From assembly GCF_044324875.1 (NCBI RefSeq), contig NZ_CP172185.1: a DNA stretch of 64,000 bases; one strand, written 5' to 3'. This document shows, in pieces, positions 1 through 64,000 of the stretch. Origin of the DNA: Escherichia coli. GTDB taxonomy: Bacteria > Pseudomonadota > Gammaproteobacteria > Enterobacterales > Enterobacteriaceae. The notes below the pieces were generated by a model. That model was not told the origin of the DNA and made no database searches. It was given only the letters and a program-made list of their open reading frames with translations. The position numbers and the translations under genes were made by a program. Within the stretch, counting starts at the first letter, position 1; each line of letters starts with the position of its first letter.

Positions 1-1317
1 CGCCCGCTCCCGCAAGGTGAGTGGCAACAATTTCTCCTTTCTGATTGATGATGGAGGCATCGGTAGAGCCTGCACCTAAGTCCAGAATTGCCAGTGGACG
101 TGTGGTTCCAGGGGTAGTCAAGGCCCCCTGAATGGCGGCTTCTGCTTCTGCGCCTCCGACCTGAACATCAACATGCAGTTTTTGCTTAATTTCACTGGCG
201 ATCATTGCCATTTGCAGACGGTCGGATTTCACCATAGAGGCAATACCCACAGCCTGTTCCAGTGAAAATTCACCTGCCAGGCCGCCGGTTACGCTGACGG
301 GGACAGAGGTATCTATCGCCAGCAAATCCTGAATAAAAATTTCGTTGCTGGGTTTGTTGGTCAGTTCCGCCATGGTCTGGCGAACATGTTCCAGCATTCC
401 GCCGATGTTGGTGCCTGGTTCTCCCGTCACGTTTTCCAGTTTTGGGCACTCACCGACCGCTTTCATAATGGCATCGGCACCAGCAGCTACATCAACGCGC
501 GTTGTGCGCCCGGCAGAAAGCAGTTCGATATTTCCGGCGGGTATCGAACGGGCTTTAACGTCGCCAGAAGGCGTTTTCACTACCACTGCTGAACGGTTGC
601 CGATTAGCGCCCGCGCGACAGGAACAATATTTTTAGTCTCTTCAGCATTGAGGGCGAAAACGGTGGCAATCCCATACGGGTTAGACAGGGTTTCGATAAC
701 TTTCCCGGGAACGGCAACTTCAATTGCAGCCAGCATGCCGAGCGGAATACGATCGATGTAGAGGACTTCATCAACAATAGGTACAGCAATTTCCAGGCGG
801 TTACTGACCAGCACGCCATCGTCGCGTTGCAGAATAACGCCAGTCAGCTGATATCCGGCACGTACGGAGGCGTTTATCATCGTCGCGATATCGGCAAAAT
901 CAAATGCCGATGACACCACCAGGATGTAAGGTGTGTCCGCCGGGCGTGTTAATAACTCTTGCGGAGTGATGGTGAGCCCTACGCCCAGCCCCACTCCGCC
1001 CGGAGTTTTCGGGTTGTGACCGATCATGGTTGATTCGGTGATGATGGTTTCAGTGATGGTTTCCATCGCCACATCACCAATGACCGGAGTTGCTTCGTTG
1101 ATACGAATAAGCGAAATATCGCTAACATTGATGCCGACTTTTTTCGTTGCCTGTGCGAGCGCCTCCTGAATACCATGGACGTTACGCAACGTACCTTTAA
1201 TTCCGGTGGTTTCCGCCAGGGCGCTACTCACGAACGACAACTCTCCAGTTGCACTGAGCGTTGCCAGCGCAATCTCTGTTGATGAGTTGCCGATATCAAT
1301 GCCTGCTATATATCGCA
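1..1317 (-). CDS. pduG: Diol dehydratase reactivase large subunit, partial (C-terminus beyond window start)
   Basis: Reverse complement at 1317 reads MRYIAGIDIGNSSTE..., and the minus frame stays open to the window edge; sits directly downstream of pduCDE as in the Salmonella pdu operon. Confidence 0.75.
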
Positions 1318-1327
1318 TAGTTCGTCC

Positions 1328-1846
1328 TTAATCGTCGCCTTTCAGTTTTTTGCGCTCGACATAAAGCTCCGCAGCTTCACGGACAAATGCAGCACAAATT
1401 TTGGCCTGATAACGCCGTTCAAGATCGTCAGCAATGGCAATAAGTTCTTGCTTAGTCGAACGATAAGGGCGTAACGCATTGTAGATTTCGAGGATGCGAT
1501 CATCCGGTACTGAGGTAAGCTCAGCGGCGCGTTCAAAATTCATCGCCAGGCGATCGCGACCAGCATCTCTGGCAATCGCGGCCTGAATACGCAATGTTTC
1601 AGGGGTTATACGCATATCCTGGGCGGTGACGTTATCGCTGAGTACATTTTCCAGAGTGAAATCGTCGAGCGTTTTATTGGTCGCCGTTTTAACCCATTCC
1701 GGATGTTTATTTGCCAGCGGATAATCCGTCACTTTGGCGCTCTGTATTGATGCGTTGGGGACCGCAGAAACAGAAGCTGCATCCTGTAAACTGTTCATGC
1801 GGTTCAACACGTCCCTGACCATCGACTCAATTGCATCGGTATTCAT
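1328..1846 (-). CDS. pduE: Propanediol dehydratase small subunit
   Basis: 172 aa ORF starting MNTDAIESMVRDVL..., which I recognise as PduE; operon position after pduD. Confidence 0.85.
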   Translation of the reverse strand: MNTDAIESMVRDVLNRMNSLQDAASVSAVPNASIQSAKVTDYPLANKHPEWVKTATNKTLDDFTLENVLSDNVTAQDMRITPETLRIQAAIARDAGRDRLAMNFERAAELTSVPDDRILEIYNALRPYRSTKQELIAIADDLERRYQAKICAAFVREAAELYVERKKLKGDD

Positions 1847-1860
1847 GAAGATTTCCTTTG

Positions 1861-2529
1861 TTAAAACGTCACGCGCAGTTCTTGCGGTTTTTTGCCAGTG
1901 ACCACGTACTTCGTCTCTTTGATATGCAAAATGGCAGATTTAGCCTGGTATTTCGGCCGCGCCATTTGATCGTTGAGGGTCGGCACCGGTTGTGGAGACT
2001 CACGCTTTGCATAACGCGCGGCGTTTTTGCCAATCTGACGATAAGTTTCCAGCGTCAACAAAGGCGCTTGAGGGAATAGTTCCAGGTTAGACAAGGGAGG
2101 AAGACCCTGCTGGTGGATAACCGTTGTGCCTTTCGACTGAATACCGATAGCAATACCTGAACCACTAAGACGATCGCCTTCGACTGCTACGAATGCGACA
2201 TCGGACGATTTAAAGCAGCGAATCACACGGGCTTTAATGCCTTCTTCTTCGATACCAGCAATCACTTCGCGCAAGATGTTTTTATGCGGAATACCGATGA
2301 TATTGACGGTTTGCGCCAGGCCGAACGCCGGGCCTACAGCAATAATGACTTCATCTTGCTGAGTGCCTTGTTGGGCTTCGCCAATTTCGGTCAGAAAAGT
2401 TCCGGTATCTGGCGCGGAAGAGACAGTTGCACAGGCAGGTGCGCGAAATGAAACGGGCTTGTCGCTGGTTTGCATTTCTGCCAGCACGTCTTCGATAATC
2501 TGACGCAGTAATTTTTCGTTAATTTCCAT
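1861..2529 (-). CDS. pduD: Propanediol dehydratase medium subunit
   Basis: 222 aa ORF starting [16 protein letters not shown]..., PduD-like; between pduC and pduE. Confidence 0.85.
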
Positions 2530-2538
2530 TTCTCACCC

Positions 2539-4203
2539 TTAGTCAATTTCGTTGGGATCAAGTGCACCGGGAATATTTTTGATCTCTTCCCAGCGTTCCC
2601 CTTGCAGGCGGTAACCTGTAGCCGGTCCGGCGTAATCATTGATGTCATTGACCGCTGAGAGCACTTGTCCGTCATCGACGATGATGGCTGAGGTATGGAG
2701 ATAATCGCCGGTCAGTTTTGCTTTTTGCATGTTGAGCATGTCCTGGGCGACATCGGTAAAACCGCCTTGCGCCAGGGCTTTCACCACTTCCAGGCTGTTA
2801 CGGTTTTTATTGATAATCTCCTGGGCGAACTTGATGTCTTCCACAATATTGCGCTCAGGCATATCTTTCGAACCGTGGGCATAGGTTGCCGCTTCGACTT
2901 CTTCATCGGTAATAGGCGGTAGTCCCATACCGGCAAAGACAGCCTGTAAAGCGCGAGCGGCTTTATTGCGGATAGCGATAACATCTTCTTCGCGTACTGG
3001 TCGCAGCCCGCCATCAACCTTCAGGTCACGCTGAATGACGTTGTAATCATCGAAGTCTTCAGCATCTTCGTTTGAACCAGCAAACATGTTGTCGTAGTTC
3101 GGCACAGCGGAAAAACCGGAAGAGATAAAGTCGGTACCTGGCAGAAACTGCATCAGGAAACGTGCGGTACGGCGCATATCCGAGTGGGTAAAGGTCTGGT
3201 CATTACTGGAAGCGCATTCCAGATCCAGCGATGAGCAAATTAAGTTTTCCGCTAATACTGCGCGGATGCCTGATGGCACAGCCGATGGGACACCGATGCA
3301 GCTTACCGAACCATTCTGCAGACCCTGAACGCCTGCGGCTTTAGTGATGTAAATGCAACGAGCCTCGAGATAAAGCATTGATTTGCCTTCCGCGTAACCC
3401 ATCTGTACTTCTGAGCCGGAGCCGGAAGTAAAGCGCATTTTTAAGCCGCGAGAAGCATAAGATGACGCGAGAAACCCTTTTGACCACGGGGTATCATCGC
3501 CATCGGTGAAAACAGGTTCTGTACCATAGACAGAAATTGTTTCGGCGTAACAGGTGTGGCCTAACATACCGAGTTTCAGTTCGGTGGCTTCTTCCAGTGA
3601 ACACTGGGTCAAGACGCCCGGACGTCCCACCTGTGAGCCGACCAGCAGGGCGATGGCGTTGAACGGTGCATAGCGAGCAACGGCAACGGTGGTTTCCTGT
3701 TCATCAAACCCGCGCCATGCGCCTTCAGCTGCGTCGGCGGCAATTTGTACCGGGTTATCTTTAACGTTGGTGACGTGAGCCTGTTGTGATGGTGTTCGAC
3801 GGGCGCGCATTTTCTGCATCGCCATCATCATCTCTACCACGTTCATCTGCGAAACCACTTCGACGATTTTTGCAGGCGTCATTGCTGTGGTAAGGGGAAC
3901 GATATCGCTACGTTTGACATTTGGATCGCACAACATATTGGCAAGTTTTACCGAATCCATCGCGATGACTTCTTCGGCGCGAGCGAGATTGATGCCGTAG
4001 CGGGCGATAAAGTGGTCGATCAGGTCAAACTGGCTGGCGGGTTTTCCATCCAGTTCGGTAACGACGCCGTTAACAATTTTGATTGACGGTTTAGGATCGT
4101 TCGGGCTTTCCATCGCAATGAAGCCTTCTTCAATCCACTCTTTAACGAAACCGTCCTGGTTGACCGGGCGTTTTGCCAGTGCTTCAAATCTTTTCGATCT
4201 CAT
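2539..4203 (-). CDS. pduC: B12-dependent propanediol/glycerol dehydratase large subunit
   Basis: 554 aa ORF, the size and sequence of a diol dehydratase large subunit. Confidence 0.9.
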   Translation of the reverse strand: MRSKRFEALAKRPVNQDGFVKEWIEEGFIAMESPNDPKPSIKIVNGVVTELDGKPASQFDLIDHFIARYGINLARAEEVIAMDSVKLANMLCDPNVKRSDIVPLTTAMTPAKIVEVVSQMNVVEMMMAMQKMRARRTPSQQAHVTNVKDNPVQIAADAAEGAWRGFDEQETTVAVARYAPFNAIALLVGSQVGRPGVLTQCSLEEATELKLGMLGHTCYAETISVYGTEPVFTDGDDTPWSKGFLASSYASRGLKMRFTSGSGSEVQMGYAEGKSMLYLEARCIYITKAAGVQGLQNGSVSCIGVPSAVPSGIRAVLAENLICSSLDLECASSNDQTFTHSDMRRTARFLMQFLPGTDFISSGFSAVPNYDNMFAGSNEDAEDFDDYNVIQRDLKVDGGLRPVREEDVIAIRNKAARALQAVFAGMGLPPITDEEVEAATYAHGSKDMPERNIVEDIKFAQEIINKNRNSLEVVKALAQGGFTDVAQDMLNMQKAKLTGDYLHTSAIIVDDGQVLSAVNDINDYAGPATGYRLQGERWEEIKNIPGALDPNEID

Positions 4204-4221
4204 AAATCTGCCTCAGAAAAT

Positions 4222-5034
4222 TCAGATGTAGGAAGGGCGATCGTTTTTCGGTGTATCGCCGAGAGTCGAAAGCACGGTTTTACCGATTTCGCGTGCGGAG
4301 ATGACCGCCTGGCGGACTGCGCCGGAGTCACCCGAGATAATCAGAATGACTTCATTGCTGTAGCTGGTGCCTTGCGCGGGGGAGCTGTATGCCACAACAT
4401 CCACATTGGCGGACTTCAGCGCGGTGTCTGCCATCAGAACACCCACCGCAGCCGGAGCGCCGACAATAACGCCGCAAGCCCGTCCCAGTGGAGCGCCAAA
4501 CGCTTTTTCCAGTGCATAGCTGGCGCGGGCGGTATATTGCAGTTCAAGATGTCCGGCTTCGTTGGCATAGACATCGCCAAAGGTTCGATCGAGTTCTTTC
4601 AGGGCAACTTCAATACCGCGTTTCACGTCGGAAACATCGTTGCCACCTAAGAGGATCAATGAGCCGTGTCCGGCACCGCCTTTAGTATCGCGAGGAAGTT
4701 CAATGCTAATAACTTCAGTATTGGTTGCTTTTACCGCTTCATCAGCGGCCATAATGTGTGGACCTGCGCCAATACGCGCACCCAGAATGCCAATGGAACG
4801 ATAGCGTTTTTCAAGTTTCATTGCGTCCAACAGGGCGCTATCAACGTTCGCAATGACCAGACCTACAGTGTCGCCAATAGCGGTGCCAACAAATTCTGTT
4901 AACGTGCAGCTTTTTTCTGCCATAGCCGTCTCTCGTATTTGATGAGTGGTTTTCGGGAGAACCTCATGCTCTGGCGTCGCTACGCGAGCGATGACCTGCG
5001 CCATGATCTGTTCGACCAGTTCATTGCTGCTCAT
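4222..5034 (-). CDS. pduB: Microcompartment shell protein PduB
   Basis: 270 aa ORF between pduA and pduC; tandem BMC-domain shell protein by sequence and position. Confidence 0.85.
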
Positions 5035-5315
5035 GGGTTAATTCCCTTTGGTAAGATTTTTTCGACATCGGTATGTGGGCGGGGAATAACGTGCACGGCT
5101 TTTACTTCGCCGACGTTACGCGCAGCTGCGGCACCTGCGTCTGTTGCCGCTTTTACCGCCCCGACATCACCACGAACGATGACGGTCACCAGCCCGGAAC
5201 CTATTTTTTCGTAGCCGACCAGCAAAACATTTGCCGACTTCACCATGGCGTCTGCGGCCTCTATGGCGGCAGTTAAGCCTTTGGTTTCTACCATTCCTAA
5301 CGCTTCTTGTTGCAT
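5031..5315 (-). CDS. pduA: Microcompartment shell protein PduA
   Basis: 94 aa [33 protein letters not shown]..., near-identical to the PduA I remember; first gene of the pdu operon. Confidence 0.9.
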
Positions 5316-5826
5316 AAAGACCTCGCCTGGATTTTTTTGACGATATGACTATAAAAAAAAGCGAGGAAAAAGAATGGCTGACTTAATCGGCTAATGAGAA
5401 AAATTAATAGAGAACAAATATTATAAAATTGCTTTTATGAACTATATGTTGTTAATTTATTAGTTGTTTTGTGGATATTTCAATGTGAATTAATTGCGTT
5501 GGCTAGTGAGTTTAATCGCGAGTAATATTTTGTGGGGGGGTGTTCGAGGAAGGAACTGTGATATTTGTTTCAATTTTATTATGTCATGATGGCAATTTTT
5601 TATTATAAAAGTTTGGCGGTAATTATTACTTTCAACACTGATTAACGCTGTGTTGCATGATTCGGTAATGACAATAATTTGTTATGTTAGCACGATTTTT
5701 ACACGAGTCTGTCATGCATGTTAGCAATATTTTCTGCAGAGCAATTTTTTATAGTTGCGCTCGATATATACAACAATCAGCGCATAGTTGGCTGATAAAG
5801 AAAAACTCCGTAAAGAAGGTGTCACT
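5316..5826. promoter_or_regulatory. AT-rich divergent control region between pduA and pduF
   Basis: About 500 bp AT-rich intergenic DNA between divergently oriented pduA and pduF; this is where the pdu and pduF-pocR promoters lie in Salmonella. No individual site was identified. Confidence 0.4.
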
Positions 5827-6636
5827 ATGAATGATTCACTCAAGGCGCAATGCGTTGCCGAGTTTTTGGGCACCGGACTGTTCCTCTTTTTTGGCATTGG
5901 TTGTTTGTGCGCCCTGAAACTTGCCGGGGCAAGTCTGGGACTGTGGGAAATTTGTATCATTTGGGGGTTAGGGATTTCGCTTGCTGTTTACCTTACGGCA
6001 GGTATTTCCGGCGCTCATCTCAACCCGGCAGTTACCATTGCTCTGTGGCTGTTTGCCTCTTTCCCAGCCCGTAAAGTGCTGCCATTTTGTGTGGTGCAAT
6101 TAGCGGGTGCCTTTGGTGGTGCGGTTCTGGCATATTTTCTCTACAGCAGTTTGTTTACCGATTTTGAATCTGCTCACAATATGGTGCGTGGTAGTGCAGA
6201 AAGTTTACAACTCGCCAGTATCTTCAGTACTTATCCGGCAGCGGCGATTAATGTATGGCAAGCTGCGTTGGTCGAAGTGGTCATAACGTCCATGTTAATG
6301 GGGTTGATTATGGCGTTGACCGATGACGGTAATGGCGTACCCAAAGGACCGCTTGCGCCTTTACTTATTGGTATTCTGGTTGCTGTTATTGGTGCTTCTA
6401 CCGGACCATTAACCGGTTTTGCCATGAATCCAGCGCGTGATTTTGGACCTAAAATTTTCACCTGGCTTGCGGGTTGGGGGGAAATTGCGATGACTGGTGG
6501 ACGCAATATTCCTTATTTCATTGTACCCATTATTGCACCGATCATTGGCGCATGTGTTGGTGCGGCGATTTATCGCTATCTCATTGCAAAGAATTTACCT
6601 GTCAATAGTGTTACACCTAAAGAAATCAGCGAATAA
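5827..6636 (+). CDS. pduF: Propanediol diffusion facilitator (MIP/aquaporin family)
   Basis: ORF track frame 5788..6636; likely start at internal MNDSLKAQC... preceded by an AAGGTG ribosome-binding site; multiple transmembrane segments and MIP-type NPA motifs (NPAVT, NPARD). Confidence 0.85.
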   Translation: MNDSLKAQCVAEFLGTGLFLFFGIGCLCALKLAGASLGLWEICIIWGLGISLAVYLTAGISGAHLNPAVTIALWLFASFPARKVLPFCVVQLAGAFGGAVLAYFLYSSLFTDFESAHNMVRGSAESLQLASIFSTYPAAAINVWQAALVEVVITSMLMGLIMALTDDGNGVPKGPLAPLLIGILVAVIGASTGPLTGFAMNPARDFGPKIFTWLAGWGEIAMTGGRNIPYFIVPIIAPIIGACVGAAIYRYLIAKNLPVNSVTPKEISE

Positions 6637-6838
6637 CGAAATAATCTGGCAGCTATAAACGTTTATTTTTTTACTGTTTGTGATCTGCTTTCCGAACTTA
6701 TTAAAAAGTCTCCCGCTTCACGGAGGCTTTTGTTATTGTCCTTTGTGCTTCTCGTCAGTAAATCATCAGGGATGATGTGAAGATTAAATGTAAAACAATT
6801 GTTTTGCTATAACAATAAATTAACTGGGAGGTTTTATC

Positions 6839-7753
6839 ATGATTTCTGCGGCGACACTTAATTCAGAACTCATTAATAAAATCGCGCAGGATTTTGCGCA
6901 GGCGACCAGCCTTGCGGTTGTCGTGGTCAATATTCACGGCGATGAAATTTCCGAGCTGTTTAACTTCACTCCATTTTGTCAGATGATGCGGCAACACTCT
7001 CAGCTTAGCACTCGATGTCGCATGAGCGATCGTTGTGGGGGCCTGGAAGCCTCTAAATCCGATCAGCCTTGTATTTATCGCTGTCATGCCGGATTAACCG
7101 ATTTCTCTATTCCACTGGTAATCGCCGGACATTTAGTTGGTTTTGTATTGTGCGGGCAAGTTCGTCTGCGTAATGATGATGTCGATTTGGTCGATATTCT
7201 GAATGTCGATGATTGCTGGCAGGCAGATCCCGAATTACTTAATGAATTTCGCAAAGTCCCTGAGATGGATTACTCAAGAGTTATGGCCTCTGCTGATTTG
7301 TTGAAGTTGATTGTGGAAAATTGCCTCAAAAAACAACTCAATTTTGTTGTTATTAAAGAGAACAAATTTCAGTCAGATTCGGTGCGCCAGACTCGTGCGC
7401 CTAATCCCCACGACAATAAAATGAAAAAAGCTTTACGCTATATTGATGCGCATTTATCAGACGATTTGCGTCTGGAAGATGTCGCCTCGCACGTTTATCT
7501 AAGCCCTTATTATTTCAGCAAGTTATTTAAGAAATACCATGGGATTGGGTTTAATGCGTGGGTAAACCAACAACGGATGGCCAGCGCTCGTGAGTTACTG
7601 TGCCATAGTGACTGGAGCATCGCCAGCATTGCGCGTAATTTAGGTTTTTCGCAAACCAGTTATTTTTGCAAAGTTTTCCGTCAGACTTATCAGGTTACGC
7701 CGCAGGTGTATCGGCAGCAAGTGAATGAAAATGCGGCGATGGAAACGGTATAG
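6839..7753 (+). CDS. pocR: AraC-family regulator of pdu/cob
   Basis: 304 aa ORF with a C-terminal AraC-type HTH domain (…YLSPYYFSKLFKKYHGIGFNAW…); position between pduF and the cob leader. Confidence 0.85.
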   Translation: MISAATLNSELINKIAQDFAQATSLAVVVVNIHGDEISELFNFTPFCQMMRQHSQLSTRCRMSDRCGGLEASKSDQPCIYRCHAGLTDFSIPLVIAGHLVGFVLCGQVRLRNDDVDLVDILNVDDCWQADPELLNEFRKVPEMDYSRVMASADLLKLIVENCLKKQLNFVVIKENKFQSDSVRQTRAPNPHDNKMKKALRYIDAHLSDDLRLEDVASHVYLSPYYFSKLFKKYHGIGFNAWVNQQRMASARELLCHSDWSIASIARNLGFSQTSYFCKVFRQTYQVTPQVYRQQVNENAAMETV

Positions 7754-7859
7754 AGTAAATGCCAAAAAAAAGGAAGGTTTAAATAAACGCTGGAATGAAT
7801 AATTAACGTTATTTACGTGTTATGGGAAAAGTGAAATCAGCTCATAACATACGCTGACA

Positions 7860-8060
7860 GGTGTGGCACATTTGTGCCAGGGAAGAGGGTGAAAATCCCT
7901 CGCAGCCCCCGCTGCTGTAATGCTGACAAACCCGAAAATGCCACTGATCGCGAGATTGGGAAGGTCGGGTGAGGATGACGCTAAGCCAGAAGACCAGTCT
8001 GTCAGTCAATACCAACAACTTCGGTGGGAAGTGGGTTGCCCGGAAGCGTCCGGTAGAGTA
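7860..8060 (+). ncRNA. Cobalamin (B12) riboswitch-like leader
   Basis: Contains GTGCCAGGGAAGAGGGTGAAAATCCC, GCAGCCCCCGCTGCTGTAA, GCCACTG and a B12-box-like AAGCCAGAAGACCAGTC, all resembling conserved cobalamin-riboswitch segments as in the btuB and cob leaders. Confidence 0.7.
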
Positions 8061-8235
8061 CTGGCGCGTCTTTATACCCCTACCACCCTGAAAGGATCAG
8101 GGTATGGCGGCATCATTTAGTTCTTTCATCGCAGTGCCAACAGGCACCAGAGCTGCACTTAAGGTGTGGCAATCTTGTTTCATGGCTCATCAACCAGACC
8201 GCCATTACAGGAAACTAAGTGGAGGGCGAGGGACA

Positions 8236-8672
8236 TGAAAACGATAAGACCCGAATCGATAGCTCTTTTTTGCCTCTTATCTGGAGATGCGGACCTGGCG
8301 AAACAATTGGCTGAAATATTGCCAATAACTTGTTTTGTTGGTGAGGACTGGCAGCAAGATTTCCAGCCTCTTGACGGTGGGCCTGTGCAATCGTTATCAG
8401 ATGTGTATGGCGATTATTCAGTGCTGCTATTGATAGCAGCTGAAAGCGAGATATCCGTACCAGAATGGCTCGCTCATTCTGAAGGAACGACGGTAATTGT
8501 GATTGCAGAACACAATGCCCGTTTGCTGACTGGTCCGGCTGGTGGGGCTGTAGCATTGATCCATTATCTGAATGAAATCTGTCATTCCAGAGAAACCGCT
8601 GTCAATGACGCATTTTGTCGTACGTTAACACGAGGAAGTCTGGCTATTCCGCAATGCCATCTTCTTTCGTAA
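8236..8672 (+). CDS. Hypothetical protein downstream of the B12 riboswitch (possible remnant of a deleted cbi region)
   Basis: ORF track frame 8166..8672; internal ATG (MKTIRPES...) preceded by GGAGGG; no family recognised. Confidence 0.3.
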
Positions 8673-8805
8673 TGGATTGAGAATGCTGGATTTTTAATTA
8701 TATTACGCGCAGTATTAATCGCGTAAATGTTTTGCGGTCAGCAACGGTGGGGGATCCATTGTTCTGTTCAATGAATACCATCATACAAATGAATCAGGAG
8801 TCGGT

Positions 8806-9351
8806 ATGATGATTTTGGTGACGGGGGGCGCACGGAGCGGGAAGAGTCGCCACGCAGAGGCGCTTATTGGGGACTCTTCACAGGTTCTGTATATCGCCAC
8901 CTCGCAAATCCTTGATGATGAGATGGCTGCACGGATAGAACATCATCGGCAAGGCCGCCCGGCGCACTGGCGCACGGTGGAGCGCTGGCAACATCTTGAT
9001 GAATTAATTCATGCAGACATTAACCCGCATGAAGCTGTGTTGCTGGAATGCGTTACCACAATGGTGACTAATCTGTTGTTTGATTATGGCGGCGATAAAG
9101 ACCCTGATGAATGGGATTATCAGGCGATGGAACAGGCAATTAATGCTGAGATTCAGTTGTTGATTGCTGCCTGCCAACGTTGCCCCGCGAAGATTGTATT
9201 AGTGACTAACGAAGTGGGAATGGGGATTGTGCCGGAGAGTCGTCTGGCACGACATTTTCGTGATATTGCCGGGCGGGTAAATCAGCAGCTGGCCGCTGCG
9301 GCAAATGAAGTGTGGCTGGTGGTTTCGGGTATTGGAGTAAAAATCAAATGA
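8806..9351 (+). CDS. cobU: Adenosylcobinamide kinase / adenosylcobinamide-phosphate guanylyltransferase
   Basis: 181 aa [25 protein letters not shown]... with P-loop; matches E. coli CobU. Confidence 0.95.
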
Positions 9352-10091
9352 GTAAATTATTTTGGGCGATGCTCTCTTTTATTACGCGTCTGCCTGTGCC
9401 GCGTCGCTGGTCCCAGGGACTGGATTTCGAGCATTATTCTCGCGGTATTATTACTTTTCCTTTAATTGGTTTATTGCTTGGCGCGATTAGCGGGCTGGTC
9501 TTCATGGCGTTGCAGGCATGGTTTGGCGTACCACTGGCGGCACTGTTTAGCGTACTTGTGCTGGCGCTTATGACCGGGGGATTCCACCTGGACGGCCTCG
9601 CCGATACTTGTGATGGCGTATTTTCTGCACGTAGCCGCGATCGCATGTTGGAAATCATGCGTGATAGCCGTTTAGGTACCCACGGCGGTCTGGCATTGAT
9701 TTTTGTTGTACTGGCAAAGATTTTGGTGTTAAGCGAGTTGGCTTTGCGTGGCGAACCGATCCTTGCATCGCTGGCGGCAGCATGCGCGGTCAGCCGCGGG
9801 ACTGCCGCATTATTGATGTATCGTCATCGTTATGCCCGGGAAGAAGGGCTTGGCAATGTGTTCATTGGCAAAATTGATGGGCGACAAACCTGCGTCACAC
9901 TCGGTTTAGCCGCTATTTTTGCTGCTGTATTATTGCCAGGTATGCATGGTGTGGCTGCTATGGTGGTGACGATGGTGGCGATTTTCATCCTCGGTCAGCT
10001 TCTCAAACGTACGCTGGGCGGGCAAACCGGCGATACGCTGGGAGCAGCCATAGAGCTTGGTGAACTGGTCTTCCTGCTGGCACTGCTATAA
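9348..10091 (+). CDS. cobS: Cobalamin synthase
   Basis: Start [17 protein letters not shown]... overlapping the cobU stop (ATGA); polytopic membrane protein matching CobS. Confidence 0.95.
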
Positions 10092-10102
10092 AGAGACGTG
10101 AC

Positions 10103-11182
10103 ATGCAAACACTTGCCAATTTACTGAATACGATCCCTGCCATCGATCCTGCCGCTATGTCGCGTGCACAACGGCATATTGACGGGTTACTCAAACCTGT
10201 TGGTAGCCTGGGAAGGCTGGAGGCGCTTGGCGTACAACTGGCGGGAATGCCGGGGTTGAATGGCATACCGCATGTGGGCAAAAAAGCGGTACTGGTTATG
10301 TGTGCCGATCACGGCGTCTGGGAGGAAGGGGTCGCTATTTCCCCAAAAGAAGTCACAGCCATTCAGGCTGAAAATATGACCCGCGGAACAACCGGCGTGT
10401 GTGTGCTGGCAGCACAAGCGGGCGCTAACGTCCACGTAATTGATGTTGGTATTGATACTGCTGAGCCTATCCCCGGGCTTATCAACATGCGTGTCGCACG
10501 AGGTAGCGGCAATATTGCTTCAGCTCCGGCAATGAGTCGCCGTCAGGCTGAAACGTTGCTTTTGGACGTCATATGTTATACGCGGGATCTGGCAAAAAAC
10601 GGTGTCACGCTGTTTGGTGTAGGTGAATTGGGGATGGCAAACACGACACCGGCAGCGGCGATAGTGAGCACAATCACTGGCCGGGCTCCTGAAGAAGTGG
10701 TTGGGATTGGCGCAAACCTGCCGACAGATAAACTGGCTAATAAAATTGATGTTGTGCGACGGGCGATTACGTTGAATCAACCAAATCCGCAGGATGGCGT
10801 TGATGTCCTGGCAAAAGTGGGTGGATTTGATTTGGTCGGAATGGCTGCCGTGATGTTAGGCGCTGCGTCCTGCGGTTTACCGGTGTTGCTGGATGGATTT
10901 CTTTCTTATGCTGCTGCGCTCGCAGCCTGCCAGATGTCTCCTGCAATCAAACCGTATCTCATTCCTTCTCACCTGTCGGCAGAAAAAGGGGCGCGTATAG
11001 CGCTGTCACATTTGGGGCTGGAGCCTTATCTCAATATGGAGATGCGTTTAGGTGAGGGGAGTGGCGCAGCTCTGGCGATGCCCATCATCGAAGCTGCTTG
11101 TTCGATATACAACAACATGGGCGAACTTGCTGCCAGTAATATTGTTCTACCGGGGAATACGACTTCTGATTTGAACAGTTAA
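10103..11182 (+). CDS. cobT: Nicotinate-nucleotide--dimethylbenzimidazole phosphoribosyltransferase
   Basis: 359 aa [35 protein letters not shown]..., matching CobT. Confidence 0.95.
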
Positions 11183-11243
11183 AAACGAAAAGTCTGATAA
11201 AAGCTATACTTAACCGATAGCTTTCGCGACTTAGGAAAGGGAC

Positions 11244-12179
11244 ATGATGCGTCGTGTAAATATTTTTTGCTCATTTGCTCTACTTTTTGCCAGCCATAAT
11301 AGCCTGGCGGTAACTTATCCATTACCTCCAGAGGGTAGCCGTTTAGTGGGACAATCGCTTACTGTAACTGTTCCTGATCACAATACCCAGCCGCTGGAGA
11401 CTTTTGCCGCACAATACGGGCAAGGGTTAAGTAACATGCTGGAAGCGAATCCGGGCGCTGATGTTTTCTTGCCGAAGTCAGGCTCGCAACTCACCATTCC
11501 GCAGCAACTGATTTTGCCCGCCACTGTTCGTAAAGGGATTGTGGTTAACGTCGCTGAGATGCGTCTTTATTACTACCCACCAGACAGTAATACTGTGGAG
11601 GTTTTTCCTATTGGTATCGGCCAGGCTGGGCGAGAAACCCCGCGTAACTGGGTGACTACCGTTGAACGTAAACAAGAAGCACCAACCTGGACGCCAACGC
11701 CGAACACCCGGCGCGAATATGCGAAACGAGGGGAGAGTTTGCCCGCATTTGTTCCTGCGGGGCCCGATAATCCCATGGGGCTGTACGCGATTTATATTGG
11801 CAGGTTGTATGCCATCCACGGTACCAATGCCAATTTTGGTATTGGGCTCCGGGTAAGTCAGGGCTGTATTCGTCTGCGCAATGACGATATCAAATATCTG
11901 TTTGATAATGTTCCTGTAGGTACTCGTGTGCAACTTATTGATCAGCCAGTGAAATACACAACGGAACCGGATGGTTCAAAGTGGCTGGAAGTTCATGAGC
12001 CGCTGTCGCGCAATCGTGCTGAATATGAGTCTGACCGAAAAGTGCCATTGCCGGTAACCCCATCTTTGCGGGCGTTTATCAACGGGCAAGAAGTTGATGT
12101 GAATCGCGCAAATGCTGCGTTGCAACGTCGATCGGGAATGCCTGTGCAAATTAGTTCTGGTTCAAGACAGATGTTTTAA
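11244..12179 (+). CDS. ldtA: L,D-transpeptidase
   Basis: 311 aa ORF with signal peptide and a YkuD-type L,D-transpeptidase region; position after cobT as for erfK/ldtA in E. coli. Confidence 0.9.
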
Positions 12180-12200
12180 GAGCGTTGGTAATTAGAAAGC

Positions 12201-12230
12201 AAAAAGCCTGCTAGAAAGCAGGCTTTTTTG
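12201..12230. terminator. Intrinsic terminator hairpin between ldtA and tRNA-Asn
   Basis: AAAAAGCCTGC-TAGAAA-GCAGGCTTTTTT: perfect stem flanked by an A-run and a T-run, so it could act in both directions. Confidence 0.6.
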
Positions 12231-12234
12231 AATT

Positions 12235-12310
12235 TGGCTCCTCTGACTGGACTCGAACCAGTGACATACGGATTAACAGTCCGCCGTTCTACCGACTGAA
12301 CTACAGAGGA
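12235..12310 (-). tRNA. asnV: tRNA-Asn (anticodon GUU)
   Basis: Reverse complement reads TCCTCTGTAGTTCAGTCGGTAGAACGGCGGACTGTTAATCCG...GGTTCGAGTCCAGTCAGAGGAGCCA, the E. coli tRNA-Asn sequence; gene name assigned by position. Confidence 0.95.
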
Positions 12311-12635
12311 ATCGTGTGAACGGGGCGCATATTAATGGCAGTGCATGGTGATGTCAAAGGGTGAAATGCATTTTTTTGTTTGTTTGCTGTCAATTTCAAC
12401 AAAGTGGTGAGCTTTCAATCTTATTGGTAATGAACCATCGTGGTGCATACCCTCCTTTTATGGGGCAGGGGAACGCGACAGCTGATAAAAAGAGCCAATG
12501 ACGAACCTATCATAATCTCTTATTTGACAGTTGGTTAGCTTGTACATCAACGCCAAAATAAAACTGGCAAGCATCTTGCAATCTGGTTGTAAGTAATGGC
12601 GGCACTTGGGCCGATTCTTATAAACCGGAGGCAAC

Positions 12636-13553
12636 ATGAACTTCAGACGCCTGAAATACTTCGTAAAAATTGTAGATATTGGTAGCCTGACCCAGGCTGC
12701 TGAAGTATTGCATATCGCACAACCAGCGCTCAGTCAGCAGGTTGCCACACTGGAAGGTGAGTTAAATCAACAGCTTTTGATTCGCACAAAACGGGGCGTT
12801 ACGCCAACTGACGCCGGAAAAATTCTCTATACCCATGCGCGGGCCATTTTACGTCAGTGTGAGCAGGCCCAACTGGCGGTGCATAACGTTGGTCAGGCAT
12901 TATCGGGGCAAGTCTCGATTGGCTTTGCGCCAGGAACCGCTGCGTCATCCATCACCATGCCCTTATTACAGGCGGTTCGCGCTGAATTCCCGGAGGTCGT
13001 TATCTATCTTCATGAAAATAGCGGTGCAGTGCTTAACGAAAAACTGATAAATCACCAACTCGATATGGCGGTGATTTATGAGCATTCCCCTGTGGCTGGT
13101 GTATCCAGTCAGGCTTTACTGAAAGAAGATCTTTTTCTGGTAGGAACTCAAGATTGCCCGGGGCAAAGCGTTGATGTTAATGCTATTGCGCAAATGAACC
13201 TCTTTCTCCCCAGTGATTACAGTGCTATTAGACTTCGTGTTGATGAGGCTTTTTCCCTACGGCGACTCACGGCAAAAGTCATTGGTGAAATTGAGTCTAT
13301 TGCCACGCTTACCGCAGCGATTGCCAGCGGCATGGGCGTTGCAGTATTACCCGAATCGGCCGCGCGTTCGTTATGTGGCGCAGTAAATGGGTGGATGTCA
13401 CGCATTACCACTCCTTCCATGAGTCTCTCTTTGTCATTAAATTTACCCGCCAGAGCGAACTTATCGCCACAGGCACAGGCAGTGAAAGAGTTGTTAATGT
13501 CAGTGATGAGTTCTCCAGTGATGGAAAAAAGGCAGTGGCAATTGGTGAGCTAA
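12636..13553 (+). CDS. nac: LysR-family nitrogen assimilation control protein
   Basis: 305 aa ORF with N-terminal LysR HTH (MNFRRLKYFVKIVDIGSLTQAAEVLHIAQPALSQQV...). Confidence 0.9.
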   Translation: MNFRRLKYFVKIVDIGSLTQAAEVLHIAQPALSQQVATLEGELNQQLLIRTKRGVTPTDAGKILYTHARAILRQCEQAQLAVHNVGQALSGQVSIGFAPGTAASSITMPLLQAVRAEFPEVVIYLHENSGAVLNEKLINHQLDMAVIYEHSPVAGVSSQALLKEDLFLVGTQDCPGQSVDVNAIAQMNLFLPSDYSAIRLRVDEAFSLRRLTAKVIGEIESIATLTAAIASGMGVAVLPESAARSLCGAVNGWMSRITTPSMSLSLSLNLPARANLSPQAQAVKELLMSVMSSPVMEKRQWQLVS

Positions 13554-13654
13554 GCGTTATATCGGGATGGAATAAGATGCGGGTTTTTATTATTTGTTAT
13601 GCCGGGCATTAGACTTTAACAATAACGGGATATCTGAACTGCCCGGAGTTTACC

Positions 13655-14605
13655 GTGAATTTCCAACAACTAAAGATAATCCGCGAGGCTGCACGTCAGG
13701 ATTACAACCTGACAGAGGTTGCGAATATGCTTTTTACCTCACAGTCAGGCGTCAGCCGTCACATTCGGGAACTGGAGGATGAACTTGGCATCGAAATATT
13801 TGTTCGACGAGGTAAGCGACTGCTGGGCATGACTGAACCGGGCAAAGCATTACTGGTCATTGCAGAACGCATTCTTAATGAAGCCAGTAATGTTCGTCGG
13901 CTTGCAGACCTGTTTACCAACGATACGTCTGGCGTTCTCACTATTGCAACGACGCATACTCAGGCACGTTATAGCTTGCCTGAGGTCATTAAAGCTTTTC
14001 GCGAACTTTTCCCGGAGGTTCGGCTGGAGCTAATCCAGGGTACGCCACAGGAAATTGCGACGTTGTTGCAAAATGGCGAAGCTGATATTGGTATCGCCAG
14101 CGAGCGTTTGAGTAATGACCCGCAGCTCGTCGCCTTCCCGTGGTTTCGTTGGCACCATAGTTTGCTTGTTCCACTCGATCATCCCTTGACGCAAATTACA
14201 CCGTTGACGCTGGAATCAATAGTGAAGTGGCCGTTAATCACTTACCGACAGGGGATTACGGGGCGCTCACGTATTGATGACGCATTTGCCCGCAAAGGTT
14301 TGCTGGCAGATATTGTATTAAGTGCGCAGGATTCTGATGTCATTAAAACCTATGTTGCTCTTGGGCTGGGGATTGGATTAGTTGCCGAACAATCCAGCGG
14401 CGAACAAGAGGAAGAGAATTTAATCCGTCTGGATACGCGGCATCTTTTCGATGCCAATACTGTATGGTTGGGACTGAAGCGAGGGCAACTTCAACGTAAC
14501 TATGTCTGGCGCTTTCTGGAACTTTGTAATGCAGGACTGTCAGTTGAGGATATCAAGCGCCAGGTGATGGAGAACAGTGAAGAGGAAATTGATTATCAGA
14601 TATAG
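13655..14605 (+). CDS. cbl: LysR-family regulator Cbl
   Basis: 316 aa ORF MNFQQLKIIREAARQDYNLTEVANMLFTSQSGVSRHIRELE...; CysB-like, adjacent to nac as in E. coli. Confidence 0.9.
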   Translation: MNFQQLKIIREAARQDYNLTEVANMLFTSQSGVSRHIRELEDELGIEIFVRRGKRLLGMTEPGKALLVIAERILNEASNVRRLADLFTNDTSGVLTIATTHTQARYSLPEVIKAFRELFPEVRLELIQGTPQEIATLLQNGEADIGIASERLSNDPQLVAFPWFRWHHSLLVPLDHPLTQITPLTLESIVKWPLITYRQGITGRSRIDDAFARKGLLADIVLSAQDSDVIKTYVALGLGIGLVAEQSSGEQEEENLIRLDTRHLFDANTVWLGLKRGQLQRNYVWRFLELCNAGLSVEDIKRQVMENSEEEIDYQI

Positions 14606-14606
14606 C

Positions 14607-14634
14607 AAAAAGCCCGCTATAAAAGCGGGCTTTT
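14607..14634. terminator. Intrinsic terminator hairpin after cbl
   Basis: AAAAAGCCCGC-TATAAA-GCGGGCTTTT immediately after the cbl stop. Confidence 0.6.
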
Positions 14635-14642
14635 CAGAAATT

Positions 14643-14718
14643 TGGCTCCTCTGACTGGACTCGAACCAGTGACATACGGATTAACAGTCCGCCGTTCTAC
14701 CGACTGAACTACAGAGGA
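14643..14718 (-). tRNA. asnU: tRNA-Asn (anticodon GUU)
   Basis: Same 76-nt tRNA-Asn sequence on the minus strand. Confidence 0.95.
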
Positions 14719-14878
14719 ATCGCTGTTGAGGCACATCTTAACGGCGAAAAATCTTTTGTCAAACCCGATTTTTAAATTTCCCAACTGTTTGCCGTTTCTA
14801 TCAACAGTTTGTTGCATTTGCAGACAATTTGTTGGCGAAAATCTTTGCAGCTTTGCTGATTCTCCCTCATTATTTGAA

Positions 14879-16366
14879 ATGTGGTTTCACTTTCTGCAAT
14901 TAAGGTCGGCTTTGAATATCTCCTCTGCTTTACGCCAGGTTGTTCACGGCACTCGCTGGCACGCCAAACGCAAGAGTTACAAAGTGTTGTTCTGGCGCGA
15001 GATAACCCCGCTTGCTGTTCCTATCTTCATGGAGAACGCCTGTGTCCTGTTGATGGGTGTCCTGAGCACTTTTCTGGTCAGCTGGCTGGGAAAAGATGCG
15101 ATGGCCGGCGTGGGATTGGCGGACAGCTTCAATATGGTCATTATGGCATTTTTTGCGGCTATCGATCTTGGTACCACTGTCGTTGTGGCATTTAGTCTCG
15201 GTAAGCGGGATCGACGACGAGCGAGGGTGGCGACGCGGCAGTCATTGGTGATCATGACGTTGTTTGCCGTGCTGTTGGCAACGCTTATTCATCATTTTGG
15301 CGAACAAATTATTGATTTCGTTGCGGGTGATGCCACGACAGAAGTTAAAGCACTGGCGTTGACTTATCTGGAGCTGACGGTACTCAGTTATCCAGCAGCT
15401 GCCATCACTTTGATTGGTAGTGGTGCACTTCGTGGTGCAGGGAATACGAAAATACCGCTACTGATTAACGGTAGCCTGAATATTCTTAATATTATTATTA
15501 GCGGCATATTGATTTACGGCCTTTTCTCCTGGCCGGGACTGGGATTTGTCGGGGCTGGGTTGGGTTTAACCATTTCTCGTTATATTGGCGCAGTGGCAAT
15601 TTTGTGGGTGCTGGCGATTGGTTTTAATCCTGCGCTAAGGATTTCGTTAAAGAGCTATTTTAAACCGCTGAATTTTAGCATTATCTGGGAAGTCATGGGG
15701 ATTGGTATTCCAGCAAGTGTCGAATCAGTATTATTTACCAGTGGTCGGTTATTAACCCAAATGTTCGTTGCCGGGATGGGGACCAGTGTTATTGCCGGAA
15801 ATTTTATCGCGTTTTCAATTGCGGCTCTTATCAACTTACCCGGAAGTGCGCTCGGCTCTGCTTCTACGATCATTACAGGCCGAAGGTTGGGAGTAGGGCA
15901 GATAGCGCAAGCAGAGATTCAGTTGCGGCATGTGTTCTGGCTGTCCACTCTTGGATTAACGGCCATCGCCTGGCTAACGGCTCCCTTTGCCGGGGTTATG
16001 GCATCGTTTTACACCCAGGATCCACAGGTTAAACATGTCGTTGTGATTCTGATTTGGCTAAATGCTTTATTTATGCCTATTTGGTCTGCCTCATGGGTGC
16101 TACCCGCTGGATTTAAGGGTGCTCGCGATGCACGTTACGCCATGTGGGTTTCTATGTTGAGCATGTGGGGTTGCCGGGTTGTAGTCGGTTATGTGCTGGG
16201 AATCATGCTTGGCTGGGGTGTGGTTGGTGTCTGGATGGGAATGTTTGCCGACTGGGCTGTGCGGGCCGTGCTGTTTTACTGGCGAATGGTTACTGGACGT
16301 TGGCTGTGGAAATATCCTCGACCTGAGCCGCAAAAGTGTGAAAAAAAGCCAGTTGTGTCGGAATAA
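14879..16366 (+). CDS. yeeO: MATE-family efflux transporter
   Basis: ORF track frame 14726..16366; start moved to an internal Met to give the roughly 495 aa I recall for YeeO; many transmembrane segments. Confidence 0.85.
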   Translation: MWFHFLQLRSALNISSALRQVVHGTRWHAKRKSYKVLFWREITPLAVPIFMENACVLLMGVLSTFLVSWLGKDAMAGVGLADSFNMVIMAFFAAIDLGTTVVVAFSLGKRDRRRARVATRQSLVIMTLFAVLLATLIHHFGEQIIDFVAGDATTEVKALALTYLELTVLSYPAAAITLIGSGALRGAGNTKIPLLINGSLNILNIIISGILIYGLFSWPGLGFVGAGLGLTISRYIGAVAILWVLAIGFNPALRISLKSYFKPLNFSIIWEVMGIGIPASVESVLFTSGRLLTQMFVAGMGTSVIAGNFIAFSIAALINLPGSALGSASTIITGRRLGVGQIAQAEIQLRHVFWLSTLGLTAIAWLTAPFAGVMASFYTQDPQVKHVVVILIWLNALFMPIWSASWVLPAGFKGARDARYAMWVSMLSMWGCRVVVGYVLGIMLGWGVVGVWMGMFADWAVRAVLFYWRMVTGRWLWKYPRPEPQKCEKKPVVSE

Positions 16367-16466
16367 ACGACAAAGTGCAGATTATTTCAGCAAACGATTT
16401 CAAATTTAAAAAACAGGCTTTGACATTGTGGATGAGCGTCGCTAATATTCGCCTCGTTCTCACGAT

Positions 16467-16542
16467 TCCTCTGTAGTTCAGTCGGTAGAACGGCGGACTG
16501 TTAATCCGTATGTCACTGGTTCGAGTCCAGTCAGAGGAGCCA
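16467..16542 (+). tRNA. asnW: tRNA-Asn (anticodon GUU)
   Basis: Plus-strand TCCTCTGTAGTTCAGTCGGTAGAACGGCGGACTGTTAATCCGTATGTCACTGGTTCGAGTCCAGTCAGAGGAGCCA. Confidence 0.95.
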
Positions 16543-16603
16543 AATTTTAGTTTTGAGACATCTCTATGAGTCTCAAGACAGTTAAAAAATAAAAATTATT
16601 TTT

Positions 16604-16638
16604 ACCCGGTTACCTTGTAAAAAGTGACCGGGTTTTTT
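16604..16638 (+). terminator. Intrinsic terminator after asnW
   Basis: ACCCGGTTACCTTGTAAAAAGTGACCGGGTTTTTT: hairpin plus T-run. Confidence 0.55.
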
Positions 16639-16996
16639 GATTTCTGTGTTTCGTGCGCTTAATCGAGTCTCACGCTTCAGTGAGCAAATTGCCCCTCCCC
16701 AACAGACATCACGATTCGCAAGGTCAAAAACTCTGTTCCATGAAGTACCGTACAAAGACAAAGAGAAAAATGCCTTATGCGGGATGTCGCTATCGCGTCT
16801 TTATCGGGAAACTATGCGTAATTGCCACTTTGCCTTCTGTAATCAGAAAAAGAAGAACTGGAATTTTAATAAATATTATTTCTCTGGGAATGGGGGGTTT
16901 TTATAAGCAATATGACGAGTTGAATATTATATTTTTTATAAGGATTATATGAGATTAAAGAAATCTGCCATAAAGACAGATTTCTTTAAAATATAA

Positions 16997-17713
16997 TTAG
17001 AGATTTGCGACGTTATGATAAACTTTTTGAACATCGTCGTCATCTTCAAGGGCATCAACAAGCCCTTCAAAGATTTCTAAATCTTCTGGGGAAAGCTCAA
17101 CTTCAGATTGAGCAATCATTTCTAATTCTGTTGTTGAGAACTCAGTGATTCCAGCTGCTTTTAGAGCCGCGATTCCTTTATGAAGGTCAGTAGGTTCAGT
17201 ATAAATAACAATATTACCTTCTTCTTCAGTTACATCACGAACATCAACTTCAGCTTCAAGTAAAATTTCAAAAATATGGTCAGGGTCTGTTCCTTTAAAT
17301 ACAATCACACCCGTATTGTCAAACATATAGCTGACAGAGCCTGCCGCTCCGATATTGCCGCCTTTTTTATTGAAAATTGTGCGAACGTTAGCAATCGTAC
17401 GGTTAACATTTGAAGTCAATGTCTCAGCGATAATCATTGAGCCATTAGGACCAAAGCCTTCATAACGGCCCTGCACGAACGTTTCATCTCCGCCGCCTTT
17501 GGCTTTATCAATTGCTTTATCAATAACGTGCTTTGGAACTTGTGCCTGCTTTGCTCGTTCAATAACGAATTTTAAAGATGTGTTTAATTCTGGATCGGGT
17601 TCACCTTGTTTGGCAGCGGCATAGATTTCTACACCGAATTTTGCATAAATTTTAGACGTCGCACCGTCTTTAGCCGTTTTTTTAGCAACAATATTGGCCC
17701 ATTTACGTCCCAC
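16997..17713 (-). CDS. yeeN: YebC/PmpR-family transcriptional regulator
   Basis: 238 aa [30 protein letters not shown]..., the conserved YebC-family N-terminus. Confidence 0.9.
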
Positions 17714-18054
17714 TGGAATGATCTCCTCGAAAATTTATTTACATTACTGGTAAATCGTTAACATGTGTTAATTCGGCATATTATATCATAACAGGAAAAA
17801 TCTCGTCTATTAGAAATAAAAATATTCTAAAGCCATAATATTATATTTAATCTCATAAAAACTAATGTTGTTGGCGGGATTTTTTATAATTGTGTTTTGA
17901 AAGCATACTTGCTTATAATATGTGGAAATCATTAAGGCTATAATAAAACTCGTATCCGCCCCAGGAAGCAAACAGCCTGCTTTATTGCAGGCTATTTGCT
18001 GGATGACTTACTAAATCCTTCACATCTATTCCTGATAAAAAGGAACAGAACTTA

Positions 18055-19509
18055 TTACCGGAACGGCGGCTCATTAAATGTTCGTAATTTACGTGAATGC
18101 AGTCGGTCGCCTTCTGCGCGCAGCAAATCGATCGCCCGAATGCCAATTTGCAGGTGTTCGGAAATAGCGCCTTCATAAAAACGGTTAGCCTGACCGGGAA
18201 GTTTAATCTCACCATGCAACGGTTTATCTGAAACACACAGTAGTGTCCCGTATGGCACGCGGAAACGATATCCTTGCGCGGCAATGGTTGCACTTTCCAT
18301 ATCAATTGCTACGGCCCGGCTTAAGTTAAAACGAAGTGCAGAAGCTGAGTAACGTAATTCCCAGTTCCTGTCATCTGTGGTTACCACAGTGCCAGTACGT
18401 AGCCGCTGTTTAACTTCCTCACCGGGCCTGCCGCTGACTAACTTGGTAGCGTCATAAAGCGCACGTTGCACTTCAGCAATGCTCGGAATAGGAATATCGG
18501 GCGGCAGTACCGCATCAAGAACGTGGTCATCGCGTAAATAAGCGTGTGCAAGTACATAATCTCCAATGGCCTGGCTTTCACGTAAGCCACCACAGTGACC
18601 AATCATCAACCAGACATCCGGGCGTAGCACCGCCAGATGATCGCAGATGGTTTTAGCATTTGACGGTCCCACGCCAATATTCACCAGAGTAATACCCTGA
18701 CCATCGGCGGTAATTAAATGCCATGCTGGCATCTGGTGTTTTTTCCATGCAAGGTCGGAAATGGCTTCTTCTGGCGCTTCGGTTTCGGCGGTGATCCAGT
18801 TCCCGCCAGCACAAGAAAGGGCAATGTAGGGACTATCAGGGTCGAGGATCTGGCTGCATCCCCAACGAACGAATTCATCCACATAACGTGTGTAGTTGGT
18901 AAACAAGACGAACGGCTGAAAATGTTCAACTGGCGTACCGGTATAATGGCGCAACCGCGCGAGGGAAAAATCGACGCGGCGCGCATCAAAATGCGATAGC
19001 GGGGAGAATTCAGTTGGATGATAAATGCCGTCTGCAGTTTCATCGCCAATTTGCGCCAGTTCTGTTGTCGGGAAATAGCGAGTTAACCCAGCGCTCATTG
19101 AGCGATCAAGTGTCAATTCAGAGCCATCGATGACATAAGGATAAGGGATTTCATGCTGCGAGGGTTGCACCGAGATATGCGCACCATAATCCTGATACAG
19201 CAACGTAAGTTGTTCATTGAGATACGAACGAAAGAGAGTAGGGCGAGTAATCGTGGTGGTGTAGCTGCCTGCGTGGGTAAAACGACCAAATGCGCGCGTT
19301 TTGGGGGGATTGGTTGTGCTACCGTCCCAGGTTACGGTCAGTGATGGATAGACAAAAAGACCTTGTTTGCGGGCGTTTTCATCAGGTAATTCGCCACTTG
19401 TAATATATTTGCCAATGGCGTTGCGTAATGCGACTACAGATTGCTCATACAGCGCGTCGAGTTTATCCAGTGCCTGAGCTGGGGTCAGACCGGAGCCCTT
19501 ATTATTCAT
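18055..19509 (-). CDS. amn: AMP nucleosidase
   Basis: ORF track frame 18055..19614; start moved to internal MNNKGSGLTPAQALDKL... giving 484 aa as I recall for Amn. Confidence 0.9.
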   Translation of the reverse strand: MNNKGSGLTPAQALDKLDALYEQSVVALRNAIGKYITSGELPDENARKQGLFVYPSLTVTWDGSTTNPPKTRAFGRFTHAGSYTTTITRPTLFRSYLNEQLTLLYQDYGAHISVQPSQHEIPYPYVIDGSELTLDRSMSAGLTRYFPTTELAQIGDETADGIYHPTEFSPLSHFDARRVDFSLARLRHYTGTPVEHFQPFVLFTNYTRYVDEFVRWGCSQILDPDSPYIALSCAGGNWITAETEAPEEAISDLAWKKHQMPAWHLITADGQGITLVNIGVGPSNAKTICDHLAVLRPDVWLMIGHCGGLRESQAIGDYVLAHAYLRDDHVLDAVLPPDIPIPSIAEVQRALYDATKLVSGRPGEEVKQRLRTGTVVTTDDRNWELRYSASALRFNLSRAVAIDMESATIAAQGYRFRVPYGTLLCVSDKPLHGEIKLPGQANRFYEGAISEHLQIGIRAIDLLRAEGDRLHSRKLRTFNEPPFR

Positions 19510-19610
19510 GTGTGTCTCCTGTTCCATACAATTACCGCACATCCGATAGTATGTCACAGAAATGTGAAACAAAAGTGTAAGGCGAAGATCGGATGATCTT
19601 CGCCAGACTA

Positions 19611-20927
19611 TCAAGCGCGTAGATTATCTTTCATCAACAAAGCGGTCATTGCGGAAATCAGGCATCCAGCCAGCAAATAAATGGCGACGCTATGCCAGTT
19701 CCCGGCAAAGTAAGTGATGAGTGCAGCGGCAATAAAAGGTGTAAATCCACCGCCAACCACACTGGCAACCTGATAACCGACTCCTGCACCACTATAGCGA
19801 TAACTGGCACCAAACATTTCGGTAAACATCGGTTGTTGCACACACACCACCATGTCATGCGCAATGTTTGCCAGCATTATGGAGAAGAAAACTATCCAGA
19901 AAATAGATTGTGTTTCAAGCGCCATAAAGAAAGGAAATGCGCTCAACGTTCCGATTAACGCGCCTGTGATATAAACCCTGCGGCGACCAAAACGATCGGC
20001 AAGCCAGGCAAAACAGGGAATGGTCAGGCAGCTTAATCCACCTACCAGCAAACCAATATTAAGGAAAAGTTCGCGCGGTAACCCCATATTCTGGGTTGAA
20101 TAATTAAGTGCGAAGGCGGTAACGATGTACATCGTCAGCAACTCGCACAGTCGTAGCGCAATAATCTTCAGGAAAGCACCGGGATGTCGTAATAGTGCTT
20201 CGATAACCGGAATGCGTTTTTTCGCGGCCGCTTGATTATGTTGCTGTTGTTCGAATTCCGCGGACTCCTCCATGCCATTACGCACCCACAATGCTCCCAG
20301 TACCAGTACGATGCTAAACAGGAAAGGAATGCGCCAGCCCCAGCTTAAAAACTGTTCGTCAGTCGTCATCATACTGATCAATGAAACCAGTCCAGTTGAA
20401 AGCAGTAAACCTACACCGTAGCCAACTTGTACACCGCTACTGTAAAAGGCTTTTTTATTTTTCGGTGCACTTTCAACGGAAAGTAACGCTGCGCCTCCCC
20501 ATTCGCCGCCGACGGCAAATCCCTGTATGGCACGCAGCGTCACCAGTAAAATGGGGGCCCACCACCCAATGGTCGAGAAGGAAGGAAGAATACCAATCAA
20601 GGCTGTCGCGATGCCCATCATCCAGACGGTCAGCATTAACATGCGCTTACGTCCCAGCCGGTCGCCAAAGTGACCGAAAATGACACCGCCGAGCGGACGG
20701 AAAAGGAATCCGACGCCAAAGGTGGCAAATGCGGCGAGCGTTCCCATAGCCGGGCTTACTTGCGGGAAAAACTCGCGATTAAACACCAGTGCGGCGGTAA
20801 TGCCATAGAGTAAAAAATCATACCAGTCGACGACGGCACCAGCGAAACTGCCTAACGCAGCTCGTCGGGCGCGACTTAACGAAAGCGTCCCTTCATCGGG
20901 ACGAGTGGAGATGAGCGTGGAGTCCAT
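19611..20927 (-). CDS. shiA: Shikimate transporter (MFS)
   Basis: 438 aa ORF with 12 predicted transmembrane segments; size and sequence match ShiA. Confidence 0.9.
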   Translation of the reverse strand: MDSTLISTRPDEGTLSLSRARRAALGSFAGAVVDWYDFLLYGITAALVFNREFFPQVSPAMGTLAAFATFGVGFLFRPLGGVIFGHFGDRLGRKRMLMLTVWMMGIATALIGILPSFSTIGWWAPILLVTLRAIQGFAVGGEWGGAALLSVESAPKNKKAFYSSGVQVGYGVGLLLSTGLVSLISMMTTDEQFLSWGWRIPFLFSIVLVLGALWVRNGMEESAEFEQQQHNQAAAKKRIPVIEALLRHPGAFLKIIALRLCELLTMYIVTAFALNYSTQNMGLPRELFLNIGLLVGGLSCLTIPCFAWLADRFGRRRVYITGALIGTLSAFPFFMALETQSIFWIVFFSIMLANIAHDMVVCVQQPMFTEMFGASYRYSGAGVGYQVASVVGGGFTPFIAAALITYFAGNWHSVAIYLLAGCLISAMTALLMKDNLRA

Positions 20928-21241
20928 AATGATCCTGTTTGTACTGTCTTTTTATAATTAGTATGGAAAAGGTAACTCACATTGCCGTCGATCTATAAAC
21001 GAACCTTATGAGACTACCTCGACAGAGCGCATCTGCAAATGATTTTATGGCTGATTAACGGCAACATGAAAAATTCGCTGGAAGATGAAAGTACAGGAGT
21101 TGCTGGTGTTGTTTAAGGATTAAGCAGAGCACCCACAGGTTCGAGATATGAAACATAAAAGTCCGCATATGCACAAAATGGCACCCTGATGAGTCTGATA
21201 GACTGCATTGCATTATAACCAGTAGGGAGGCGAGGTTAATT

Positions 21242-22294
21242 ATGTTTTTAGCATCATTGTTGAGACGTATTGCATTTAGTTACTACGATTATAAAGCTAA
21301 TAATTTCAATATTGGAAAAACAGAGTTTGTTGTCATCCATATTCCCGATCAAATTGGCGATGCTATGGCCATCTTTCCAGTTATTCGGGCGCTTGAACTG
21401 CATAAAATTAAGCATCTTTTAATTGTTACTTCGACTATTAATTTAGAAGTCTTTAATGCGCTCAAACTTGAACAGACTAAATTAACATTAGTCACAATGA
21501 CTATGCAGGATCACGCAACATTAAAAGAAATAAAAGATTTAGCGAAGAACATAACACAGCAATACGGTACGCCGGATCTTTGTATAGAGGCGATGCGTAA
21601 AAAGAACCTGAAAACAATGTTATTTATCAGTCAGTTGAAAGCAAAAACGAATTTTCAGGTTGTCGGTTTAACCATGAAGTGCTATTCCCCTTTGTGTAAG
21701 ACTGCGTCCCGGATGGATCAGAATCTCCGGGCTCCCGTACCCATGACATGGGCATTTATGATGCGTGAGGCGGGTTTTCCAGCAGTCAGGCCAATATATG
21801 AATTGCCATTAAGCGAGGATGCACTCGATGAGGTGCGCGAGGAAATGCGATCGTTAGGATCTTACATTGCGCTTAATTTAGAAGGTAGCTCGCAGGAGCG
21901 TACATTTTCATTATCGATTGCAGAAAATCTAATAGCAAAAATTCAAAGTGAAACAGATATACCAATAGTGATCGTTCATGGACCCAAAGGGGAAGATAAA
22001 GCCAGGGAACTAGTGAATAGTTATAATAATGTCTACCGTTTATCCTTGTCACCCTCGATTAAACGTTCAGCAGCAATCATAAAAGATGCTTATATCGCAA
22101 TAACACCTGACACCTCAATATTACATATGGCAAGTGCCTATAATACCCCCGTTGTTGCAATTTATGCTGATTACAAAACGCGATGGCCCGCAATGGCCGA
22201 TGTCTCGGAGTCAGTCGTCGTTGGGCAAAAAATTGACAATATAAGTCTGGATGAATTCGCAAAGGCATTAAAAAGTGTTTTGGCGAGAATATGA
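21242..22294 (+). CDS. yeeL: Glycosyltransferase family 9 (heptosyltransferase-like) protein, intact
   Basis: 350 aa uninterrupted ORF between shiA and yeeJ, at the position of the yeeL pseudogene of K-12 (from memory). Confidence 0.7.
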   Translation: MFLASLLRRIAFSYYDYKANNFNIGKTEFVVIHIPDQIGDAMAIFPVIRALELHKIKHLLIVTSTINLEVFNALKLEQTKLTLVTMTMQDHATLKEIKDLAKNITQQYGTPDLCIEAMRKKNLKTMLFISQLKAKTNFQVVGLTMKCYSPLCKTASRMDQNLRAPVPMTWAFMMREAGFPAVRPIYELPLSEDALDEVREEMRSLGSYIALNLEGSSQERTFSLSIAENLIAKIQSETDIPIVIVHGPKGEDKARELVNSYNNVYRLSLSPSIKRSAAIIKDAYIAITPDTSILHMASAYNTPVVAIYADYKTRWPAMADVSESVVVGQKIDNISLDEFAKALKSVLARI

Positions 22295-22873
22295 GGCAGT
22301 ATTTATGCATATTAATGCCGATCTGTTATGAACGGTGGTGTCATCAATACTCTGTGGCTGGTCAATCATTACAGAAAGCCAGTCTTTGGAGCAAAGCTGT
22401 ACTCACCGGATACGATCATAGTCACATCGAACGCGATTCTGGCGGAACCAAAACATTGTAATGTATTTCACCATCATAAATAAGGCAATCTAAACTTTAA
22501 CTCCCGTTAACTGCCATACATTATTATGAGTGGCGCTGATGTAATTTGTAATAGTGAAATATGAATTAATGTTGTTTGTACGTCCTAACATATCTTCCTT
22601 CTTGATGTAATTAGCTAAACATTAACGTGATTTGACTACATAGCAACAATGGTAGCTATCAAAAATAGCTCATGTACTTCGTTTCCTGCTGGCATGGAAC
22701 AGGTGGTTATATCGTGTGTGAAAGCTTTTATAAAAAGTAAGGAGGCTCGACTATCTTTAAACTAACAGGGGGTATGGGAAAATGCAGGTATATTAATGGA
22801 GCGTTTGACAGCAAACGAATATAAAAGCAGAGCGCCCCGAATGGAGCACTCTGTAAGAAAATATAGCGAAAAA

Positions 22874-31489
<8,616 letters not shown>

Positions 31490-31801
31490 GCTTACCTTCC
31501 CTGAACGAGCTAACATAAATGCGCCCTTTCTAGCACAGCGAAAAAAAGTAAATCCTGATAGCAATATGATTGAAAATTAATAACTTTTCGTTAAGCAGTT
31601 TTGGGTGTGAGTTGCAAGGGGGAGACTACTGAATTACTCAAGTTTTATAATCGAGGGGAAAATGGTGATGGCGTCCATAGCAAAACGCCCTCAACCATTA
31701 AGGTCGAGGGCGCTTAAGATGTCAAAAACCCGCTATCCGTTAAAAAGCAATGCTCAACTAAGGTCAGTGACATTGGGCTAAAAAAGCGAATTTTTAGAAT
31801 T

Positions 31802-31877
31802 TGGCTCCTCTGACTGGACTCGAACCAGTGACATACGGATTAACAGTCCGCCGTTCTACCGACTGAACTACAGAGGA
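31802..31877 (-). tRNA. asnT: tRNA-Asn (anticodon GUU)
   Basis: Fourth copy of the identical 76-nt tRNA-Asn sequence, minus strand. Confidence 0.95.
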
Positions 31878-31977
31878 ATCGTGTGAACGGGGCGCATATT
31901 ACTTAGCGGTACCTTGTCTGTCAACACTAAATTTCATAAGTCATTTCAATTGGTTAATTAATCTGCAAAGTTGTTAA

Positions 31978-32775
31978 TTAATGAACATTCGTCGTCGAAA
32001 ACGAGTCTGTATCATTAGCGTGATGCAGTCTCTGCAAAGGATCTTGTTGATAAAATTGGCAGAAACGTTGCCACAATGAAGGGAAACGAGGAGCAAAAAG
32101 TTCTGGGGCGCTAAAGAAATATTCAGAAAGTACGGCAAAACATTCAGCAGGATCACTGGCAGCATAAGCATCAATGCTCGCCGCATTCACGCCAACTAAT
32201 TCGATTTCTTCCTGAATGTTGTTCATTGCAGCATGAAGATCGTGTTCCCAGCCAGCAACCTCACGCAACGGAATAAAGGGAACTCCGCTGGCGCGATCGC
32301 CGTTACGGGTGTCCAGCTTATGAGCGACTTCATGAATAATCAGGTTAAAACCAGAAGCATCAAAAGAATCTTGTATATCCAACCAGTTCAAAACGATAGG
32401 CCCTTGCTGCCAGCTCTGACCTGACTGAACAATACGTTGGTTATGCACCAGACCGATATCGTCTTCCCATTCATCATCGACCACAAATGGCGCAGGATAA
32501 ATTAAGACTTCATGAAAACCATCCAGCCATTCCAGTCCTAACTCCAGAACGGGAAGGCAAAATAGAAGTGCTATCCGGCAGCTTCTTAATGAATCCAGTT
32601 CAAAGCCCTGTAAAGGAACAAGCCGCTTTTGCTGTAAAAAACGTTCGGCAAGAGTGACTAATTTGCTTTGTTCCTGTTCCGTCAGACACGTTAAAAGGGG
32701 GATCGATAGTGCTTCCTGCCAGGGAAGGGCAGTTTGATGTGCTGATTCTTGTACTTTCCAGGGCCACTTAATCAT
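31978..32775 (-). CDS. mtfA: Zinc-dependent peptidase MtfA (Mlc titration factor A)
   Basis: ORF track frame 31978..32814; start at internal MIKWPWK...; HEXXH zinc motif ([10 protein letters not shown]). Confidence 0.9.
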
Positions 32776-32867
32776 CGTTTTGCTCGCAAACTCGTCACTT
32801 GAACAAAATTGCACGGACAGGGACTGTTAAAATGCCAAATTTCCTGGCATCATGGCAACCATCTGAA

Positions 32868-32957
32868 CGGAGAGATGCCGGAGCGGCTGAACGGACCGGT
32901 CTCGAAAACCGGAGTGGGGGCAACTCCACCGGGGGTTCAAATCCCCCTCTCTCCGCC
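32868..32957 (+). tRNA. serU: tRNA-Ser (anticodon CGA)
   Basis: GGAGAGATGCCGGAGCGGCTGAACGGACCGGTCTCGAAAACCGGAGTGGGGGCAACTCCACCGGGGGTTCAAATCCCCCTCTCTCCGCCA: long-variable-arm class II tRNA with anticodon CGA. Confidence 0.9.
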
Positions 32958-33002
32958 AAAATTCAATCACTTATACATCATTAAGTCAGTGACAAAAATC
33001 AC

Positions 33003-33038
33003 ACTTGGAATTACTTGGAATATTTTCTTGGAATATTT
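33003..33038. repeat. Three direct CTTGGAAT repeats next to the attachment site (candidate integrase arm-type sites)
   Basis: CTTGGAAT at about 33003, 33013 and 33026, with GGAATATTTT occurring twice; lies between the tRNA-Ser 3' end and the integrase 3' end. Confidence 0.35.
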
Positions 33039-34036
33039 TCAGGTAACGGGACATCAAGTGTTGGTGAAACTTTAACCTTCCGGTCATAGATTAGCACTTG
33101 CCCTTCGGTTTTGTGACCAGAGAAAAGTTGCTTATCCCGGCTGCTTCCTTCATAGTCTGAAATTCCTTTCGCCTTCAGATCATGAAAGGTGAAGTCGGTT
33201 AAAATACCTGAAACTTTGCCTGCGCGATTTCTTGCTTCTACCCACATTTCGTTAAAGCCTTTGTACATATATCGGTTGCCGTATTGATTGCTGATCACAT
33301 AGGCGGATTTTGGTAACTGTTTTGCTTTTTCGACCGCTGCCTGTAATCGTGGACTCCATGCTTTTATCTGTTTTTTCCCTGTTTTCCCTTGCTGGATAAA
33401 GATCCCGTCGTTTCCAATCTGCTCCCATTTCAGCGATAACACATCGGAAACCCTCGCTGCACACAGATAGGCAATTTCCATTGCGATAAAAACAGGAAGG
33501 GGTGCCACGCTTAATACTGCCTGGTATTCTTTGTCGGTTACATATCGTTCGCGGTTTTTGGCCTTGAATTTACTTACTCCTGCACATGGGTTAGCCTTCA
33601 CGTACCCTCGCTCATACCCCCAACTGTAAACACGGGACATACTGCTTTTTTCATGGTTGGCTTGCGTTTTACTCTGTTCCCCTCTTTTGTCCATGTATCG
33701 ACGGATGTGTTCTGGTTTTATGGAATCCGCTGGTACCTTACCGAATACGGCAAGCAACTTTTTTTGATGTTGCAGATAATCTTTTTGTGTTCTTGGACTA
33801 AGGTCACTGTAACAGGCGCTGGCGAGGAATTTTTCCCACAAGCGACCGAATGTCATTGCACGATCGCGATTATTTACAGTTTCCTCATACTTTTTCCATA
33901 AAGCAGCTAAACCATCCTTGATGGCGGTTAGTGTTACAGATTCTCTGGATGTTGGTTTCCATACATAACTATATTTATTTGGGTATACATTTGGAGGTAA
34001 TTTTTCGTGTTCAGGATTTTTCCTTCGTCTTCCCAT
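33011..34036 (-). CDS. int: Tyrosine recombinase (phage integrase)
   Basis: 341 aa ORF adjacent to the tRNA and reading toward it; C-terminal region has tyrosine-recombinase-like R...HxxR...Y spacing (…FTFHDLKAKGISDYEGS…HKTEGQVLIYDRK…). Confidence 0.85.
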   Translation of the reverse strand: MGRRRKNPEHEKLPPNVYPNKYSYVWKPTSRESVTLTAIKDGLAALWKKYEETVNNRDRAMTFGRLWEKFLASACYSDLSPRTQKDYLQHQKKLLAVFGKVPADSIKPEHIRRYMDKRGEQSKTQANHEKSSMSRVYSWGYERGYVKANPCAGVSKFKAKNRERYVTDKEYQAVLSVAPLPVFIAMEIAYLCAARVSDVLSLKWEQIGNDGIFIQQGKTGKKQIKAWSPRLQAAVEKAKQLPKSAYVISNQYGNRYMYKGFNEMWVEARNRAGKVSGILTDFTFHDLKAKGISDYEGSSRDKQLFSGHKTEGQVLIYDRKVKVSPTLDVPLPENIPRKYSK

Positions 34037-34239
34037 CAGATCGCACCAAAATTCGGCTCTACCTCGCGTGGTGGTAAAGTTTTATTGCAGGTAAATAGAT
34101 CCCGGCTGACAATCGGTTTGCCACTACGATTGGTATAGAACGGAAGCCCGTTTTCCATTAACCATTTTCGCTGGTGGCTTGCATATTTGCAGCCCGTTAA
34201 TATTAGCAATTCATCTTCGGTTAAAAATAAGCTGCTCAT
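34036..34239 (-). CDS. xis: Excisionase-like small DNA-binding protein
   Basis: 67 aa ORF immediately upstream of int with overlapping stop/start; size and position typical of Xis. Confidence 0.6.
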   Translation of the reverse strand: MSSLFLTEDELLILTGCKYASHQRKWLMENGLPFYTNRSGKPIVSRDLFTCNKTLPPREVEPNFGAI

Positions 34240-34297
34240 AGCTATATCTCATAACCGCCGCTAACTATATGCGGTTAGCGGCGATTAGGGTTGAACA

Positions 34298-36751
34298 TTA
34301 AAAATCAGCCTGATTCGGGATCAGTTTTTGTATAGTGGCTGTTACGTATTTTGCCTGGTGAAGAGCGTCATCCAGAGCATTATGGCGCACGCCTTCGAAT
34401 GGAATTACGCTTCTGGCATTGAAGTCTGTGATTTTCCCCATCTCAACGATTGTGCGTACATCACGATCGTTGCTGTAATGCCACGGACAGGGGATGTCCA
34501 GACGTTCGTATGAGGTGCGCAAAATTGCGTTATCGAACGTTGCGCCATTACCCCACACCTGAACGAATTTTTCATCAGAGTGTTCATTGACGAATTGCCG
34601 AAAACGCAAAAGGGCATCTTTCATTTTTACCTGGTCAGTTAAAATGGCAGCTCTGGCTTCGCTGGACTGCTTCAGCCACCATTCGATGGTGCCACCATCA
34701 GGAACAGCCCCTGTATTCATTGCGTCAGTCAGGCTGATAACGATATAAAATACCGGCCCGATTTCCCCTGTTTCCGGGTCGAAGAAAACCGCACCAATAA
34801 CTACTATGGGTGCATTGGTGTTGGCTCCCATTGTTTCAAGGTCGACTGACAGGTGATTCCATACTCTGCTGGTGGATGTGATTTCACGATGACCGTTCAT
34901 CTTAATTAAGGAATTTTCTGTTTCGCCAGTTTTATTATCGCTGGCGTGGCCCTGAGCGCCGCCAGTGTTCTCCTTGTGCGGATGCTCAGTGCCTTCCGTT
35001 TCCTCCGGATTTTTTTCCTGAGATTCAGCCTGATTTTCTCCATTGAATGTTTCCTGGTATGTTGCGTCACCCATTACTGAGCCACAATCAGGGCAGTTGC
35101 CGCCGCTGGTCTGACCGCAGGCGGTGCAGACTTTTTCCGGTTCCTGTTGCGCTACTGGCTCAGGTTGTTTCGTTTCTGGCTCGTTTTGTAACGCATTTTG
35201 GCTGTTTTGTTCCGCTTTCTGGTCGTTCTGTTCCGTTTCTTGCTGGTTCTGGTTCACTGAATCGCGAGTCTGGACTCCCTTAACCCATTTCAGATCATTC
35301 GGGTCGCTAATCCCTTCAACGAACTCACCACGCGAGGCCGCCAGTAATTTGTCTGCATCGACAGGATTTTTGGGCGGAATGTTTTTCCTAGCTTCATGGA
35401 GTTCTGCCCGCAGTTTCTGATATTTCGCATCAACAGAATTCACCTGCGGCTGAGCATCCAGCGGCTGCGTGTCCGGATGATGTTCAGTTGTATCCGGTTC
35501 CACTGTTTCAGTCGTTGGCTGTTCATCTGCCATTGCGCCAGACGGTTGCGGTTTTTCTTCATCATCCTGTTTTCCTTCTTCTGTTACACGCTGCGGCATT
35601 GGGGCAGAGGAACGACCGCAGGCAATATCCACGATTTCCGGATCAGGGTTGGCATGATCGGTTTCGGTCAGCACTTTATTCAAGTATTCGGTGACGCGCT
35701 GGGGCATAGCCTCTATACCAACCGGTGCTTCTTTCACGGAGGCAACCACGATGGCGCGGGAATAATCCATCCCGCCTGGCATGTTCAGAAAAGCCTTAAG
35801 GAAGACGGAGAAACAGGGATCATTTTCTGCGATAATTTCGTTAACACGTCTGGTATGTGAAGGATGCATGTTGTAAATATCCACATCCATCGAACGAGCC
35901 AGTTTTCCTGTAGCAACATCGAATGCCATTGACGCATTATCATGCACAAAACCTTCGCCGCGATCGGTAAGAATACCGCCGCCAGCGTTAGCGCCGGATG
36001 GTGTGCGACTGATGCGAGAAACACGATTTCCTTTCATCCACTCTTTTGTAAGCAGACCACGATCAGTGTAGTCAGCGTCCAGGTATGCTTCGATGAAGGA
36101 GGTCATCAGTCCCAGGTCTGAATTTACGGGGGCGGGAAAAACTTTGTCAGTGTCCCGCACCAGTTTGTACAAATCCCGAATCTCCAGCGGTTCGAGTTGC
36201 GCTGCTTTATTTGAGATGGCCAGCGCGGTAACGGCGGGAAGTTTTTCTTCCTGTGCGTTATGTAATGAGCGCAGTTCATCCCGCGAAACGTGCGTTACTG
36301 GTTTTTCGCCGCCGTGTTGCGCCAGCCAGCGAACAGGCAGAATCTGACCTGAAACCGGCAGAAGCATATTCTCCTCAATCTCAGTCATGTCTTCGCCATT
36401 AACATTGGTGTTGTCAGTGCTGGCTGGTTTGTCCTGCGCGGATGGCGGAGGCGCGATAAATATCATTGTGATGCCATCTTCGCCGCCTTTTTCATACCGG
36501 TTACAGAATTCGGTATCAAACACGCCTTCCGGTGGAAGGTCATCAACAACGGGCAAATGGACGCGAACAGGTTTTTTAAAGTCGTCTTCATCATAATCGT
36601 TATCATCCATTGCGGTAATGCAGCGGGAGATGGCAACAGATAATTTTTTTGCTGTAGTCCAGTAAAAACCACCTTTAATCCCAAGGCGTTTTCTGACTTT
36701 GTCATTTTTAGCTTCGCAATATAGCGCAAAAGTTTCTTTATCAGTGCTCAT
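34298..36751 (-). CDS. Large early protein with internal Cys4 zinc-ribbon and C-terminal DnaQ-like (DEDDh) 3'-5' exonuclease domain
   Basis: 817 aa; CTACGQ...CPDCG motif; C-terminus has DLETMG ... HNALDDA spacing like DEDDh exonucleases; occupies the recE-like position but I do not see a RecE/lambda-Exo type nuclease motif. Confidence 0.55.
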
Positions 36752-36870
36752 TGATAAACCTCATTGCTGTTTTAAGGTTGTGCGAATCCCTGCCATTGCT
36801 GGCATATAAGAATCGACCCTTATGTATTTATTAAGCTGAATGTCGTATTGGGTCAGTTATTTATTACAGC

Positions 36871-37092
36871 TCACCATGCCACCGCCTTTACAGGTAAACC
36901 ATCACGACCGAGGAAGACTTTAATCATGCGGTCAGTAATGCATGTTTTTGTAGTGAAATCACGGATATAAAGTTTTTGCTTTTCGATATTGTTTGCCGAG
37001 GCGATATATGTCCGGCCTTCGTAAATAACGTAATCGCCGGGAGTGACGCACTGGCGTGGTATTTCATCGGTTCCGAAGTGATGAGCAATCAT
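36871..37092 (-). CDS. Hypothetical small early-left protein
   Basis: 73 aa ORF with AAGGAG ribosome-binding site 7 nt upstream of the ATG. Confidence 0.45.
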
Positions 37093-37137
37093 AATAATCT
37101 CCTTAATAATTTGTGATATGAAGGAAATTCCAGAAAA

Positions 37138-37692
37138 CTATTTAATACTCAGCAACTGCTCGACGGTCATATTTTTAATTGCGCCCCGGTTTATGAGAGT
37201 CCATCCCTGCTTTTCCAGATAAAAACGGAAAGTATCCAGAGTACAGACCAGTGCGCCATCAGGAACTGTTTCGGTGAATTTGATGTAGCCGTGTTCGTCG
37301 AAGCGGATAACCAGGGTGCGGCCATCACCCGGGATTATTTTGTCAGCGGGTGTGGTGTTATTCCGGCGCAGTTCTTCCTCCATGCGGTCGAACTCGGCAA
37401 TGTAGGCTTCCTTGAATGCAGCGGCCTTTTTGCCCGTGAAGCCCATCACAAGGAAAACGAAGCCGTTTTTGGTGATTTGGTACATTGGGAGTTTGCGTCC
37501 TGTTGAGTCGGTGTATTCGCTCGCCTTAAAATTAAGGGCAGTGAACTCAGCGGAGCAGTCCAGTAATTTTATTTTTTGGATAACATTGTCGTGACGCTTG
37601 CCAAAGAATTCCGCGATCGCAACAGACGTAGTGACAGCGCGACCATTTTCAATGGTTACGTCAGGGTGAGAAAGGGTAAGGGTAGTAGCCAT
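37138..37692 (-). CDS. Rha-family phage regulatory protein (antirepressor-like)
   Basis: ORF track frame 37138..37989; likely start at internal MATTLTLSHPDV...; Rha-like motif ...VTTSVAIAEFFGKRHDNVIQKIKLL.... Confidence 0.65.
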   Translation of the reverse strand: MATTLTLSHPDVTIENGRAVTTSVAIAEFFGKRHDNVIQKIKLLDCSAEFTALNFKASEYTDSTGRKLPMYQITKNGFVFLVMGFTGKKAAAFKEAYIAEFDRMEEELRRNNTTPADKIIPGDGRTLVIRFDEHGYIKFTETVPDGALVCTLDTFRFYLEKQGWTLINRGAIKNMTVEQLLSIK

Positions 37693-37861
37693 AATGGCAG
37701 CCTCCACGTTGAGTATTGATAACTCACCACCGAGGCTTTCCACGACCATAATGGTGGTGAGACGTACAGGGGTGGAAATACCGGTCAACGTAGAACCCGG
37801 CCAGCCTTGCGGCTGCCCTGCACGCCCCACCATAATCTGAATGTGGCTGTGCTTCACGCAT

Positions 37862-37886
37862 AAAAAAACCGCCTGAGCGCGGTTGT
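37862..37886 (-). terminator. Intrinsic terminator on the minus strand upstream of rha
   Basis: Minus strand reads AACCGCGCTCAGGCGGTT followed by a U-run (plus strand TAAAAAAACCGCCTGAGCGCGGTT). Confidence 0.45.
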
Positions 37887-38501
37887 GCGCTACGTTTGAC
37901 TTCGGGTTTCCACGCCCGGCACCCGGTTTATGAGGTGCAGGTGCACTATAATTCCACCCGTACTGGTTTTCAATAGCTACATTCAACATTTTCTCTTACC
38001 TTTCATCACCGAAGTGAACTTTGTTGATGCGGTGCCAGGTGCCTCCAGGTGACGTTAACCAGTTAACAATTAACGCCGGATACAGAGAATCCACCCATAA
38101 CTCTGTTTTTGGTTTTAACTGTTCCACGTGCGATCAGCCGCATTCACCACATCACAAAATTCACTTTAAAAAGGGCGGCAGAGCAGTCACGGAGTAAAAC
38201 TGATACCGCAAAACGTCACCAGAAAATTGATAACAGATGGCGTTGCAGCGGGGTTGTCACTCAGGCGCATGGTCAACCTGACAACCCGGTGTCCTCAAGG
38301 GGAAGGGAACCCCGCCATGCTTACCGCCGCGCCATTTCGCGGAGTGCCACAACCGGAAGCGGACGGTCGACGAAAATTTAACGACAGGCTATATATGAAC
38401 CAGCTACCTCGCCGTGCGCTTTCGTGTTGTGTGCCTGCTTTTAACCACGTCAGGCGAGGTGGTATCCTCTGAGGGGTCTGTTACCCGAGAGGAAATTGGT
38501 T

Positions 38502-38702
38502 ATGAATACAATCAAGTTTTCTTGCCCAGAATGTGGTGGCGAAGTCTTCGACACATCCTTTAAGCCGCAGGGCTCTGACAGTTTCGCGGGAGCCATCTGC
38601 AAAAATTGTGGTCACCTTGTAACTGAAGATGAGTCCTCGCAATTCGATGAGGAAATCGTTGACAATATCTTCGGTGTAATCACCGGAGCCTTTCTGAAGT
38701 AA
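38502..38702 (+). CDS. Small zinc-ribbon protein (CxxC...CxxC)
   Basis: MNTIKFSCPECGG...CKNCGH...; GAGG 8 nt upstream of the ATG; opposite orientation to neighbouring early genes. Confidence 0.5.
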   Translation: MNTIKFSCPECGGEVFDTSFKPQGSDSFAGAICKNCGHLVTEDESSQFDEEIVDNIFGVITGAFLK

Positions 38703-39068
38703 AGGCACATACCGCTTAGTTACCGCTCTGATAATTCTTACCTGCCCGGCAATGGCGCTGATGTCAATATAAAGCGCCATTGCTGCTTCTTTGCCGATCC
38801 CGGGATGCCTTCCATTCTGATGTTTGACTTCGCCCACTGAGAAATCCTCTGTTTCCCCTTAACGCCGGGGTAGCGGAACAAAAACCTGCTGCATAGTTAA
38901 AGTTAAACCCTGCCGTCATGTTCATACGCCTCGGGCTGGCTACTTAACCCCTGACCACTGCCTGGTAACTCGAAGTATTGCCCTGCGTTCTGTGGGGCGG
39001 GGTGGGTTGGTGAAATTAGTTTATACAAAAATAAACTTAACAGTCAATCTGCAACTTAACTAAACAGT

Positions 39069-39098
39069 AAAAAATAACACTCTCTTTGAGAGTGTTTA
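39069..39098 (-). terminator. Intrinsic terminator downstream of the RelE/ParE-like toxin gene
   Basis: AACACTCTC-TTT-GAGAGTGTT perfect 9-bp stem, followed on the minus strand by a U-run. Confidence 0.5.
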
Positions 39099-39121
39099 AG
39101 GCTGTGTTGATGGGCAGAGGG

Positions 39122-39406
39122 TTATGTTACAGGGAACTGTCGGCGGGTATGGACTACGTTTACTATTTCAATACTTGAGGTTGTCACGCGGTACAGAATT
39201 ATATAATTGGGGTGAGCCACAATCTCACGTAAGCCTGGCACTCTGTCGCTTGGGGGGTATAAATACGGATGTTCGGATAATGGCAGCACACACCCCCTTA
39301 ATCGCTGCCATAAGCGTTCTGCCGCATCTATGTCGAAACGAGCAATGTAACTAGTTATATCATCCAGGTCGGTATCTGCGCTTTCAGGCCATAACACAGG
39401 TAACAT
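39122..39406 (-). CDS. RelE/ParE-family type II toxin
   Basis: 94 aa ORF abutting the stop of an upstream small ORF; typical size and basic C-terminal region for RelE/ParE-family toxins. Confidence 0.7.
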   Translation of the reverse strand: MLPVLWPESADTDLDDITSYIARFDIDAAERLWQRLRGCVLPLSEHPYLYPPSDRVPGLREIVAHPNYIILYRVTTSSIEIVNVVHTRRQFPVT

Positions 39407-39598
39407 TTACTGTTCACTCCGTTCCTTGCGTATTTTAGCAAAGCGTTCTGCCATTCTGCGCTCAACTTCGTCATGGGGAATTGCTGGGCGCGGATCTGCA
39501 AGGCTTGCAGCTACTTTGGCTCGCAGCCATTCGTTGTAACTGTTTTCTTGTTCAATAGTTTCAAACTCAGAAACCATTGGTGAAAGGGCCGTATTCAT
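39407..39598 (-). CDS. Putative antitoxin partner of the RelE/ParE-like toxin
   Basis: Start at internal MNTALSPMVSEF... with GGAGG 7 nt upstream; 63 aa acidic protein directly upstream of and abutting the toxin gene. Confidence 0.55.
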   Translation of the reverse strand: MNTALSPMVSEFETIEQENSYNEWLRAKVAASLADPRPAIPHDEVERRMAERFAKIRKERSEQ

Positions 39599-39627
39599 GG
39601 CACACCTCCGTCTGTGTATGGTGGTCA

Positions 39628-40026
39628 TTATGCCCGATGCCCTTTCCGGGCAGCGAGCCATCTTTCAATTGTGCGATCCATTAACTCTTTTTTGTCTTTC
39701 ATCTCCTGAAGCATTTGCTCTTGATCTTCCTCTGGAAATGCCTCAAATGTTTGAAGTAGCTCCTTTTGCCTAGGAGTTATTTTTATTATATCTTGTATTC
39801 TGTCATTTTTTTCTTCATTTAACGGTAAGAAGAACCAATACTGAGGATATCCTGTTGCTTCAGATAGTTTATCTAGATTAGCTGCTGTAGGGCTTGAGAT
39901 ACCACAAACCCATCTTTGAACGGATTGTTGAGTAATGCCAATTCTGCGCGCAAGTTCTGCCTGGCTCCAGCCTGTTACCAACAAAAGCTTCCTAATTCTA
40001 AGAGCACTAATTTCGAGTACACCCAT
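39628..40026 (-). CDS. XRE-family HTH regulator (repressor-like, paralog A)
   Basis: ORF track frame 39628..40101; HTH segment SQAELARRIGITQQSVQRW; C-terminal 45 aa paralogous to the neighbouring gene; start codon uncertain. Confidence 0.6.
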   Translation of the reverse strand: MGVLEISALRIRKLLLVTGWSQAELARRIGITQQSVQRWVCGISSPTAANLDKLSEATGYPQYWFFLPLNEEKNDRIQDIIKITPRQKELLQTFEAFPEEDQEQMLQEMKDKKELMDRTIERWLAARKGHRA

Positions 40027-40060
40027 CTGATATATCTTGTTTTTAAGAGTATGCTTCCCA

Positions 40061-40432
40061 TCAGGCGCGGCGACCTTGCTGCGCCAACCAACGTGCGACA
40101 AAATCTTCCATTGCTTCTTTTTTGTTTCTTAGTTCTTTTATGATCTCTTGCTGTTCATTATCAGGAAATGCACTAAATATTTGTAGCAATTCCAGCTGGT
40201 TAGGGGTTAATGCTATAGCTCTTGATGATGGAGACTCTGTTATGTCTTCTGGCTCAATATCAAGATAACCCCCTGGCATCCCATATGTTTGTTCAATACG
40301 TCTAGCTGCTTTTTCGCCAAACGTAGCCTTACCGCTCATTAACTGAGATAAGTAACTTTTCTCTTTGGGTGGCAAAGTTCTGTCTTTGAACCACTCTTTG
40401 AGGCGTAAACGCCGAATCTCTCTTGTTTCCAT
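40061..40432 (-). CDS. HTH regulator (CI-like repressor lacking a peptidase domain, paralog B)
   Basis: 123 aa; C-terminal segment LTPNQLELLQIFSAFPDNEQQEIIKELRNKKEAMEDFVARWLAQ resembles that of paralog A; divergent from the Cro-like gene. Confidence 0.65.
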   Translation of the reverse strand: METREIRRLRLKEWFKDRTLPPKEKSYLSQLMSGKATFGEKAARRIEQTYGMPGGYLDIEPEDITESPSSRAIALTPNQLELLQIFSAFPDNEQQEIIKELRNKKEAMEDFVARWLAQQGRRA

Positions 40433-40535
40433 ACATGCATTATCTTTAGTAATTGCGAAATAAGCAAATACTTGACTGGTTTATTTAGTTACGTATAAAC
40501 TTTTGCTTGCACTAAAGTATGTTGAGATCGAAATC

Positions 40536-40823
40536 ATGACTCTAAAGGAATTCATCAAATCATTAAAAACTGGAGAAGCAAAAAAATTTGCTGCCAACCT
40601 TGGTGTGTCTCCGTCCTTCTTGTCTCAAATGGCATCTGGCAGTTCACCAGTGTCTCCTGTTCGTGCGTTAATGATAGAAGCAGAAACTGCAGGGCATGTT
40701 ACAAGAAGAGAGTTGAGGCCGAATGACTGGGATCTTATATGGCCGGAATACACCGGAATTACGCCCCCTTCAAGTCATAAATATGAGCTTAACACCAAAA
40801 AAGTTGATGGGGTTGATTCATGA
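40536..40823 (+). CDS. Cro/YdaS-like small DNA-binding protein
   Basis: Start at internal MTLKEFIKSLKTGEAKKFAANLGVSPSFLSQM...; divergent from the repressor genes. Confidence 0.55.
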   Translation: MTLKEFIKSLKTGEAKKFAANLGVSPSFLSQMASGSSPVSPVRALMIEAETAGHVTRRELRPNDWDLIWPEYTGITPPSSHKYELNTKKVDGVDS

Positions 40824-41245
40824 AAATCAAACATGAGCACATCCGCATGGCGATGAATGCCTGGGCGCATCCGGACGGCGAAAAAGTACCGGCTGCGAAA
40901 ATTACCAAAGCGTATTTCGAACTGGGTATGACGTTCCCGGAACTGTACGACGACAGCCACCCTGAAGCCCTGGCGCGTAATACCCAGAAAATTTTCCGCT
41001 GGGTAGAGAAAGACACCCCTGATGCAGTTGAAAAAATTCAGGCGTTGTTACCAGCGATCGAAAAGGCAATGCCACCTTTGCTGGTGGCCAGAATGCGCAG
41101 CCACAGTTCAGCTTATTTTCGGGAGCTGGTGGAGATGCGGGAACGACTGGTGAGAGACGCTGATGATTTTGTCGCGGTGGCAATAGCTGGCTTCAACCAG
41201 ATCAACCGTGGTGGCCCGGCCGGAAATGCTGTGGCTGTGCATTGA
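40820..41245 (+). CDS. YdaT-like / CII-position early regulator
   Basis: 141 aa ORF overlapping the Cro-like stop; gene order resembles Rac ydaS-ydaT-ydaU-ydaV. Confidence 0.4.
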   Translation: MKIKHEHIRMAMNAWAHPDGEKVPAAKITKAYFELGMTFPELYDDSHPEALARNTQKIFRWVEKDTPDAVEKIQALLPAIEKAMPPLLVARMRSHSSAYFRELVEMRERLVRDADDFVAVAIAGFNQINRGGPAGNAVAVH

Positions 41246-41316
41246 TCGGCAATATTCATACCGGATCTCTTTCGGTAATACGTGATTAAAAAGATTCGGT
41301 ATCTGAAGAGGTTAGT

Positions 41317-42387
41317 ATGGCTAATGCCTGGCTCAGATTATGGCATGACATGCCAAATGACCCCAAGTGGCGAACCATTGCCCGGGTGTCAGGTCAGCCA
41401 ATTGCAACAGTGATGGCTGTGTATATCCACCTCCTGGTGAGCGCGTCACGAAATGTCACGCGAGGTCACATTGATGTCACGACCGAGGATTTGGCAAGTG
41501 CGCTCGATGTGACAGAAGAGATGATTGATTCAATTTTGCAGACGATGCAGGGGCGGGTACTTGATGGTGATTTAATCACTGGATGGGAAAAACGCCAGGT
41601 GCTGAAAGAGGACAACGGCAATATTTCGCAAACCGCAAAATCTCCTGCAGAGCGCAAGAGGGCGCAGCGAGAGAGGGAAAGAAAGCGGGAACAAAATGGC
41701 GATTGTCACGGCGCGTCACGAAATGTCACGCACATGTCACGACGAGTCACGACAGATAAAGATACAGATAAAGATACAGATCAAGAAGATCAAAACACTA
41801 TGGTCCATGGCGTGAAAAACGCCACGAACCAGGCTGGGGATGTTCAGACCGTCAATCCTGATCAGCCCGCAGGCACGACACCGGAAGCCGATTCAGCGTA
41901 TGCGCTGAAAGCCGATTCGGGCGCTGTGCAGCAGGCGATGACCGCAGGGTCGGAGCAATCACACCAACTGCAGCAGCCTGAAGCCGATTCCGCGATTCAG
42001 CGGGAAGCCGATCGGGTAGTCCCGGAAAACACCGGGCAGCCTGTGGGACGAGTGGATTATCCGGATGTGTTCGAACAGGTCTGGCGGGAATACCCGTTGC
42101 GTGCCGGGGCAAACCCGAAGAAATCCGCTTTCAGTGCCTGGAAGGCCAGATTACGCGAGGGGGTGCCACCGCAGGTCATGCTGGATGGTGTGAGGCGTTA
42201 CGCGAGGTACCTGGCGGCGACCGGGAAAGCGGGAACGGAATTTGTTCAGCGGGCGACAACGTTTTTTGGACCTGACCGGAATTTTGAAAACCCCTGGTTG
42301 CTCCCGACTGGCGGGACGAACAACCAGCGTTGTGTGAATCATATTTCCGAACCGGATACCGAAATTCCACCAGGTTTCAGGGGGTGA
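41317..42387 (+). CDS. Replication initiation protein (YdaU-like) with internal origin iterons
   Basis: 356 aa; N-terminal MANAWLRLWHDMPNDPKWRTIARVSGQP...; the gene body contains two clusters of GTCACG repeats. Confidence 0.6.
   Translation: MANAWLRLWHDMPNDPKWRTIARVSGQPIATVMAVYIHLLVSASRNVTRGHIDVTTEDLASALDVTEEMIDSILQTMQGRVLDGDLITGWEKRQVLKEDNGNISQTAKSPAERKRAQRERERKREQNGDCHGASRNVTHMSRRVTTDKDTDKDTDQEDQNTMVHGVKNATNQAGDVQTVNPDQPAGTTPEADSAYALKADSGAVQQAMTAGSEQSHQLQQPEADSAIQREADRVVPENTGQPVGRVDYPDVFEQVWREYPLRAGANPKKSAFSAWKARLREGVPPQVMLDGVRRYARYLAATGKAGTEFVQRATTFFGPDRNFENPWLLPTGGTNNQRCVNHISEPDTEIPPGFRG
41444..41752. repeat. Candidate replication-origin iterons (GTCACG repeats at about 10-bp spacing, two clusters)
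   Basis: Cluster 1 at about 41444..41481 (four GTCAC copies); cluster 2 at about 41705..41752 (five GTCACG copies at 10-11 bp spacing); followed by A-rich GATAAAGATACAGATAAAGATACAGATCAAGAAGATCAAAAC. Confidence 0.5.
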
Positions 42388-42393
42388 AGGATT

Positions 42394-43140
42394 ATGAAAA
42401 ATATAGCGGCAGGAGGTGTTCTTGAACGTATCCGCAAGCTGGCACCACAGCATGTAACCGCGCCGTACCGGACGGCAGAAGAGTGGCGTGAGTGGCAACT
42501 TGCGGAAGGCCAGAAACGTTGCGAGGAGATCAACCGTCAGAATCGTCAGTTACGGGTGGAAAAAATTCTGAATCGCTCCGGTATCCAGCCGTTGCACCGC
42601 AAATGTTCGTTTGCGAATTACTGGGTGCAGAACGACGGCCAGCGATATGCGCTGAGCCAGGCAAAATCCATCGCGGACGTACTGAGAACCGGATGCACAA
42701 ATTTCGTGTTCAGCGGTAAGCCGGGTACCGGAAAAAATCACCTGGCAGCCGCCATCGGTAATCATCTTCTGGCGAAAGGTCGCAGCGTGATTGTGGTCAC
42801 GGTGGCTGATGTGATGCTGGCGCTACACGGCATCTACGATAACAAAAACTCAGGCGAAAAATTTTTGCAGGGTTTGTGTGACGTTGACCTGCTGGTTCTG
42901 GATGAGATTGGCATGCAGCGTGATACGCGCAACGAACAGGTCACACTGAACCAGATCGTCGATCGCAGAACAGCCGCGATGCGCAGTGTCGGGATGCTGA
43001 CGAACCTGAATCATACCGCAATGAGCACCCTGCTTGGCGGGCGCGTGATGGACCGCATGACCATGAACGGTGGGCGCTGGGTGAATTTTAACTGGGAGAG
43101 CTGGCGTGCGAATGTCGGTCAGCCAGGAATTGAAAAGTAA
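42394..43140 (+). CDS. DnaC/IstB-like AAA+ helicase loader
   Basis: 248 aa with Walker A GKPGTGKNHLAAAIG and Walker B LLVLDEIG; follows the initiator gene. Confidence 0.75.
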   Translation: MKNIAAGGVLERIRKLAPQHVTAPYRTAEEWREWQLAEGQKRCEEINRQNRQLRVEKILNRSGIQPLHRKCSFANYWVQNDGQRYALSQAKSIADVLRTGCTNFVFSGKPGTGKNHLAAAIGNHLLAKGRSVIVVTVADVMLALHGIYDNKNSGEKFLQGLCDVDLLVLDEIGMQRDTRNEQVTLNQIVDRRTAAMRSVGMLTNLNHTAMSTLLGGRVMDRMTMNGGRWVNFNWESWRANVGQPGIEK

Positions 43141-43163
43141 TTTTATCGGGGAGAAAAAATTTA

Positions 43164-43934
43164 ATGGAAACCGTTTTAGACGCACTGAAAGCAATGGGAA
43201 AAGCCACGTCGGTAGAATTGGCTACGCGACTTGATATCAGTCGTGAAGAAGTTCTGAACGAGCTGTGGGAACTCAAAAGAAATGGCCTCGTTGATAAAAC
43301 TGGTCACATCTGGTTTCTGGCTGGCGAAGGTGAATCCCGGGTAACCGAAGAGCGACCAGTAAAATCTGAAGCACAGGATATGCTGACCGGGGAGGTTGAA
43401 CAAAAAGTTACCGCAGACATGATGATTGAGTTTATCAGTCAGGAGGGGGCTAAAACGTGTGAGGAACTGGCGGGTAAGTTCGGTGTCAGCACTCGCAAGG
43501 TTGCTTCCACACTGGCGGTAGTAACCGCAACGGGGCGGCTGGCACGCGTTAATCGGAACGGTAAATTTAGTTACTGCATGCCGGGCGATAATTTACCGGC
43601 AGAGCCGAAAGCTGCACCGGTAACGAAAACGGCTGGTAAGGCCTTTCCTCAGCCAGCAGGTGTTGCGTTACCAGTACAGGAAGCTGCAACACAGGAAGAA
43701 ATTACAACAGATACTGTGGCGGACATTGTGCAGTCGCTGCCATCGTTTACTGAAACGCGAGCGGATGACCTGGTTTTACCATCGCTGCATATGGCAAACC
43801 GCGAATTGCGTCGGGCGAAAAATCATGTTCAGAAGTGGGAGCGAGTCTGCGCCGCGCTGCGGGAGCTGAACAAGCACCGGGATATTGTTCGACAGATTAC
43901 TGATTCTTCCCGCCGTGTTGTATCGGAAAAGTGA
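43164..43934 (+). CDS. Hypothetical phage protein (predicted winged-helix domains)
   Basis: 256 aa ORF in operon continuity; no family recognised with confidence. Confidence 0.5.
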   Translation: METVLDALKAMGKATSVELATRLDISREEVLNELWELKRNGLVDKTGHIWFLAGEGESRVTEERPVKSEAQDMLTGEVEQKVTADMMIEFISQEGAKTCEELAGKFGVSTRKVASTLAVVTATGRLARVNRNGKFSYCMPGDNLPAEPKAAPVTKTAGKAFPQPAGVALPVQEAATQEEITTDTVADIVQSLPSFTETRADDLVLPSLHMANRELRRAKNHVQKWERVCAALRELNKHRDIVRQITDSSRRVVSEK

Positions 43935-44344
43935 TTGCCGGAGGCGCTTATGGCAAAAGTATTTACACAAGAAGAGCGGGAAAAATTAAAGGGCAGGTTG
44001 TCGAACTCGTGCGACAGAGCGGGCGCGAGACGTTACGACAACTGGAAGCGAAAACAGGTGCGACAAGATATCTGCTGAGCGTTCTTGCCAGAGAGCTGGT
44101 TGCCAGTGGTGATGTATACAATTCAGGCTACGGATTATTCCCGTCTGAGCAGGCGCGTAAAGACTGGCAAAACGCCCGCAAAAAACTATCAAGGGAAAAG
44201 GTGAAAAAACCGGTTGTGGTTGATCCTGACCTTATCTGGTCATTACCAGACGGAGAAATACGCCGCTACGACAGGCGCCTGAATATAATCTGTCGCGAGT
44301 GCCGGAAGAGCGAAGCTATGCAGCGTGTACTGGCATTTTATTAA
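43931..44344 (+). CDS. Hypothetical phage protein
   Basis: 137 aa ORF with GTG start overlapping the upstream stop. Confidence 0.45.
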   Translation: MIAGGAYGKSIYTRRAGKIKGQVVELVRQSGRETLRQLEAKTGATRYLLSVLARELVASGDVYNSGYGLFPSEQARKDWQNARKKLSREKVKKPVVVDPDLIWSLPDGEIRRYDRRLNIICRECRKSEAMQRVLAFY

Positions 44345-44549
44345 GGAAATGTTAGGTATTTTAGACGTTACTAGATTAAAGAGCATTAGTTCAGATGTGA
44401 ATTGACATTTTCATGGCGCAGGGTAGAGCTAGTGTGGTTGTCCGCTTTGCGTCAAAACCAGATATTACCAGATTTAGACATATATTCCCGATAGCCCTGC
44501 TCTGATGCTACACTCTGTGCTATTTTCATGACCCCCAATAAAAATATTT

Positions 44550-45215
44550 ATGACTATTGCTGATTTCAAACGGCCTAAATTGGAGCTCCCGAACGGGGCA
44601 AACAAACTACTACTGCACTCTTGCTGTGCTCCATGTTCCGGTGAAGTGATGGAGGCGCTTCAGGCCTCGGGAATCGACTACACCATCTTTTTCTACAACC
44701 CGAACATTCATCCTCAGAAAGAGTATTTAATTCGTAAGGATGAAAATATTCGCTTTGCTGAACAACACGGCGTGCCGTTTATCGATGCTGATTACGACAC
44801 CGACAACTGGTTTGAACGTGCCAAAGGAATGGAATGGGAGCCTGAGAGGGGGATCCGTTGTACCATGTGTTTTGACATGCGTTTTGAGCGGACAGCGTTG
44901 TACGCTGCTGAAAATGGTTTCAGTGTGATCAGCAGTTCACTGGGCATTTCACGCTGGAAAAATATGCAGCAGGTTAACGAGTGTGGGCGGCGAGCTGTTG
45001 CGCATTATCCGGGTATGGTGTACTGGGATTATAACTGGCGCAAGCAGGGCGGCTCGTCCCGTATGATTGAAATCAGCAAGCGCGAAAAATTCTATCAGCA
45101 GGAATATTGTGGCTGTGTGTATTCTCTGCGCGATACCAATCTACACCGCAAATCTCAGGGACGCCCTCTTATAAAAATTGGCCAACTCCACTACGGAAAA
45201 GAAGAGAAGGAGTGA
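44550..45215 (+). CDS. DUF208 / QueH-like protein (putative B12-independent epoxyqueuosine reductase)
   Basis: 221 aa with N-terminal [14 protein letters not shown] motif and further conserved Cys (…[10 protein letters not shown]…, …EYCGCVYS…), resembling what I remember of the DUF208/QueH family; own promoter-like region upstream. Confidence 0.55.
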
Positions 45216-45451
45216 TTTTATGGATCACCTTTCTGATTGATTTCATATTGGCGAGGTGACGGGAGTTAAGTAGAATTGCTGCGGGTGCTTGAGGCTATCT
45301 GCCTCGGGCATGAACACCAACGGCAGATAGAGAAAAGCCCCAGTTAACATTATGCGTCCTGCAAGACGCTTAACATTAATCTGAGGCAGAATCTATGTCT
45401 AGCAAATGTAGGTTAGCCTCTTACGTGCCGAAAGGCAAGGAGAAGCAGGCT

Positions 45452-45607
45452 ATGAAGCAGCAAAAGGCGATGTTAGTCGCCCTGATCGTCATCTGTATTA
45501 CCGTCATTGTGACGGCACTGGTAACGAGGAAAGACCTCTGCGAGGTACGAATCCGAACCGGCCAGACGGAGGTCGCTGTCTTCACAGCTTACGAACCTGA
45601 GGAGTAA
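45452..45607 (+). CDS. hok: Hok/Gef-family type I toxin
   Basis: MKQQKAMLVALIVICITVIVTALVTRKDLCEVRIRTGQTEVAVFTAYEPEE, 51 aa, near-identical to chromosomal Hok/Gef peptides; the ORF track frame extends in-frame upstream to 45395. Confidence 0.8.
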   Translation: MKQQKAMLVALIVICITVIVTALVTRKDLCEVRIRTGQTEVAVFTAYEPEE

Positions 45608-45711
45608 GAGACCAGGCGAGGGAGAAATCCCTCGCCACCTCTGATGTGTCAGGCATTCTCAACGCACCCGCACTTAACCCGCTTCGGCTGTTCCTTAGTT
45701 TGTCCTGATTT

Positions 45712-46065
45712 TTATTTATTACTAATACATGATTTAATTCCTTGAATCCTCTTGTTTTTTCCATTGGTAGGATCTAACACACCTCGAAGAGAATAAAAAT
45801 CAATAGTGGTAGAGCCGTCTGCTGACTTATAAATGTCGGCATTATCTGCAACTGCTAATACACTGTAATATTTACCAATTTTTTGAGAAGTGATAGTATA
45901 CAAGAGAGGTACACGTTGCCACTCACTGAGAATGCATTCTTGTATTTCTTGTGGTGGAGAATTTGTTTTAAATGAAATGATAATATCCTGCTCTTCTCTA
46001 TAATTATAAGGGTTTACGCATCCAGAAATTGCGAAAGAAAACAGAAGAATAATGATCCTGTTCAT
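45712..46065 (-). CDS. Small lipoprotein of unknown function
   Basis: ORF track frame 45712..46095; start at internal MNRIIILLFSFAISGC (signal peptide plus lipobox-like ISGC); gene is AT-rich by eye. Confidence 0.55.
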   Translation of the reverse strand: MNRIIILLFSFAISGCVNPYNYREEQDIIISFKTNSPPQEIQECILSEWQRVPLLYTITSQKIGKYYSVLAVADNADIYKSADGSTTIDFYSLRGVLDPTNGKNKRIQGIKSCISNK

Positions 46066-46127
46066 TTTTTTGCCTCTTTTGAAAATATTACTCAATTATT
46101 TTAGTTGCGGTGTGTTATAAGCATTAA

Positions 46128-46427
46128 CTATAAAATATTAGATTCATAATTTTGTCCGCCGTGGTAAACGCCAGCGATAAAGACTTTATTGCCATCAACG
46201 GCAAAAGCAATAATCGTTCTGTGTCGGAAATGAGTTACCCGCATCCCCTGGCGAATATCATCGCGTTTATTGCCCCGATGCGGGAATGTAGAAAACCCAT
46301 CAAGATAATCAAGAAGCGCATTGGCATAATTGTCAGCAATGACGCTTCTTGCTTTCTCCGTTATATATCTGTGCAGGTTTATTATCTGCTGTTCGGCCTC
46401 GGGGGTAATGATGACTTCATATGTCAT
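46128..46427 (-). CDS. parE: ParE/RelE-family type II toxin
   Basis: 99 aa MTYEVIITPEAEQQIINLHRYI...; immediately downstream of a ParD-like gene. Confidence 0.7.
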   Translation of the reverse strand: MTYEVIITPEAEQQIINLHRYITEKARSVIADNYANALLDYLDGFSTFPHRGNKRDDIRQGMRVTHFRHRTIIAFAVDGNKVFIAGVYHGGQNYESNIL

Positions 46428-46432
46428 GCAGA

Positions 46433-46690
46433 TTACTTCCCGGATCGAATCGCGGCGCGAACCTGTGAAATGGAGCGTCCGTTGTTTGGATTTTCGCGGA
46501 TAGAATCAAGAGAGGGGGCGGCTGAATGCGTTAACCACGCTTCGATTGCTTTATCGCGCTCATTCAGTGCACGAAGCCCTTCACGAATGACCTCGCTTTC
46601 TGAAGCATAGGCACCGGAAGCCACACGGGCGCGCACCATGTCAGCCATCTCGTTAGTTAATGTAATGCTGAATTGTTGGGTTGTACGCAT
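46433..46690 (-). CDS. parD: ParD-like antitoxin
   Basis: Start at internal MRTTQQFSITLTNEMADMVRARVASGAYASESEVIREGLRAL... (ParD-like N-terminus); 5 nt upstream of parE. Confidence 0.65.
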   Translation of the reverse strand: MRTTQQFSITLTNEMADMVRARVASGAYASESEVIREGLRALNERDKAIEAWLTHSAAPSLDSIRENPNNGRSISQVRAAIRSGK

Positions 46691-46825
46691 GGTAAACCTC
46701 ACGGAGTAGGATAGAACACTATTCGATGATAGCACGCTGCCTGTTGACGACAACAGAAATCAGAGACAATATTGCCGCACGCCAGCCTGAACAACTGGCA
46801 CCTGCTGCGCCAGCAGAGAAAACAA

Positions 46826-47098
46826 ATGGCGCACAATACCAAAAATCACAATTCTGATGCCGTTCGTGCCAGCAGGCATGGGCGGCGTTCGCGCGTATTT
46901 AAAACCGACTGGTACCAACACCCTCCATGCACTGAAGAACAGGCCGAATGGCTGATTCAGTGTTACCGCAGACACGGATACGAGATTAAGAAAGCCCTCA
47001 GCCTCGATTATCGTCACTGGATAATCTCCGTCAGGCTTCCTTACTCAGAACGCCCACCGCGTCCGTCCCGCACATACCAGCAACGTATCTGGAGGTAA
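46826..47098 (+). CDS. Hypothetical phage protein
   Basis: ORF track frame 46772..47098; probable start at internal MAHNTKNH...; stop followed by the next gene's ribosome-binding site. Confidence 0.4.
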   Translation: MAHNTKNHNSDAVRASRHGRRSRVFKTDWYQHPPCTEEQAEWLIQCYRRHGYEIKKALSLDYRHWIISVRLPYSERPPRPSRTYQQRIWR

Positions 47099-47099
47099 C

Positions 47100-48158
47100 G
47101 TGCGGGTATTACTTCGACCTGTTCTGGTACCGGAACTCGGGCTGGTGGTCCTTAAGCCCGGTCGTGAATCCATGCCGGTATTTCACAATCCTCGAGTGCT
47201 GGTGGAGCCGGAACCGAAAAGTATGTGCGGCCTGCCATCCGGAGTCGTCCCTGCCGTTCGCCAGCCGCTGGCGGAGGATAAATCATTACTGCCATTTTTC
47301 AGCGATGATCGGGTGATTCGTGCTGTTGGCGGCGCTGGGGCACTGTCTGACTGGCTGTTGCGTCATGTCAAATCCTGCCAGTGGCCTCATGGTGACTATC
47401 ATCACAGTGAAATCGTCATACATCGTTACGGTACCGGCGCGATGGTGTTGTGCTGGCACTGCGACAACCAGCTGCGTGACCAGACATCCGAATCACTCGA
47501 GCAACTTGCTCATCAAAACCTGTCAGCATGGATGATTGACGTCATCGGTCACGCAATAAGCGGTACGCAGGAGCGTGAATTATCTCTGGCTGAATTATCC
47601 TGGTGGGCGGTCCGCAATCAGGTGGCGGACGCGCTTCCGGAGGCAGTATTACGTCGTTCTCTGGGGTTACGTGCGGAAAAAATCCGCTCCTTGTACCGCG
47701 AAAGCGACATCGTACCGGGAGAGCAGACCGTCACCAGCATACTGAAGCAGCGCACAAAAAATATTGCGCTACCGCCTCTCGTCCACCAGCAACAGAACCC
47801 ACCACAGGAAGAGACGGTGGTCAGCATTGCCGTTGATCCGGAGTCACCGGCTCAGTATCTCCAGCGCCAGAAACCACAACGGGAAGAGATGCCTGTATAC
47901 ACGCGCTGGGTAAAAACGCAGAAATGCATGACGTGCGGTAATCAGGCAGATGATCCGCATCACATCATTGGTCATGGACTGGGAGGGATGGGAACAAAGG
48001 CTGATGATTTGTTTGTTATTCCGCTGTGCCGTAAATGTCATAACGAACTGCACGCCGGGGTAAAAGATTTTGAAGAAAAACACGGCAGCCAGCTGTTGTT
48101 GCTGATTCGTTTTTTAATGCACGCGAGAAATTCAGGTGTCCTGAAGTGGAAAGCATAA
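47100..48158 (+). CDS. DUF968-like nin-region protein with C-terminal Cys/His HNH-like motif
   Basis: GTG start after GGAGG; C-terminus CMTCGN...DPHHIIGHGLGGMGTKADDLFVIPLCRKCHNELH; sits before rusA. Confidence 0.5.
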   Translation: MRVLLRPVLVPELGLVVLKPGRESMPVFHNPRVLVEPEPKSMCGLPSGVVPAVRQPLAEDKSLLPFFSDDRVIRAVGGAGALSDWLLRHVKSCQWPHGDYHHSEIVIHRYGTGAMVLCWHCDNQLRDQTSESLEQLAHQNLSAWMIDVIGHAISGTQERELSLAELSWWAVRNQVADALPEAVLRRSLGLRAEKIRSLYRESDIVPGEQTVTSILKQRTKNIALPPLVHQQQNPPQEETVVSIAVDPESPAQYLQRQKPQREEMPVYTRWVKTQKCMTCGNQADDPHHIIGHGLGGMGTKADDLFVIPLCRKCHNELHAGVKDFEEKHGSQLLLLIRFLMHARNSGVLKWKA

Positions 48159-48524
48159 ATGACTGAAAGCATAGAATTTGTTTTGCCTTACCCGCCAACG
48201 GTGAACACCTACTGGCGACGTCGTGGCAGCACATATTTTGTATCAAAAGCCGGTGAGCGTTATCGCCGTGATGTGGCGCTCATTGTTCGCCAGCAGCGGC
48301 TGAAGTTAAACCTGTCCGGACGGCTGGCGATAAAGATTATTGCAGAGCCACCGGATAAACGTCGTCGTGACCTGGACAATATCCTGAAAGCACCACTGGA
48401 TGCGCTGACGCATGCCGGACTTCTCATAGACGACGAGCAGTTTGATGAAATCAATATTGTGCGCGGTCAGCGCGTTCCTGGGGGGCGGCTGGGCGTGAAG
48501 ATTTACAAAATTGAGAGTGAGTGA
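48159..48524 (+). CDS. rusA: Holliday junction resolvase RusA
   Basis: 121 aa MTESIEFVLPYPPTVNTYW... with the RusA acidic motif RRRDLDN. Confidence 0.85.
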   Translation: MTESIEFVLPYPPTVNTYWRRRGSTYFVSKAGERYRRDVALIVRQQRLKLNLSGRLAIKIIAEPPDKRRRDLDNILKAPLDALTHAGLLIDDEQFDEINIVRGQRVPGGRLGVKIYKIESE

Positions 48525-49111
48525 TCGTAAATATGATATACCCGGAAATTACAGGCAAAAGCGGCGAGCATTTACGTCTAAAAACGCTGGAAGCCGTCTG
48601 GATCCAGGGGAAATTACGGATGTGGGGGCGTTGGTCGTATATCAGTGGAGGGACTAGCGGTAACATGTTTAACCAACTGCTTGTATCCAGCAAAATTACC
48701 AAAACTGCAATCAACGATGCGCTGCGCCGTATGAAAAAGTCAGGCATTACGAAACCAGAGCTCGAAGCTTATTTGCGCGAAATACTCAACAGTAAAAACA
48801 AAAGTAGTCTGGCGTTTTGCTCGGACGATGAAGGCCTGAAGATTGACGGTGTGATCGCCTCGGTGCTGATGAATAATGATTACCGTTCTCTATACGGTGT
48901 GATTGTTGGCCGGTATCGTCTGCGTAAGAGCAAGTTGCAAATGGCCAATGAGCTTCATATTAAACATCCTGACTGGGCGCTCATTACCTGTCGCCGCCGA
49001 GTTGACACATGGATAAGTTTGGCCGAATCGCTCCTGTACGTTCCACTATGTGATGCGTTTGGCACAAATAGCGACAGATTTAAATTGCAAAGTGAGCAAG
49101 AAAGTGCTTGA
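48521..49111 (+). CDS. Putative late-gene antiterminator (Q-position protein)
   Basis: 196 aa ORF between rusA and the lysis cassette; assignment is positional only. Confidence 0.4.
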   Translation: MIVNMIYPEITGKSGEHLRLKTLEAVWIQGKLRMWGRWSYISGGTSGNMFNQLLVSSKITKTAINDALRRMKKSGITKPELEAYLREILNSKNKSSLAFCSDDEGLKIDGVIASVLMNNDYRSLYGVIVGRYRLRKSKLQMANELHIKHPDWALITCRRRVDTWISLAESLLYVPLCDAFGTNSDRFKLQSEQESA

Positions 49112-49510
49112 ATTGTGATAAGCTCGGGACGAAAAGCGAACTGAGCAACATAATAGTAAGAACCCGCCATTGTGCGGGTTTTTTTGTCTGCACAACAGGT
49201 AAGAGCACTGAACCCGCAGACCTCGCGGAACTGGTGAAAGGTGCCGCGCAGTGCTCTTATCGTTGTGGTGAAGCTCAATGGCGAGCTAGCAGATAGGCGA
49301 CAGTGAAAATACTAGTCATGTATCTGACCGCCGCGCGTACTGCAATCGGCAGCGCACCGATGGAAGCCGGTTCGATTCCGGCCGCCACAACCCAAACTGA
49401 GCCGTAGCCACTGGCTGTCCTGAACTCCTCAGTGATAGTTACGCTGCGGCCTTCTTTTTCCCCTTCCTAATACAAGAACTACGCAATCCGTTACTGGCGG
49501 AGGCGTTGCT

Positions 49511-49726
49511 ATGAAATCCATGGATAAGATAACAACGGGTGTCGCCTATGGCACCTCGGCAGGCAGTGCCGGGTACTGGTTTTTACAGTGGCTTGATCAG
49601 GTTAGTCCGTCACAGTGGGCTGCTATTGGTGTGCTGGGGAGTCTGGCACTGGGCTTTCTGACTTATCTGACGAATCTGTATTTCAAAATTAAAGATGATC
49701 GGCGCAAAGTGGCGCGGGGAGAGTAG
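49511..49726 (+). CDS. Holin (phage 21 S21 pinholin-like, dual-start motif)
   Basis: [71 protein letters not shown], closely matching what I recall of S21 including the Met-Lys-Ser-Met dual start. Confidence 0.85.
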
Positions 49727-49729
49727 GCG

Positions 49730-50041
49730 ATGAATAAAAAATACGAACTGGTTATTAAAGGGATAAGTAGTCACCCGGATAAGGTTGTGGTTACTGTGGC
49801 GCTGGAGAGCGACGGCTATCCGACGCTGTTTTCGCCGCATGTGGTGATTAAGCTTGATCGTGTTGACGGCGCAGCGCTGGAGCTTTATGAAGCAGAGGCG
49901 AAAAAACGAGCGAAGAAGATTTTTATGGATGCTGCTGCCGGGTTATGTGAAGCGTGGTCGTTGCCGGAAAAGCGCCTCCATTCAGAGGCGCGGTATACCA
50001 TAAAAATTAACGGTTCAGATAACTCAATTGCTGGTTTTTAA
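49730..50041 (+). CDS. Hypothetical protein translationally coupled to the holin
   Basis: 103 aa ORF starting 4 nt after the holin stop with GGAGAG upstream; no transmembrane segment or recognised motif. Confidence 0.5.
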   Translation: MNKKYELVIKGISSHPDKVVVTVALESDGYPTLFSPHVVIKLDRVDGAALELYEAEAKKRAKKIFMDAAAGLCEAWSLPEKRLHSEARYTIKINGSDNSIAGF

Positions 50042-50277
50042 CCTTTTGTCTCAGTTGGCTTTCCAATATCTTTCATTGGTAGCAGCATTTCGATATTGCT
50101 TTTGATATATGGATTATCTGCATGTTCTGTTAATTGATAAATGATAGCATTTTTTTCATTCTGGTCTAATACAGAAAACATAACTGCAATCATATATTTA
50201 AGAGCCTCAATTTCTCCTGTTGTTGAGTTGGGGGATGAACAGTCCGCTGTAACATTAATAAAAGTTTCTTTTTTCAT
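50038..50277 (-). CDS. Hypothetical protein, convergent, AT-rich
   Basis: 79 aa ORF with AAGGA ribosome-binding site; 3' end overlaps the 3' end of the upstream plus-strand gene by 4 nt; visibly AT-rich. Confidence 0.45.
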   Translation of the reverse strand: MKKETFINVTADCSSPNSTTGEIEALKYMIAVMFSVLDQNEKNAIIYQLTEHADNPYIKSNIEMLLPMKDIGKPTETKG

Positions 50278-50401
50278 ATCAGATCCTTAGATGGGGTAGC
50301 TCAGCCAACCACCCGAGCCTTAACCGGAACGCCAGTGCCCACTACACTACTGGCGGGCTGAGGCTTTAACATATCCAGGGTTCAGAAAACGATAAATATC
50401 C

Positions 50402-50935
50402 ATGAGCACAAAAATCAGATACGGCCTGTCGGCTGCCGTTCTGGCGTTGATTGCTGCAGGTGCATCCGCTCCCGTCATTCTTGACCAGTTTCTGGACGAA
50501 AAAGAAGGTAATCACACTACGGCATACCGTGATGGCTCCGGTATATGGACCATCTGTCGGGGTGCCACGATGGTGGATGGAAAACCCGTTTTTCCCGGTA
50601 TGAAACTGTCGAAGGAAAAATGCGACCAGGTCAACGCCATCGAACGGGATAAGGCGCTGGCATGGGTGGAGCGCAATATTAAAGTTCCACTGACCGAAGC
50701 ACAGAAAGCGGGTATTGCGTCATTCTGTCCCTATAACATTGGCCCCGGTAAGTGTTTCCCGTCGACGTTTTATAAGCGGCTGAATGCCGGTGATCGTAAG
50801 GGCGCATGCGAGGCGATTCGCTGGTGGATAAAAGATGGTGGGCGCGATTGCCGCATACGTTCAAATAACTGCTATGGACAGGTTATTCGTCGTGACCAGG
50901 AAAGCGCATTAGCCTGTTGGGGAATAGATCAGTGA
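50402..50935 (+). CDS. Phage lysozyme (T4-lysozyme fold) with N-terminal signal-anchor, SAR-endolysin-like
   Basis: N-terminal hydrophobic [21 protein letters not shown] followed by catalytic E-x8-D-x5-T ([16 protein letters not shown]). Confidence 0.8.
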
Positions 50936-51399
50936 GCAGAGTCGCCGCGATTATTTATGCTCTGGTTATCTGCACTATCGTCTGCCTGTCGTGGGCGGTC
51001 AATCATTACCGTGATAACGCCATAGCCTACAAAGAACAGCGTGATAAAAAAGTCAGTGAGCTGAAGCAGGCGATCGCCACCATCGCTGACATGCAGCAGC
51101 GTCAGCGTGATGTTGCTGCGCTCGATGCAAAGTACTCGAGAGAATTAGCCAATGCGAAAGCTGAAAATGAAACTCTGCGCGCTGATGTTGCCGCTGGTCG
51201 TAAGCGCCTGCGGGTCAATGTCAGTTGCTCCGAAGCCGTGCGTGAAGCCACCGGACCCACCAGCGTGGATAATGCAACCAGCCCCCGACTGGCAGACACC
51301 GCTGAACGGGATTATTTCACCCTCAGAGAACGGTTGATGACGATGCAGAAGCAACTGGAAGGGGCACAGGAGTATATCCGCACTCAGTGCATTAAGTAG
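50932..51399 (+). CDS. Spanin, inner-membrane subunit (Rz)
   Basis: GTG start overlapping the endolysin stop; [38 protein letters not shown]... closely matches lambda Rz from memory. Confidence 0.8.
51152..51337 (+). CDS. Spanin, outer-membrane lipoprotein subunit (Rz1), embedded in Rz in the +1 frame
   Basis: [21 protein letters not shown]...[32 protein letters not shown]: lipobox and proline-rich region matching lambda Rz1. Confidence 0.8.
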
Positions 51400-51441
51400 C
51401 CTTTTTATCGTGGTAAACATTTCGCAGGGTATGAGGTATTT

Positions 51442-51792
51442 ATGCCATCACGAATCCCACGCGCCTGCCGTAAGCGTGGATGTGCAGGTACAACCACAGA
51501 CAGTTCTGGTTACTGCGATAAACATCGTGGCGAAGGATGGGTACAGCATCAACGCGGACTGAGCCGCCACCAGCGTGGCTATGGCTCGAAATGGGATGCC
51601 ATACGTGCGCGCATACTGAAGCGTGATAATCATCTGTGTCAGAACTGCCTGTGCAATGGGAGAGCTGTTGAAGCCAGAACTGTGGACCACATCATTCCGA
51701 AAGCTCATGGTGGCACGGATGCAGACAGTAACCTGCAGAGTCTGTGCTGGCCCTGTCATAAAGCAAAAACAGCGCGCGAACGCATCAATTGA
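51442..51792 (+). CDS. HNH endonuclease (terminase-associated)
   Basis: 116 aa with ...CQNC...DHIIPKAHGG...NLQSLCWPCH...; directly upstream of the terminase small subunit. Confidence 0.8.
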   Translation: MPSRIPRACRKRGCAGTTTDSSGYCDKHRGEGWVQHQRGLSRHQRGYGSKWDAIRARILKRDNHLCQNCLCNGRAVEARTVDHIIPKAHGGTDADSNLQSLCWPCHKAKTARERIN

Positions 51793-51939
51793 TAACAGCT
51801 CCCATCTGCAGGGGAGGGGCGGGTCAAATCTCTGCAACCCAGGCTGCTCAGTACCGCCGCCTTGCCTTTCCTCGCATCGCCGCAGGTTCGAAAACTTTTT
51901 TTTGGAAAGTTATTAAATGATTGATAGGTAAAACCGATT

Positions 51940-52422
51940 ATGTCAGGACCCCCGAAAACCCCGCCACGCCTGCATTTGATACGAGGCAACCCCTCAAAGC
52001 GCCCCGTTAAAGACCCAAAAAAAACCGCTAAAAAGGATGAAAAAGGTCTCCCTAAAATTCCGCAACATTTAGGGTCGCAGGGGAAGTACTGGTTCAGGCG
52101 AATGGCGGAAGAACTGAATGCGGAAGGGATCATTTCTCAGCTTGATGCGCGTGCACTCGAGTTACTGGTGGAAGCCTACACCGAATACCGGCATTACTGC
52201 GAAACACTCGATGTTGAGGGGTATACCTACCGCACGGAAACGCAGAACGGTGATGTGCTGATTAAGGCACACCCGGCTGCTGCGATGAAAGCGGATGCCT
52301 GGAAGCGGATCCGGGCGATGCTTGCAGAATTTGGTATGTCACCGGCAAGCCGGGCGAAAGTAAATACCGCCGGACCGGATGATGTTGATCCGCTGGCGGA
52401 GCTTTTAAAAGCGAGAGACTGA
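51940..52422 (+). CDS. Terminase small subunit
   Basis: 160 aa ORF immediately preceding and abutting the terminase large subunit. Confidence 0.7.
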   Translation: MSGPPKTPPRLHLIRGNPSKRPVKDPKKTAKKDEKGLPKIPQHLGSQGKYWFRRMAEELNAEGIISQLDARALELLVEAYTEYRHYCETLDVEGYTYRTETQNGDVLIKAHPAAAMKADAWKRIRAMLAEFGMSPASRAKVNTAGPDDVDPLAELLKARD

Positions 52423-54179
52423 TGGCAAAAGTGGCTGACGGGATCCGCTACGCCGAACGTGTTGTTGCAGGAGAAATTGTTGCTGGCGAATTTGTCCGCC
52501 TAGCCTGCCAGCGTTTTCTTGATGATCTGAAGTACGGCGAAGAGCGGGGGATTTATTTCAGTGAACCCCGTGCGCAGCACATCCTGAATTTCTACAAATT
52601 TGTGCCCCATGTGAAAGGGGCGCTGGCAGGCCAGCCCATTGAGTTGATGGACTGGCATGTATTTATCCTCATTAATATTTTTGGTTTTGTCATTCCGCTG
52701 GTGAATGAAGAGACCGGGGAAGTTGTCATGCGCAGCGATGGCAGCGGACGCCCGGTGATGGTGCGCCGGTTCCGGACGGCGTACAACGAAGTCGCCCGTA
52801 AAAACGCAAAATCAACCCTGTCATCGGGTATCGGCCTGTATATGACGGGGGCAGATGGTGAAGGCGGTGCTGAGGTTTATTCAGCCGCAACCACGCGTGA
52901 TCAGGCCAGAATTGTGTTTGAAGACGCCAAAAATATGGTCAGAAAAGCCCGGTCGACACTCGGGCGGTTGTTTGATTTCAACAAGCTGGCGATTTACCAG
53001 GAGCAGAGCGCATCAAAATTTGAGCCGCTTTCCTCGGATGCAAACAATCTGGACGGTCTGAACATCCACTGCGCCATTATTGATGAGCTGCATGCACATA
53101 AAACCCGTGACGTGTGGGACGTTCTGGAAACGGCAACCGGTGCCCGTCTGCAGTCCCTTTTATTTGGTATCACCACGGCAGGGTTTAACAAGGAAGGGAT
53201 TTGTTACGAGCAGCGTGATTACGCCATCAAGGTATTGCGTGGCTATAACAGCGACGTGGAGGGCGCGGTAAAAGACGACTCCTACTTTGCGATTATTTAC
53301 ACCCTCGATGAGGGAGATGATCCGTTTGATGAAACGGTCTGGCAGAAAGCGAATCCCGGCCTGGGCATCTGTAAACGCTGGGATGATCTGCGTCGCCTGG
53401 CGAAAAAAGCGAAAGAACAGGTCTCTGCGCGGGTGAATTTTTTTACCAAACACATGAATGTGTGGGTCACTGCCGAATCAGCCTGGATGGACATGATTAA
53501 GTGGGAGAAGTGCGAATATATTGCTCCACGACATGAGCTGAAAACATATCCCATGTGGGTCGGCGTTGACCTTGCTCATAAGATTGATATCTGTGCAGCG
53601 GCAAAACTCTGGCGAACGGATAACGGGCATGTTCATGCCGATTTTAAATTCTGGCTTCCGGAAGGACGGCTGGAACGATGCTCGCGGCAGCAGGCAGAAC
53701 TTTACCGGAAGTGGGCGGAGATGGATAAGCTGATTCTGACGGATGGTGATGTTATCGATCATGGCCAGATAAAAAGTGACTTACTGGAATGGACTGGTGG
53801 TGAAAACCTCAGGGAACTGGGATTTGACCCGTGGAGCGCGATGCAGTTCAGCCTGGCACTGGCTGAAGAAGGGATACCGCTGGTGGAGGTTCCGCAGACG
53901 GTTCGCAATCTGTCAGAGGCCATGAAGGAAACGGAATCACTGGTCTATGCCGGGCGTTTCCATCACAGCAATCACCCGGTCATGAACTGGATGATGTCTA
54001 ACGTTACGGTGAAACCGGACAAAAACGACAATATCTTCCCGAATAAATGCACGCCGGAAGCCAAAATCGACGGCCCTGTTGCGCTTTTTACAGCCATGAG
54101 CCGCCTTCTGGTAAATGGCGGGGACGTGAATGACTTTCTGTCCACGCTTGATCCTGATGAGGACCTGTTAATTCTGTGA
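52422..54179 (+). CDS. Terminase large subunit
   Basis: 585 aa; size and position fit a terminase ATPase/nuclease. Confidence 0.85.
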   Translation: MAKVADGIRYAERVVAGEIVAGEFVRLACQRFLDDLKYGEERGIYFSEPRAQHILNFYKFVPHVKGALAGQPIELMDWHVFILINIFGFVIPLVNEETGEVVMRSDGSGRPVMVRRFRTAYNEVARKNAKSTLSSGIGLYMTGADGEGGAEVYSAATTRDQARIVFEDAKNMVRKARSTLGRLFDFNKLAIYQEQSASKFEPLSSDANNLDGLNIHCAIIDELHAHKTRDVWDVLETATGARLQSLLFGITTAGFNKEGICYEQRDYAIKVLRGYNSDVEGAVKDDSYFAIIYTLDEGDDPFDETVWQKANPGLGICKRWDDLRRLAKKAKEQVSARVNFFTKHMNVWVTAESAWMDMIKWEKCEYIAPRHELKTYPMWVGVDLAHKIDICAAAKLWRTDNGHVHADFKFWLPEGRLERCSRQQAELYRKWAEMDKLILTDGDVIDHGQIKSDLLEWTGGENLRELGFDPWSAMQFSLALAEEGIPLVEVPQTVRNLSEAMKETESLVYAGRFHHSNHPVMNWMMSNVTVKPDKNDNIFPNKCTPEAKIDGPVALFTAMSRLLVNGGDVNDFLSTLDPDEDLLIL

Positions 54180-54326
54180 AACAGCTTATTACTGATATGA
54201 CCGGGCTGATCGGTTTCGGTCTGCTCACTGCTGGCGTTTATCTGTATGCAGGTCTGCCAGCGTCTCTGATCCTGTCCGGCTGTTTGTTACTGCTTTATGC
54301 ACTGGTGGTGTCCATGAGGAGAAAAC

Positions 54327-55553
54327 ATGCTTCTTGATGCTCTGTTTCGCAGTGAACCTCTGGAAAATCCCTCGGTTCCGGTAACCGGAGAGACAGCTGA
54401 GACGGATAATATTTTTGCCCGGGATGTGTATGTCAGTCCGGAAACATCCATGAAGCTGGCTGCTGTCTATGCCTGTATTTATGTTATTTCATCCAGTGTG
54501 GCTCAGATGCCCCTGCATGTGATGCGAAAAACGGATGACCAGGTTCATCCGGCACGCGATCACCCGTTGTTCTGGCTCGTTCATGATGAACCGAATGCCT
54601 GGCAGACCAGCTATAAGTGGCGGGAACTGAAGCAGCGTCATGTGCTGGGGTGGGGCAATGGTTATACGTGGGTAAAACGTAATCGTCGTGGCGAGGTTAC
54701 CAGTCTTGAATGCTGTATGCCATGGGAAACCACGTTACTTAACACCGGTGGGCGTCATACCTACGGGGTGTATAACGAAGAGGGCGCATTTGCGGTAAGT
54801 CCGGACGACATGATCCATATCAGGGCACTGGGAAACAATCAGAAAATGGGACTGAGTCCGATCATGCAGCATGCTGAAACCATTGGCATGGGGATGAGCG
54901 GCCAGCAGTATACCAGTGCCTTTTTTAATGGTAACGCGCGTCCTGCCGGTATTATTTCTGTGAAAAATGAACTGAACGAACAGAGCTGGAGCAGGCTTAA
55001 AAATATGTGGCAGCGGGCGGTGACAGGGCTTCGCAGTCAGGAAAATAAAACTATGCTCCTGCCCGCGCAACTGGATTACCGTGCTCTGACAGTTTCACCG
55101 GTGGATGCTCAGATCATTGATATGACCAAACTGAACAGGTCGATGATTGCCGGGATTTTTAATGTCCCGGCGCACATGATTAATGACCTGGAAAAAGCCA
55201 CGTTTTCGAATATTACACAGCAGGCGATTCAGTTTGTTCGCTACACGATGATGCCCTGGGTTGCGAACTGGGAGCAGGAGCTTAACCGCCGCCTGTTTAC
55301 CCGTACAGAACGGGCTGCCGGGTATTACGTTCGTTTCAACCTCACGGGGTTGCTCCGTGGGACCCCACAGGAGCGTGCGCAGTTCTATCACTTTGCCATT
55401 ACAGATGGCTGGATGAGCCGGAATGAAGCCAGGGCATTTGAGGACATGAACCCGGTTGACGGTCTGGATGAAATGCTGGTCAGCGTAAATGCAGCAAATC
55501 CGTTGAATAACTTTAAAGATACGAAAGGCAAAGAGGAAAAGGACGATGAATGA
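54327..55553 (+). CDS. Portal protein (HK97 family)
   Basis: 408 aa following the terminase. Confidence 0.8.
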   Translation: MLLDALFRSEPLENPSVPVTGETAETDNIFARDVYVSPETSMKLAAVYACIYVISSSVAQMPLHVMRKTDDQVHPARDHPLFWLVHDEPNAWQTSYKWRELKQRHVLGWGNGYTWVKRNRRGEVTSLECCMPWETTLLNTGGRHTYGVYNEEGAFAVSPDDMIHIRALGNNQKMGLSPIMQHAETIGMGMSGQQYTSAFFNGNARPAGIISVKNELNEQSWSRLKNMWQRAVTGLRSQENKTMLLPAQLDYRALTVSPVDAQIIDMTKLNRSMIAGIFNVPAHMINDLEKATFSNITQQAIQFVRYTMMPWVANWEQELNRRLFTRTERAAGYYVRFNLTGLLRGTPQERAQFYHFAITDGWMSRNEARAFEDMNPVDGLDEMLVSVNAANPLNNFKDTKGKEEKDDE

Positions 55554-56148
55554 CCGTGAAATCCGTTGTTACAGCGGTGAGGTGCGTGCTGAGAAGCATG
55601 ACGATAACCCGGCGCACATTATCGGTTATGGATCGGTGTTTGACAGTCGTTCTGAGCTGATATTCGGTTCATTCCGCGAAATCATCCGGCCCGGCGCTTT
55701 TGACGATGTGCTTGGTGATGATGTACGCGCACTGTTTAACCACGATCCTAATTTTATTCTTGGGCGTAGTGCAGCAGGCACGCTGAATCTTTCAGTTGAT
55801 GAACGTGGATTGCGCTATGACATCCAGGCTCCGGAGACACAGACCATTCGTGACCTGGTGCTGACCCCGATGCAACGCGGAGATATTAACCAGTCATCTT
55901 TCGCTTTCCGTGTCGCCCGTGACGGCGAGGAGTGGTATCAGGATGAGGACGGGGTTGTTATTCGCGAGATAACCCGCTTTTCCCGCCTGTTTGATGTCAG
56001 CCCGGTGACATATGCGGCCTATCAGGAGGCAGAATCTGGCGTTCGCTCGATGAAAGCCTGGCAGGAAGCGCGGGCGAGTGGTGCGCTGAAGAAAGCTGTT
56101 AATGAACGAATGGCGCGTGAGCGCCTTTTGACCCTTCTTAATGCATAA
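55546..56148 (+). CDS. Prohead protease (HK97 family)
   Basis: 200 aa between portal and major capsid genes. Confidence 0.75.
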   Translation: MNDREIRCYSGEVRAEKHDDNPAHIIGYGSVFDSRSELIFGSFREIIRPGAFDDVLGDDVRALFNHDPNFILGRSAAGTLNLSVDERGLRYDIQAPETQTIRDLVLTPMQRGDINQSSFAFRVARDGEEWYQDEDGVVIREITRFSRLFDVSPVTYAAYQEAESGVRSMKAWQEARASGALKKAVNERMARERLLTLLNA

Positions 56149-56162
56149 GGATACTACTGACG

Positions 56163-57380
56163 ATGAAACTTCATGAGATGAGGCAAAAACGAAACACCAT
56201 TGCAAAGGATATGCGTGCACTGCATGAAAAAATTGGTGATAACGCATGGACTGATGAGCAACGGGCAGAGTGGAACAGGGCGAAAGCTGAGCTGGATGCG
56301 CTGGATGAGCAAATCGCCCGTGAAGAAGAGTTGCGCCGTCAGGATCAGGCATATGTGGATGAGTCCGGGCCGGAAGAGCGCCAGAATAATGAGGCGGAGA
56401 ACGGGAAAAAGGCGGTGGAAGAGAAGCGTGCTGCGGCATTTAACCGTTTTCTGCGTGCCGGATTTGCAGAACTGAATGCTGAAGAGCGTAATCTGATGCG
56501 TGAACTGCGGGCTCAGGGTGTAACAACGGATTCTCAGGGCGGATATACGGTGCCCACGCAGATGCGTAACAAAATCATTGACGCCATGAAGGCTTATGGC
56601 GGGATTGCCGGTGTGGCACAACTTCTGACCACATCAACCGGGCAGGATATCACCTGGTCAACGTCTGACGGCACGACTGAAGAGGGCGAACTGCTGGCGG
56701 AAAATACAGCCGCAACGGAGCAGGATGTGACGTTCGGGACTGCTATTCTGGGGGCTAAAAAGCTGTCATCAAAAATAATTCGTGTGTCCAATGAGCTGCT
56801 CCAGGACAGTGGGGTGGATATTGAATCTTATCTGGCAAACCGTATTGCCCAGCGTATTGGTCGTGGAGAGGCAAAATATCTGGTTCAGGGGACCGGAACG
56901 GGATCACCGTTACAGCCAAAAGGGCTGGCAGCGTCGGTGACGGGAACCATCCAGACTGCAGCTTCTGCCGCTTTCACCTGGAAAGAAATGAATGCCCTGA
57001 AACATGCCATTGATCCGGCATATCGTGGTGGGCCGAAATACCGCTGGGCATTCAATGATGCCACATTGCAGACTATTGAACAGATGGAGGATGGACAGAA
57101 ACGCCCGTTATGGCTTCCGGATATTGCAGGCGGTACGCCAGCTACTGTGCTGGGGATCCCTTATGTTATTGATCAGGCTATTGACGGGATTGGTACCGGG
57201 AAAAAATTCATTTTCCTGGGGGATTTCAACCGCTTTATCATTCGCCGCGTTACTTATATGGAGCTGAAACGTCTGGTTGAGCGTTATGCTGAGTTTGATC
57301 AGGTAGCATTTCTTGCTTTCCATCGTTTTGACTGTGTGCTGGAAGATGTGGCAGCCATCAAGGCGCTCACTGGCAAATAA
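56163..57380 (+). CDS. Major capsid protein (HK97 fold)
   Basis: 405 aa with N-terminal coiled-coil/scaffold-like delta region (MKLHEMRQKRNTIAKDMRALHEKI...). Confidence 0.8.
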   Translation: MKLHEMRQKRNTIAKDMRALHEKIGDNAWTDEQRAEWNRAKAELDALDEQIAREEELRRQDQAYVDESGPEERQNNEAENGKKAVEEKRAAAFNRFLRAGFAELNAEERNLMRELRAQGVTTDSQGGYTVPTQMRNKIIDAMKAYGGIAGVAQLLTTSTGQDITWSTSDGTTEEGELLAENTAATEQDVTFGTAILGAKKLSSKIIRVSNELLQDSGVDIESYLANRIAQRIGRGEAKYLVQGTGTGSPLQPKGLAASVTGTIQTAASAAFTWKEMNALKHAIDPAYRGGPKYRWAFNDATLQTIEQMEDGQKRPLWLPDIAGGTPATVLGIPYVIDQAIDGIGTGKKFIFLGDFNRFIIRRVTYMELKRLVERYAEFDQVAFLAFHRFDCVLEDVAAIKALTGK

Positions 57381-57456
57381 CCACACGTTGTTCAGTTACA
57401 GACCGCGCCGACGCGGTTTTTTTATGCCCGCACAGTGTTGCGGGCAGGAGTTTCTG

Positions 57457-57774
57457 ATGGCAGCAATAGTGGAAAAACTCAGGACGCAGTGCCGTATTGA
57501 TACAGATGATGCAACTGATGATGAGTTACTGATGCTGTATTTCCGGGCTGCCTGTCGTAAGGCAGAAAACTTTATCAACCGTAAGCTCTATGAGGAGACG
57601 GTGCCGGAGGATGATCCTGAAGGGGTGCTTATTGCTGATGATGTTTTGCTGGCGCTCATGTTGCTGGTCGGGCACTGGTACGAAAACCGGGAAAATTCCT
57701 CAGATGTCAGCAAGGCTCCCATACCGTTTGGTTTTTCCTCTCTTCTGGAGCCTTATCGTTTTATTCCTTTGTAG
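57457..57774 (+). CDS. Head-tail connector protein
   Basis: ORF track frame 57313..57774; start at internal MAAIVEKLRTQ... after GCAGGAG; size and position. Confidence 0.6.
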   Translation: MAAIVEKLRTQCRIDTDDATDDELLMLYFRAACRKAENFINRKLYEETVPEDDPEGVLIADDVLLALMLLVGHWYENRENSSDVSKAPIPFGFSSLLEPYRFIPL

Positions 57775-57782
57775 GAGGAGCC

Positions 57783-58121
57783 ATGCAGGCGGGAAGATTA
57801 CGCGATCGTGTGGTTATTCTGAATGCCACCACCGTTCGCTCTCCGTCAGGGCACCCGGTGGAGACGATGACGGAGGGAGCCACCGTATGGGCAGAGGTTA
57901 AAGGGATCAGTGGACGGGAACGTATATCGGGCGGTGCGGAAACCGCTCAGGCTACCGTGAGAGTCTGGATGAGATTCCGGCGCGATGTGACAGCAACTTC
58001 ATGTCTGAAAGTGCTGACTGGTGCATTCAAAGGAGCGATTCTGAGTATAGACGGTCCGCCGATACCGGATGCACGTGCCACCCGGATTGAAATACTCTGC
58101 TCTCAGAAGGGGAATGTGTGA
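57783..58121 (+). CDS. Head closure / head-tail adaptor protein
   Basis: 112 aa, positional. Confidence 0.6.
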   Translation: MQAGRLRDRVVILNATTVRSPSGHPVETMTEGATVWAEVKGISGRERISGGAETAQATVRVWMRFRRDVTATSCLKVLTGAFKGAILSIDGPPIPDARATRIEILCSQKGNV

Positions 58122-58567
58122 TGGATTTCAGTCTTGATTTTTCCGGCCTGGCAGATATTGCACGGGATCTGGAGACGCTCAGCAGGGCAGAAAACAATAA
58201 GGTACTGCGCGATGCCACCCGTGCCGGTGCTGAAATTATGCGGGATGCGGTTGTTGAACGTGCGCCGGAGCAAACCGGGAAACTGAAGAAAAATGTGGTT
58301 GTTCTCACTCAGCGTTCAAAGCGTCGGGGGGAAATTATCTCGGGTGTCCACATTCGCGGACGGAACCTGCGAACCGGAAACAGTGATAACAGCATGAAAG
58401 CCAGCGATCCCCGGAATGCGTTTTACTGGCGCTTTGTCGAACTGGGCACGGTAAATATGCCCGCACATCCGTTCATTCGTCCGGCGTTTGATACGACTGA
58501 GGAACTGGCGGCACGGGTTGCCATACAGAGAATGAATCAGGCTATTGATGAGGTATTAAGTAAATGA
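58118..58567 (+). CDS. Tail completion protein (HK97 gp10-like)
   Basis: 149 aa, overlapping start/stop with neighbours. Confidence 0.6.
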   Translation: MMDFSLDFSGLADIARDLETLSRAENNKVLRDATRAGAEIMRDAVVERAPEQTGKLKKNVVVLTQRSKRRGEIISGVHIRGRNLRTGNSDNSMKASDPRNAFYWRFVELGTVNMPAHPFIRPAFDTTEELAARVAIQRMNQAIDEVLSK

Positions 58568-58908
58568 GGGAGGCCGCACTGTATTCCCGGCTCTCTGAGC
58601 TGGCCGGAGGACAGGTTTACCCTTATGTGGTCCCGCTGACGGAGGGAAAGCCTGCGGTATCTCCGCCGTGGCTGGTGTTTTCTGTGGTGTCTGATACCGC
58701 ATCTGATGTGCTTGATGGTCAGGCTGAATCCAGAATTACCGTGCAGATCGATGTCTGGGCAAGGATACCTGATGACGCAGATAATATCCGTGAGCAGGCG
58801 CTTGATGCGGTAAGGCAACTTGCACCCTCCGTTATTTCTAAAACGCAGGGTTATGATCCTGATTCCCGTCTGAGCAGAGCCACGCTTGAATTTCAGGTAA
58901 TAGCCTGA
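58564..58908 (+). CDS. Tail-component protein
   Basis: 114 aa; positional. Confidence 0.5.
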   Translation: MREAALYSRLSELAGGQVYPYVVPLTEGKPAVSPPWLVFSVVSDTASDVLDGQAESRITVQIDVWARIPDDADNIREQALDAVRQLAPSVISKTQGYDPDSRLSRATLEFQVIA

Positions 58909-58967
58909 GGTCGTTAATGATTTTACCCACCCGCCGCTGGCGGGTTTTTTATTTTCAGGAGACGAGT

Positions 58968-59672
58968 ATGCCCTCGAATTTTGAACGTTCGCAACTGACG
59001 AAAATTATGATTTCGTCCGTACCGGTAAGGAAAGAAACACTGGATTCTGCCAGTTTTCTTGAACTGAGCTGTACGATTAAAGAGGTTCAGTTTACCGCCG
59101 GGCAGAAACAGGACATTGACGTCACCACGCTGTGTTCTGTTGAGCAGGAGAATATCAACGGTCTTGGGGCTGCTTCAGAGATTTCCATGTCAGGAAATTT
59201 TTATGTCAATGCTGCCCAGAACGCGTTGCGCAGTGCCTATGACAATGACGCCACGTATGGCTTTAAAGTTATTTTTCCGTCAGGCAACGGATTTACCTTT
59301 ATGGCAGAGGTGCGTCAGCATACCTGGTCTGCAGGTACTAACGGCGTGGTGGCTGCCACATTTTCCCTTCGCCTGAAAGGTAAGCCTGTGCTGACCACAC
59401 AGTTGCTGAAAGTTAAGCTTGACTTAAAAAGTACGCTGAAAGTCTCTACCGGCAATAAACTGGAAATGGTGGTTGAGGCTGCCGGTGGTGTGCCGCCTTA
59501 TTCTTATGTCTGGAAGAAAGGTGGTTCTCCTGTTGCCGGACAGACGGCGGCAACGTTCAGTAAGGCATCCGCAGTATCCGGTGATGCCGGTGCGTATACC
59601 TGCGAGATTTCTGATTCAGCAAGCCCTGTTAACAAGGTGACCTCCACTTCCTGCACTGTTACCGTCAGTTAA
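58968..59672 (+). CDS. Major tail protein with C-terminal Ig-like domain
   Basis: ORF track frame 58917..59672; start at MPSNFERSQ... after CAGGAGACGAGT; C-terminal segment ...GGVPPYSYVWKKGGSPVAGQTAATFSKASAVSGDAGAYTCEISD... looks Ig-like. Confidence 0.65.
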   Translation: MPSNFERSQLTKIMISSVPVRKETLDSASFLELSCTIKEVQFTAGQKQDIDVTTLCSVEQENINGLGAASEISMSGNFYVNAAQNALRSAYDNDATYGFKVIFPSGNGFTFMAEVRQHTWSAGTNGVVAATFSLRLKGKPVLTTQLLKVKLDLKSTLKVSTGNKLEMVVEAAGGVPPYSYVWKKGGSPVAGQTAATFSKASAVSGDAGAYTCEISDSASPVNKVTSTSCTVTVS

Positions 59673-60058
59673 TGAGGATAGATGTGATGACTAAAAATAT
59701 CCGTAATCTGGCACTGGCAACGATGTCGGGGTTTCGCCATAAAACTGTTGATGTGCCTGAATGGGAAGGGGCAACGGTTGTGTTACGGGAACCTTCTGCA
59801 GAAGCCTGGTTGCGCTGGCAGGAGATCGTTAAAGCAAAAGATGATGAGACACCGTTATCCGTTGCGGAGCGCGCCCGCCGAAATCTGAAAGCGGATGTTG
59901 AACTGTTCATCGATGTTCTGTGTGATACCGGACTGCAACCTGTATTTTCAGAGGATGATCGTGAACAGGTGATTGCCGTGTATGGCCCGGTGCATGCGCG
60001 GCTTCTTCGTCAGTCACTGGAACTGATCAGTGATGCCGGAGAGGTTAAAAAAAAGTAG
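59672..60058 (+). CDS. Tail assembly chaperone (gpG-like)
   Basis: 128 aa between major tail and tape measure genes; ends in a slippery A AAA AAG heptamer. Confidence 0.6.
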   Translation: MRIDVMTKNIRNLALATMSGFRHKTVDVPEWEGATVVLREPSAEAWLRWQEIVKAKDDETPLSVAERARRNLKADVELFIDVLCDTGLQPVFSEDDREQVIAVYGPVHARLLRQSLELISDAGEVKKK

Positions 60059-60360
60059 CGCTTCCGGGGATGCGTTTTCTGATGATGCTGGCGCTCAGGA
60101 TGGGGCGCACATTGTCAGAATTACGCCGGGAAATGTCCGCATCAGAAATCATGATGTGGGCAGAATTTGACAGGTTCAGCCCGCTGGGGGACGAACGGGC
60201 TGATATCCGGGCTGCCCAGATAGTTTCTGCGGTTTACGGTGCGCAGGGTGTCAAAGTACCACTGAATGACGCGCTTCTTCAGTGGGAACAAGAGCTGACA
60301 GAAGGCGCCTCAGATCCATTTGCCGGACTGGAAAACGCGCTTTTAACCGTGTCTCAGTGA
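60055..60360 (+). CDS. Tail assembly chaperone extension (gpT-like), predicted to be reached by -1 frameshift
   Basis: Downstream ORF is in the -1 frame relative to the gpG-like gene and open from the slip site. Confidence 0.5.
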   Translation, partial: VALPGMRFLMMLALRMGRTLSELRREMSASEIMMWAEFDRFSPLGDERADIRAAQIVSAVYGAQGVKVPLNDALLQWEQELTEGASDPFAGLENALLTVSQ

Positions 60361-60400
60361 GTCAACATAACCGCTTCGGCGGTTTTTTTTCGTCCGGAGA

Positions 60401-63400
60401 GTGAGTGTGGCGACATTACGTGAACTGATTATTAAAATCTCGGCAAATTCCCGGTCATTCCAGTCAGAGATCTCCCGGGCTTCGCGTATGGGGCAGGATT
60501 ACTACCGTACCATGCAGAACGGAGGCCGACAGTCCGCTGCTGTATCCCATGAAATGCGGCGTGCACTGGCAGAAGTGACGGATCAGATAAATACAGCTAA
60601 ATCTTCGGCACTGAACATGGCGGGGGCATTTGCCGGGGCTTTTGCTACCGGTCATCTTATTTCTCTCGCCGATGAGTGGAATTCAGTAAATGCCCGTCTG
60701 AAGCAGGCCTCACAGTCCAGTGATGATTTTCAGTCATCACAGCGTGAATTAATGGCGATCAGCCAGAGAACGGGGACGGCTTTTTCTGATAACGCCAGCC
60801 TTTTTGCCCGCTCTGCAGCTTCCATGCGGGAGTATGGTTACAGTTCTGAGGAGGTACTGAAAGTCACCGAGGCGATCTCCACGGGCCTGAAATTATCCGG
60901 TGCCAGTACAGCAGAAGCCAGTTCGGTGATCACGCAGTTCAGTCAGGCTCTGGCGCAGGGAGTGCTGCGCGGTGAAGAGTTTAACTCGGTGAATGAGAGT
61001 GGCGATCGTGTTATTCGTGCTCTGGCTGCGGGAATGGGAGTTGCCCGTAAGGATCTGAAGGCCATGGCGGATAACGGAAAGTTGACCGCCGATAAGGTTG
61101 TTCCTGCACTGATTAGTCAGCTTGGGGCATTACGTGATGAATATGCGGCAATGCCTGATACGGTTTCATCCTCTGCAACCAAAGTTGAAAACGCCTTTAT
61201 GGCCTGGGTTGGTGGTGCGAACGAGGCAAGCGGAGTGACGAAGACGCTCTCCGGTGTGCTGAATGGTATTGCAGGCAATATTGACACCGTGGCAACCGCT
61301 GCCGGTGCTCTGGTTGCCGTCGGGGTAGCCCGATATTTTGGCAATATGGCGTCGTCTGCTGGATCTGCAACTGCCGGATTAATTACTGCAGCCAGAAACG
61401 AAGTGGCTCTTGCTGAAGTGCAACTTCGGGGGACACAGATAGCAACCGCCAGGGCGCGTGCGGCGGTTTATCGTGCGCAACAGGCGGTTGTTGCTGCTCG
61501 CGGTACCGAAAGGCAGGCCGCAGCAGAAGCGAAGCTGACAGCTGCCCAGGCGTCACTTACCCGTAATATTGCGGCCAGAACAGCGGCACAGACAACGCTG
61601 AATAATGTTACGTCAGTGGGGAGTCGTTTATTAAGTGGCGCGCTGGGGCTGGTTGGTGGTGTGCCGGGGCTTGTCATGCTGGGGGCTGCGGCCTGGTACA
61701 CGATGTATCAGAATCAGGAGCAGGCCAGAGAATCTGCACGCCAGTATGCCGCAACAATCGACGAAATTCGCCAGAAAACGTCGGCAATGTCGCTTCCTGA
61801 AGCGTCAGATAATGAGGAAAAGACGCGACAGGCACTGAAGGAGCAAAACAGGTTAATTGACGAGCAGAAAAGTAAGATTAAATCCTTACAGGAAAAAATT
61901 GCTGGCTATCAGTATGTGCTGGCAAATCCGGGTTGGACAACCGATAACGGTTTTATGATTAACCACATGACGTCGGTAAAAACTGTCACAGAAGGGCTTG
62001 CAGAAGCAACAAATCAACTGGCAGTTGAACAGTCTCGCCTCACTCAAATGCAGGGCAAAGCGCAATCCATTCAGGATGTGCTTGCCGGGCTGGAGGAGCG
62101 ACGGGTGGCGTTGATCCGTCAACAGGCAGCGGAACAAAACAAAGCGTATCAGTCCCTGTTGATCATGAATGGGCAGCATACCGAGTTTAATCGCCTTCTC
62201 GGGCTCGGTAATGAATTACTTCAGCAGCGACAGGGGCTGGTGAATGTACCGTTACGGCTACCACAGGCAACCCTGGATGATAAACAGCAGACCGCACTGA
62301 ATAACAGCGAGCGCGAACTGGCTCTGTCCCGCCTGAAGGGGGAAGCCCGTGAGCGTGCCCGCCTGGGTTATGCTGCGGATGATCTCGGCTTTGTGGGAGA
62401 GGCGTATCAGACAGCAAGACTGAATTATATAAATAACTCACTGGATGCATGGCGAAATAACCAGGCAAATAAACCCAAAGCGCATAAAAAGACCGAAGCG
62501 GAAAAAACAGAAGATACTTATAAGCGACTGATTAAACAGCAAAAAGAGCAAATAGCACTGGCAGGGCAGAATACTGAACTGGCTAAGATGAAATATCAGG
62601 TCAGCAAGGGCGAATTATCAACCCTGTCAGAAGCGCAGAAAAAAACGCTTTTGCAGAATGCAGCACTCATCGACCAGAAAAAGATTCGTGAGCAGCTTGC
62701 TGCGTATGAGAGCAGTCTGGCGGACAGTAATGCCAGTGTCAGAGCATCAAATGAGGCTCAGTTACTGGGATATGGTGAAGGCTCACGGATGCGTGAACGA
62801 CTTCAGGAAATGTGGAGCATCCGGCAGGAGTTTGAGCAGAAAAATAACGAGCTACTGAGACAGTATCAGGCCGGAGAAATTGAAGAAGCCCTGTGGAAAC
62901 AGGAAAAATCTCTGAATGAAAAATATCTGGAAGAGCGTCTCAGCGATCAGCAGGATTATTATGCAAAGGCTGATGCTTTACGCAGTAACTGGAATGCCGG
63001 ACTCCAGGAGGGACTGACGAACTGGGCAGACAGTGCCACCGATTATGCTTCGCAGGCGGCAGATGCTGTCGTTTCCACTATGGACGGGCTGGTATCAAAT
63101 ATTTCCGATGCACTGGCCGGAAATGTTGTGGACTGGAGAAACTGGGGGAGTTCAATTCTCCAGGAAGTTTCAAAAATTCTGATGAACGCTGCCATCGTTA
63201 ACGGGCTGAAGTCACTTTCCAAAAGCATGTCCGGTGCCGGAGGATGGCTTGGTACAGTCGGCGACTGGCTTTCCGGTGCAGTGGCAAACGCAAAAGGTGG
63301 TGTTTATACATCGGCAAATCTGAGTGCTTACAGTAACACCATTGTGGATACCCCGACGTATTTTGCTTTTGCGAAAGGTGCCGGGCTGATGGGCGAGGCC

Positions 63401-63646
63401 GGGCCTGAAGCTATCATGCCACTGACTCGGGCAGCGGACGGCTCTCTTGGAGTCAGAGCCATTGGCAATGTGAATGGTGGCGGTGGATTTGTTTATTCTC
63501 CCGTGTATCACATCAGCATTCAGAATCAGGGGAGCAATGGCGAGATAGATGCGCGCTCAGCCAGGGGACTGGTGGATCTGATCGACAGCAGGGTTGTGTC
63601 AGTTATGCAGTCATCGCGTCGGGATGGAGGATTGTTGAGTGGGTGA
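60401..63646 (+). CDS. Tail tape measure protein
   Basis: 1081 aa, Ala/Gln-rich with long coiled-coil-like stretches, located after the chaperone pair. Confidence 0.85.
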   Translation: MSVATLRELIIKISANSRSFQSEISRASRMGQDYYRTMQNGGRQSAAVSHEMRRALAEVTDQINTAKSSALNMAGAFAGAFATGHLISLADEWNSVNARLKQASQSSDDFQSSQRELMAISQRTGTAFSDNASLFARSAASMREYGYSSEEVLKVTEAISTGLKLSGASTAEASSVITQFSQALAQGVLRGEEFNSVNESGDRVIRALAAGMGVARKDLKAMADNGKLTADKVVPALISQLGALRDEYAAMPDTVSSSATKVENAFMAWVGGANEASGVTKTLSGVLNGIAGNIDTVATAAGALVAVGVARYFGNMASSAGSATAGLITAARNEVALAEVQLRGTQIATARARAAVYRAQQAVVAARGTERQAAAEAKLTAAQASLTRNIAARTAAQTTLNNVTSVGSRLLSGALGLVGGVPGLVMLGAAAWYTMYQNQEQARESARQYAATIDEIRQKTSAMSLPEASDNEEKTRQALKEQNRLIDEQKSKIKSLQEKIAGYQYVLANPGWTTDNGFMINHMTSVKTVTEGLAEATNQLAVEQSRLTQMQGKAQSIQDVLAGLEERRVALIRQQAAEQNKAYQSLLIMNGQHTEFNRLLGLGNELLQQRQGLVNVPLRLPQATLDDKQQTALNNSERELALSRLKGEARERARLGYAADDLGFVGEAYQTARLNYINNSLDAWRNNQANKPKAHKKTEAEKTEDTYKRLIKQQKEQIALAGQNTELAKMKYQVSKGELSTLSEAQKKTLLQNAALIDQKKIREQLAAYESSLADSNASVRASNEAQLLGYGEGSRMRERLQEMWSIRQEFEQKNNELLRQYQAGEIEEALWKQEKSLNEKYLEERLSDQQDYYAKADALRSNWNAGLQEGLTNWADSATDYASQAADAVVSTMDGLVSNISDALAGNVVDWRNWGSSILQEVSKILMNAAIVNGLKSLSKSMSGAGGWLGTVGDWLSGAVANAKGGVYTSANLSAYSNTIVDTPTYFAFAKGAGLMGEAGPEAIMPLTRAADGSLGVRAIGNVNGGGGFVYSPVYHISIQNQGSNGEIDARSARGLVDLIDSRVVSVMQSSRRDGGLLSG

Positions 63647-63980
63647 ACTTAAAATTTTTAGGTGGCTCCCCAGGGAGGGGATGGAGACGACACGAAAGCC
63701 ATCTGTTATTACGGTAAAGTTCGGTGACGGATATGAACAGCGAAGGGCGGGTGGTCTGAATGCAGATCTGAAAACGTTTAAACCGGTATTTCGTGTCACA
63801 GATGAATATTCCCGCGCAGCACTGGACAGTTTTTTATCCCGTCATGCCGGGGTTCGTGCTTTTTTATGGCGACCACCAAAATACAACAGAACTGTCCGGG
63901 TTGTCTGCAGGGAGTGGAGTATTTCGGATAATGCCATGTATACCGATTTTAGCTGTACCTTTGAAGAGGTTACTCACTGA
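63639..63980 (+). CDS. Minor tail protein (lambda gpM-like)
   Basis: 113 aa; ...VKFGDGYEQRRAGGLNADLKTF...FLWRPP... closely resembles lambda M from memory. Confidence 0.8.
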   Translation: MGELKIFRWLPREGMETTRKPSVITVKFGDGYEQRRAGGLNADLKTFKPVFRVTDEYSRAALDSFLSRHAGVRAFLWRPPKYNRTVRVVCREWSISDNAMYTDFSCTFEEVTH

Positions 63981-64000
63981 TGCAGGATCTACAGCCGCAA

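Follow-up and report, generated by a model that had tools for sequence, protein, structure and literature searches.

The hairpin and adjoining U-run at 37862–37886 on the minus strand of the window (the whole 64,000-nucleotide (nt) stretch of Escherichia coli DNA that we analysed) appear to form a genuine Rho-independent terminator, belonging to an IsrK/seqA-type leader RNA within a C4/CI immunity cassette that controls rha. We put the probability of this reading at about 0.8, on the basis of sequence matches and homology to characterised systems. Read along the minus strand, the layout runs from a predicted promoter through the a1/b1 leader, the terminator, C4 RNA and the target sites a2 and b2 to rha. 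To judge from its sequence, the element is an ordinary copy of the already described IsrK/t1-type switch and not a new one. A preliminary description of this DNA had noted a hairpin plus U-run on the minus strand upstream of rha, and that observation is borne out by the sequence itself, by the fold (z of −3.5), by the match to isrK and by conservation in related loci.

The minus-strand sequence from 37886 to 37862 reads ACAACCGCGCUCAGGCGGUUUUUUU. It contains a stem–loop (37884–37867) with a 6-base-pair (bp) stem, AACCGC/GCGGUU, in which four pairs are G–C, and a 6-nt loop, GCUCAG. Seven U residues follow (37868–37862), and two of them contribute to the stem by pairing with its basal AA. The canonical features of an intrinsic terminator are thus all present: a G+C-rich stem, a short loop and a U-tract abutting the stem. 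Folded alone, the 25-nt hairpin has a predicted free energy of −9.3 kcal/mol with z = −3.54, and none of 200 dinucleotide shuffles was equally stable; in absolute terms the hairpin is predicted to be weak (about −9 kcal/mol, 6 bp). On the plus strand, A7 precedes the hairpin and GUGCG follows it, and as no U-run is present there the hairpin can terminate minus-strand transcription only. A terminator motif scan was not significant by itself, finding 9 sites in 6 kb against 6.6 ± 3.0 expected, so the case for more than chance stands on the isrK match and on the recurrence of a hairpin and T-run, with co-varying stem arms, at the equivalent position in most related loci.

The hairpin coincides with the 3′ end of a known RNA family. 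The Rfam isrK model (RF01394) matches 77 nt of the minus strand (37938–37862) with 67.1 bits against a gathering threshold of 50 (E = 3.5e-12 for the whole 64-kb window). The match is full length (model positions 1–77 of 77), and the hairpin and U-run make up its last 22–23 positions or so (model 56–77). The architecture of the family is present in order, with SL1 at 37938–37919, SL2 at 37918–37903, a linker, and the terminator at 37884–37862. Immediately upstream is a sigma-70-like promoter-like site (37973–37945, minus strand), comprising TTGAAA (37973–37968), a 17-nt spacer and TATAGT (37950–37945); 10 of its 12 bases agree with the consensus, and it ends 6 nt before the first isrK base. 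The leader transcript would, on this prediction, start at about 37938. This start falls inside the interval 37900–38100, from which the preliminary description had proposed, as an alternative, a small RNA ending at the hairpin; the isrK match and the promoter-like site uphold that proposal, by homology to characterised systems.

At gathering thresholds, Rfam finds a tandem of three RNAs on the minus strand: DicF (38224–38173, 67 bits), isrK and C4. The c4-a1b1 family (RF03163) stayed below its threshold in a permissive scan of the window, with 25.9 bits against 46.7 at 37951–37899; the same model scores 48.1 bits in Gifsy-1 and 44.1 bits in P4. The sub-threshold match covers the 5′ half of the isrK match, a region claimed by the overlapping isrK model. 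The isrK-type leader therefore amounts to a C4-system a1/b1 target region to which a terminator is joined.

The antisense RNA of the cassette, of the C4/CI/STnc1160 type, occupies 37837–37750 (RF01695, 78.6 bits against a threshold of 45), beginning 25 nt downstream of the terminator on the same strand, and has a predicted fold of −47.3 kcal/mol (z = −5.0). Its closing helix resembles an acceptor stem and is followed by CCA, which, from what is known of P1 C4, we take to fit a substrate of RNase P. The target sites, all on the minus strand, are named after the P1 annotation and were assigned by hand in the window. The segment a′ (UUUCCAC, 37778–37772), in the single-stranded 3′ part of C4, is complementary to a1 (GUGGAAA, 37913–37907) in the loop of SL2, with a predicted duplex of −16.1 kcal/mol, and has a second target in a2 (GUGGAAA, 37743–37737), 6 nt past C4. 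The segment b′ (GUUCUACGUUGA, 37796–37785), from the loop of C4 hairpin 2, complements b1 (UCAAACGUAG, 37899–37890) in the leader's linker apart from one bulged A; the duplex predicted by RNAduplex has −13.6 kcal/mol. With b2 (UCAACGUGGAG, 37712–37701), b′ is predicted to form an 11-bp helix (−18.1 kcal/mol) that takes in the rha Shine–Dalgarno sequence GGAGG (37705–37701), which b2 overlaps. The arrangement found, with two target sites upstream and two downstream of C4 and b2 lying over the ribosome-binding site of the first gene, is that of a C4 system. GGAGG stands 8 nt upstream of the internal ATG at 37692, the start of a short form of rha (37692–37138, minus strand; 184 aa, beginning MATTLTLSHP). 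The Pfam Phage_pRha domain (108 bits, residues 120–205 of the long open reading frame (ORF) described below) begins 20 residues past this ATG.

Several candidates were set aside in assigning these features. Unconstrained RNAduplex predictions for the whole of C4 against the whole leader or the whole rha leader gave long, uninformative pairings, and duplexes of loop against target were used instead. An 8-nt complement in the promoter spacer of window-type loci, GGGTGGAA, was picked automatically as a1 and rejected, and such loci were left out of one analysis. A 45-aa ORF (37861–37724), considered as the counterpart of Gifsy-1 orf45, was rejected, being in a different frame.

To compare loci, viral contigs were scanned with one C4 hairpin-1 motif, yielding 99 distinct regions, a few of which are false positives. 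A strict search, with loops of at most 8 nt, finds a hairpin and T-run on the same strand within 300 nt upstream of C4 in 80 of the 99, against 22 for the opposite strand and 15 for the downstream side. The loop limit overlooked many loci with loops of 10–14 nt, P1 among them; with longer loops permitted, 90 of the 99 have such a hairpin, and most of the remainder are artefacts of the scan. In most loci the T-run begins about 40–60 nt ahead of the C4 core; in P4-like loci the distance is 80–90 or about 130 nt. Just upstream of the leader, 34 of 87 loci have a promoter-like site that agrees with the consensus at 9 or more of 12 positions, compared with 3 of 87 control windows.

The stems differ in sequence between loci (AACCGC/GCGGUU in the window, ACACGC/GCGUGU in Gifsy-1, GACGCG/CGCGUC in P4), and 19 distinct terminator 3′ arms occur among the loci tested. 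Pairing is nevertheless kept: of 76 loci, 61 have a 5-bp Watson–Crick stem abutting the T-run. When, anchored on the T-run, each 3′ arm is paired with the upstream sequence of another locus, the number falls to 16.6 ± 3.6 (at most 28 in 300 trials). In window-type stems the last two pairs use bases of the U-run. A MAFFT alignment of 47 leaders was not used for covariation, because it places the terminator 5′ arms in different columns where loop lengths differ. The target sites recur as well, with an exact complement of a′ of at least 7 nt upstream of C4 in 88 of 99 loci (16.2 with swapped partners, maximum 25) and downstream of it in 89 (9.6, maximum 18). Recurrence and arm covariation together make the hairpin a conserved part of the cassette, and a terminator between the leader target sites and C4 is close to universal among the C4 loci sampled here by retrieval with a single motif.

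The leader also contains a competing hairpin, which we denote hairpin A (CGUAGCGC-ACAACC-GCGCU..GCG, 37894–37870, minus strand), sharing bases with both b1 and the terminator 5′ arm. Its predicted energy is −8.1 kcal/mol, against −8.7 kcal/mol for the terminator. The minimum free energy fold of the 77-nt RNA contains hairpin A and not the terminator, and this RNA as a whole is not unusually stable (z = −0.72). For the window, the terminator is predicted to form with a probability of 0.31 when the RNA is free, 0.92 when b1 is masked and 0.77 when the linker is shuffled, and 10% of linker shuffles reach a probability as low as that of the native sequence. A comparable b1 site could be located in each of 72 loci. 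Among these, the terminator probability is below 0.5 in 26, all of which are rescued by masking, and the terminator wins anyway in 46; native linkers give lower terminator probabilities than shuffled ones in 45 of the 72 (Wilcoxon p = 0.003). In P1, a hairpin GCGG-ACAA-CCGC stands at the place equivalent to hairpin A. That hairpin A acts as an antiterminator, relieved when C4 pairs at b1, is only partly supported by these folding predictions and by analogy.

The terminator lies upstream of the internal rha start at 37692 but inside a longer, in-frame ORF starting at 37989, with C4 in between, which refines the placement given in the preliminary description. Upstream of the ATG at 37692, the rha frame continues without a stop for 99 codons, as far as an ATG at 37989; the resulting ash-rha ORF (37989–37138, minus strand) encodes 283 aa. 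Its ATG is upstream of the −35 element of the leader promoter (37973), and the ORF spans the leader, the terminator (its codons 36–43) and C4. In a 98%-identical E. coli locus in RefSeq, PGAP annotates a 283-aa Rha protein without RNA features. The Pfam family Phage_ASH matches residues 14–108, which are the translation of the leader and C4, with 49.6–53.5 bits (threshold 26); the long ORF of P4 scores 82.2. By BLASTP the long ORFs of the window and P4 match with E = 2e-16, and they align as far as MATTLT(L/P)SHP, after which Rha follows in the window and Kil in P4.

The downstream protein starts with MAT.. in 31 distinct loci, P4 and the window included, which we refer to as the nested-ORF clade. 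Here the frame of the gene is open past the terminator in 30 of 31 loci and past the approximate transcription start in 29 of 31, the other frames giving 0 and 3, and an upstream ATG is present in 29 of the 31. Among the remaining 29 loci, which include Gifsy-1, the three frames are alike in openness (11, 9 and 9). The frame through the C4 region has no excess of variation at third codon positions (variable columns 31:36:33), whereas the downstream genes show the usual excess; with this codon-position signal absent, it is solely the openness of the frame and the case of P4 that point to translation of the long ORF. Variation spread so evenly fits the remark of the Gifsy-1 authors that orf45 is conserved in nucleotides and not in amino acids (PMC4825925). 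A frame kept open without visible amino-acid constraint would fit a need for ribosome passage. The possibility that the long ORF and its Phage_ASH match are an artefact of translated RNA genes was rejected on the precedent of P4 eta and the clade-wide open frame. The TAA (37998–37996) of a 43-aa ORF stands 6 nt before the ATG at 37989, a spacing that would allow translational coupling.

Work on homologous loci suggests how these parts might operate. In Gifsy-1, short IsrK has its 3′ end at its own Rho-independent terminator, and a subset of transcripts reads through to give an isrK-orf45-anrP mRNA (Hershko-Shalev et al. 2016, PMC4825925). Transcription of anrP depends entirely on the isrK promoter, with 280 Miller units in its presence and 3 in its absence, and processing of the read-through RNA yields a further RNA, STnc1160, about 80 nt in length (PMC4825925). 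Translation of the read-through mRNA is shut off because the middle of IsrK pairs with about 30 nt of the orf45 region, and short IsrK supplied in trans relieves this block and activates the mRNA (PMC4825925). The same authors regard IsrK as structurally homologous to P4 seqA and suggest that STnc1160 may act in a CI-like way, possibly modulating termination at the IsrK terminator (PMC4825925). Barquist et al. (2013) name an "IsrK-C4 immunity system", with IsrK corresponding to seqA and C4 to CI (PMC3632133); a 2025 review still treats IsrK and c4 as separate items. For P4, a 2023 paper places the CI RNA inside eta, a gene of the Bro network, and describes a constitutive promoter inside eta whose transcript is quickly terminated via CI/seqA interactions (PMC10111431). 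According to the same paper, Kil is a truncated Eta made on occasional read-through, and full-length Eta comes only from an upstream late promoter, translation of eta preventing termination (PMC10111431).

By analogy with Gifsy-1 and P4, leader transcripts starting near 37938 would be untranslated, and many of them would stop at the U-run to give a stable 77-nt IsrK-like RNA. The fraction reading through would supply both C4, by processing, and rha mRNA, and C4 could then pair with a2 and b2 and block translation of rha. Because the short RNA carries the leader's target sites, we propose that it competes for C4 or a C4 segment and so relieves the block. C4 at b1 may also free the terminator 5′ arm from hairpin A and thereby raise termination, as the partial folding support and an analogy with P4 t1 suggest; C4 would in that case limit its own synthesis. 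Transcripts of the upstream early-left region would include the ATG at 37989, and ribosomes moving across codons 36–43 would, on the pattern of eta and kil in P4, block formation of the hairpin, so that such transcripts would, we propose, escape control by the terminator. Translation of the long ORF from upstream transcripts thus probably overrides the terminator.

More tentatively, the terminator could be a riboregulated attenuator in a complete P4-type switch by which a lambdoid prophage gates ash-rha, kil and the exonuclease gene, termination being turned on by C4 and off by ribosomes, with cross-talk to satellites possible. The a′/a1/a2 sequences (UUUCCAC/GUGGAAA) are identical to those of several P4-like satellites in our sample (L011, L015, L021 and L101), and through this shared a-site sequence the cassette might sense satellites or be immune to them. 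Cross-talk of this kind was speculated on by Barquist et al. (2013) (PMC3632133).

The preliminary description had also held that rha expression probably needs antitermination or a promoter just downstream of the hairpin. Passage through the terminator is what homology to Gifsy-1 and P4 points to, and this part of the claim stands. The downstream promoter does not, a motif scan of the minus strand between 37862 and 37692 having found none, nor does antitermination of the classical N/Q type, to which there was no pointer at the locus. The two alternatives that had been offered, a barrier ahead of rha and the end of a small RNA, are supported, by analogy, as holding at once, and each seems right in kind.

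Other accounts of the hairpin must be weighed against this evidence. It is located 290 nt past DicF, in the same orientation and ahead of rha, kil and exo, and any transcript from upstream must pass it; its chief role might be to end the upstream early-left unit (DicF and a dicB remnant) and so to shield rha, kil and the exonuclease gene from transcription coming from there, with the short RNA as a by-product. We consider this unlikely, because a promoter-like site stands exactly one leader length upstream of the terminator, and because the terminator, a1/b1 and C4 travel together after unrelated genes, namely Q in Gifsy-1, orf88 in P4 and sim in P1. Furthermore, transcripts from upstream would translate the long ORF over the hairpin, which in P4 suppresses termination (PMC10111431). 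That the hairpin and T-run arose by chance and have no function, the locus being only the 5′ coding part of a 283-aa Rha, seems very improbable. A consensus scan that finds a chance number of sites (9 against 6.6) and the position of the region inside an annotated coding sequence matching Phage_ASH both speak for such an account. Two Rfam matches above their thresholds, arm covariation far beyond the swapped-partner controls, C4-region variation that is even over codon positions (31:36:33) and so unlike that of the downstream genes, and the experimental detection of homologous RNAs all argue against it.

The model worked out for Gifsy-1 might also apply by itself, in which case short IsrK would refold the read-through mRNA and open an ORF coupled to rha, and C4 would have no role in termination. 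Genetic and structural data underlie this model in Gifsy-1 (PMC4825925), and the window keeps both an AUG in the 5′ stem of C4 (37833) and complementarity between the leader and the C4 region, so we regard it as possible, if doubtful as a full account. The window has no separate orf45, however, its AUG at 37833 being in frame with rha, and coupling through ATGA occurs in only 3 of 65 loci; b′ pairs directly with the rha Shine–Dalgarno sequence, and the window and P4 fall together in the nested-ORF clade. The Gifsy-1 authors themselves, moreover, raise the CI-like role of STnc1160 (PMC4825925). We accordingly retain as our preferred reading the terminator of an IsrK/seqA-type leader in a C4/CI cassette. 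Its value is mainly for annotation: two known regulatory RNAs, together with their target sites and a terminator, are packed into the 300 bases before the internal rha start, a stretch that is thus neither spacer nor plain coding DNA; in addition, the IsrK/t1 interpretation predicts how the prophage silences a gene of an antirepressor family and which mutations would release the silencing.

The cassette sits in mosaic surroundings: in a search with 5.5 kb, no complete E. coli genome covered at least 80% of the query, from which we infer that the surrounding prophage is a mosaic. Its promoter-like site matches PisrK of Gifsy-1, PLE of P4 and P1c4/P51b of P1 in position. In Gifsy-1, where the promoter (TTGACA-18-TATATT) stands at the same spacing, an isrK match of 79.3 bits is followed by C4 (69 bits) and then anrP, the order seen in the window. 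The likeness extends to STnc1160 lying immediately downstream, to an antirepressor-family gene coming next and to leader sites complementary to the C4 region. Near the Shine–Dalgarno sequence, b2 reads UCAACGU-GGAGG in the window and AUCACCG-GAGGG in Gifsy-1. The two have nonetheless diverged, with blastn matching only the C4 part (76.5%) and the specificity site being GUGGAAA in the window and UUGGCGU in Gifsy-1. Unlike Gifsy-1, the window has neither a separate orf45 nor an ATGA overlap, and the AUG that corresponds to the orf45 start (37833) shares the frame of rha. The genomic settings differ as well, the window cassette lying in an early-left operon after DicF and that of Gifsy-1 after the Q gene.

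The immI operon of P1 and P7 (Citron and Schuster 1990; P1c4-a1 b1-c4-a2 b2-icd-ant in the annotation of NC_005856) has the same order as the window, the tandem of leader and C4 in P1 being recognised by eye. Its annotated P1c4 promoter (TTGACC-17-TATAGT) is as far from stem–loop 1 as the site in the window; a1 lies in a hairpin loop, b2 covers the icd ribosome-binding site and an antirepressor is the regulated output, again as in the window. A hairpin, ACCGCA-12 nt-UGCGGU, with AUUUUUG after it, stands between b1 and c4 in P1 too; it is not annotated as a terminator, and our strict scan missed it because its loop is 12 nt long. P1 differs from the window in that its first gene is icd, on which ant depends translationally, and in that no long ORF crosses C4, a stop occurring after 14 codons.

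In P4, whose order within eta is PLE-seqA-t1-CI-seqC-kil (Sabbattini 1995, Forti 1999 and Briani 2000, as cited in PMC4825925 and PMC10111431), an isrK-type match of 60.8 bits is followed by C4 (75 bits), as in the window. The match to the seqA region ends with GACGCG-CCA-CGCGUC-U6. Briani et al. (2000) reportedly located a Rho-independent terminator, t1, between PLE and cI in P4, whose efficiency is said to need CI RNA and seqA and which is said to serve CI autoregulation. The hairpin and T-run that end the seqA match are presumably t1, and we take them to be the counterpart of the terminator in the window. The host elements differ, a lambdoid prophage in the window and a satellite in P4, as do the b′ loops and the distance from terminator to C4 core (about 130 nt in P4, about 48 nt in the window). 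In both, however, a long ORF begins before the internal promoter and shares the frame of the first gene downstream, and the DNA of the first 10 codons, MATTLT(L/P)SHP, together with the Shine–Dalgarno region is 89% identical; past codon 10 the reading frame continues as kil (65 aa) in P4 and as the Rha domain in the window. In its nested-ORF layout, as read from the sequences, the window is therefore nearer to P4 than to Gifsy-1.

In the RefSeq/PGAP annotation of the homologous locus, the cassette appears as a single 283-amino acid (aa) 'Rha family' coding sequence (the long ash–rha open reading frame (ORF), 37138..37989 in the window, minus strand), and the RNA features are absent. Codons 1–99 of this ORF are the translated isrK-type leader, terminator and C4 RNA, and the Pfam Phage_ASH match falls on the same codons. 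Despite the openness of the ash–rha frame in 29–30 of the 31 related loci, no third-codon-position excess was found in it. A 45-aa ORF (37724..37861, minus strand) starts immediately after the U-run of the terminator; it was rejected as the counterpart of orf45 in the Salmonella prophage Gifsy-1, because its frame differs. The true positional equivalent of the Gifsy-1 orf45 AUG is 37831..37833 (minus strand), within the C4 5′ stem, and in the window this AUG (37833) is in frame with rha. The ATGA coupling layout of Gifsy-1 occurs in only 3 of 65 loci.

Upstream of the cassette, on the same strand, lie DicF RNA (38173..38224, 67 bits) and a 43-aa ORF (37996..38127), called in part a truncated DicB by PGAP, with its stop codon 6 nt ahead of the long ash–rha start. 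A match to STnc100 over 38020..38161 is below threshold (28 bits versus 47). Farther upstream, a RelE/ParE-type toxin and antitoxin pair (39122..39661, minus strand) adjoins repressor-like HTH genes (39628..40432) and is followed by a terminator-like hairpin of 9 bp (39076..39096, minus strand) and then by a promoter-like site, TTGACT-18-TAAACT (39018..39047, minus strand), a candidate early-left promoter that could feed the operon with the ash–rha cassette.

The prophage carrying the cassette is a mosaic. Among the complete E. coli genomes in RefSeq, none covered at least 80% of the 5.5 kb at 36000..41500, and strain AR_0085 is 98% identical across 700 nt around the cassette. A sok antitoxin RNA (45283..45457, plus strand, 115 bits) places a hok/sok-type module within the same prophage. 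Chromosomal context is marked at 6695..8016, 12235..16542 and 31802..32958 by STnc230 sRNA, a cobalamin riboswitch, four tRNA-Asn genes and tRNA-Ser(CGA); the last of these (32869..32958) adjoins the prophage end and may be the attachment site.

The C4 a′ segment has a further 8-nt complement (GGGTGGAA) within the leader-promoter spacer, at about 37953..37960 (minus strand), and the same complement is found in three other sampled phage loci (L003, L019 and L107). This site would lie outside the leader transcript but inside transcripts from upstream.

In phage P1 (L125 390–415; NC_005856 about 48289–48314), the interval from b1 to c4 holds a hairpin, ACCGCA-12 nt-TGCGGT, with ATTTTTG after it; this hairpin is preceded there by a competing hairpin, GCGG-ACAA-CCGC, and is unannotated in the detailed P1 record. 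The window and four P4-like satellites (L011, L015, L021 and L101) have in common the a′/a-site pair UUUCCAC/GUGGAAA but have different b′ loops, so that half of the specificity determinant is common to a lambdoid prophage and satellites. The DNA around 37690..37720 (minus strand) is 89% identical over 45 nt to P4 kil (L002 801–845), a stretch that takes in the Shine–Dalgarno region together with codons 1–10 (MATTLTLSHP); beyond codon 10, the proteins encoded by P4 kil and the window's rha are unrelated, placing the boundary of the mobile RNA cassette inside the coding sequence.

Follow-up and report, generated by a model that had tools for sequence, protein, structure and literature searches.

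The interval between rha and a toxin-antitoxin pair in an Escherichia coli prophage: a probable early-left operon head with DicF and a candidate nested antisense gene pair

About 1.1 kb of DNA between the rha antirepressor gene and a toxin-antitoxin pair (positions 37990–39121 of the 64000-nucleotide stretch of E. coli DNA analysed, here called the window) appeared to be poor in ORFs, which raised the question of what it encodes. The original prediction was that it could hold small RNAs or regulatory structures that control the antirepressor.

Layout of the probable early-left operon head

From its sequence, the interval is assigned as the promoter-proximal head of an early-left operon of the lambda-PL/dicBp type, on the minus strand of a lambdoid (Rac/Qin-type) prophage. 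The order assigned along the minus strand is the terminator of the repressor-RelBE unit, a PL-like promoter, an ORF designated orfY, the DicF precursor and DicF, and a junction near 38015. Elements that have been described before, namely DicF, a dicBF/PL-type remnant and an isrK/C4 switch, account for the greater part of it. The full model, in which the PL operon and DicF are accompanied by a separate isrK/C4 switch and by a zinc-ribbon cassette nested in orfY, is likely to hold as a whole. Of 5426 E. coli genomes, no more than 10 covered this arrangement at ≥80%.

An intrinsic terminator (39076–39096, minus strand; AACACTCTC-AAA-GAGAGTGTT followed by ATTTTTT), found both by the terminator scan and as inverted repeat I9, is located just 3' of position 39122, where RelE/ParE has its stop codon, and would close the repressor/RelB-RelE transcription unit. 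The promoter consensus scan placed a PL/dicBp-like early-left promoter at 39018–39047 (minus strand; TTGACT-18-TAAACT), and the palindrome GTTTAT-N6-ATAAAC within it (39019–39036) is probably the operator. TTGACTG, GTTTATTT, GTATAAACT and an identical palindrome are common to this site and the rightward promoter region at 40472–40501, i.e. PL and PR have hexamers and an operator-like palindrome in common. In a lysogen, a DicA-like repressor would probably silence the PL-like promoter, and derepression would lead to minus-strand transcription through orfY into the DicF precursor. Two DicA-like ORFs were found, scoring 58.9 and 30.9 bits against the NF007257 cut-off of 101. Inspection of the PL leader by eye revealed no convincing nutL-like boxA/boxB.

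Downstream of the promoter, a 28-nt remnant of the ydfA 5' leader (38852–38879, minus strand) matches K-12 Qin at 96% over 28 nt (positions 1971–1998 of the K-12 Qin copy, L088, directly upstream of ydfA), and is now just 5' of the orfY Shine-Dalgarno sequence AGAGGA (38845–38850). ORFs of at least 60 aa had been thought absent from the minus strand of the interval, which is wrong, as orfY (38481–38837, minus strand) has 118 codons from a GTG at 38837, with AGAGGA 7 nt upstream, or 99 from an ATG at 38780. It matches phrog_21318 at 2e-61 and is placed by sequence as the first ORF of the early-left operon.

The zinc-ribbon/orfY cassette

The predicted opposite-strand ORF, encoding a 66-aa CxxC...CxxC protein and preceded by a ribosome-binding site, was confirmed at 38502–38702 (plus strand; CPEC...CKNC), with the Shine-Dalgarno sequence GAGAGGAAA (38487–38495) 6 nt 5' of its ATG. 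With 57.1 bits for NCBIfam NF047912 (cut-off 37), the protein is a member of the ECs_2282 family of putative zinc-binding proteins. The gene lies wholly inside orfY, antisense to it and in exact codon register. The ATG, the Shine-Dalgarno sequence and exactly 66 codons (201 nt) were found in all seven lineages, down to 44% identity and even in lineages where orfY stops before the zinc-ribbon ATG. All four Cys, in two CxxC pairs, are invariant in 9 of 9 aligned family members, and the first positions of their codons never vary, though changes there would be synonymous in orfY.

Sequence evolution clearly supports the zinc-ribbon frame, which is under purifying selection. Changes by codon position in this frame numbered 5/3/19 in one comparison and 8/3/20 in another, and between lineages the zinc-ribbon protein is 44–65% identical, compared with 36–60% for orfY. 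Among E. coli-type copies, the rates per possible change were 0.021 (NN), 0.031 (NS), 0.130 (SN) and 0.125 (SS), where SN changes alter orfY and leave the zinc-ribbon protein unchanged. As the SN rate is about the same as the neutral SS rate, no constraint on orfY was detectable in the overlap. Omega in the overlap was 0.13–0.46 for the zinc-ribbon frame and 0.49–1.34 for orfY.

Nevertheless, orfY is suggested to be a gene as well by the persistence of its frame, by its start signals and by an AlphaFold model of good confidence, and its coding status is rated probable from the sequence. Both frames are intact in seven lineages down to 36–44% identity, the exceptions being the pseudogene copies L083 and L089 and two zinc-ribbon nonsense alleles, and both persist in prophages of E. 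coli, Klebsiella, Citrobacter and Enterobacter. The nonsense alleles are independent of each other and leave orfY intact, and they show that some prophages can do without the zinc-ribbon gene. The change E44* in the zinc-ribbon protein (GAG to TAG), silent in orfY (CTC to CTA), occurs in nature, in L065. Where the zinc-ribbon frame carries a stop, PGAP annotates orfY, as WP_001240336.1. The position of orfY is constant, as in every case it follows a cI-like repressor as the first ORF and on the same strand, and its frame is open across all lineages, down to 36% identity. The pair would thus be a nested antisense gene pair, apparently one not described before, and to our knowledge there are very few well-supported pairs of this kind in bacteria and phages. 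The cassette is a clean, testable candidate for a conserved one.

The main alternative is that only the zinc-ribbon gene is real and that orfY is a shadow ORF, its conservation borrowed from the zinc-ribbon gene and its terminator hairpin and its frame kept open because it is, in exact register, the reverse complement of a gene with few TTA, CTA and TCA codons. This is quite possible, if somewhat short of an even chance. It agrees with the usual PGAP annotation, which is of the plus strand at most loci, with the equal SN and SS rates and the high omega of orfY in the overlap, and with K/E charge flips in orfY at three columns where the zinc-ribbon protein keeps Phe. The termini of orfY also differ between lineages, with the start elsewhere in several, an open antisense frame is expected by chance at 0.10–0.35 per lineage, which is not negligible, and an N-terminal HMM test found protein conservation in the non-overlapping N-terminus of orfY to be no better than DNA conservation. 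However, in every lineage orfY is open for 10–93 codons past the part that is homologous, its Shine-Dalgarno and start signals are good (the Shine-Dalgarno sites being strong in L003, L093 and the window), and its omega over the 26 non-overlapping codons was 0.16–0.6. The AlphaFold model of orfY (pLDDT 83.6, pTM 0.68) also counts against a shadow ORF, and so does the recurrence of its fold in AFDB, in a separately made model of a Serratia homologue with 47% identity. In L004 and L118, orfY is fused in frame to a bona fide upstream gene of 77 aa, and this fusion has been kept in two sublineages.

Column-wise tests of orfY coding were uninformative. A P, S or T codon in either frame imposes Arg on its counterpart, so that much of the apparent conservation stems from the genetic code itself.

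The family is narrow, as only 7 clusters came out of 1.84 billion representative proteins searched with a profile, and the orfY profile found nothing in species-representative genomes. Searches for fold and family matches gave no function for either protein, those with PADLOC, Pfam and PDB sequences being negative. Neither protein was named in the literature searched by locus tag, accession and family identifier, nor in a paper on EHEC overlapping genes.

The zinc-ribbon gene is flanked by two conserved elements. At the left edge of the cassette (38433–38468, plus strand), a palindrome with arms GCCTG (38433–38437) and CAGGC (38451–38455) is followed by TTTAAC-17-TGgTATCCT, which resembles an extended -10 promoter and may serve the zinc-ribbon gene. 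The element is kept in most lineages, L090 and L093 included, and is divergent in L003; the palindrome arms covary in L090 (GCCGGG/CCCGGC), and the lineages cease to be homologous right at the 5' edge of the element. The -35 is weak, and the consensus promoter scan did not call this element.

On the other side, 47 nt past the zinc-ribbon stop, the predicted perfect 11-bp inverted repeat was recovered at 38749–38783 (plus strand; arms 38749–38759 and 38773–38783, 13-nt loop); a repeat this good arose in only 11 of 3000 dinucleotide shuffles of 37990–39121. Pairing across 11 variants was 74%, compared with 29–60% when the arms were slid, and the score was reached by none of 500 shuffles, with eight pairs changed on both sides. 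The hairpin is probably the terminator of the zinc-ribbon gene.

That the repeat instead sequesters the orfY ATG at 38780 in the minus-strand mRNA, or is a protein-binding palindrome, is unlikely. This ATG does lie within one arm on the opposite strand, the terminator scan did not list the hairpin, and the U-tract is weak in several lineages, with a poor tail in the window (UGCUUCUUU) and a poor or absent one in L084-type phages. However, 5 of the 11 variants have a G-U pair that works in plus-strand RNA only, a C-A mismatch taking its place in RNA of the minus strand, and the arms change freely while pairing is kept, unlike a fixed protein operator. Plus-strand U-tracts are good in L004 and L093, and several lineages have the orfY start elsewhere.

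With a hairpin that probably acts as a terminator, the cassette would be self-contained, consisting of an extended -10-like promoter, a Shine-Dalgarno sequence, a 66-codon gene and a covarying hairpin. Its transcription could be independent of PL, plausibly occurring in the lysogen, and would produce the zinc-ribbon protein together with an RNA of ~300 nt complementary to most of orfY; convergent transcription from PL and from the cassette should then interfere with each other. The position of the cassette, fixed right after PL and facing it, suggests a role in lysogens, which may be to keep toxic early genes (DicF, DicB, Kil) quiet or to provide lysogen-specific functions. A stronger form of this reading is that the pair is an ancient, fully nested sense-antisense protein-coding pair on a mobile PL-head cassette, its strands expressed in alternative states, repression of PL leaving the zinc-ribbon strand to be transcribed from a promoter of its own and PL activity giving the orfY strand. 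This is a tentative possibility, somewhat short of an even chance; if true, one DNA segment would give a different protein and antisense RNA according to the lysis-lysogeny state.

DicF and the isrK/C4 switch

The interval does contain a small RNA as predicted, but it is DicF (38173–38224, minus strand; RF00039, 67.3 bits against a gathering threshold of 48, model positions 1–52 of 52), the known targets of which are ftsZ and metabolic mRNAs and include no antirepressor (PMC10448788, PMC5069750). It is identical to K-12 dicF at 52 of 53 nt, the change being G-to-U at the base of the stem, and has its own intrinsic terminator, in which a stem ending GCCGCCC is followed by TTTTT at 38168–38172 (minus strand). 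In K-12, DicF is made by processing of a long dicBF-operon transcript (PMC10448788), and by analogy RNase III and RNase E would free it here from its precursor, with the 3' end set by its own terminator. The precursor leader (38225–38442, minus strand) is equivalent to the K-12 ydfC-dicF intergenic region, with ydfC absent.

The sequence from 38015 to 38442 shares 93.8% identity with K-12 Qin (L088 positions 2663–3092, which begin just past ydfC, take in dicF and stop 18 nt ahead of dicB) and 89.9% with the O157 module, in which ydfC lies in a 361-nt segment that is missing from the window. Homology to both ends near 38015, 18 nt short of the would-be dicB start, leaving a remnant of the dicF-dicB spacer (38015–38172, minus strand) in which Rfam gave a sub-threshold match to STnc100. 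This places the loss of dicB at a recombination junction near 38015, and queries with DicB, YdfA, YdfB, YdfC and YdfD from K-12 and O157 gave no tblastn match in the window. It had been foreseen that the region might turn out to be degraded remnants of known genes, and this proved to be so in part, for the dicBF remnant, from which the operon genes other than dicF are gone.

At the equivalent place in L001, PGAP annotates a pseudogene as 'DicB, missing C-terminus', and this candidate was rejected as the sequence is not canonical DicB.

RNAs expected to control the antirepressor also exist. They are members of known families, however, and at 37750–37938 they lie mostly outside the interval, inside the ORF first taken as rha. 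The left boundary at 37989 was the end of this over-extended ORF of 283 aa, in which the Rha domain (TIGR02681) corresponds to residues 109–209 and the first ~99 codons overlie the Rfam matches to C4 and isrK; the ORF-less rha leader therefore begins at 37693. The true rha start is probably at 37692 rather than 37989, giving a 184-aa product (37138–37692, minus strand) with GGAGG 8 nt upstream, and the start context GAGGCTGCCAyyATGGCTAC is conserved in ST64B and Stx2a_WGPS2.

Upstream of rha, the promoter scan identified a promoter-like site of the PisrK/P51 type (37945–37973, minus strand; TTGAAA-17-TATAGT, 10/12 matches), positioned as is the isrK promoter in Gifsy-1 (PMC4825925). It precedes isrK (37862–37938, minus strand; RF01394, 67.1 bits against 50), which has a terminator at 37884–37867 followed by TTTTTTT and is overlapped by a sub-threshold match to c4-a1b1 (RF03163; 37899–37951, 25.9 bits against a gathering threshold of 46.7). 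An orf45-type leader ORF of 45 codons with an ATG start (37724–37861, minus strand) overlaps a C4-type antisense RNA (37750–37837, minus strand; RF01695, 78.6 bits against 45). The inner stem of C4 covaries in four phages (CAGCC/GGCTG, CCAGT/GCTGG, CCAAC/GTTGG and CCGAC/GTCGG), and its loop TCAACGTAGA (37794–37785) is complementary to TCCACGTTGA (37703–37712), over the rha GGAGG (repeat I4; 10 nt, 90%). A separate promoter would drive an isrK-orf45/C4 RNA switch that controls whether the Rha antirepressor is translated. Activation of orf45/anrP translation by short IsrK, acting in trans, has been shown in Salmonella only (PMC4825925).

That the interval encodes further, new small RNAs or structures controlling Rha is very unlikely. 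The covarying hairpins at 38433–38455 and 38749–38783 are conserved, and transcription from PL could pass the DicF terminator towards rha. However, directly upstream of the antirepressor lies a switch already described for it and driven by a separate promoter, and the hairpins accompany the zinc-ribbon/orfY cassette in phages with neither dicF nor rha downstream. The covariance-model scan, which placed DicF, isrK and C4 above gathering, found no Rfam family beyond noise in 38225–39121 in a permissive E-value search spanning 37400–39700. RNA folding z-scores were unremarkable (-2.1 for 38470–38830, plus strand; -1.1 for 38160–38460, minus strand) and lend little to the idea of hairpin-rich DNA. 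The hunt for new regulatory RNAs in this interval is thus largely closed.

The locus is annotated inconsistently in RefSeq and phage records, with either strand of the cassette called as the gene and Rha extended over two RNA genes, and this touches at least 936 complete E. coli genomes.

Likeness to known systems

One of the closest counterparts is the dicBF operon of K-12 Qin (dicBp-ydfABC-dicF-dicB-ydfDE), which has the same kind of PL-like promoter, here predicted to be repressor-controlled and lying beside a candidate DicA-like repressor, and a DicF (52/53) with its own terminator and flanks ~94% identical to those here. Unlike that operon, the window lacks ydfA, ydfB, ydfC, dicB and ydfD, its operon opens, like that of O157-type prophages, with orfY and the zinc-ribbon gene nested in it, repressor and promoter are separated by a RelBE pair with its terminator, and the isrK/C4-rha module stands in the place of dicB.

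This C4 RNA is of the same family as that of the P1/P7 immI region (c4-icd-ant), with a loop complementary to the antirepressor ribosome-binding region and a covarying stem, but the window has no icd homologue, a1/b1 falls below gathering, and the target is of the Rha type rather than P1 Ant. Convergent antisense transcripts are found in other phage immunity regions, namely lambda OOP against cII and P22 sar against ant. As in those cases, the cassette would give, near the immunity region, a short transcript with its own promoter and terminator that opposes an early lytic one; in contrast to them, its antisense unit has a conserved coding sequence, for the 66-aa zinc-ribbon protein. The Salmonella isrK-orf45-anrP module of Gifsy-1 has the same isrK and terminator, a 45-codon ORF, a Rha/antirepressor gene and an isrK-proximal promoter (PMC4825925), a likeness drawn here from sequence comparison, and the corresponding module of the window lies outside 37990–39121.

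In EHEC, embedded antisense overlapping genes such as ano are young, narrowly distributed ORFs in established genes (PMC5960689, PMC9927249). The zinc-ribbon gene is likewise a short ORF wholly embedded antisense in a longer one but, unlike these cases, it is the better-supported partner and has conserved promoter-like and hairpin elements. The converse, in which orfY would be the sole real gene and the zinc-ribbon ORF an antisense frame open by chance, is most improbable: the minus strand is the one annotated by PHROGs and some RefSeq genomes, the AlphaFold model of orfY is the better (pLDDT 83.6, compared with 63.5 for the zinc-ribbon protein) and orfY outlives the zinc-ribbon nonsense alleles, but the codon-position bias, the start signals and 66 codons found everywhere, the fixed Cys codons, the higher protein conservation and the plus-strand G-U pair all speak for the zinc-ribbon frame.

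The Lar restriction-alleviation family (TIGR03655) was considered for the zinc-ribbon protein and rejected because the score (E=0.01, 16 bits) is far under the cut-off of 39.6. The two are alike in size, in having two CxxC knuckles and in their place in the prophage early region.

The zinc-ribbon gene and its flanks

The 66-aa open reading frame (ORF) of the original prediction was found at 38502–38702 (+) with the motif CPEC...CKNC, and the ribosome-binding site GAGAGGAAA is located 6 nt 5' of its ATG. The predicted protein matches NCBIfam model NF047912 ('ECs_2282 family putative zinc-binding protein'; 57.1 bits, cut-off 37), and relatives are encoded by prophages of E. coli, Klebsiella, Citrobacter and Enterobacter, with more distant ones in metagenomic phages. 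The ORF is exactly 201 nt, starts with ATG and retains four invariant Cys residues in each of seven lineages, which reach down to 44% identity.

In 35 unique E. coli-type copies, 5, 3 and 19 changes were found at the first, second and third codon positions, respectively. Rates per possible change were 0.021 for changes nonsynonymous in both this frame and orfY, the overlapping frame on the opposite strand (NN), 0.031 for those nonsynonymous in the zinc-ribbon frame and synonymous in orfY (NS), 0.130 for the reverse (SN) and 0.125 for those synonymous in both (SS). The zinc-ribbon frame is thus clearly under purifying selection. Pairwise omega values for this frame were 0.13–0.46, and there is little doubt that the gene is real. 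Two independent nonsense alleles were present among the sampled prophages, E14* (GAA to TAA) and E44* (GAG to TAG), the latter silent in orfY. The loci carrying such alleles are in E. coli prophages L174 (NZ_CP035767.1; coordinates 2542–2841), L033, L048, L050, L020 and L065.

In most lineages the ATG is preceded by GCCTG...TTTTaACCAC...CAGGC..GGTGGTATyCT, which resembles an extended -10 element, is a putative promoter and is divergent in lineage L003. Its 5' edge is precisely where homology between lineages is lost, and marks a mosaic boundary of the cassette formed by this element, the Shine-Dalgarno sequence, the gene and a downstream hairpin. The arms of the upstream palindrome GCCTG-N13-CAGGC (38433–38455) covary in lineage L090 (GCCGGG/CCCGGC). 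This palindrome and the -35 region of the putative promoter overlap. It may act as an operator or, in RNA, form a hairpin immediately after the orfY stop codon.

The perfect 11-bp inverted repeat noted originally is also present (arms 38749–38759 and 38773–38783), and shuffling the interval by dinucleotides 3000 times produced a repeat of this kind in just 11 cases. The hairpin keeps its register in every lineage while its arms differ; across 11 variants, 74% of cells were paired, compared with 29–60% when the partner was slid. Eight pairs were changed on both sides, and the covariation score was reached by none of 500 shuffles. At one pair, five variants have G-C and another five have G-U, the latter pairing in plus-strand RNA only. 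Together, the conserved upstream element and the covarying plus-strand hairpin lead us to read the cassette as a putative autonomous plus-strand transcription unit. The promoter was not called by a consensus promoter scan, and the U-tract following the hairpin is weak in some lineages. The wider description of the DNA as hairpin-rich held only mildly, with folding energies slightly under shuffled controls (z = -2.1 and -1.1). Of 5426 complete E. coli genomes, 936 carry the cassette, at a total of 1399 loci.

A second reading frame antisense to the zinc-ribbon gene

The premise that the region is ORF-poor was wrong, as orfY (38481–38837, minus strand) would encode 118 aa from a GTG with an AGAGGA Shine-Dalgarno sequence 7 nt upstream, or 99 aa from an ATG at 38780. 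It contains the whole zinc-ribbon ORF on the opposite strand in exact reverse-complement codon register, so that a stop in one frame is read as TTA, CTA or TCA in the other. In favour of a gene, orfY is open in every lineage and reaches 10–93 codons past the shared part; the chance of the overlap alone remaining open is 0.10–0.35 per lineage. Its start signals are good (AGGAGAGGAAATG in L003, AGGAGGTCGTATG in lineage L093, AGAGGA-7-GTG here), and in every case it comes first behind a cI-like repressor gene on the same strand, the other neighbours being unrelated between phages. An AlphaFold model (pLDDT 83.6, pTM 0.68) has an alpha/beta fold, and a Serratia protein with 47% identity has an AFDB model that superimposes on it with TM 0.92. 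Lineages L004 and L118 carry an in-frame fusion of orfY to the sequence of a 77-aa protein, which other phages encode in a stand-alone gene, the first after the early-left promoter (PL).

Omega for orfY over 26 non-overlapping codons, 0.16–0.6, also favours a gene. Against this, omega was 0.49–1.34 in the overlap, where no constraint was detectable in E. coli-type copies (SN approximately equal to SS). Also against a gene, K/E flips occur in orfY at columns where the zinc-ribbon protein keeps Phe, and the genetic code by itself imposes much of the conservation of orfY columns. In the non-overlapping N-terminus, which coincides with the hairpin, conservation of protein is no better than that of DNA. 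Where a stop interrupts the zinc-ribbon frame, PGAP instead annotates the orfY strand (WP_001240336.1, 99 aa). On balance, orfY is marginally favoured as a real gene, and the chance that both genes are real is about even.

The family of the fusion partner (77–90 aa; …AVAADYI.F…LEREANASGKTI.H…) occupies the first position behind the repressor in phages without the cassette (L178–L181), is fused in frame to orfY in L004-type phages (L004, 4998–5519, minus strand; L118), and persists as a C-terminal remnant in L084-type phages. A 53-aa ATG ORF (38764–38925, minus strand) in the PL leader overlaps the orfY start in another frame, and its first 25 residues match phrog_37620.

The early-left operon and its known RNAs

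The segment 38015–38442 shares 93.8% identity with Qin of K-12, from just past ydfC, via dicF, to 18 nt before dicB, and 38432–39599 shares 89.9% identity with an O157:H7 prophage in which the gene order is RelB/RelE, zinc-ribbon gene, ydfC, dicF, dicB, ydfD. Here ydfC is missing, and no homologue of DicB, YdfA, YdfB, YdfC or YdfD was found anywhere in the window. Homology to the dicF region stops at ~38015, where the isrK/C4-rha module starts. Coverage of at least 80% of 37690–39125 was rare, with 10 such genomes among 5426 complete E. coli genomes, although some part of it matched in 4679.

An intrinsic terminator ending the repressor/RelBE unit (39096–39076, minus strand) is followed, upstream of orfY, by a PL-like site found by promoter scan (39047–39018, minus strand). 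This site and the rightward promoter region (~40472–40501) have in common TTGACTG, GTTTATTT, GTATAAACT and the palindrome GTTTAT-Nx-ATAAAC, and control of both by one repressor, as for lambda PL/PR and the repressor-controlled dicBp of K-12 (PMC10448788), would fit. Given the promoter and the operon homology, the interval 37990–39121 is the head of the early-left operon. Two DicA-like ORFs lie in tandem (39628–40101 and 40061–40432, minus strand) with a 41-nt overlap. In the upstream ORF (123 aa), the match to DicA models is confined to their C-terminal half, and identity to an O157 'hypothetical protein' adjoining RelB is 72%; the second (157 aa) has a helix-turn-helix motif. The pair may represent a repressor that has been duplicated or split.

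Three Rfam families scored above their gathering thresholds, all on the minus strand: DicF (38173–38224; 67.3 bits, threshold 48), isrK (37862–37938; 67.1 bits, threshold 50) and C4 antisense RNA (37750–37837; 78.6 bits, threshold 45). Matches to c4-a1b1 and STnc100 were sub-threshold only. The proposal of small RNAs in the interval was therefore right in spirit, DicF being there, but the RNAs belong to known families; likewise, RNAs controlling the antirepressor exist (isrK/orf45/C4), but these known families lie outside the interval. DicF is identical to K-12 dicF at 52 of 53 nt and ends in GCCGCCC-UUUUU. The one change, G to U at position 16 (38209), affects the first pair of the terminator-proximal stem, a pair non-canonical according to Rfam.

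A promoter-like site (37973–37945, minus strand; 10 of 12 matches in the promoter scan) precedes isrK, which is directly followed by a 45-codon orf45-type ORF (37861–37724, minus strand). The layout is the same as that of isrK-orf45-anrP in Gifsy-1, in which translation of orf45 and of the antirepressor is turned on by short IsrK (PMC4825925). Comparison of the window with ST64B, Stx2a_WGPS2 and a Citrobacter phage shows covariation in the inner stem of C4, the C4 loop is complementary to the ribosome-binding region of rha, and GAGGCTGCCAyyATGGCTAC is conserved around the rha start. These results suggest that 37693–37989 is RNA rather than the Rha N-terminus, and rha thus probably starts at 37692. 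The boundary originally assigned to rha (37989) is the end of an over-long 283-aa ORF in which the Rha domain begins at residue 109; the long ORF is nevertheless annotated by PGAP and in several phage records. ORFs annotated as Rha or 'transcriptional regulator' overrun the isrK and C4 genes in RefSeq E. coli, ST64B (sb41, 385 aa) and Stx2a_WGPS2 (37693–37989, minus strand, in the window; loci L001, L175 and L176). The translated RNA segment is matched by phrog_995, 821, 6928, 3960, 29966 and 4908, suggesting that N-terminal over-extension of Rha annotations is widespread.

Possible function and other features of the window

Searches of Pfam, PADLOC and PDB sequences returned nothing significant for either protein, and the Lar family was rejected as its match fell far below the cut-off. 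No mention of either protein or of the antisense overlap was found in the literature searched, and the arrangement of a conserved, self-contained zinc-ribbon cassette lying antisense within another conserved ORF appears to be new. The parts are established in identity, order and conservation, and from them we infer the following events. In the lysogen, PL would be repressed and the cassette would be the sole active unit of the interval, and its products would be the 66-aa protein and a transcript of ~300 nt running antisense to orfY. Once PL is derepressed, transcription from it would oppose the cassette, cross orfY and enter the DicF precursor, with the antirepressor under separate isrK/orf45/C4 control.

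Elsewhere in the window, a sok antitoxin RNA match (45283–45457, plus strand; 114.9 bits) adjoins a 70-aa ORF (45395–45607), and together these look like a hok/sok-type module of the same prophage. Four tRNA-Asn(GTT) genes and one tRNA-Ser(CGA) gene are present (12235–12310, 14643–14718, 16467–16542, 31802–31877 and 32869–32958). The tRNA-Ser gene, directly before the leftward genes of the prophage (exonuclease, 34298–36751), may be its integration site. The chromosomal part of the window includes a cobalamin riboswitch (7842–8016, plus strand; 104.7 bits) and the sRNA STnc230 (6695–6778, minus strand; 74.8 bits).

Follow-up and report, generated by a model that had tools for sequence, protein, structure and literature searches.

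The DNA analysed here, a 64,000-nucleotide stretch of Escherichia coli referred to below as the window, carries on its minus strand a small toxin-antitoxin (TA) pair. The toxin gene parE2 (39122..39406) encodes a ParE-family protein of 94 aa, and the antitoxin gene paaA2 (39407..39598) a protein of 63 aa that lacks a DNA-binding domain. Both were taken from the list of open reading frames, at exactly the positions claimed for them in an earlier note on this DNA, and were assigned through Pfam and PDB matches, with NCBIfam matches also used for paaA2. In profile searches the parE2 product matched Pfam PF05016 (ParE_toxin) at 3.7e-16. The paaA2 product matched PF21217 (PaaA2 'stability determinant') at 1.1e-20, with no second domain within its 63 aa, and lay above the cutoff of NCBIfam NF050103 (1.7e-24). 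The toxin is approximately 94-95% identical to ParE2 of O157:H7 (PDB 5CW7_B/5CZE/5CZF, E 2.6e-58) and the antitoxin approximately 92-94% identical to O157:H7 PaaA2 (PDB 3ZBE, E 2.2e-34). The low dN/dS values of both genes against their relatives (0.05-0.07 for parE2 and 0.02-0.09 for paaA2) indicate strong purifying selection on each.

The pair has the attributes of the paaR-paaA-parE type II TA systems. The toxin belongs to the EcParE2 branch of the ParE fold, and the short PaaA antitoxin is encoded directly 5' of it. A paaR-type regulator lies directly upstream on the same strand, a position filled here by two genes, and the whole sits in a lambdoid immunity region with ydaS-ydaT divergent from it. 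A canonical ParD-ParE system does not fit, since the 63-aa antitoxin matches the PaaA2 family alone.

Four genes stand in a row on the minus strand in the order paaR2-type, PaaR1-type, paaA2 and parE2, with same-strand gaps of 34, 29 and 0 nt. The toxin start does abut the antitoxin stop as had been claimed: the paaA2 TAA (39409..39407) is followed at once by the parE2 ATG (39406). As parE2 starts one base after that stop, translational coupling is probable. The antitoxin start had likewise been described as abutting the stop of the repressor gene before it; the two genes are indeed neighbours but do not touch, with 29 nt between the stop of the PaaR1-type gene (39630..39628) and the paaA2 ATG (39598). 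This spacer holds a GGAGG Shine-Dalgarno sequence (39605..39609, minus strand), read from the sequence 6 nt 5' of the ATG, and GGAGG is present at the same place in the O157 locus. No evident Shine-Dalgarno sequence precedes the PaaR1-type gene. The operon ends at an intrinsic terminator (39066..39096, minus strand), in agreement with the terminator reported after the toxin gene, with a 9-bp GC-containing stem (39096..39076) and a T-run extending to about 39066. Its RNA folds at -12.2 kcal/mol (z = -3.4 relative to shuffles). A scan of the minus strand of the operon gave no terminator-like site ahead of 39096. The short gaps, lack of an internal terminator and conserved PRM hexamers (see below) are consistent with a single transcript.

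Upstream of this row lie the elements of a lambdoid immunity region. The paaR2-type gene (40061..40432, minus strand) encodes a CI-analogue repressor of 123 aa that is 71-75% identical to O157:H7 PaaR2 and matches phrog_5736 at 1e-28. It adjoins the operators, the same position as in the cryptic prophage CP-933P of O157:H7. The regulator gene adjoining the antitoxin gene is the PaaR1-type second one, and the operator-side repressor is the PaaR2-type one further upstream. A PRM-like promoter, TTGCTT-17-GATAAT (40439..40467, minus strand), shares its hexamers and spacing with O157:H7. We infer that the paaR2 mRNA is leaderless, as the -10 element ends 6 nt 5' of the A of the paaR2 ATG; in O157, 5' RACE places the paaR2 transcription start on the ATG (PMC8630535).

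The promoter scan further identified a PR/OR look-alike, TTGACT-18-TAAACT (40472..40501, plus strand), that would drive ydaS-ydaT, and a PL/OL look-alike with the same hexamers (39018..39047, minus strand) just 3' of the TA terminator. Together these form a 30-nt inverted repeat flanking the entire cassette. A corresponding arrangement is known from CP-933P, in which PL933P lies beyond the TA genes and has the same -35 and -10 elements as PR933P (PMC8630535). The published half-site GTTTAGTAA has one-mismatch copies at OL (39057) and OR (40444), with a window-wide count at chance level. For this reason the 30-nt OL/OR inverted repeat was used as operator evidence instead.

On the plus strand, the ydaS-like Cro analogue (40539..40823; Pfam YdaS_toxin 8.2e-10, phrog_35 repressor 6.4e-17) is followed by the ydaT-like CII analogue (40820..41245; Pfam YdaT_toxin 6.8e-10, phrog_163 CII-like activator 9.8e-46). 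The YdaT box TTGATTCATGAAAATCAA, a perfect palindrome (40813..40830, plus strand), covers both the stop codon of ydaS and the start codon of ydaT. Its consensus TTGATTN6AATCAA occurs without mismatch only once in the 64 kb, at this junction. By analogy with the published system, from which both the motif (PMC9986795) and the position of PRE (PMC8630535) were taken, the box likely marks a PRE-type promoter.

The prophage begins at a tRNA-Ser gene (32869..32958) and an integrase gene (33011..34036), the integrase abutting tRNA-Ser(cga), and contains a RecE-like exonuclease, replication genes, DUF1627 and further phage genes. In its chromosomal part the window is 95-99% identical to nearly all complete E. 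coli genomes; this part contains four tRNA-Asn genes and a cobalamin riboswitch (7842..8016). Before the prophage are an ORF of 2896 aa (22874..31564, minus strand) and a Peptidase_M90 gene (31978..32814), with 31802..31877 in the same stretch. The prophage also carries the DicF sRNA (38173..38224, minus strand, 67.3 bits), located 3' of the PL look-alike, where Qin-type prophages have it too. Matches to C4 antisense RNA and IsrK RNA (37750..37837 and 37862..37938, minus strand) fall in the 5' part of a 283-aa ORF with Ash and Rha domains (37138..37989, minus strand), a layout similar to the P1 c4-ant and Gifsy isrK antirepressor modules; the true start of this Ash/Rha gene is probably later than that of the ORF. 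Two opposite-strand ORFs overlap nearby, 38481..38837 on the minus strand (phrog_21318, 2e-61) and 38496..38702 on the plus strand, a 68-aa zinc-ribbon ORF annotated by RefSeq as 'ECs_2282 family' in related loci and on which gene callers disagree across siblings. The prophage probably also has a hok/sok-type type I toxin-antitoxin locus, the Rfam sok antitoxin RNA being matched at 45283..45457 (plus strand) with 114.9 bits relative to a gathering score of 59.

The closest described system is paaR2-paaA2-parE2 of CP-933P/Sp12 (Hallez 2010; Sterckx 2016; Jurenas 2021, PMC8630535), which occupies the same lambdoid immunity site in the same species. The likeness extends to the divergent ydaS-ydaT genes, the PRM hexamers, the PL/PR pair, the YdaT box and the flanking genes, with a common order of exonuclease, dicB, ECs_2282 and parE2-paaA2-paaR2, divergent from ydaS-ydaT and the replication genes. 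[quoted passage not shown] According to PMC4803016, which summarises Hallez 2010, the three genes of O157:H7 paaR-paaA-parE are co-transcribed from a sigma-70 promoter 5' of paaR. The same source states that PaaA-ParE gives partial repression, that complete repression requires PaaR, and that there is no cross-neutralisation between the two O157 paralogues. Post-segregational killing that depends on ClpXP and ClpAP has been demonstrated experimentally for the O157:H7 orthologue (PMC8630535, PMC4803016).

The window differs from CP-933P in several respects. A 132-aa PaaR1-type HTH gene is added between paaR2 and paaA2, ParE2 has 2 extra residues and an L7P substitution, the operators are different and YdaS is 62% identical. 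Immunity specificity is probably different on account of the operators and YdaS. With an extra gene of 399 nt between paaR2 and paaA2, the published operon map cannot be transferred base for base. Each sequence feature described for CP-933P in the cited work has a counterpart in the window, which supports the earlier reading of the locus; that interpretation is essentially right and already in the literature. The gene identities, their order and spacing, the terminator, the promoter and operator look-alikes and the purifying selection were established directly on the window. Very probably, by analogy with this orthologue, the pair is a PaaA2-ParE2 type II TA addiction module located distally in the immunity operon of a lambdoid prophage and working as in CP-933P.

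In the orthologue the TA genes are transcribed in the 'lysogenic' and 'lytic' states alike, and switching between them frees no toxin (PMC8630535). The earlier note had tied addiction to the lysogenic state; the addiction part stands on the strength of the orthologue, but the coupling is to retention of the DNA and not to the lysogenic state as such, because the pair is on in both states without toxin release.

The second regulator, designated repressor paralog A in the earlier note, is an XRE/HTH_3 protein of 132 aa (39628..40026, minus strand; HTH_3 9.7e-12) encoded between paaR2 and paaA2. The HTH_3 domain forms its N-terminal part, and only over the C-terminal 52 aa does it resemble the PaaR2-type protein, with 48% identity there. 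Its closer relatives are the HTH regulator ahead of the second O157:H7 paaA-parE pair (locus L100; 62% identical) and the 'type B' prophage regulators (L087-L096, L101 and L102; 67-69%). The type-B regulators are encoded by a single gene that adjoins its own operator region and is followed by paaA-parE. L100, which is paaR1-paaA1-parE1 by elimination, has the same regulator-antitoxin-toxin order as the window, and its regulator shares its length and C-terminal domain with the window's second regulator, while the two TA proteins it encodes share only 73% and 67% identity with those of the window. The PaaR1-type gene of L100 adjoins divergent operators, whereas the window's copy lies inside the operon and lacks operators of this kind. 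A clean indel of some 430-460 bp accounts for the lack of the PaaR1-type gene in the O157 paaR2 locus; both O157:H7 (L002) and phage Evi (L004) have a paaR2 to paaA2 gap of 20 nt with no gene between. The tandem layout departs from both described O157 loci, and a literature search of incomplete coverage found no account of it.

A dN/dS of 0.25 between diverged versions of the PaaR1-type gene places it under purifying selection. In L088-L096, sites resembling ACACTTTWWAAGT, a type-B operator motif derived in the present analysis and not a published one, occur at both OR and OL. None of the sites in the window's immunity region matched when ACACTTTWWAAGT-like operators were sought there, and, the motif being self-derived, its absence near the window's repressors is suggestive only. 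A functional dual-repressor cassette is a possible but doubtful reading of these data, in which a PaaR2-type repressor acts at the operators and is followed by an internal PaaR1-type regulator without cognate operators and then by paaA2-parE2. The PaaR1-type protein might then confer cross-immunity against heteroimmune PaaR1-type phages, or form mixed oligomers through the shared C-terminal domain, with the TA pair enforcing retention.

Several apparent variants of the two repressor genes were considered. A 78-aa frameshifted second regulator (P0067) was set aside as a possible assembly error, being found on a single 1.7-kb contig; its cluster of 198 members is mixed, with PaaA2 sequences also inside. 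Truncations of paaR2 to 65 aa in L106 and L108 were rejected, as the ORFs proved intact on inspection; with paaR2 leaderless, these calls are gene-caller artefacts. A 65-aa annotation of paaR2 is also found in L099. The complete genome of E. coli RM10466 (L001, 4950..5010) carries a diverged copy of the PaaR1-type gene that is frameshifted by the loss of one nucleotide from a T-run close to codon 15; its stop codon is lost so that it overlaps paaA2, reflecting either decay or sequencing error.

The four-gene cassette was found repeatedly, in hundreds of E. coli assemblies, and is no accident of a single strain. The identical 132-aa PaaR1-type protein occurs on 835 contigs in 806 blocks of the sequence collection, and the exact PaaA2, PaaR1-type and PaaR2-type proteins on approximately 800-900 contigs. 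Sibling cassettes are 99.9% identical across 1421 nt though their flanking prophage genes differ, and diverged versions of the cassette are present in 16 of the 5426 complete E. coli genomes. Beyond this species, relatives of ParE2 (43-75% identical) occur across Alpha-, Beta- and Gammaproteobacteria. In 77 of 80 such loci the toxin gene is preceded by one for a PaaA2 homologue (median length about 64 aa), the two forming a bare two-gene cassette, and no PaaR-like neighbour was found in those 77. Scanning species-representative contigs for ParE2 revealed the prophage in no enterobacterial representative, and the only close match was on a contig of a 'Collinsella' MAG (L005) whose DNA resembles that of E. 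coli. This distribution fits the published suggestion of a mobile two-gene cassette captured by the immunity regions of E. coli lambdoid prophages.

Other readings of the pair concern the activity of its toxin and the purpose it serves. The earlier note had called it RelE/ParE-type, and the HMM classification retains the superfamily, on the ParE branch, and drops RelE. A ribosome-dependent mRNA interferase activity of the RelE type is extremely unlikely for the toxin: RelE and ParE do share a superfamily fold and the NCBIfam search gave a weak match to RelE_StbE (TIGR02385, E 2.3e-4), but the score of 21.6 is under the cutoff of 27.9, the remaining solved relatives in the PDB sequence search (6X0A, 3KXE and 5CEG) are, like 5CW7, all ParE, and the orthologue localises to the nucleoid and induces the SOS response (PMC8630535). 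A main role in anti-phage defence of the lysogen by abortive infection, rather than in addiction, would be suggested by the position of the pair between the repressor gene and PL. This is reminiscent of lambda cI-rexA-rexB, where accessory genes between the repressor and PL/OL are likewise co-transcribed with the repressor from PRM/PRE. Some type II TA systems take part in phage defence. The rexAB genes have no sequence relation to the pair, and Rex acts in exclusion and is no ParE-type TA. Against a defence role, no phage-sensing component is evident, and neither the toxin nor the antitoxin matched any PADLOC 2.0 model of anti-phage or abortive-infection systems. The orthologue is published as stabilising a plasmid, and its toxin is activated in neither state (PMC8630535). 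The abortive-infection activity proposed earlier thus finds no support, and we give the defence reading little credence.

Two further alternatives leave the identity of the pair intact. Its own promoter, within or after the PaaR1-type gene, could drive the TA genes and so uncouple them from the repressor or repressors. The sole promoter-like site 5' of paaA2 within the operon, ATGACA-16-AAAAAT (39806..39779, minus strand), would be the candidate, and the bare two-gene pairs elsewhere in Proteobacteria must carry promoters of their own; moreover, the TA reporter of the orthologue is appreciably on in both transcriptional states (PMC8630535). Yet the site matches the consensus at only 9 of 12 positions, and promoter-like sites in the region are no commoner than in shuffles (3 versus 4.1 ± 1.6 expected). 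No terminator precedes paaA2, and the O157 locus is co-transcribed from a promoter 5' of paaR (PMC4803016). A separate promoter therefore appears unlikely, if a little less so than the defence role. The remaining alternative concerns codon 7 of parE2 (39386..39388), which encodes Pro in the window and Leu in sibling loci that are otherwise 99.9% identical. The substitution could weaken the window's ParE2, and in the extreme case the toxin of this strain would be attenuated or dead and the pair a non-functional remnant. In favour of this, L7P is private, the exact allele being found on 2 contigs only and thus rare relative to the common one, and Leu is present at this position in 8 of the 9 other aligned sequences. 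Against it, the parE2 ORF is intact and position 7 is variable, with Thr in the Komagataeibacter homologue. We also take the position to be at a strand-to-helix junction of the ParE fold, where Pro is commonly tolerated. An attenuated or dead toxin is in our view improbable, to much the same degree as the defence role.

As a very probable addiction module of the PaaA2-ParE2 type, the pair can be set beside other three-component and ParE-based systems. Canonical parDE of RK2, Caulobacter crescentus and Vibrio cholerae has the same ParE fold and an antitoxin gene before the toxin gene. In contrast to ParD, which has a DNA-binding domain and autoregulates its operon, PaaA2 has none and relies on separate regulators (PMC8630535). 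The ParE branch of the window is not known to inhibit gyrase. The omega-epsilon-zeta and other tripartite type II TA systems also have a regulator as a third gene 5' of antitoxin and toxin (PMC4803016, PMC8138530), but their families are unrelated to those of the window, whose regulator is at the same time the prophage immunity repressor.

Co-transcription, toxicity, neutralisation, proteolysis and addiction would carry over to the window from the orthologue, and the purifying selection on paaA2 and parE2 lends indirect support to toxicity, neutralisation and addiction. The mechanism envisaged on this basis starts from a lysogen in which the weak, leaderless PRM-type promoter (40467..40439) would produce one mRNA for the PaaR2-type and PaaR1-type regulators, paaA2 and parE2, with its 3' end at the hairpin 39096..39066. 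During establishment, a leftward promoter near the 40813..40830 box that depends on the CII-like YdaT could supply the same operon. Translation of paaA2 would proceed from its own strong ribosome binding site, with that of parE2 probably coupled to it. PaaA2, short and without a DNA-binding domain and presumably disordered and protease-labile, would neutralise ParE2 by wrapping around it. Should the DNA be lost or the operon replaced, ClpXP and ClpAP would be expected to degrade PaaA2. The stable ParE2 left free would then poison the nucleoid, as suggested by SOS induction in the orthologue, and kill the segregant, so that the immunity region and the prophage would be stabilised. With regard to the target, Sterckx and colleagues reportedly detected no GyrA binding by O157 ParE2 in 2016.

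As a TA pair the locus offers nothing new, the structure, regulation and addictive behaviour of the system having already been published. Its value is one of annotation: the pair is PaaA2-ParE2 and not RelE, and ydaS/ydaT are Cro and CII analogues and not a TA pair. The tandem-regulator variant is the sole departure from the known system and a modest curiosity. If the second repressor is cross-immune or modulates the first, the addictive module would drag regulators along when lambdoid immunity regions recombine. The dual-repressor reading, if true, would provide a concrete case of the published idea that this TA system polices recombination in immunity regions.

Follow-up and report, generated by a model that had tools for sequence, protein, structure and literature searches.

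The immunity (lysis/lysogeny) switch of an Escherichia coli prophage was found to carry two tandem repressor genes, here called A and B, which, to judge from their sequences, are two long-separated repressor types, PaaR2-type and PaaR1/DicA-type, each being the sole repressor elsewhere. By sequence, only A fits the operators and the cro gene present in the window, i.e. the whole 64,000-nucleotide stretch of DNA analysed, and B has neither; nonetheless, B is under purifying selection (dN/dS about 0.2). Based on homology to an experimentally dissected system, the paaR2-paaA2-parE2/ydaS-ydaT immunity region of the cryptic prophage CP-933P (Sp12) in E. coli O157:H7 (Jurenas et al. 2021, PMC8630535), the locus is very probably the switch of a CP-933P/Rac-like lambdoid prophage. 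The system as such is already studied, and what is met here is its less common version with a second, conserved repressor gene; no description of this arrangement turned up when the literature, with incomplete coverage, was searched for lambdoid immunity regions with tandem repressors. The explanation developed below, namely a CP-933P-like switch with a captured B that acts in trans, draws on the observed gene identities, architecture, lack of cognate sites for B, purifying selection and distribution, and as a whole we give it slightly less than an even chance.

Architecture of the locus

The two minus-strand repressor-like genes described in the original prediction are both intact and arranged head to tail (Table 1), and the divergent Cro-like gene is real as well, being a ydaS whose start codon lies 103 bp from that of A, versus 97 bp in CP-933P. 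The paaA-parE pair does not directly follow A; B (132 aa) intervenes, resulting in a four-gene operon that ends at the terminator-like hairpin at 39076-39096. The ORF of B was defined from a conserved ATG at 40026 to its end at 39628, and a longer version (157 aa, from TTG 40101, overlapping A) was rejected because its frame is broken by 4-nt indels in related loci. Two further candidates were discarded: a form of A truncated to 65 aa in some assemblies is a gene-caller artefact with identical DNA, and a 78-aa frameshifted ‘representative’ of the B cluster comes from one short Logan contig and not from a lineage. The cassette is annotated merely as ‘hypothetical protein’ plus ‘helix-turn-helix domain-containing protein’, beside a gene misleadingly named ‘toxin YdaT’.

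Table 1. Features of the immunity region and its flanks, in window coordinates
Feature	Position	Strand	Basis
Gene A, PaaR2-type repressor (CI analogue), 123 aa	40061..40432	-	PDB 7NKV/8C3K match; ATG start
A-B spacer, 34 nt	40027..40060	-	Sequence read; promoter scan
Gene B, PaaR1/DicA-like XRE-family repressor paralogue, 132 aa	39628..40026	-	Pfam HTH_3
paaA, PaaA2-type antitoxin, 63 aa	39407..39598	-	PDB 3ZBE/5CW7 PaaA2, E 2e-34
parE, ParE2-type toxin, 94 aa	39122..39406	-	PDB 5CW7_B ParE, E 3e-58
Intrinsic terminator-like hairpin closing the A-B-paaA-parE operon	39076..39096	-	9-bp stem, then T run
PL/OL equivalent with A-type operator repeats	39010..39075	-	TTGACT-18-TAAACT promoter at 39047..39018
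OR region, PRM + PR	40433..40535	.	Sequence, PR prediction
ydaS, Cro analogue, 95 aa	40536..40823	+	phrog_35; 62% identity to CP-933P YdaS
YdaT operator OM, TTGATTCATGAAAATCAA, ydaS/ydaT junction (PRE region)	40813..40830	+	Exact TTGATTN6AATCAA
ydaT, CII analogue, 141 aa	40820..41245	+	PDB 3C4R, 8BT1; phrog_163
Ash+Rha-domain ORF, leftward operon	37138..37989	-	phrog_995

Gene A with the promoters, operators and cro gene of the switch

Residues 1-62 of A match the PaaR2 N-terminal domain, ‘phage repressor protein CI’ (PDB 7NKV/8C3K, E 4e-31), with ~90% identity to the solved domain, and a Pfam search with A yielded no hit. The PRM −10 element GATAAT (40444..40439, with a −35 TTGCTT at 40467..40462) ends 6 nt 5′ of the A ATG, an arrangement shared with O157 CP-933P, in which transcription of paaR2 was mapped to begin at the ATG (PMC8630535); A is therefore probably translated from a leaderless mRNA, by analogy. 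PR has its −35 at 40472-40477 and its −10 at 40496-40501, and its hexamers are identical to those of PL, both being TTGACT-18-TAAACT, with a 30-nt inverted repeat (I1, 77%) linking PL to PR. The PL/OL region parallels PL933P of CP-933P (PMC8630535) and is kept in an A-only locus (L019). Hence, a hybrid immunity with an A-type OR, a B-type OL and both repressors needed was rejected, given that PL/OL has the hexamers and repeats of PR/OR and persists where B is absent.

Mapping of palindromic operators between A and ydaS, as had been suggested for 40433..40535, yielded YTTTAGTRA-type repeats at 40444-40452, 40483-40491 and 40512-40520, which were matched to A and not to B. The published consensus half-site of the PaaR2 system is GTTTAGTAA (PMC8630535), and CTTTAGTAA has an exact match at 40444. 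In CP-933P, the PaaR2 and YdaS footprints cover the OR region, and PaaR2 binds OR/OL and forms octamers, the switch being bistable (PMC8630535). The window YdaS shows no resemblance to its counterpart in PaaR1-type loci; the type of ydaS changes together with the repressor adjoining OR, and the one present is of the A type, leaving B without a cognate cro in the window. YdaT matches PDB 3C4R (E 5e-89) and 8BT1 (E 4e-81) as well as phrog_163, ‘CII-like transcriptional activator’, and its OM site, defined as TTGATTN6AATCAA (PMC9986795), occurs exactly only once in the window, at 40813-40830, with 0.01 expected by chance. In the proposed switch, A made from the leaderless PRM transcript would bind the YTTTAGTRA-type operators at PRM/PR (40433-40535) and at PL (about 39010-39075), YdaS would compete with A at these operators, and YdaT would act at OM.

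As for induction, no Peptidase_S24 match was obtained in A (123 aa) or B (132 aa), in line with the earlier statement that neither carries an autopeptidase domain. No LexA box was found in the early region, and CTGTN8ACAG has two matches in the window, one at 46741 before a ParD/ParE pair and one in a structural gene, with the prophage extending beyond the window. The Ash+Rha-domain ORF lies downstream of PL, itself a repressor-controlled promoter; the ORF matches phrog_995 ‘transcriptional regulator’ over its full length (E 2.5e-132) and antirepressor families weakly, and it carries Pfam Phage_ASH and Phage_pRha in the gene table of an identical locus. Antirepressor-driven induction via Rha, as originally suggested, thus found no support here and stands only as a plausible analogy with the related Gifsy/DicA/RacR group of repressors, which are documented to be under antirepressor control (Lemire et al. 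2011, PMC3121763).

Gene B and its relationship to gene A

B matches Pfam HTH_3 (E 1.7e-11), so that, together with the PaaR2 N-terminal domain match of A, the N-terminal HTH predicted for both proteins was confirmed. In the AlphaFold model of B, five helices make up the N-terminal domain, residues 67-84 form a disordered linker, and a short helix precedes a long one (99-129), the C-terminal helices being predicted at only moderate confidence as a monomer. Superposition of the predicted N-terminal domain with the repressor domains of P22 C2 and 434 gives about 1-1.6 Å, and SinR/SinI are among the fold matches of the model. Over residues 1-132, B aligns with single-copy PaaR1-type repressors at 62-69% identity, and its relatives stand alone at the CI position in prophages of E. 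coli and Salmonella; its best relatives in the phage database are the Gifsy-1/-2 CI proteins (34%). With the regulator of the second O157 locus, of the paaR1-paaA1-parE1 type (L016, CP-933M type), it shares 62% identity; from its position and neighbours we take this regulator to be the published ‘PaaR1’. Against NCBIfam DicA (NF007257), B aligns full length with 59.3 bits (E 3e-16) and A scores 30.9 bits, both under the family cut-off of 101 bits, with the C-terminal parts of both matching the model; judged by these scores, A and B are DicA-like, not DicA, and the alignments place B in the PaaR1/DicA-like XRE repressor family.

BLASTP of A versus B gave a single significant segment, A 73-123 and B 81-132, with 48% identity (E 4e-15), which bears out the shared C-terminal segment noted earlier, put there at ~45 aa and here at about 50 aa; of the 12 C-terminal columns that are invariant in the B family, A has the same residue in 9. 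The module of B shares 54% identity with that of O157 PaaR2 versus 48% with its partner A, and in the PDB no solved structure exists for the module, the PaaR2 N-terminal domain alone being present. By contrast with the C-terminal parts, the N-terminal domains of A and B have no significant pairwise similarity and could not be aligned by BLASTP. That A and B are one gene split by a frameshift was rejected, since alignments with single-copy homologues run the full length of both A (1-123) and B (1-132).

The original framing as a tandem duplicate can be spelt out as a recent duplication of the immunity repressor in which both copies act on the same operators, and the adjacent position, the same orientation and domain layout and the common C-terminal segment would agree with that. 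The sequence comparison nevertheless already contradicts a duplication, to which we assign next to no probability: no pairwise alignment of the N-terminal domains was obtained, and identity in the C-terminal parts is only 48%; closer single-copy relatives occur in other prophages (71-97% for A, 62-69% for B); and both edges of B fall at gene ends and at a change of closest relative. What holds of the original remark that a tandem duplicate is unusual is the rarity, for among related prophages A-only, B-only and tandem loci all exist and the tandem, two-gene state is the minority; the duplication does not hold.

Placement of B in the operon and lack of B-type signals in the window

B occupies precisely the stretch from the stop codon of A to the start codon of paaA. 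Alignment with the A-only locus L019 breaks off at the stop codon of A (40061) and picks up again at 39599, 1 nt upstream of the ATG of paaA, while the 3′ end of B together with paaA and parE is 95-98% identical to a B-only locus (L017), reaching 98% at the B-to-paaA junction. The 5′ end of paaA and its strong Shine-Dalgarno sequence (GGAGG) are of the B-linked type. We propose that B and the paaA 5′ end were joined behind A by recombination between two heteroimmune prophages, both with paaA-parE, the PaaA2-ParE2 pair presumably being the addiction module of the prophage. Single-copy relatives of B occupy the CI position with their own cro and a −10 element 6 nt before the ATG, and all six single-copy helix subtypes have three 15-bp ACAnn-N5-nnTGT operators, 24-25 bp apart, upstream, with similar sites at PL; the recombination would have cost B its promoter, the three operators and cro.

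For B, sequence reading and a promoter scan of the 34-nt A-B spacer found neither a Shine-Dalgarno sequence nor a promoter, and an own promoter or a leaderless start in the tandem context was rejected for want of an acceptable −10 element. Among related loci, the spacer measures 19-34 nt, and the last ~14 nt before the B ATG are conserved, the rest not. One promoter-like match lies inside B and is within chance (3 found versus 3.3 expected). The PRM operon would run on through B, paaA and parE to the terminator, and lysogens would produce B in small amounts from the PRM transcript.

The recognition helix of B, QQSVQRW, is invariant among tandem loci and is essentially that of single-copy relatives with ACAC(T)-N5-(A)GTGT operators. 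The OR of the L003/L017-type prophage (AQQSVQKW helix) carries ACACTTTTTTTGTGT and ACACTTTWAAAGTTA, and that of the PaaR1 type carries ACAGT-N5-ACTGT; the helix-to-operator mapping is imperfect across subtypes. The 64-kb window, to the right of which the prophage continues, was scanned with AACTTTNAAAGTG at up to 2 mismatches, with ACAC/ACAG/ACAA-N7 palindromes, with ACAnn-N5-nnTGT and for pairs 20-30 bp apart. No B-type operators were found in or near the switch, upstream of B or at OL, and no clustered sites anywhere in the window; matches were no more frequent than expected by chance, and such pairs as occurred were confined to tRNA-Asn genes.

Conservation of B and candidate roles

The dN/dS of B is 0.16-0.24 overall, over dS of 0.18-0.43, being 0.08-0.20 in the N-terminal domain and 0.22-0.40 in the linker plus C-terminal part, and that of A is 0.03-0.11. 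The exact A and B proteins occur on 806 and 835 contigs, respectively, and both are identical across seven differently mosaic prophages. All occurrences of this B subtype are behind this A subtype (10/10 and 11/11 IMG/VR loci), and of 18 complete E. coli genomes that carry the A subtype, 16 have kept B; its reading frame is intact in 15/16 complete-genome tandem loci and in all 10 IMG/VR loci, and its C-terminal end is variable. The purifying selection and the co-inheritance with A indicate that B is still a functional gene, although the loss in 2/18 genomes and a frameshift in 1/16 tandem loci (RM10466) mean that it is dispensable at least in some cryptic prophages.

These data bear on whether B is a non-functional relic, dragged along when an immunity swap had to keep paaA-parE and not yet degraded, which we consider quite improbable. 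paaA2-parE2 has been proposed to penalise recombinants that lose it (PMC8630535), which would explain a crossover outside the toxin-antitoxin pair, and the missing Shine-Dalgarno sequence, promoter, operators and cro, the RM10466 frameshift, the two deletions and the varying C-terminal end all suit a relic. However, B is constrained across lineages up to dS 0.43 with its frame almost always intact, A, which is certainly functional, is frameshifted equally often (1/16), and the recognition helix does not vary among tandem loci.

B might otherwise belong to the toxin-antitoxin cassette, i.e. a three-gene B-paaA-parE addiction unit that moves as a block, with B regulating or being needed for paaA-parE, for instance through an internal promoter or a contact with PaaA or ParE. 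This is improbable. Single-copy loci have their B operators upstream in OR and none between B and paaA, the sole promoter-like match inside B is at the chance level, A-only loci run the same toxin-antitoxin pair without B, and 12 of the 70 single-copy B-type loci in IMG/VR have no such pair. Speaking for a cassette, the pair directly follows B in the other 58, the B-to-paaA junction and paaA 5′ end in the window are of the B-only type as described above, and the published definition makes paaR-paaA-parE three-component systems, with a PaaA2 that lacks a DNA-binding domain (PMC8630535).

Rather unlikely, in our estimate, is a B that serves as an oligomerisation partner or modulator of A, tuning cooperativity, OR-OL looping and bistability, whether as a dominant negative or a stabiliser. 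Several observations are consistent with it: the C-terminal modules are 48% identical with 9/12 invariant B-family positions kept in A; the short plus long C-terminal helix of B, at moderate confidence as a monomer, would be typical of an interface; A and B are co-transcribed with strictly co-inherited subtypes; DNA sites for B are absent in cis; and SinR/SinI are among the fold matches. The paralogous Bacillus subtilis repressors SinR and SlrR co-assemble and modulate in such a way. In addition, PaaR2 forms octamers, its C-terminal helical module driving the dimer-to-octamer step (PMC8630535). Nevertheless, the DNA-binding domain of B is the more constrained part, unexpected if only the C-terminal module mattered; the module is no closer to A than to O157 PaaR2; the 3′ end of B recombines freely with B-only prophages; and A-only loci with the same OR/OL exist.

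The reading that we prefer, at rather less than an even chance, is that B acts in trans and gives the lysogen a second immunity specificity, for its helix resembles those of ACAC(T)-N5-(A)GTGT relatives and the prophage has no such site. B would combine an XRE HTH domain of the PaaR1/DicA lineage with the same helical C-terminal oligomerisation module as A, and its targets for repression would be PR/PL of phages or co-resident prophages of the PaaR1 type (ACAC operators). The likeness of the recognition helix is the only ground for predicting this trans target, and the specificity of B could have changed, as its N-terminal domain is just ~66% identical to the nearest single-copy relatives; no phage is known with the MGVLEIS subtype of B as its sole repressor. 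Translation, DNA target and biological role of B are what we infer. A fuller version, doubtful at present, is a double-immunity switch in which one PRM operon makes two repressors, A acting on its own OR/OL and B silencing PaaR1-type phages or prophages in trans, where B may also mix with A into specificity-coupling hetero-oligomers and paaA-parE would be the survival anchor. Of the options first raised for the second gene, the second-specificity repressor and the heterodimer partner are both live hypotheses.

The CP-933P switch is a current model for a toxin-antitoxin pair wired into a lambda-like bistable switch. The tandem variant bears on whether a prophage can broaden its immunity by retaining a repressor that came from a recombination partner, on the cross-assembly of repressor paralogues with a common oligomerisation module, and on the published proposal that paaA-parE influences which recombinants of the immunity region persist. 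Were B a relic, the locus would be merely one more mosaic prophage. The cassette is common, its exact proteins being on about 800 E. coli contigs, and recognising it improves annotation.

Comparison with known systems

Unlike autocleavable repressors of the LexA/lambda CI type, A and B have no C-terminal S24 peptidase domain. In this they resemble DicA (Qin), RacR (Rac) and the Gifsy repressors GfoR/GtgR, all being short HTH repressors without an autocleavage domain in the CI position (PMC3121763). The differences are the DicA scores (59 bits for B and 31 for A versus the cut-off of 101) and the LexA-controlled small antirepressor module of the Gifsy kind, which was not found in the window. 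SinR/SlrR/SinI of B. subtilis offer a functional analogy only, namely an XRE HTH plus a helical oligomerisation domain common to paralogues able to hetero-oligomerise; they are non-phage proteins with no sequence relationship past the HTH fold, and hetero-oligomerisation of A and B is hypothetical.

The PaaR1-type relatives in E. coli, Salmonella and Klebsiella prophages are like B in full-length architecture (62-69% identity), in the C-terminal module, in the helix pattern xQQ[ST][VI]Q[KRQ]W and in having paaA-parE usually directly next. They are unlike it in holding the CI position with their own cro and three ACAnn-N5-nnTGT operators, whereas B stands behind another repressor gene.

The closest likeness of the whole locus is to CP-933P, with which it shares gene order and orientation and protein identities of 71% for PaaR2 (A of the window, over its full length, residues 1-123), 94% for PaaA2, 95% for ParE2, 86% for YdaT and 62% for YdaS. 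Also alike are the PRM geometry, the identical PR/PL hexamers, the GTTTAGTAA-like repeats, the exact YdaT OM site and the lack of a peptidase domain. In contrast to the 20 nt between paaR2 and paaA2 there, a 461-bp segment with a complete second repressor gene lies here, and the operator sequences of the window have diverged, so that it would represent a different immunity type from CP-933P.

Gene content of the immunity region

The genes of the immunity region in the window are those known from the CP-933P immunity region of E. coli O157:H7, with identities to the CP-933P proteins of 71% for the PaaR2-type repressor (gene A), 94% for PaaA2, 95% for ParE2, 86% for YdaT and 62% for YdaS. The host is E. 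coli, the flanking amn-shiA DNA being 98.7% identical to E. coli genomes, and tRNA-Ser(CGA) adjoins the prophage. In RefSeq, A is labelled 'hypothetical protein' and YdaT 'toxin YdaT family protein'. In CP-933P, PaaR2, YdaS and YdaT were shown to act in the manner of CI, Cro and CII; the mRNA from which paaR2 is translated is leaderless, the 97-bp intergenic region is footprinted by PaaR2 and YdaS, and to the left of parE2 there is a PL-like promoter whose hexamers are identical (PMC8630535). These details are reproduced in the window in the promoter geometry, the PR/PL hexamers, the operator-like repeats and the YdaT site: GATAAT ends 6 nt 5′ of the A ATG, PR and PL together form a 30-nt inverted repeat, both regions contain repeats resembling the published half-site GTTTAGTAA, a terminator-like hairpin is located 3′ of parE, and the window has a single YdaT site TTGATTN6AATCAA (PMC9986795), placed exactly at the ydaS/ydaT junction. 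By homology, A, YdaS, YdaT and PaaA2-ParE2 would operate by the CP-933P mechanism.

Features of the immunity region and prophage
Feature	Coordinates	Strand	Length	Remarks
Gene A	40432..40061	minus	123 aa	
Gene B	ORF from TTG 40101 to 39628; start ATG 40026	minus	132 aa	alignment of five related loci
YdaS-type Cro analogue	40536-40823	opposite to A/B		
YdaT	beside A/B			PDB 8BT1/3C4R match
PaaA2	beside A/B			PDB 3ZBE match, E 2e-34
ParE2	beside A/B			PDB 5CW7 match, E 3e-58
PR	40472-40501			TTGACT-18-TAAACT
PL	39047-39018			TTGACT-18-TAAACT
Ash+Rha fusion ORF	37138-37989		283 aa	generic regulator family; downstream of PL
Integrase gene	33011-34036			abuts tRNA-Ser(CGA)
221-aa ORF	44550-45215	+	221 aa	right of replication genes; Pfam QueH (PF02677) in gene tables of identical loci
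Hok-family type I toxin (in ORF)	45395-45607	+		NF007279 E 5e-13
RelE/ParE-like ORF	46128-46427			partner in second type II TA pair
ParD-family antitoxin	about 46433-46690	minus		TIGR02606 E 1.5e-14

A second repressor gene between A and paaA

In CP-933P paaA2 starts 20 nt after paaR2, whereas in the window a second repressor gene, B, lies between A and paaA. Compared with the nearest locus carrying only A, that of E. coli STEC17-183 (A 97% identical), homology runs as far as the A stop codon (40061) and picks up again at 39599, a single base ahead of the paaA ATG, the additional 461 bp being B and its two spacers. A and B are arranged head to tail, and their 34-nt spacer has no Shine-Dalgarno sequence and yielded nothing in a promoter scan. 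The start and length of B were assigned because its ATG is invariant across five aligned related loci and the region upstream is broken by 4-nt and 15-nt indels. In some assemblies gene callers shorten A to 65 aa, as at L031 and L034 (4595-4966), whose DNA is identical to window 40061-40432; a leaderless gene without a ribosome-binding site is the likely cause.

Alignment of A and B gave one significant shared segment, the last ~50 residues (48% identity, E 4e-15), bearing out the original prediction of two tandem repressor-like genes with a common C-terminal part; as also predicted, a peptidase domain is absent from both. They are not a single gene split in two, and neither has lost its HTH: B has a Pfam HTH_3 domain, and A, with no Pfam match, matches over its first 62 residues the solved N-terminal domain 'phage repressor protein CI' (PDB 7NKV/8C3K/8C3L, E 4e-31). 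The AlphaFold model of B comprises a five-helix XRE domain, superposing on P22 C2 and 434 repressor/Cro, then a disordered linker, a short helix and a long helix.

The further claim that B is a tandem duplicate of A did not hold, B belonging to a separate, widespread family of 132-133-aa XRE repressors (70 matches), which in many prophages are the sole gene in the CI position. The whole of B aligns to the NCBIfam DicA model, and the C-terminal part of A to the matching region, both scoring under the family cut-off; O157 PaaR2 and the PaaR1-type protein can be aligned from residue ~28 through to their ends (42%, E 2e-20); and a single PHROG (5736) includes both A and B. Judged from these alignments, A and B are paralogues of long standing that represent two distinct immunity types rather than the products of a recent duplication. 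A second O157:H7 locus has a B-family repressor and, after it, PaaA and ParE proteins with 73% and 67% identity to their window counterparts, in line with the paaR1-paaA1-parE1 homologue reported for CP-933M (PMC8630535). B-family repressors that stand alone are followed by paaA-parE in E. coli prophages, and those in Salmonella prophages have no toxin-antitoxin pair. A toxin-antitoxin-linked role of B is among the less likely explanations.

Origin and maintenance of the A-B pair

The window is a mosaic. The first two-thirds of B resemble other tandem loci; over the ~30 final codons of B, the spacer, paaA and most of parE, it is 95-98% identical to a prophage carrying only B, and paaA has a start and a Shine-Dalgarno sequence of the B-linked type. 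This fits recombination of heteroimmune prophages with paaA-parE in common, and also the published idea that recombinants which lose the addictive pair are penalised by it (PMC8630535).

Comparing the window with three diverged tandem loci (dS 0.18-0.43), dN/dS was 0.03-0.11 for A and 0.16-0.24 for B overall (N-terminal domain 0.08-0.20, linker and C-terminal part 0.22-0.40), and the recognition helix of B was invariant. The exact A protein is present on 806 contigs and the exact B protein on 835, and identical A and B are found in seven prophages differing in flanking modules. At ~88% DNA identity the tandem is present in 16 of 5,426 complete E. coli genomes, B being frameshifted in one of the 16 and A in a different one; two further complete genomes have the window A subtype without B. 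In IMG/VR, the MGVLEIS subtype of B is tandem in 10/10 loci and the remaining 70 B-family loci are single; the window A subtype is tandem in 11/11, and 50 O157-type A loci are not tandem. Because of these dN/dS and distribution data, the A-B pair is a separate and stable immunity type, and B as a relic is a less likely reading.

Each of these two genes is broken by a single frameshift, which in RM10466 (L001, about 3860-3900) affects a run of T close to codon 15 of B and in Z1323CEC0012 (L022, about 2600-2611) the middle of A. In one E. coli tandem lineage (L018 2416-2877, L013 4061-4522) a 1-nt deletion removes the B stop codon, so that B runs ~22 aa further, past the start of paaA, to 153-154 aa; in L020 (1982-2377) and the window B ends short but differently (…AAQQKVT and …AARKGHRA). 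Since the ends vary, the last ~8 residues are not under constraint.

Operators and the proposed role of B

Family operators were derived from 80 IMG/VR loci sorted by recognition helix. In all single-copy subtypes, three 15-bp ACAnn-N5-nnTGT sites spaced 24-25 bp apart lie 5′ of the repressor and similar sites at PL, with ACACT..AGTGT for helix AQQSVQKW, ACAGT..ACTGT for TQQTVQQW and ACACA..TGTGT for SQQTVQRW. In the 125 nt 5′ of the repressor, the single-copy loci L047-L116 have a very regular OR, the fourth half-site base varying with the recognition-helix variant; such variation could act as a specificity code for the PaaR1/DicA-like family. The promoter-proximal operator touches a TAAAAT −10 element ending 6 nt 5′ of the ATG, a position suggesting that single-copy B-family genes are also leaderless.

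At all tandem loci, the 125 nt 5′ of B fall within the coding sequence of A and lack any ACAnn-N5-nnTGT site. The loose consensus gave 13 matches in the whole window versus ~16 expected, none in the switch or prophage intergenic regions, and paired operator-like sites lie only within tRNA-Asn genes. The cro type covaries with the repressor next to OR, A-type loci having an MTLKEFIKSL YdaS and PaaR1-type loci unrelated YdaS proteins; the window cro is of the A type. A B-type OL, both repressors being required, was rejected, as OL is the same as that of the A-only locus. By sequence, the part of its own prophage inside the window would seem to offer nothing for B to bind.

The data support a functional B protein that binds DNA and is expressed from the PRM operon, probably at low level through reinitiation downstream of the A stop codon. 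Most economically, B would repress in trans those phages or prophages that have ACAC-type operators, and would so confer a second immunity specificity. The main rival, hetero-oligomerisation with A, would operate through their common C-terminal module.

Antirepressor and other prophage elements

Antirepressor-driven induction, as originally predicted, is reasonable by analogy, with no support in the window. PaaR2 has no cleavage motif and is unresponsive to mitomycin C (PMC8630535), and antirepressors control relatives such as the Gifsy repressors, DicA and RacR (PMC3121763). No convincing LexA box was found in the early region. The perfect palindrome CTGTTGACGACAACAG (46741-46756) matches a loose LexA-box pattern and lies just upstream of the ParD/RelE-ParE pair, of which it is more likely the operator. 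This second type II pair is in the nin-like region (46128-46756), and with Hok the prophage has at least three toxin systems. The ORF listed with Pfam QueH, putative prophage cargo, has no NCBIfam family match. Left of the prophage (12235-16542, 22874-31877, 32869-32958) are four tRNA-Asn genes and a 2,896-aa minus-strand ORF (22874-31564).

Relation to known systems

The feature is real and belongs to the known PaaR2/CP-933P system. No description of the variant, with a conserved second repressor that lacks cognate operators within a PaaR2 operon, turned up in the searchable literature.

Follow-up and report, generated by a model that had tools for sequence, protein, structure and literature searches.

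Two arrays of short direct repeats, together with the A-rich tract that abuts the second of them, most probably form the vegetative (theta-type) origin of a lambdoid prophage, embedded within the prophage's own initiator gene. This gene (41317..42387, plus strand) lies in the window, by which we mean the whole stretch of 64 kb that was analyzed, and belongs to a lambdoid prophage that is situated beside tRNA-Ser(cga) and extends in part outside the window. The amn/shiA stretch of the window is 99% identical to E. coli. The early operon presents, in order, two minus-strand repressor-like genes, a YdaS-type cro-like gene, a YdaT-type cII-like gene (phrog_163), the initiator gene, a DnaC-like ATPase gene and DUF1627. 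The 356-residue initiator, whose relatives are named "phage replisome organizer" by NCBI, matches phrog_3729 over residues 1-356 of 356 (E 1.1e-250) and phrog_1408 over residues 1-187 (E 5.9e-29); both PHROGs carry the label "replication initiation protein", which is an annotation. The gene that follows (42394..43140, plus strand) encodes a helicase loader, the presumed partner of the initiator. It matches Pfam IstB_IS21, phrog_50 and NCBIfam PRK12377 (NF009043; 485.6 bits, cut-off 389) and scores 305 bits against the DnaC equivalog, under the cut-off of 357, and is therefore described as DnaC-like and not as DnaC itself. Relatives of the initiator are present in 2,239 of 5,426 complete E. coli genomes, and the family defined by its N-domain comprises about 7,163 sequence clusters at 50% identity (E <= 1e-3).

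Array 1 (41445..41481, plus strand) consists of four copies, GTCACG, GTCACG, GTCACA and GTCACG, in which GTCAC starts at 41445, 41455, 41465 (the GTCACA copy) and 41476, with spacings of 10/10/11 bp. Array 2 (41705..41751, plus strand), the core array that is found in nearly all family members, has five GTCACG copies starting at 41705, 41715, 41725, 41736 and 41746 (10/10/11/10 bp). Both arrays and the A-rich repeat beyond them are wholly inside the open reading frame 41317..42387. An earlier note on this DNA had described two GTCACG clusters with a spacing of about 10 bp in the initiator gene, followed by an A-rich repeat, and had called for a repeat analysis. The exact positions bear this description out, with a spacing of 10 or 11 bp; Tandem Repeats Finder reports 41704-41754 as a repeat of period 10 (5.0 copies, consensus TGTCACGACA), and the A-rich repeat is recovered at 41752-41786 with a period of 12 (2.9 copies of ACAGATAAAGAT). 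Over the 64-kb window as a whole GTCACG is not enriched (35 matches against 27.8 +/- 5.7 expected). What distinguishes this locus is local clustering: on one strand there are nine GTCAC in 320 bp and five in 50 bp, whereas 300 simulations of the entire window with a first-order Markov model gave at most six and four, and GTCAC/TCACG is the most locally clustered pentamer that the window contains.

A probable single inverted iteron (41509..41513, minus strand, reading GTGAC on the plus strand) lies 33 nt past the last copy of array 1. The same element is present at +33 in the window and in the loci L002, L004, L005, L143, L148, L150, L151, L156, L157, L159 and L168, and in clades with a different iteron an inverted form of the clade's own word is found close to array 1. 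The two arrays are some 260 bp apart, about 25 helical turns, and the helical phasing between them has a resultant of 0.65 at a period of 10.4 bp; this phasing is not independent evidence, because the intervening coding length is conserved and the arrays gain and lose whole units, so that quantized gaps are to be expected.

The A-rich tract (41752..41800, plus strand) abuts the last iteron and is predicted to be a DNA unwinding element. Purines make up 35 of its 49 nucleotides, and it includes the ACAGATAAAGAT repeat, which continues to 41787, and two GATC sites at 41779 and 41788. Within it, the segment 41756-41795 has the lowest duplex stability of any 40-mer in 40400-43300, with -43.4 kcal/mol, and belongs to the least stable 1% of the window, whose 99th percentile is -44.0. 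Among near-identical relatives the copy number of ACAGATAAAGAT varies from about 1.5 to 6 while the iteron arrays are mostly fixed at 4+5, and a genome-wide megablast of E. coli genomes places mosaic breakpoints at 41774 and 41792, inside the tract. Directly after the tract is a G+C-rich inverted repeat, TGGTCCATGGCGT / ACGCCACGAACCA (41801..41831), with the potential for a 13-pair stem (G-T pairs allowed) and a 5-nt loop; at this place L001, L002, L005 and L007 have G+C-rich inverted repeats of other sequences. No DnaA boxes were found near the proposed origin, nor was there any enrichment for them. Promoter and terminator scans of the region returned site counts equal to the shuffle expectation. 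A consensus scan did identify a weak candidate for a pR-like promoter (TTGACT, 18 nt, TAAACT; 40472..40501, plus strand; 9 of 12 matches) where the repressor-like and cro-like genes diverge; transcripts starting at this site would cross the origin. An explanation in terms of RNA motifs was rejected, since a search of 39000-46000 with Rfam gave sok only.

If these elements constitute an origin, it is of interest to ask how their arrangement is represented across the family. An earlier IMG/VR scan had returned near-identical copies only and the scans were repeated with divergent first sequences; seeding with the homologue from Ralstonia phage Firinga provided a diverse set of 80 loci with 40-100% identity to the seed. 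An array was scored as a chain of at least three identical pentamers, 9-12 bp from one to the next, within the gene's first 750 nt. Chains of at least three copies were found in 78 of the 80 relatives, of at least four in 62 and of at least five in 48. The 750-nt flanks of 75 loci, used as a control, held no chain of five or more and only four with 4 copies. Array 2 is always located just past the conserved N-domain (nt 330-500 of the gene) and array 1 (nt 117-215) is present in about half of the loci; wherever both occur, the same word is used in both. The word itself differs by clade (GTCACG, GTGACG, GCAACG, GTAACG, GAAACG, CGAACGC and GGAAC), which gives an iteron core of G-N-N-A-C, and GTCACG is common to phages of Escherichia, Aeromonas and Pseudomonas. 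The position of the least stable 40-mer was determined in 72 relatives, and in 70 of them it begins between -10 and +40 nt from the end of the array. This unstable stretch has a mean A+T content of 60%, the gene as a whole having 40%, and 76% of its coding-strand bases are purines.

These data bear on the possibility that the arrays are regulatory sites only, at which the initiator would act in autorepression by roadblock, in titration or in copy-number control, with the DNA opening elsewhere in the prophage. The iterons of many replicons also have control functions, and array 1 is 260 bp from the A-rich tract and dispensable in half of the family, as would suit such a role. However, this idea does not predict that the least stable duplex should abut the array in 70 of 72 relatives, and the succession of array, A-rich tract and inverted repeat is the order of an origin. 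There is no second GTCACG cluster elsewhere in the window, but part of the prophage lies beyond it. We consider a purely regulatory role to be quite unlikely.

The initiator itself was searched against Pfam and NCBIfam and no family exceeded its threshold; with the whole protein there was no Pfam match at E <= 0.01. No characterized initiator is matched significantly by the N-domain. Pfam PF09681 (Phage_rep_org_N) aligns positions 1-116 of its 121 with residues 5-125 at 16.8 bits (E 0.0067), under the cut-off of 23.3, and has no match at E <= 0.01 in the other 78 family members, suggesting a kinship that is distant at most. An AlphaFold model of residues 1-165, built from a 79-sequence alignment (mean pLDDT 78), has its most confident part at residues 16-93 (pLDDT >90), where four helices (16-25, 29-45, 56-63, 67-77) and a beta hairpin (78-88) make up a winged-helix-like fold. 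A sequence search of the PDB with the family profile gave a single, chance-level match. Foldseek comparison of the N-domain model with the PDB returned only matches with E > 0.3, many of them winged-helix regulators, and this comparison may be taken to indicate the fold class only. Beyond the predicted winged helix, residues 110-127 (PAERKRAQRERERKREQN, encoded by 41644..41697 on the plus strand) are modeled as a basic helix (pLDDT 73-82), the predicted iteron-reading element. Residues 128-165 form a linker that is disordered in the model, and the C-terminal half of the protein lies beyond. The suggestion in the earlier note that the repeats fall in an inter-domain linker is thus borne out for array 2, which encodes residues 130-145 of the disordered segment, and fails for array 1, which encodes residues 43-55, the end of helix 2 and a loop within the putative winged-helix domain, at a site that tolerates insertions.

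The variation of the iteron word among clades made it possible to look for residues that vary with it. In 68 classified loci, residue 114 follows the third base of the iteron: K accompanies C in 26 of 27 loci, T accompanies G in 11 of 14, and S or V accompanies A in 26 of 27. This is the most informative column of the alignment, accounting for 1.32 of the 1.53 bits in iteron base 3; the next most informative, columns 117, 121 and 110, lie with 114 on one face of the helix 110-127. There is a corresponding relation between iteron base 2 and residue 111, a base C or A going with residue T (20/21) and a base T with residue A (36/47). When the N-domains are clustered, loci of different iteron classes come out intermingled. 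When the rule was applied to 80 fresh IMG/VR loci, none of which had been used for its derivation, it held in 14 of 14 cases (GTAAC with V, 6/6; GAAAC with V, 5/5; GTGAC with T, 1/1; GTCAC with K, 2/2). The same loci contained two new classes, CGAAC, associated with A114 and W117 (40/47), and GGAAC, associated with K114 and W117 (9/9). For the initiator of the window, the residues predicted to set specificity are K114 and Q117. Since array 2 adjoins the DNA that encodes the helix, linkage and shared ancestry add to this covariation. The one-face pattern and the out-of-sample result argue, on the other hand, that linkage and ancestry are not the whole explanation.

We entertain as a possibility, while leaning somewhat against it, a recognition rule in which the basic helix reads G-N-N-A-C and one or two of its residues set the variable bases, residue 114 being K for C, T for G and V or S for A, with modulation by 111 and 117. 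Origin specificity would then be predictable from the protein sequence alone for thousands of phages and point mutations could re-program it. With the iterons inside or beside the coding sequence of their reader, origin and initiator would, if the rule is true, evolve and recombine as one cassette, and such a self-contained cassette would explain the many mutually incompatible specificities among co-resident prophages.

Natural domain swaps provide a second approach to the question of what the iterons belong to. The prophage of E. coli C3 (L001) shares with the window its YdaT (95%), the N-half of the initiator (99%) and DUF1627 (85%); its C-half contains a DnaT domain and its loader is of the lambda-P type, yet the GTCACG arrays are kept. 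The O157:H7 strain 493/89 (L003) presents the converse arrangement, in which YdaT (90%), the C-half (95%), the DnaC-like loader (80%) and DUF1627 (85%) resemble those of the window whereas the N-half is unrelated (hhalign probability 0.2%). In L003 there are two arrays of AAGGGGCTT with 11-bp spacing, 256 bp apart, and then a purine-rich tract; an unrelated N-half has here evolved or kept the same two-array design. From these swaps and from the mosaic breakpoints it follows that the iterons move together with the N-half, independently of YdaT, the C-half, the loader and DUF1627, with the reservation that linkage adds to this argument as well, since the iterons are inside or next to the DNA encoding the N-domain and the basic helix. 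The N-half-plus-iteron cassette has been joined to at least four kinds of partner, namely a DnaC-like loader, a lambda-P-like loader, a DnaB helicase (in Firinga) and a primase-helicase (in Pseudomonas phages). A strict pairing of C-half and loader was considered and rejected, for the DnaT-domain C-half occurs with a lambda-P-type loader in L001 and with a DnaC-like loader in L004, an Aeromonas phage.

The covariation and the swaps are pertinent to another explanation, that the arrays bind some other protein, such as a host winged-helix response regulator (PhoB), a partition or centromere-binding protein, or the small subunit of terminase. Direct repeats of one helical turn are typical of OmpR/PhoB-type sites, of the R1 plasmid's parC and of certain pac sites; in the pho box recognized by PhoB the repeated unit is CTGTCAT, with a period of 11 bp, and TGTCAC resembles a pho-box half-site. 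But the word tracks the residues of the initiator's own helix and not the host, GTCACG being shared by the Escherichia, Aeromonas and Pseudomonas phages, and the swaps exclude YdaT, the loader and DUF1627 as specificity determinants. There are no adjacent partition genes, and the only open reading frame of terminase size (52422-54179, judged by size only) is about 10 kb away. Recognition by such a protein is accordingly very unlikely.

If the repeats serve as binding sites they should be maintained as DNA, independently of the protein that the same nucleotides encode. The period of 10/11 bp is out of frame, and the copies therefore encode different residues; GTCAC occurs in all three reading frames and contributes to SR, VT, GH and CH. 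The homologues of Aeromonas phage pAEv1818 and Pseudomonas phage Marin, with about 70% protein identity to the initiator of the window, retain two GTCAC arrays each (4+3 and 4+4 copies), which fall at the same codons and lie at a distance of 259-260 bp from each other. In pairwise comparisons of these three genes, codons with the third base inside GTCAC were identical in 11/11, 10/10 and 10/10 instances, while other codons for a shared residue were identical in about 45% (Fisher p 5e-4 to 1e-3). There are also positions where residues change and the GTCAC word stays, as with SQGVT in L004 against SRNVT and ICHD in L002 against NVTH, in one case with a shift of the word by 1 nt. Copy number is likewise stable at short distances: 71 of 80 close relatives keep 4+5 copies, and in the remaining nine either one array lacks a single copy or the gene is truncated by the locus end. 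Array 1 has six copies in E. coli C311 (L002), with seven additional residues in the protein, and far larger arrays exist in L116. Judging from these comparisons, the GTCAC repeat is selected as DNA and not as protein. That the repeats are neutral slippage in a low-complexity linker, or a repeated peptide, with no function at the DNA level, would fit the slippage of the neighboring ACAGATAAAGAT repeat among near-identical relatives and the disorder of the linker in the AlphaFold model, but is contradicted by the copies in three frames, by the persistence of the word at residue changes and by codons whose synonymous sites are invariant across phages of three host genera, as well as by the out-of-frame period with its differing residues, the 4+5 copy number of the 71 close relatives and the recurrence of class-specific word arrays over a family of more than 7,000 sequence clusters, so that its probability is close to negligible.

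Even when the three alternative explanations are pooled, they remain unlikely, and the arrays and the A-rich tract are best considered as an origin. From the sequence we infer binding, melting, loader recruitment and origin activity, and the following scheme may be proposed. Induction of the prophage would permit transcription from a promoter on the cro side and hence synthesis of the 356-residue initiator and the DnaC-like loader. Initiator molecules would line up head-to-tail along one face of the DNA, one molecule to each helical turn, bound to array 2 with its five iterons and to array 1 with its four, probably aided by the inverted copy at 41509-41513. The basic helix 110-127 would read the iteron, with K114 and Q117 reading the variable TC of G-T-C-A-C, and the winged-helix domain may add further contacts or contribute to oligomerization. 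The resulting nucleoprotein complex would melt the adjacent 49-bp A-rich tract (41752-41800), and the C-terminal half of the initiator would then recruit the DnaC-like loader with host DnaB, whereupon replication would start. A literature search returned no evidence of binding or of origin activity, and no mapped origin, for this family; a paper on the replication regions of Stx "Eru" phages does not treat this module.

The placement of the proposed origin would supply a concrete annotation for a very common prophage module, belonging to a family that no Pfam model captures, and it would explain the presence of mosaic breakpoints right after the iterons. The residue-to-base rule bears on replication incompatibility and independence among the lambdoid prophages of pathogenic E. 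coli, and the family could supply orthogonal pairs of origin and initiator.

It remains to compare this arrangement with systems that have been described. In lambda and in the Stx phages the origin is within the initiator gene (PMC7466680), and in the latter a difference of six versus four iterons adds 13 aa to the initiator (PMC7466680). The present family resembles the Stx phages in that iteron number varies and adds residues, six against four copies in L002 corresponding to +7 aa. It resembles lambda O and ori-lambda in having the origin in the initiator gene, iterons that precede an A+T-rich unwinding tract, and a loader gene as the next gene of the early right operon. Ori-lambda, too, has an inverted repeat on the far side of its A-rich tract. 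The differences from lambda are several. The initiator of the window has no match to Pfam Phage_rep_O and is not a homologue of O; the iterons of lambda are about 19-20 bp long whereas here there are head-to-tail units of 10/11 bp; the arrays here number two, at a distance of 260 bp, and one of them lies within the coding sequence of the DNA-binding domain; and the loader is DnaC-like and not P. The earlier note had drawn the parallel with lambda and had proposed a lambda-like origin embedded in the initiator gene. Everything that this proposal leads one to expect at the level of sequence was found, and the parallel applies to the design, which is shared, and not to the protein.

A further likeness is offered by Salmonella phage L, in which a predicted origin in gene 18 contains six 11-bp TGTCCAACGGA repeats (PMC8022706). 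There, too, 11-bp direct repeats form two groups in the initiator gene and are followed by a very A+T-rich tract (L169, 1501-1577), and that origin is also a prediction, annotated as a likely origin in the published record (PMC8022706). The phage L groups are, however, about 45 bp apart and both in mid-gene, the partner is a DnaB-type helicase, and gp18 has no detectable homology to the present initiator (BLASTP E 1.0; hhalign probability 2%). Origins within initiator genes are also found among Gram-positive phages, unlike the one considered here. The replisome organizer gp38 of Bacillus phage SPP1 has oriL inside its own gene (PMC6316719), and PMC8965321, which summarizes Ostergaard 2001 and McGrath 1999, places an origin in the initiator genes of the lactococcal phages TP901-1 (ORF13) and Tuc2009 (Rep2009). 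The organizer in each of the three phages binds direct repeats in its own gene beside an A+T-rich unwinding element, which is an experimental result there, and a loader acts downstream, as we propose for the prophage. SPP1 differs in having a second origin copy, oriR, none being seen in the 64-kb window, and TP901-1 ORF13 differs in its HTH_36 and DnaB_2 domains and its 15-bp repeat period and is not detectably related to this N-domain. The family profile detected no homology to the L003 N-half, phage L gp18 or TP901-1 ORF13, and the layout that they share is therefore parallel and not inherited.

For the proposed mode of binding, a further comparison may be made with OmpR/PhoB-type regulators, the monomers of which bind head-to-tail to direct repeats of one helical turn on one face of the DNA. 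These are a mechanistic analogue only, since they are unrelated in sequence and are transcription factors, not initiators; in the present family, unlike in these regulators, reading is predicted to fall to a basic helix that follows the winged helix on its C-terminal side. As a whole, the comparison confirms the lambda paradigm and does not overturn it: a known design would be used here by a large initiator family that was previously uncharacterized.

Each class of iteron found in this family of initiator genes carries its own word once more, in inverted orientation, near array 1. For the GTCAC clade, to which the window's gene belongs, the inverted copy lies 33 nt past array 1, which in the window corresponds to 41509-41513. 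In the GCAAC clade and at some GTGAC loci it is found at nucleotide 166 of the gene (L089-L099), and in one relative (L152) the entire array 1 is inverted, at nucleotides 202-260.

The initiator gene contains two further kinds of repeat. The first is a 12-nt unit, ACAGATAAAGAT, which occupies 41752-41787 and encodes (TDKD)n. Its copy number ranges from about 1.5 to 6 across otherwise near-identical relatives (loci L009-L088), and this variation alters both the length of the protein (352-368 aa) and that of the predicted unwinding tract. The second is a 36-nt direct repeat in the C-terminal linker of the initiator (41881-41916 and 41977-42012; 78% identity), which codes for PEADSA-type peptides. 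The homologue from E. coli O157:H7 493/89 has an 8-residue gap where the first copy falls, and the 36-nt repeat probably represents low-complexity linker variation.

A domain with 69.5% identity to the N-terminal domain of the initiator is encoded by two circular records of 50.9 kb, CP137943.1 from P. aeruginosa (L251) and CP124671.1, both of which were deposited as plasmids. The neighbours of this domain were examined in one of the two records, CP137943.1, and include an S24 repressor, a CII-like regulator and a DnaB-like helicase-domain protein. CP137943.1 and CP124671.1 are phage genomes in the form of extrachromosomal circles.

At the left-hand edge of the window's phage-like region, tRNA-Ser(cga) (32869-32958, + strand) is directly adjoined by a 341-aa ORF (33011-34036, − strand). 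It is likely that this tRNA gene is the attachment site and that the ORF encodes a putative integrase. Four tRNA-Asn genes are found upstream within the chromosomal portion, which also includes an ORF of 2,896 aa (22874-31564, − strand), the opposite strand of which holds three ORFs of 141-172 aa.

Within the prophage, two overlapping repressor-like ORFs (39628-40101 and 40061-40432, both − strand) are located upstream of the cro-like gene. An HTH_3 domain was identified by Pfam in the first, and a Pfam search with the second gave no match. The last 45 or so C-terminal residues of the two products are similar (…LTPNQLELLQIFSAFPDNEQQEI… and …ITPRQKELLQTFEAFPEEDQEQM…), and this similarity suggests that the immunity region may be duplicated or may use two repressors. 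Adjoining it is a pair of small adjacent ORFs (39122-39406 and 39407-39661, − strand), and at the equivalent position E. coli C3 has an annotated RelE/ParE-family toxin and a RelB antitoxin. The Rfam model of the sok antitoxin RNA is matched over its full length at 45283-45457 (+ strand; 114.9 bits, the gathering score being 59). This match runs into the beginning of an ORF of 70 aa (45395-45607) that includes a hydrophobic stretch, and together these constitute a hok/sok-type toxin-antitoxin locus. Between this locus and the replication genes lies an ORF of 221 aa (44550-45215, + strand) that contains a CCAPC motif and may resemble the DUF208/QueH family.

The arrangement of the predicted origin may finally be compared with that in O157:H7 493/89 (L003), where the N-terminal half of the initiator is unrelated to that of the window. 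There, two AAGGGGCTT arrays with 11-bp spacing (L003 coordinates 2160-2201 and 2416-2457) are situated 256 bp apart and are followed by a purine-rich repeat, AAGAACAGGA. In L003 the design of the origin is thus the same, executed with a different word and within a different protein family.

Follow-up and report, generated by a model that had tools for sequence, protein, structure and literature searches.

A lambdoid prophage of Escherichia coli carries a predicted cobalamin-independent epoxyqueuosine reductase, QueH

The last step in the maturation of queuosine (Q) in tRNA, the conversion of epoxyqueuosine (oQ) to Q, is carried out in Escherichia coli by QueG, and oQ accumulates in cells lacking B12. 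That oQ reduction in E. coli and Salmonella requires a cobamide is established (Frey et al. 1988, as cited by PMC5175355 and PMC4646009), as is the standing of a second enzyme, QueH, as a non-orthologous replacement of QueG (Zallot et al. 2017, as cited by PMC5372724 and PMC6461909). Some streptococci are reported to have both QueG and QueH (PMC12632869). Viruses also carry genes from the queuosine pathway; among those covered by a 2019 survey of viral 7-deazaguanine genes, none was reported to have QueA, QueG or QueH (Hutinet et al. 2019, PMC6884629). Our literature search found no paper on a prophage-borne QueH in E. coli, and the wider point, that temperate phages carry a late, tRNA-specific Q gene, was absent from the literature we found. 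Here, we describe such a gene and compare it with these systems.

The window analysed here is a 64,000-nucleotide stretch of E. coli DNA. An uninterrupted open reading frame on its + strand (44550–45215, stop included) starts with ATG and encodes 221 amino acids. Several lines of evidence described below confirm it as a real gene, not a chance reading frame. A first reading of the letters alone had named an HSCCAPCS motif near the N-terminus and further conserved cysteines as marks of the DUF208/QueH family; the motif occupies residues 23–30, and the further cysteines are C104 and C107 (in RCTMCF) and C187 and C189 (in YCGCVYS). Scanning the protein against Pfam with hmmscan returned a single match, QueH/PF02677.20 (E = 1.1e-65), in which residues 20–194 align to positions 1–174 of the 175-position model. 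PF02677 is thus the only Pfam domain in the protein, and a corrinoid-binding domain is absent. A phmmer search of PDB sequences returned entries for Thermotoga maritima QueH only (E ~1e-21, residues 20–196), namely 7lc5 (E = 7.6e-22), 7lc7 and 9deu, together with two mutant structures, 9dco and 9d86. The region of similarity to this structurally solved enzyme spans 177 residues.

Database names for this protein differ in how much they say. RefSeq WP_000150294.1, named "epoxyqueuosine reductase QueH", has exactly the sequence of the window protein, as do the proteins from strains AR_0085 and ST131. None of the NCBIfam models matched it, so the RefSeq name must stem from another rule. In PHROGs, the protein falls into phrog_3217, which is labelled "unknown function" and whose profile begins at Met34 of the window protein.

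We next compared the protein with the breadth of its family using two alignments, one of 57 full-length QueH representatives taken from 50%-identity clusters and one of 26 diverse sequences. All near-invariant columns of the 57-sequence alignment are kept in the window protein (C25, C26, C29, Y59, R62, E99, R103, C104, C107, R111, A119, K137, C187, G188 and C189), and the 26-sequence alignment gave the same invariant set, again with every member present. Further family-invariant residues are identical as well (N52, I53, E58, W87, Q184, Y186 and S192). The seven cysteines (C25, C26, C29, C104, C107, C187 and C189), arranged in CCAPC, CxxC and CxC motifs, fall in columns that are invariant or at least 88% conserved among the 57 and 26 representatives. 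We take this set to be the ligands of a [4Fe-4S] cluster and an extra iron, as in the T. maritima QueH structure. An AF2 model built on the alignment (mean pLDDT 93.6, pTM 0.90) had T. maritima QueH as its top five Foldseek matches (E = 1e-14; target TM 0.92 and rmsd 1.3 Å for 7lc5), with TtuA-type PP-loop proteins, which are sulfurtransferases, next (E = 5e-5). The profile search, the conserved residues and the fold therefore agree on the family that had been proposed from the letters. The assignment of the gene as QueH is solid, and we consider it highly probable that its product is, as predicted, an epoxyqueuosine reductase. The protein is a canonical member of a family whose chemistry, like the protein name itself, is already public, and in this respect our result is confirmatory rather than a discovery.

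One position deserves separate comment. Cys29 of the window protein aligns opposite Asp13 of T. maritima QueH, the residue altered in the D13N structure 9dco. We rejected this substitution as the mark of an aberrant enzyme, because Cys occupies the position in 55 of 57 diverse QueH proteins and it is T. maritima, with its Asp, that departs from the norm. T. maritima QueH, the structural model enzyme, may itself be unusual at a mechanistically interesting position.

The surroundings of the gene bear out its description as prophage accessory cargo. A lambdoid prophage, listed at 32869–64000 and running past the window end, is integrated at tRNA-Ser(CGA) (32869–32958), directly after which it starts; its gene order recurs in other strains and in phage HannyBb, with queH in the same slot. 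Early genes of the prophage encode an integrase, exonuclease VIII, Rha and a DicA-like repressor, and the immunity region near Rha contains the C4 antisense RNA, IsrK and DicF sRNAs (37750–38224, − strand; 78.6, 67.1 and 67.3 bits). A replication initiator (41317–42387) is followed by a DnaC-like loader and a DUF1627 gene, and a Ren-like/DUF977 gene (43931–44344) lies directly 5′ of the spacer that precedes queH (44550–45215, + strand, PF02677). On the other side of queH stand a hok/sok type I toxin–antitoxin locus (45283–45607, + strand), recognized by an Rfam sok match of 114.9 bits at 45283–45457 and a Hok-like reading frame; a small lipoprotein-like reading frame (45712–46095, PHROG 914); and a ParE-like toxin with a ParD-family antitoxin (46128–46753, − strand), a pair absent from related prophages. 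A module of DUF968/HNH, RusA and a Q-like antiterminator follows downstream, and further 3′ the sizes and order of the reading frames resemble lysis, terminase, portal, protease, capsid and tape-measure genes. The queH slot is thus an accessory position between the replication module, ending in Ren-like/DUF977, and the DUF968–RusA–Q module, with hok/sok as its neighbor.

The chromosomal part of the window begins with a region (1–11182) that holds the pdu operon, encoding a B12-dependent diol dehydratase, together with pocR, a short cobalamin-biosynthesis remnant and cobUST; a cobalamin riboswitch lies at 7842–8016 (104.7 bits). After cobUST come ldtA, nac, cbl, yeeO, amn, shiA and a large Ig-like adhesin gene. 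The last of these is a 2896-aa reading frame (22874–31564, − strand) between shiA and the final tRNA-Asn gene; its counterpart in a related genome is annotated as an Ig-like domain-containing protein, and we regard a YeeJ-type adhesin as probable. Across the species, the opening 25 kb of the window is uncommon, with only 363 of 5426 E. coli genomes matching at least 80% of it. The sequence-only reading had considered it notable that queH sits beside a region devoted to B12 salvage. This was not borne out, since the cassette also occurs in prophages elsewhere and on plasmids. Rather, queH lies near cobUST and pdu because the prophage integrates at tRNA-Ser, ~21 kb from cobT, and the proximity is coincidental; a functional link between queH and cobUST/pdu was rejected given that the cassette is found at other prophage loci and on IncF plasmids. 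The same window also contains four tRNA-Asn(GUU) genes (12235–12310, 14643–14718, 16467–16542 and 31802–31877), which are substrates of the Q pathway. As tRNA-Asn genes stand at matching positions in AR_0085 and MEW, this is chromosomal layout and a coincidence with queH.

We then examined how widely the gene is distributed. Of 5426 complete E. coli genomes, 994 (~18%, roughly one in six) carry the queH coding sequence, nearly always on the chromosome, and it is annotated across carriers as "epoxyqueuosine reductase QueH". These carriers include O25b:H4-ST131, avian and ExPEC strains, and Crooks. The major allele, present in 706 genomes at ≥99% identity, is close to clonal; a second one belongs to E. 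coli B/REL606, E. coli C, ATCC 8739 and ATCC 11303. The premise that E. coli normally uses QueG held up: the enzyme is annotated in K-12 (yjeS/b4166), and a search with the K-12 gene found queG in 5425 of the 5426 complete genomes, so that QueH always comes in addition to a non-orthologous enzyme for that step.

Carriage is not tied to one prophage type. The same DUF977-to-hokD/nin slot is occupied in differing backbones, which are lambda-like at tRNA-Ser, Qin-like in E. coli B and Rac-like in WL164. In E. coli B, queH (6001–6666 of the B-LamR locus) persists within a decayed Qin-like prophage whose neighboring genes are pseudogenes. This prophage also contains, 3′ of Q (10167–10313 of the locus), a truncated "2-thiouracil desulfurase family" pseudogene, a second nucleobase-related cargo gene in queH prophages. 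The deposited 45-kb genome of an isolated phage, Escherichia phage HannyBb, carries queH at 19980–20666, annotated "hypothetical protein", and in IMG/VR at least 80 viral contigs encode the identical protein and 182 stretches encode relatives. A 79% match to "Acinetobacter phage MD-2021a" was rejected as a second phage carrier, the record being a mislabelled bacterial chromosomal contig; in this 328-kb sequence (CAKLQH020000001.1), soxR, cynX, tadA and yoaF flank its queH. Beyond phages, conjugative IncF plasmids of Klebsiella and Salmonella carry queH as a lone cassette in the vicinity of TonB-family and fec genes. There the cassette adjoins TonB-family fragments and the fecC/fecE iron-dicitrate transport genes, a setting that might point to a shortage of iron or another metal, and not of B12, as the selective pressure on plasmids.

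Stand-alone chromosomal QueH proteins of Erwinia, Gibbsiella, Providencia, Proteus, Photorhabdus and Ewingella, among other genera, share 80–86% amino acid identity with the window protein, whose 90%-identity cluster has 2308 members and includes proteins of Enterobacter species. In Enterobacter, queH is chromosomal and its neighborhood is syntenic between species (frmR-like ... queH – csbD – EAL regulator). The closest relatives of the window gene are these chromosomal Enterobacter genes and the IncF-plasmid copies. Amino acid identity is 93–94% between Enterobacter and the Klebsiella plasmid, 94% between the Klebsiella plasmid and the E. coli prophage, and 88–90% between Enterobacter and the E. 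coli prophage. This gradation of identities is consistent with, though not proof of, a path from an Enterobacter-like chromosome to plasmids and on to phages.

The explanation that best accommodates these observations, and that we regard as probable when taken as a whole, is that the gene encodes a canonical and active QueH, a cobalamin-independent tRNA epoxyqueuosine(34) reductase relying on a [4Fe-4S] cluster and iron. Under this explanation, the host's own pathway up to QueA would supply oQ-tRNA, and prophage QueH would convert oQ to Q at the wobble position of tRNA-Asn, -Asp, -His and -Tyr. The mobile unit would be a cassette consisting of the coding sequence and ~100 nt upstream with a promoter-like element, derived from the chromosomal queH of an Enterobacter-like lineage of Enterobacteriaceae and now carried by IncF plasmids and by lambdoid prophages in their accessory (nin-region) slot. 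QueH would duplicate the housekeeping, cobalamin-dependent QueG of E. coli, and a lysogen could still finish making Q if no corrinoid is available, in the way that MetE provides a backup for MetH. Such B12-independent queuosine synthesis in lysogens is a plausible prediction from the gene content, and it may bring a fitness benefit under B12 limitation.

The spacer between the Ren-like/DUF977 gene and queH is 205 bp long (44345–44549, + strand), and alignments of queH carriers place the start of homology, and with it the left edge of the cassette, about 90–110 nt 5′ of the ATG. Within this conserved stretch lies the element CTGATGCTACAC(T) (44502–44514, with the 12-mer at 44502–44513, + strand), 35 nt before the ATG. 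The 12-mer CTGATGCTACAC is invariant in five diverged mobile lineages, comprising E. coli prophages and Salmonella and Klebsiella IncF plasmids, and it is unchanged although synonymous sites in the coding sequence are saturated. A related sequence, ATGCTACCCT, of the type ATGCTAC(C/A)CT, occupies the same position 5′ of the chromosomal queH of Enterobacter quasiroggenkampii, and the element is absent 5′ of more distant chromosomal queH genes. We infer from this conservation that CTGATGCTACAC is a candidate promoter or operator belonging to queH itself, with an extended −10-like TGcTACACT. The candidate −10 has no accompanying −35 and reads TACACA in one lineage. The conserved element 5′ of queH contains TGCTACACT, and we note a resemblance of GCTACACT to KCTAYRCT, the sigma-S −10 consensus. 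Genes next to the cassette on its upstream side in the plasmids are divergent and none is co-oriented with queH, so a promoter would have to sit in the short conserved region. These features suggest that the cassette may bring its own promoter and could be expressed from a repressed prophage.

Other signals were sought in the same region. A consensus scan detected no sigma-70 promoter on the + strand 5′ of queH, and no Shine-Dalgarno sequence precedes its ATG. We also considered an upstream riboswitch (for example for preQ1) or another known RNA and rejected it: an Rfam scan of 44200–45800 returned only sok/hok, 3′ of queH, and nothing 5′, while the leader gave an RNAfold z of 0.25 and an RNAalifold energy of −0.7 kcal/mol with no covariation. 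That queH is a true lysogenic-conversion gene, with its own promoter (possibly of a stationary-phase/RpoS type) and providing B12-free Q maturation in ~18% of E. coli, is a possibility that we put forward only tentatively.

Because no terminator was found between the replication genes and queH, read-through from the early operon is possible and transcription after induction is also to be expected. This observation would fit an alternative in which QueH is active on behalf of the phage rather than the lysogen, being made only from the early rightward operon after induction and serving full Q-tRNA maturation in lytic growth or the decoding of NAU and NAC codons of phage genes. Consistent with this alternative, queH is co-oriented with the replication genes and Q, it lies in the delayed-early region, and 43900–46200 contains no terminator-like site on the + strand. 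However, IncF plasmids and defective Qin-like and Rac-like remnants retain the cassette and its upstream element as well, although they have no lytic programme, and selection there is still purifying. Codon usage speaks against it too, with 60% of NAY codons ending in U in prophage genes versus 65–68% in neighboring host genes; usage in phage and host genes is thus similar, and a special phage demand for Q-decoded codons finds no support. On balance, we think it improbable that QueH serves the phage instead of the lysogen.

We also compared diverged alleles of the gene. Compared with the E. coli B allele, the window gene shows a dN/dS of 0.055 at a dS of 0.30, and compared with the Klebsiella IncF-plasmid allele, 0.026 at a dS of about 1.5. 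Across diverged queH alleles, dN/dS thus lies at 0.03–0.06 for dS of 0.3–1.5 and no catalytic residue is lost, values that indicate strong purifying selection over the mobile history of the gene. Selection also speaks to the start codon. Codons 1–33 (44550–44648) carry 16 synonymous versus 3 non-synonymous changes relative to the Klebsiella plasmid allele, a constraint that favors a true start at the ATG of 44550 over one at Met34. Translation from Met34, as suggested by the PHROG 3217 profile, was accordingly rejected, since codons 1–33 are equally constrained and hold the CCAPC motif. Many phage gene models in the PHROG 3217 family are N-terminally truncated and drop this motif.

The same measurements weigh on the view that queH is neutral, hitch-hiking cargo, intact only through recent acquisition and contributing nothing in a QueG-positive host. 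Its constant redundancy with queG and the near clonality of the major allele (706 genomes at 99% identity or above) would fit such cargo. Yet neutrality is hard to reconcile with dN/dS of 0.03–0.06 at dS of 0.3–1.5 and complete retention of the catalytic residues, or with persistence of the gene in decayed prophages among pseudogenes, as in E. coli B, and we judge it very unlikely.

The remaining alternatives concern the substrate. The sequence-only reading had noted no other 7-deazaguanine genes nearby, and this proved correct: genes for DpdA/TGT or for preQ0 synthesis are absent from the prophage part of the window, and no DpdA/TGT, FolE or QueC/D/E homologues were found in annotated related prophages or HannyBb, which makes DNA modification unlikely. 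PADLOC gave no defence-system match for QueH, the Ren-like protein, the lipoprotein-like reading frame, the ParE/ParD-like pair or DUF968, and only weak HTH-type matches for the DUF1627 protein, and a role as a defence-system component was rejected on this basis. A QueH-fold enzyme acting on another substrate (7-deazaguanine in phage DNA, or a free nucleoside), or taking part in anti-phage or anti-defence functions, might be imagined from the diversion of the preQ0 pathway to DNA modification by phages (PMC6884629) and from the exclusion and toxin–antitoxin cargo around the gene (Ren-like, hok/sok and the ParE/ParD-like pair), but with these partner genes missing, PADLOC negative for QueH and its neighbors, and a protein 80–90% identical to stand-alone chromosomal Enterobacterales QueH with family-invariant residues unchanged, we give it hardly any credence.

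How much an active QueH would matter to a lysogen is a separate question, and a measurable physiological effect is considerably less certain than the enzymatic identity. Our literature search found neither activity or expression data for this allele nor a phenotype separating oQ-tRNA from Q-tRNA; given the latter, the benefit may be small. The presence of pdu and cobUST in this strain suggests normal access to corrinoids, which counts against the explanation we prefer.

If prophage QueH is active, the rule that Q maturation depends on cobalamin, for which E. coli serves as the reference organism, would fail in about one-sixth of E. coli strains, among them clinically dominant ExPEC lineages and the classical laboratory strains B/REL606, C and ATCC 8739. 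This bears on experiments on tRNA modification, B12 limitation and queG mutants in non-K-12 backgrounds: the behavior of Q and oQ without B12 in E. coli B, REL606, C, ATCC 8739 and ATCC 11303 may differ from that in K-12, and REL606, which carries a queH allele, is the ancestor of the long-term evolution experiment. Should queH prove to be a lysogenic-conversion gene, strain background would set whether B12 starvation alters the tRNA epitranscriptome, and the gene would be the first documented phage-borne late-step Q gene. An active QueH would add a step of tRNA maturation to the functions moved by temperate phages and IncF plasmids among Enterobacteriaceae. Phage databases need correcting in any case, as PHROG 3217 is labelled "unknown function" and the HannyBb copy "hypothetical protein"; RefSeq is ahead of them here. 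What emerges is a modestly interesting and cheaply testable question of physiology attached to an ordinary, already annotated gene.

Compared with known systems, the window protein is closest in structure to T. maritima QueH (7lc5, 7lc7 and 9deu), with which it shares the full-length domain, the fold, the CC/CxxC/CxC cysteine set and the invariant residues. It differs in having only ~30% identity, in carrying Cys29 where the T. maritima enzyme has Asp13, and in being extended by 19 aa at the N-terminus and by a basic stretch of ~25 aa at the C-terminus, two additions common to Enterobacterales homologues. Chromosomal Enterobacterales QueH proteins are of equal length and 80–90% identical, and the Enterobacter genes also have a related upstream element; whereas those genes stand alone in ordinary neighborhoods, the window gene belongs to the cargo of a lambdoid prophage, and QueG is the core-genome enzyme of its host species. 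QueG itself catalyzes the same reaction on the same tRNA substrates, and the two genes coexist in carriers, but QueG is non-orthologous and uses cobalamin and two [4Fe-4S] clusters, while the window QueH has no corrinoid-binding domain. The 7-deazaguanine genes of phages (DpdA with FolE, QueD, QueE and QueC, among others; PMC6884629) resemble it in being phage-borne and drawn from the queuosine pathway; unlike queH, they belong to early steps of that pathway and act on DNA, whereas the window gene represents a late, tRNA-specific step and has no DpdA beside it. Finally, the pairing of QueG and QueH recalls MetE and MetH in concept (PMC6461909), two enzymes for one reaction in one genome of which only one requires B12, with the difference that MetE belongs to the core genome and QueH varies between strains and resides on mobile elements.
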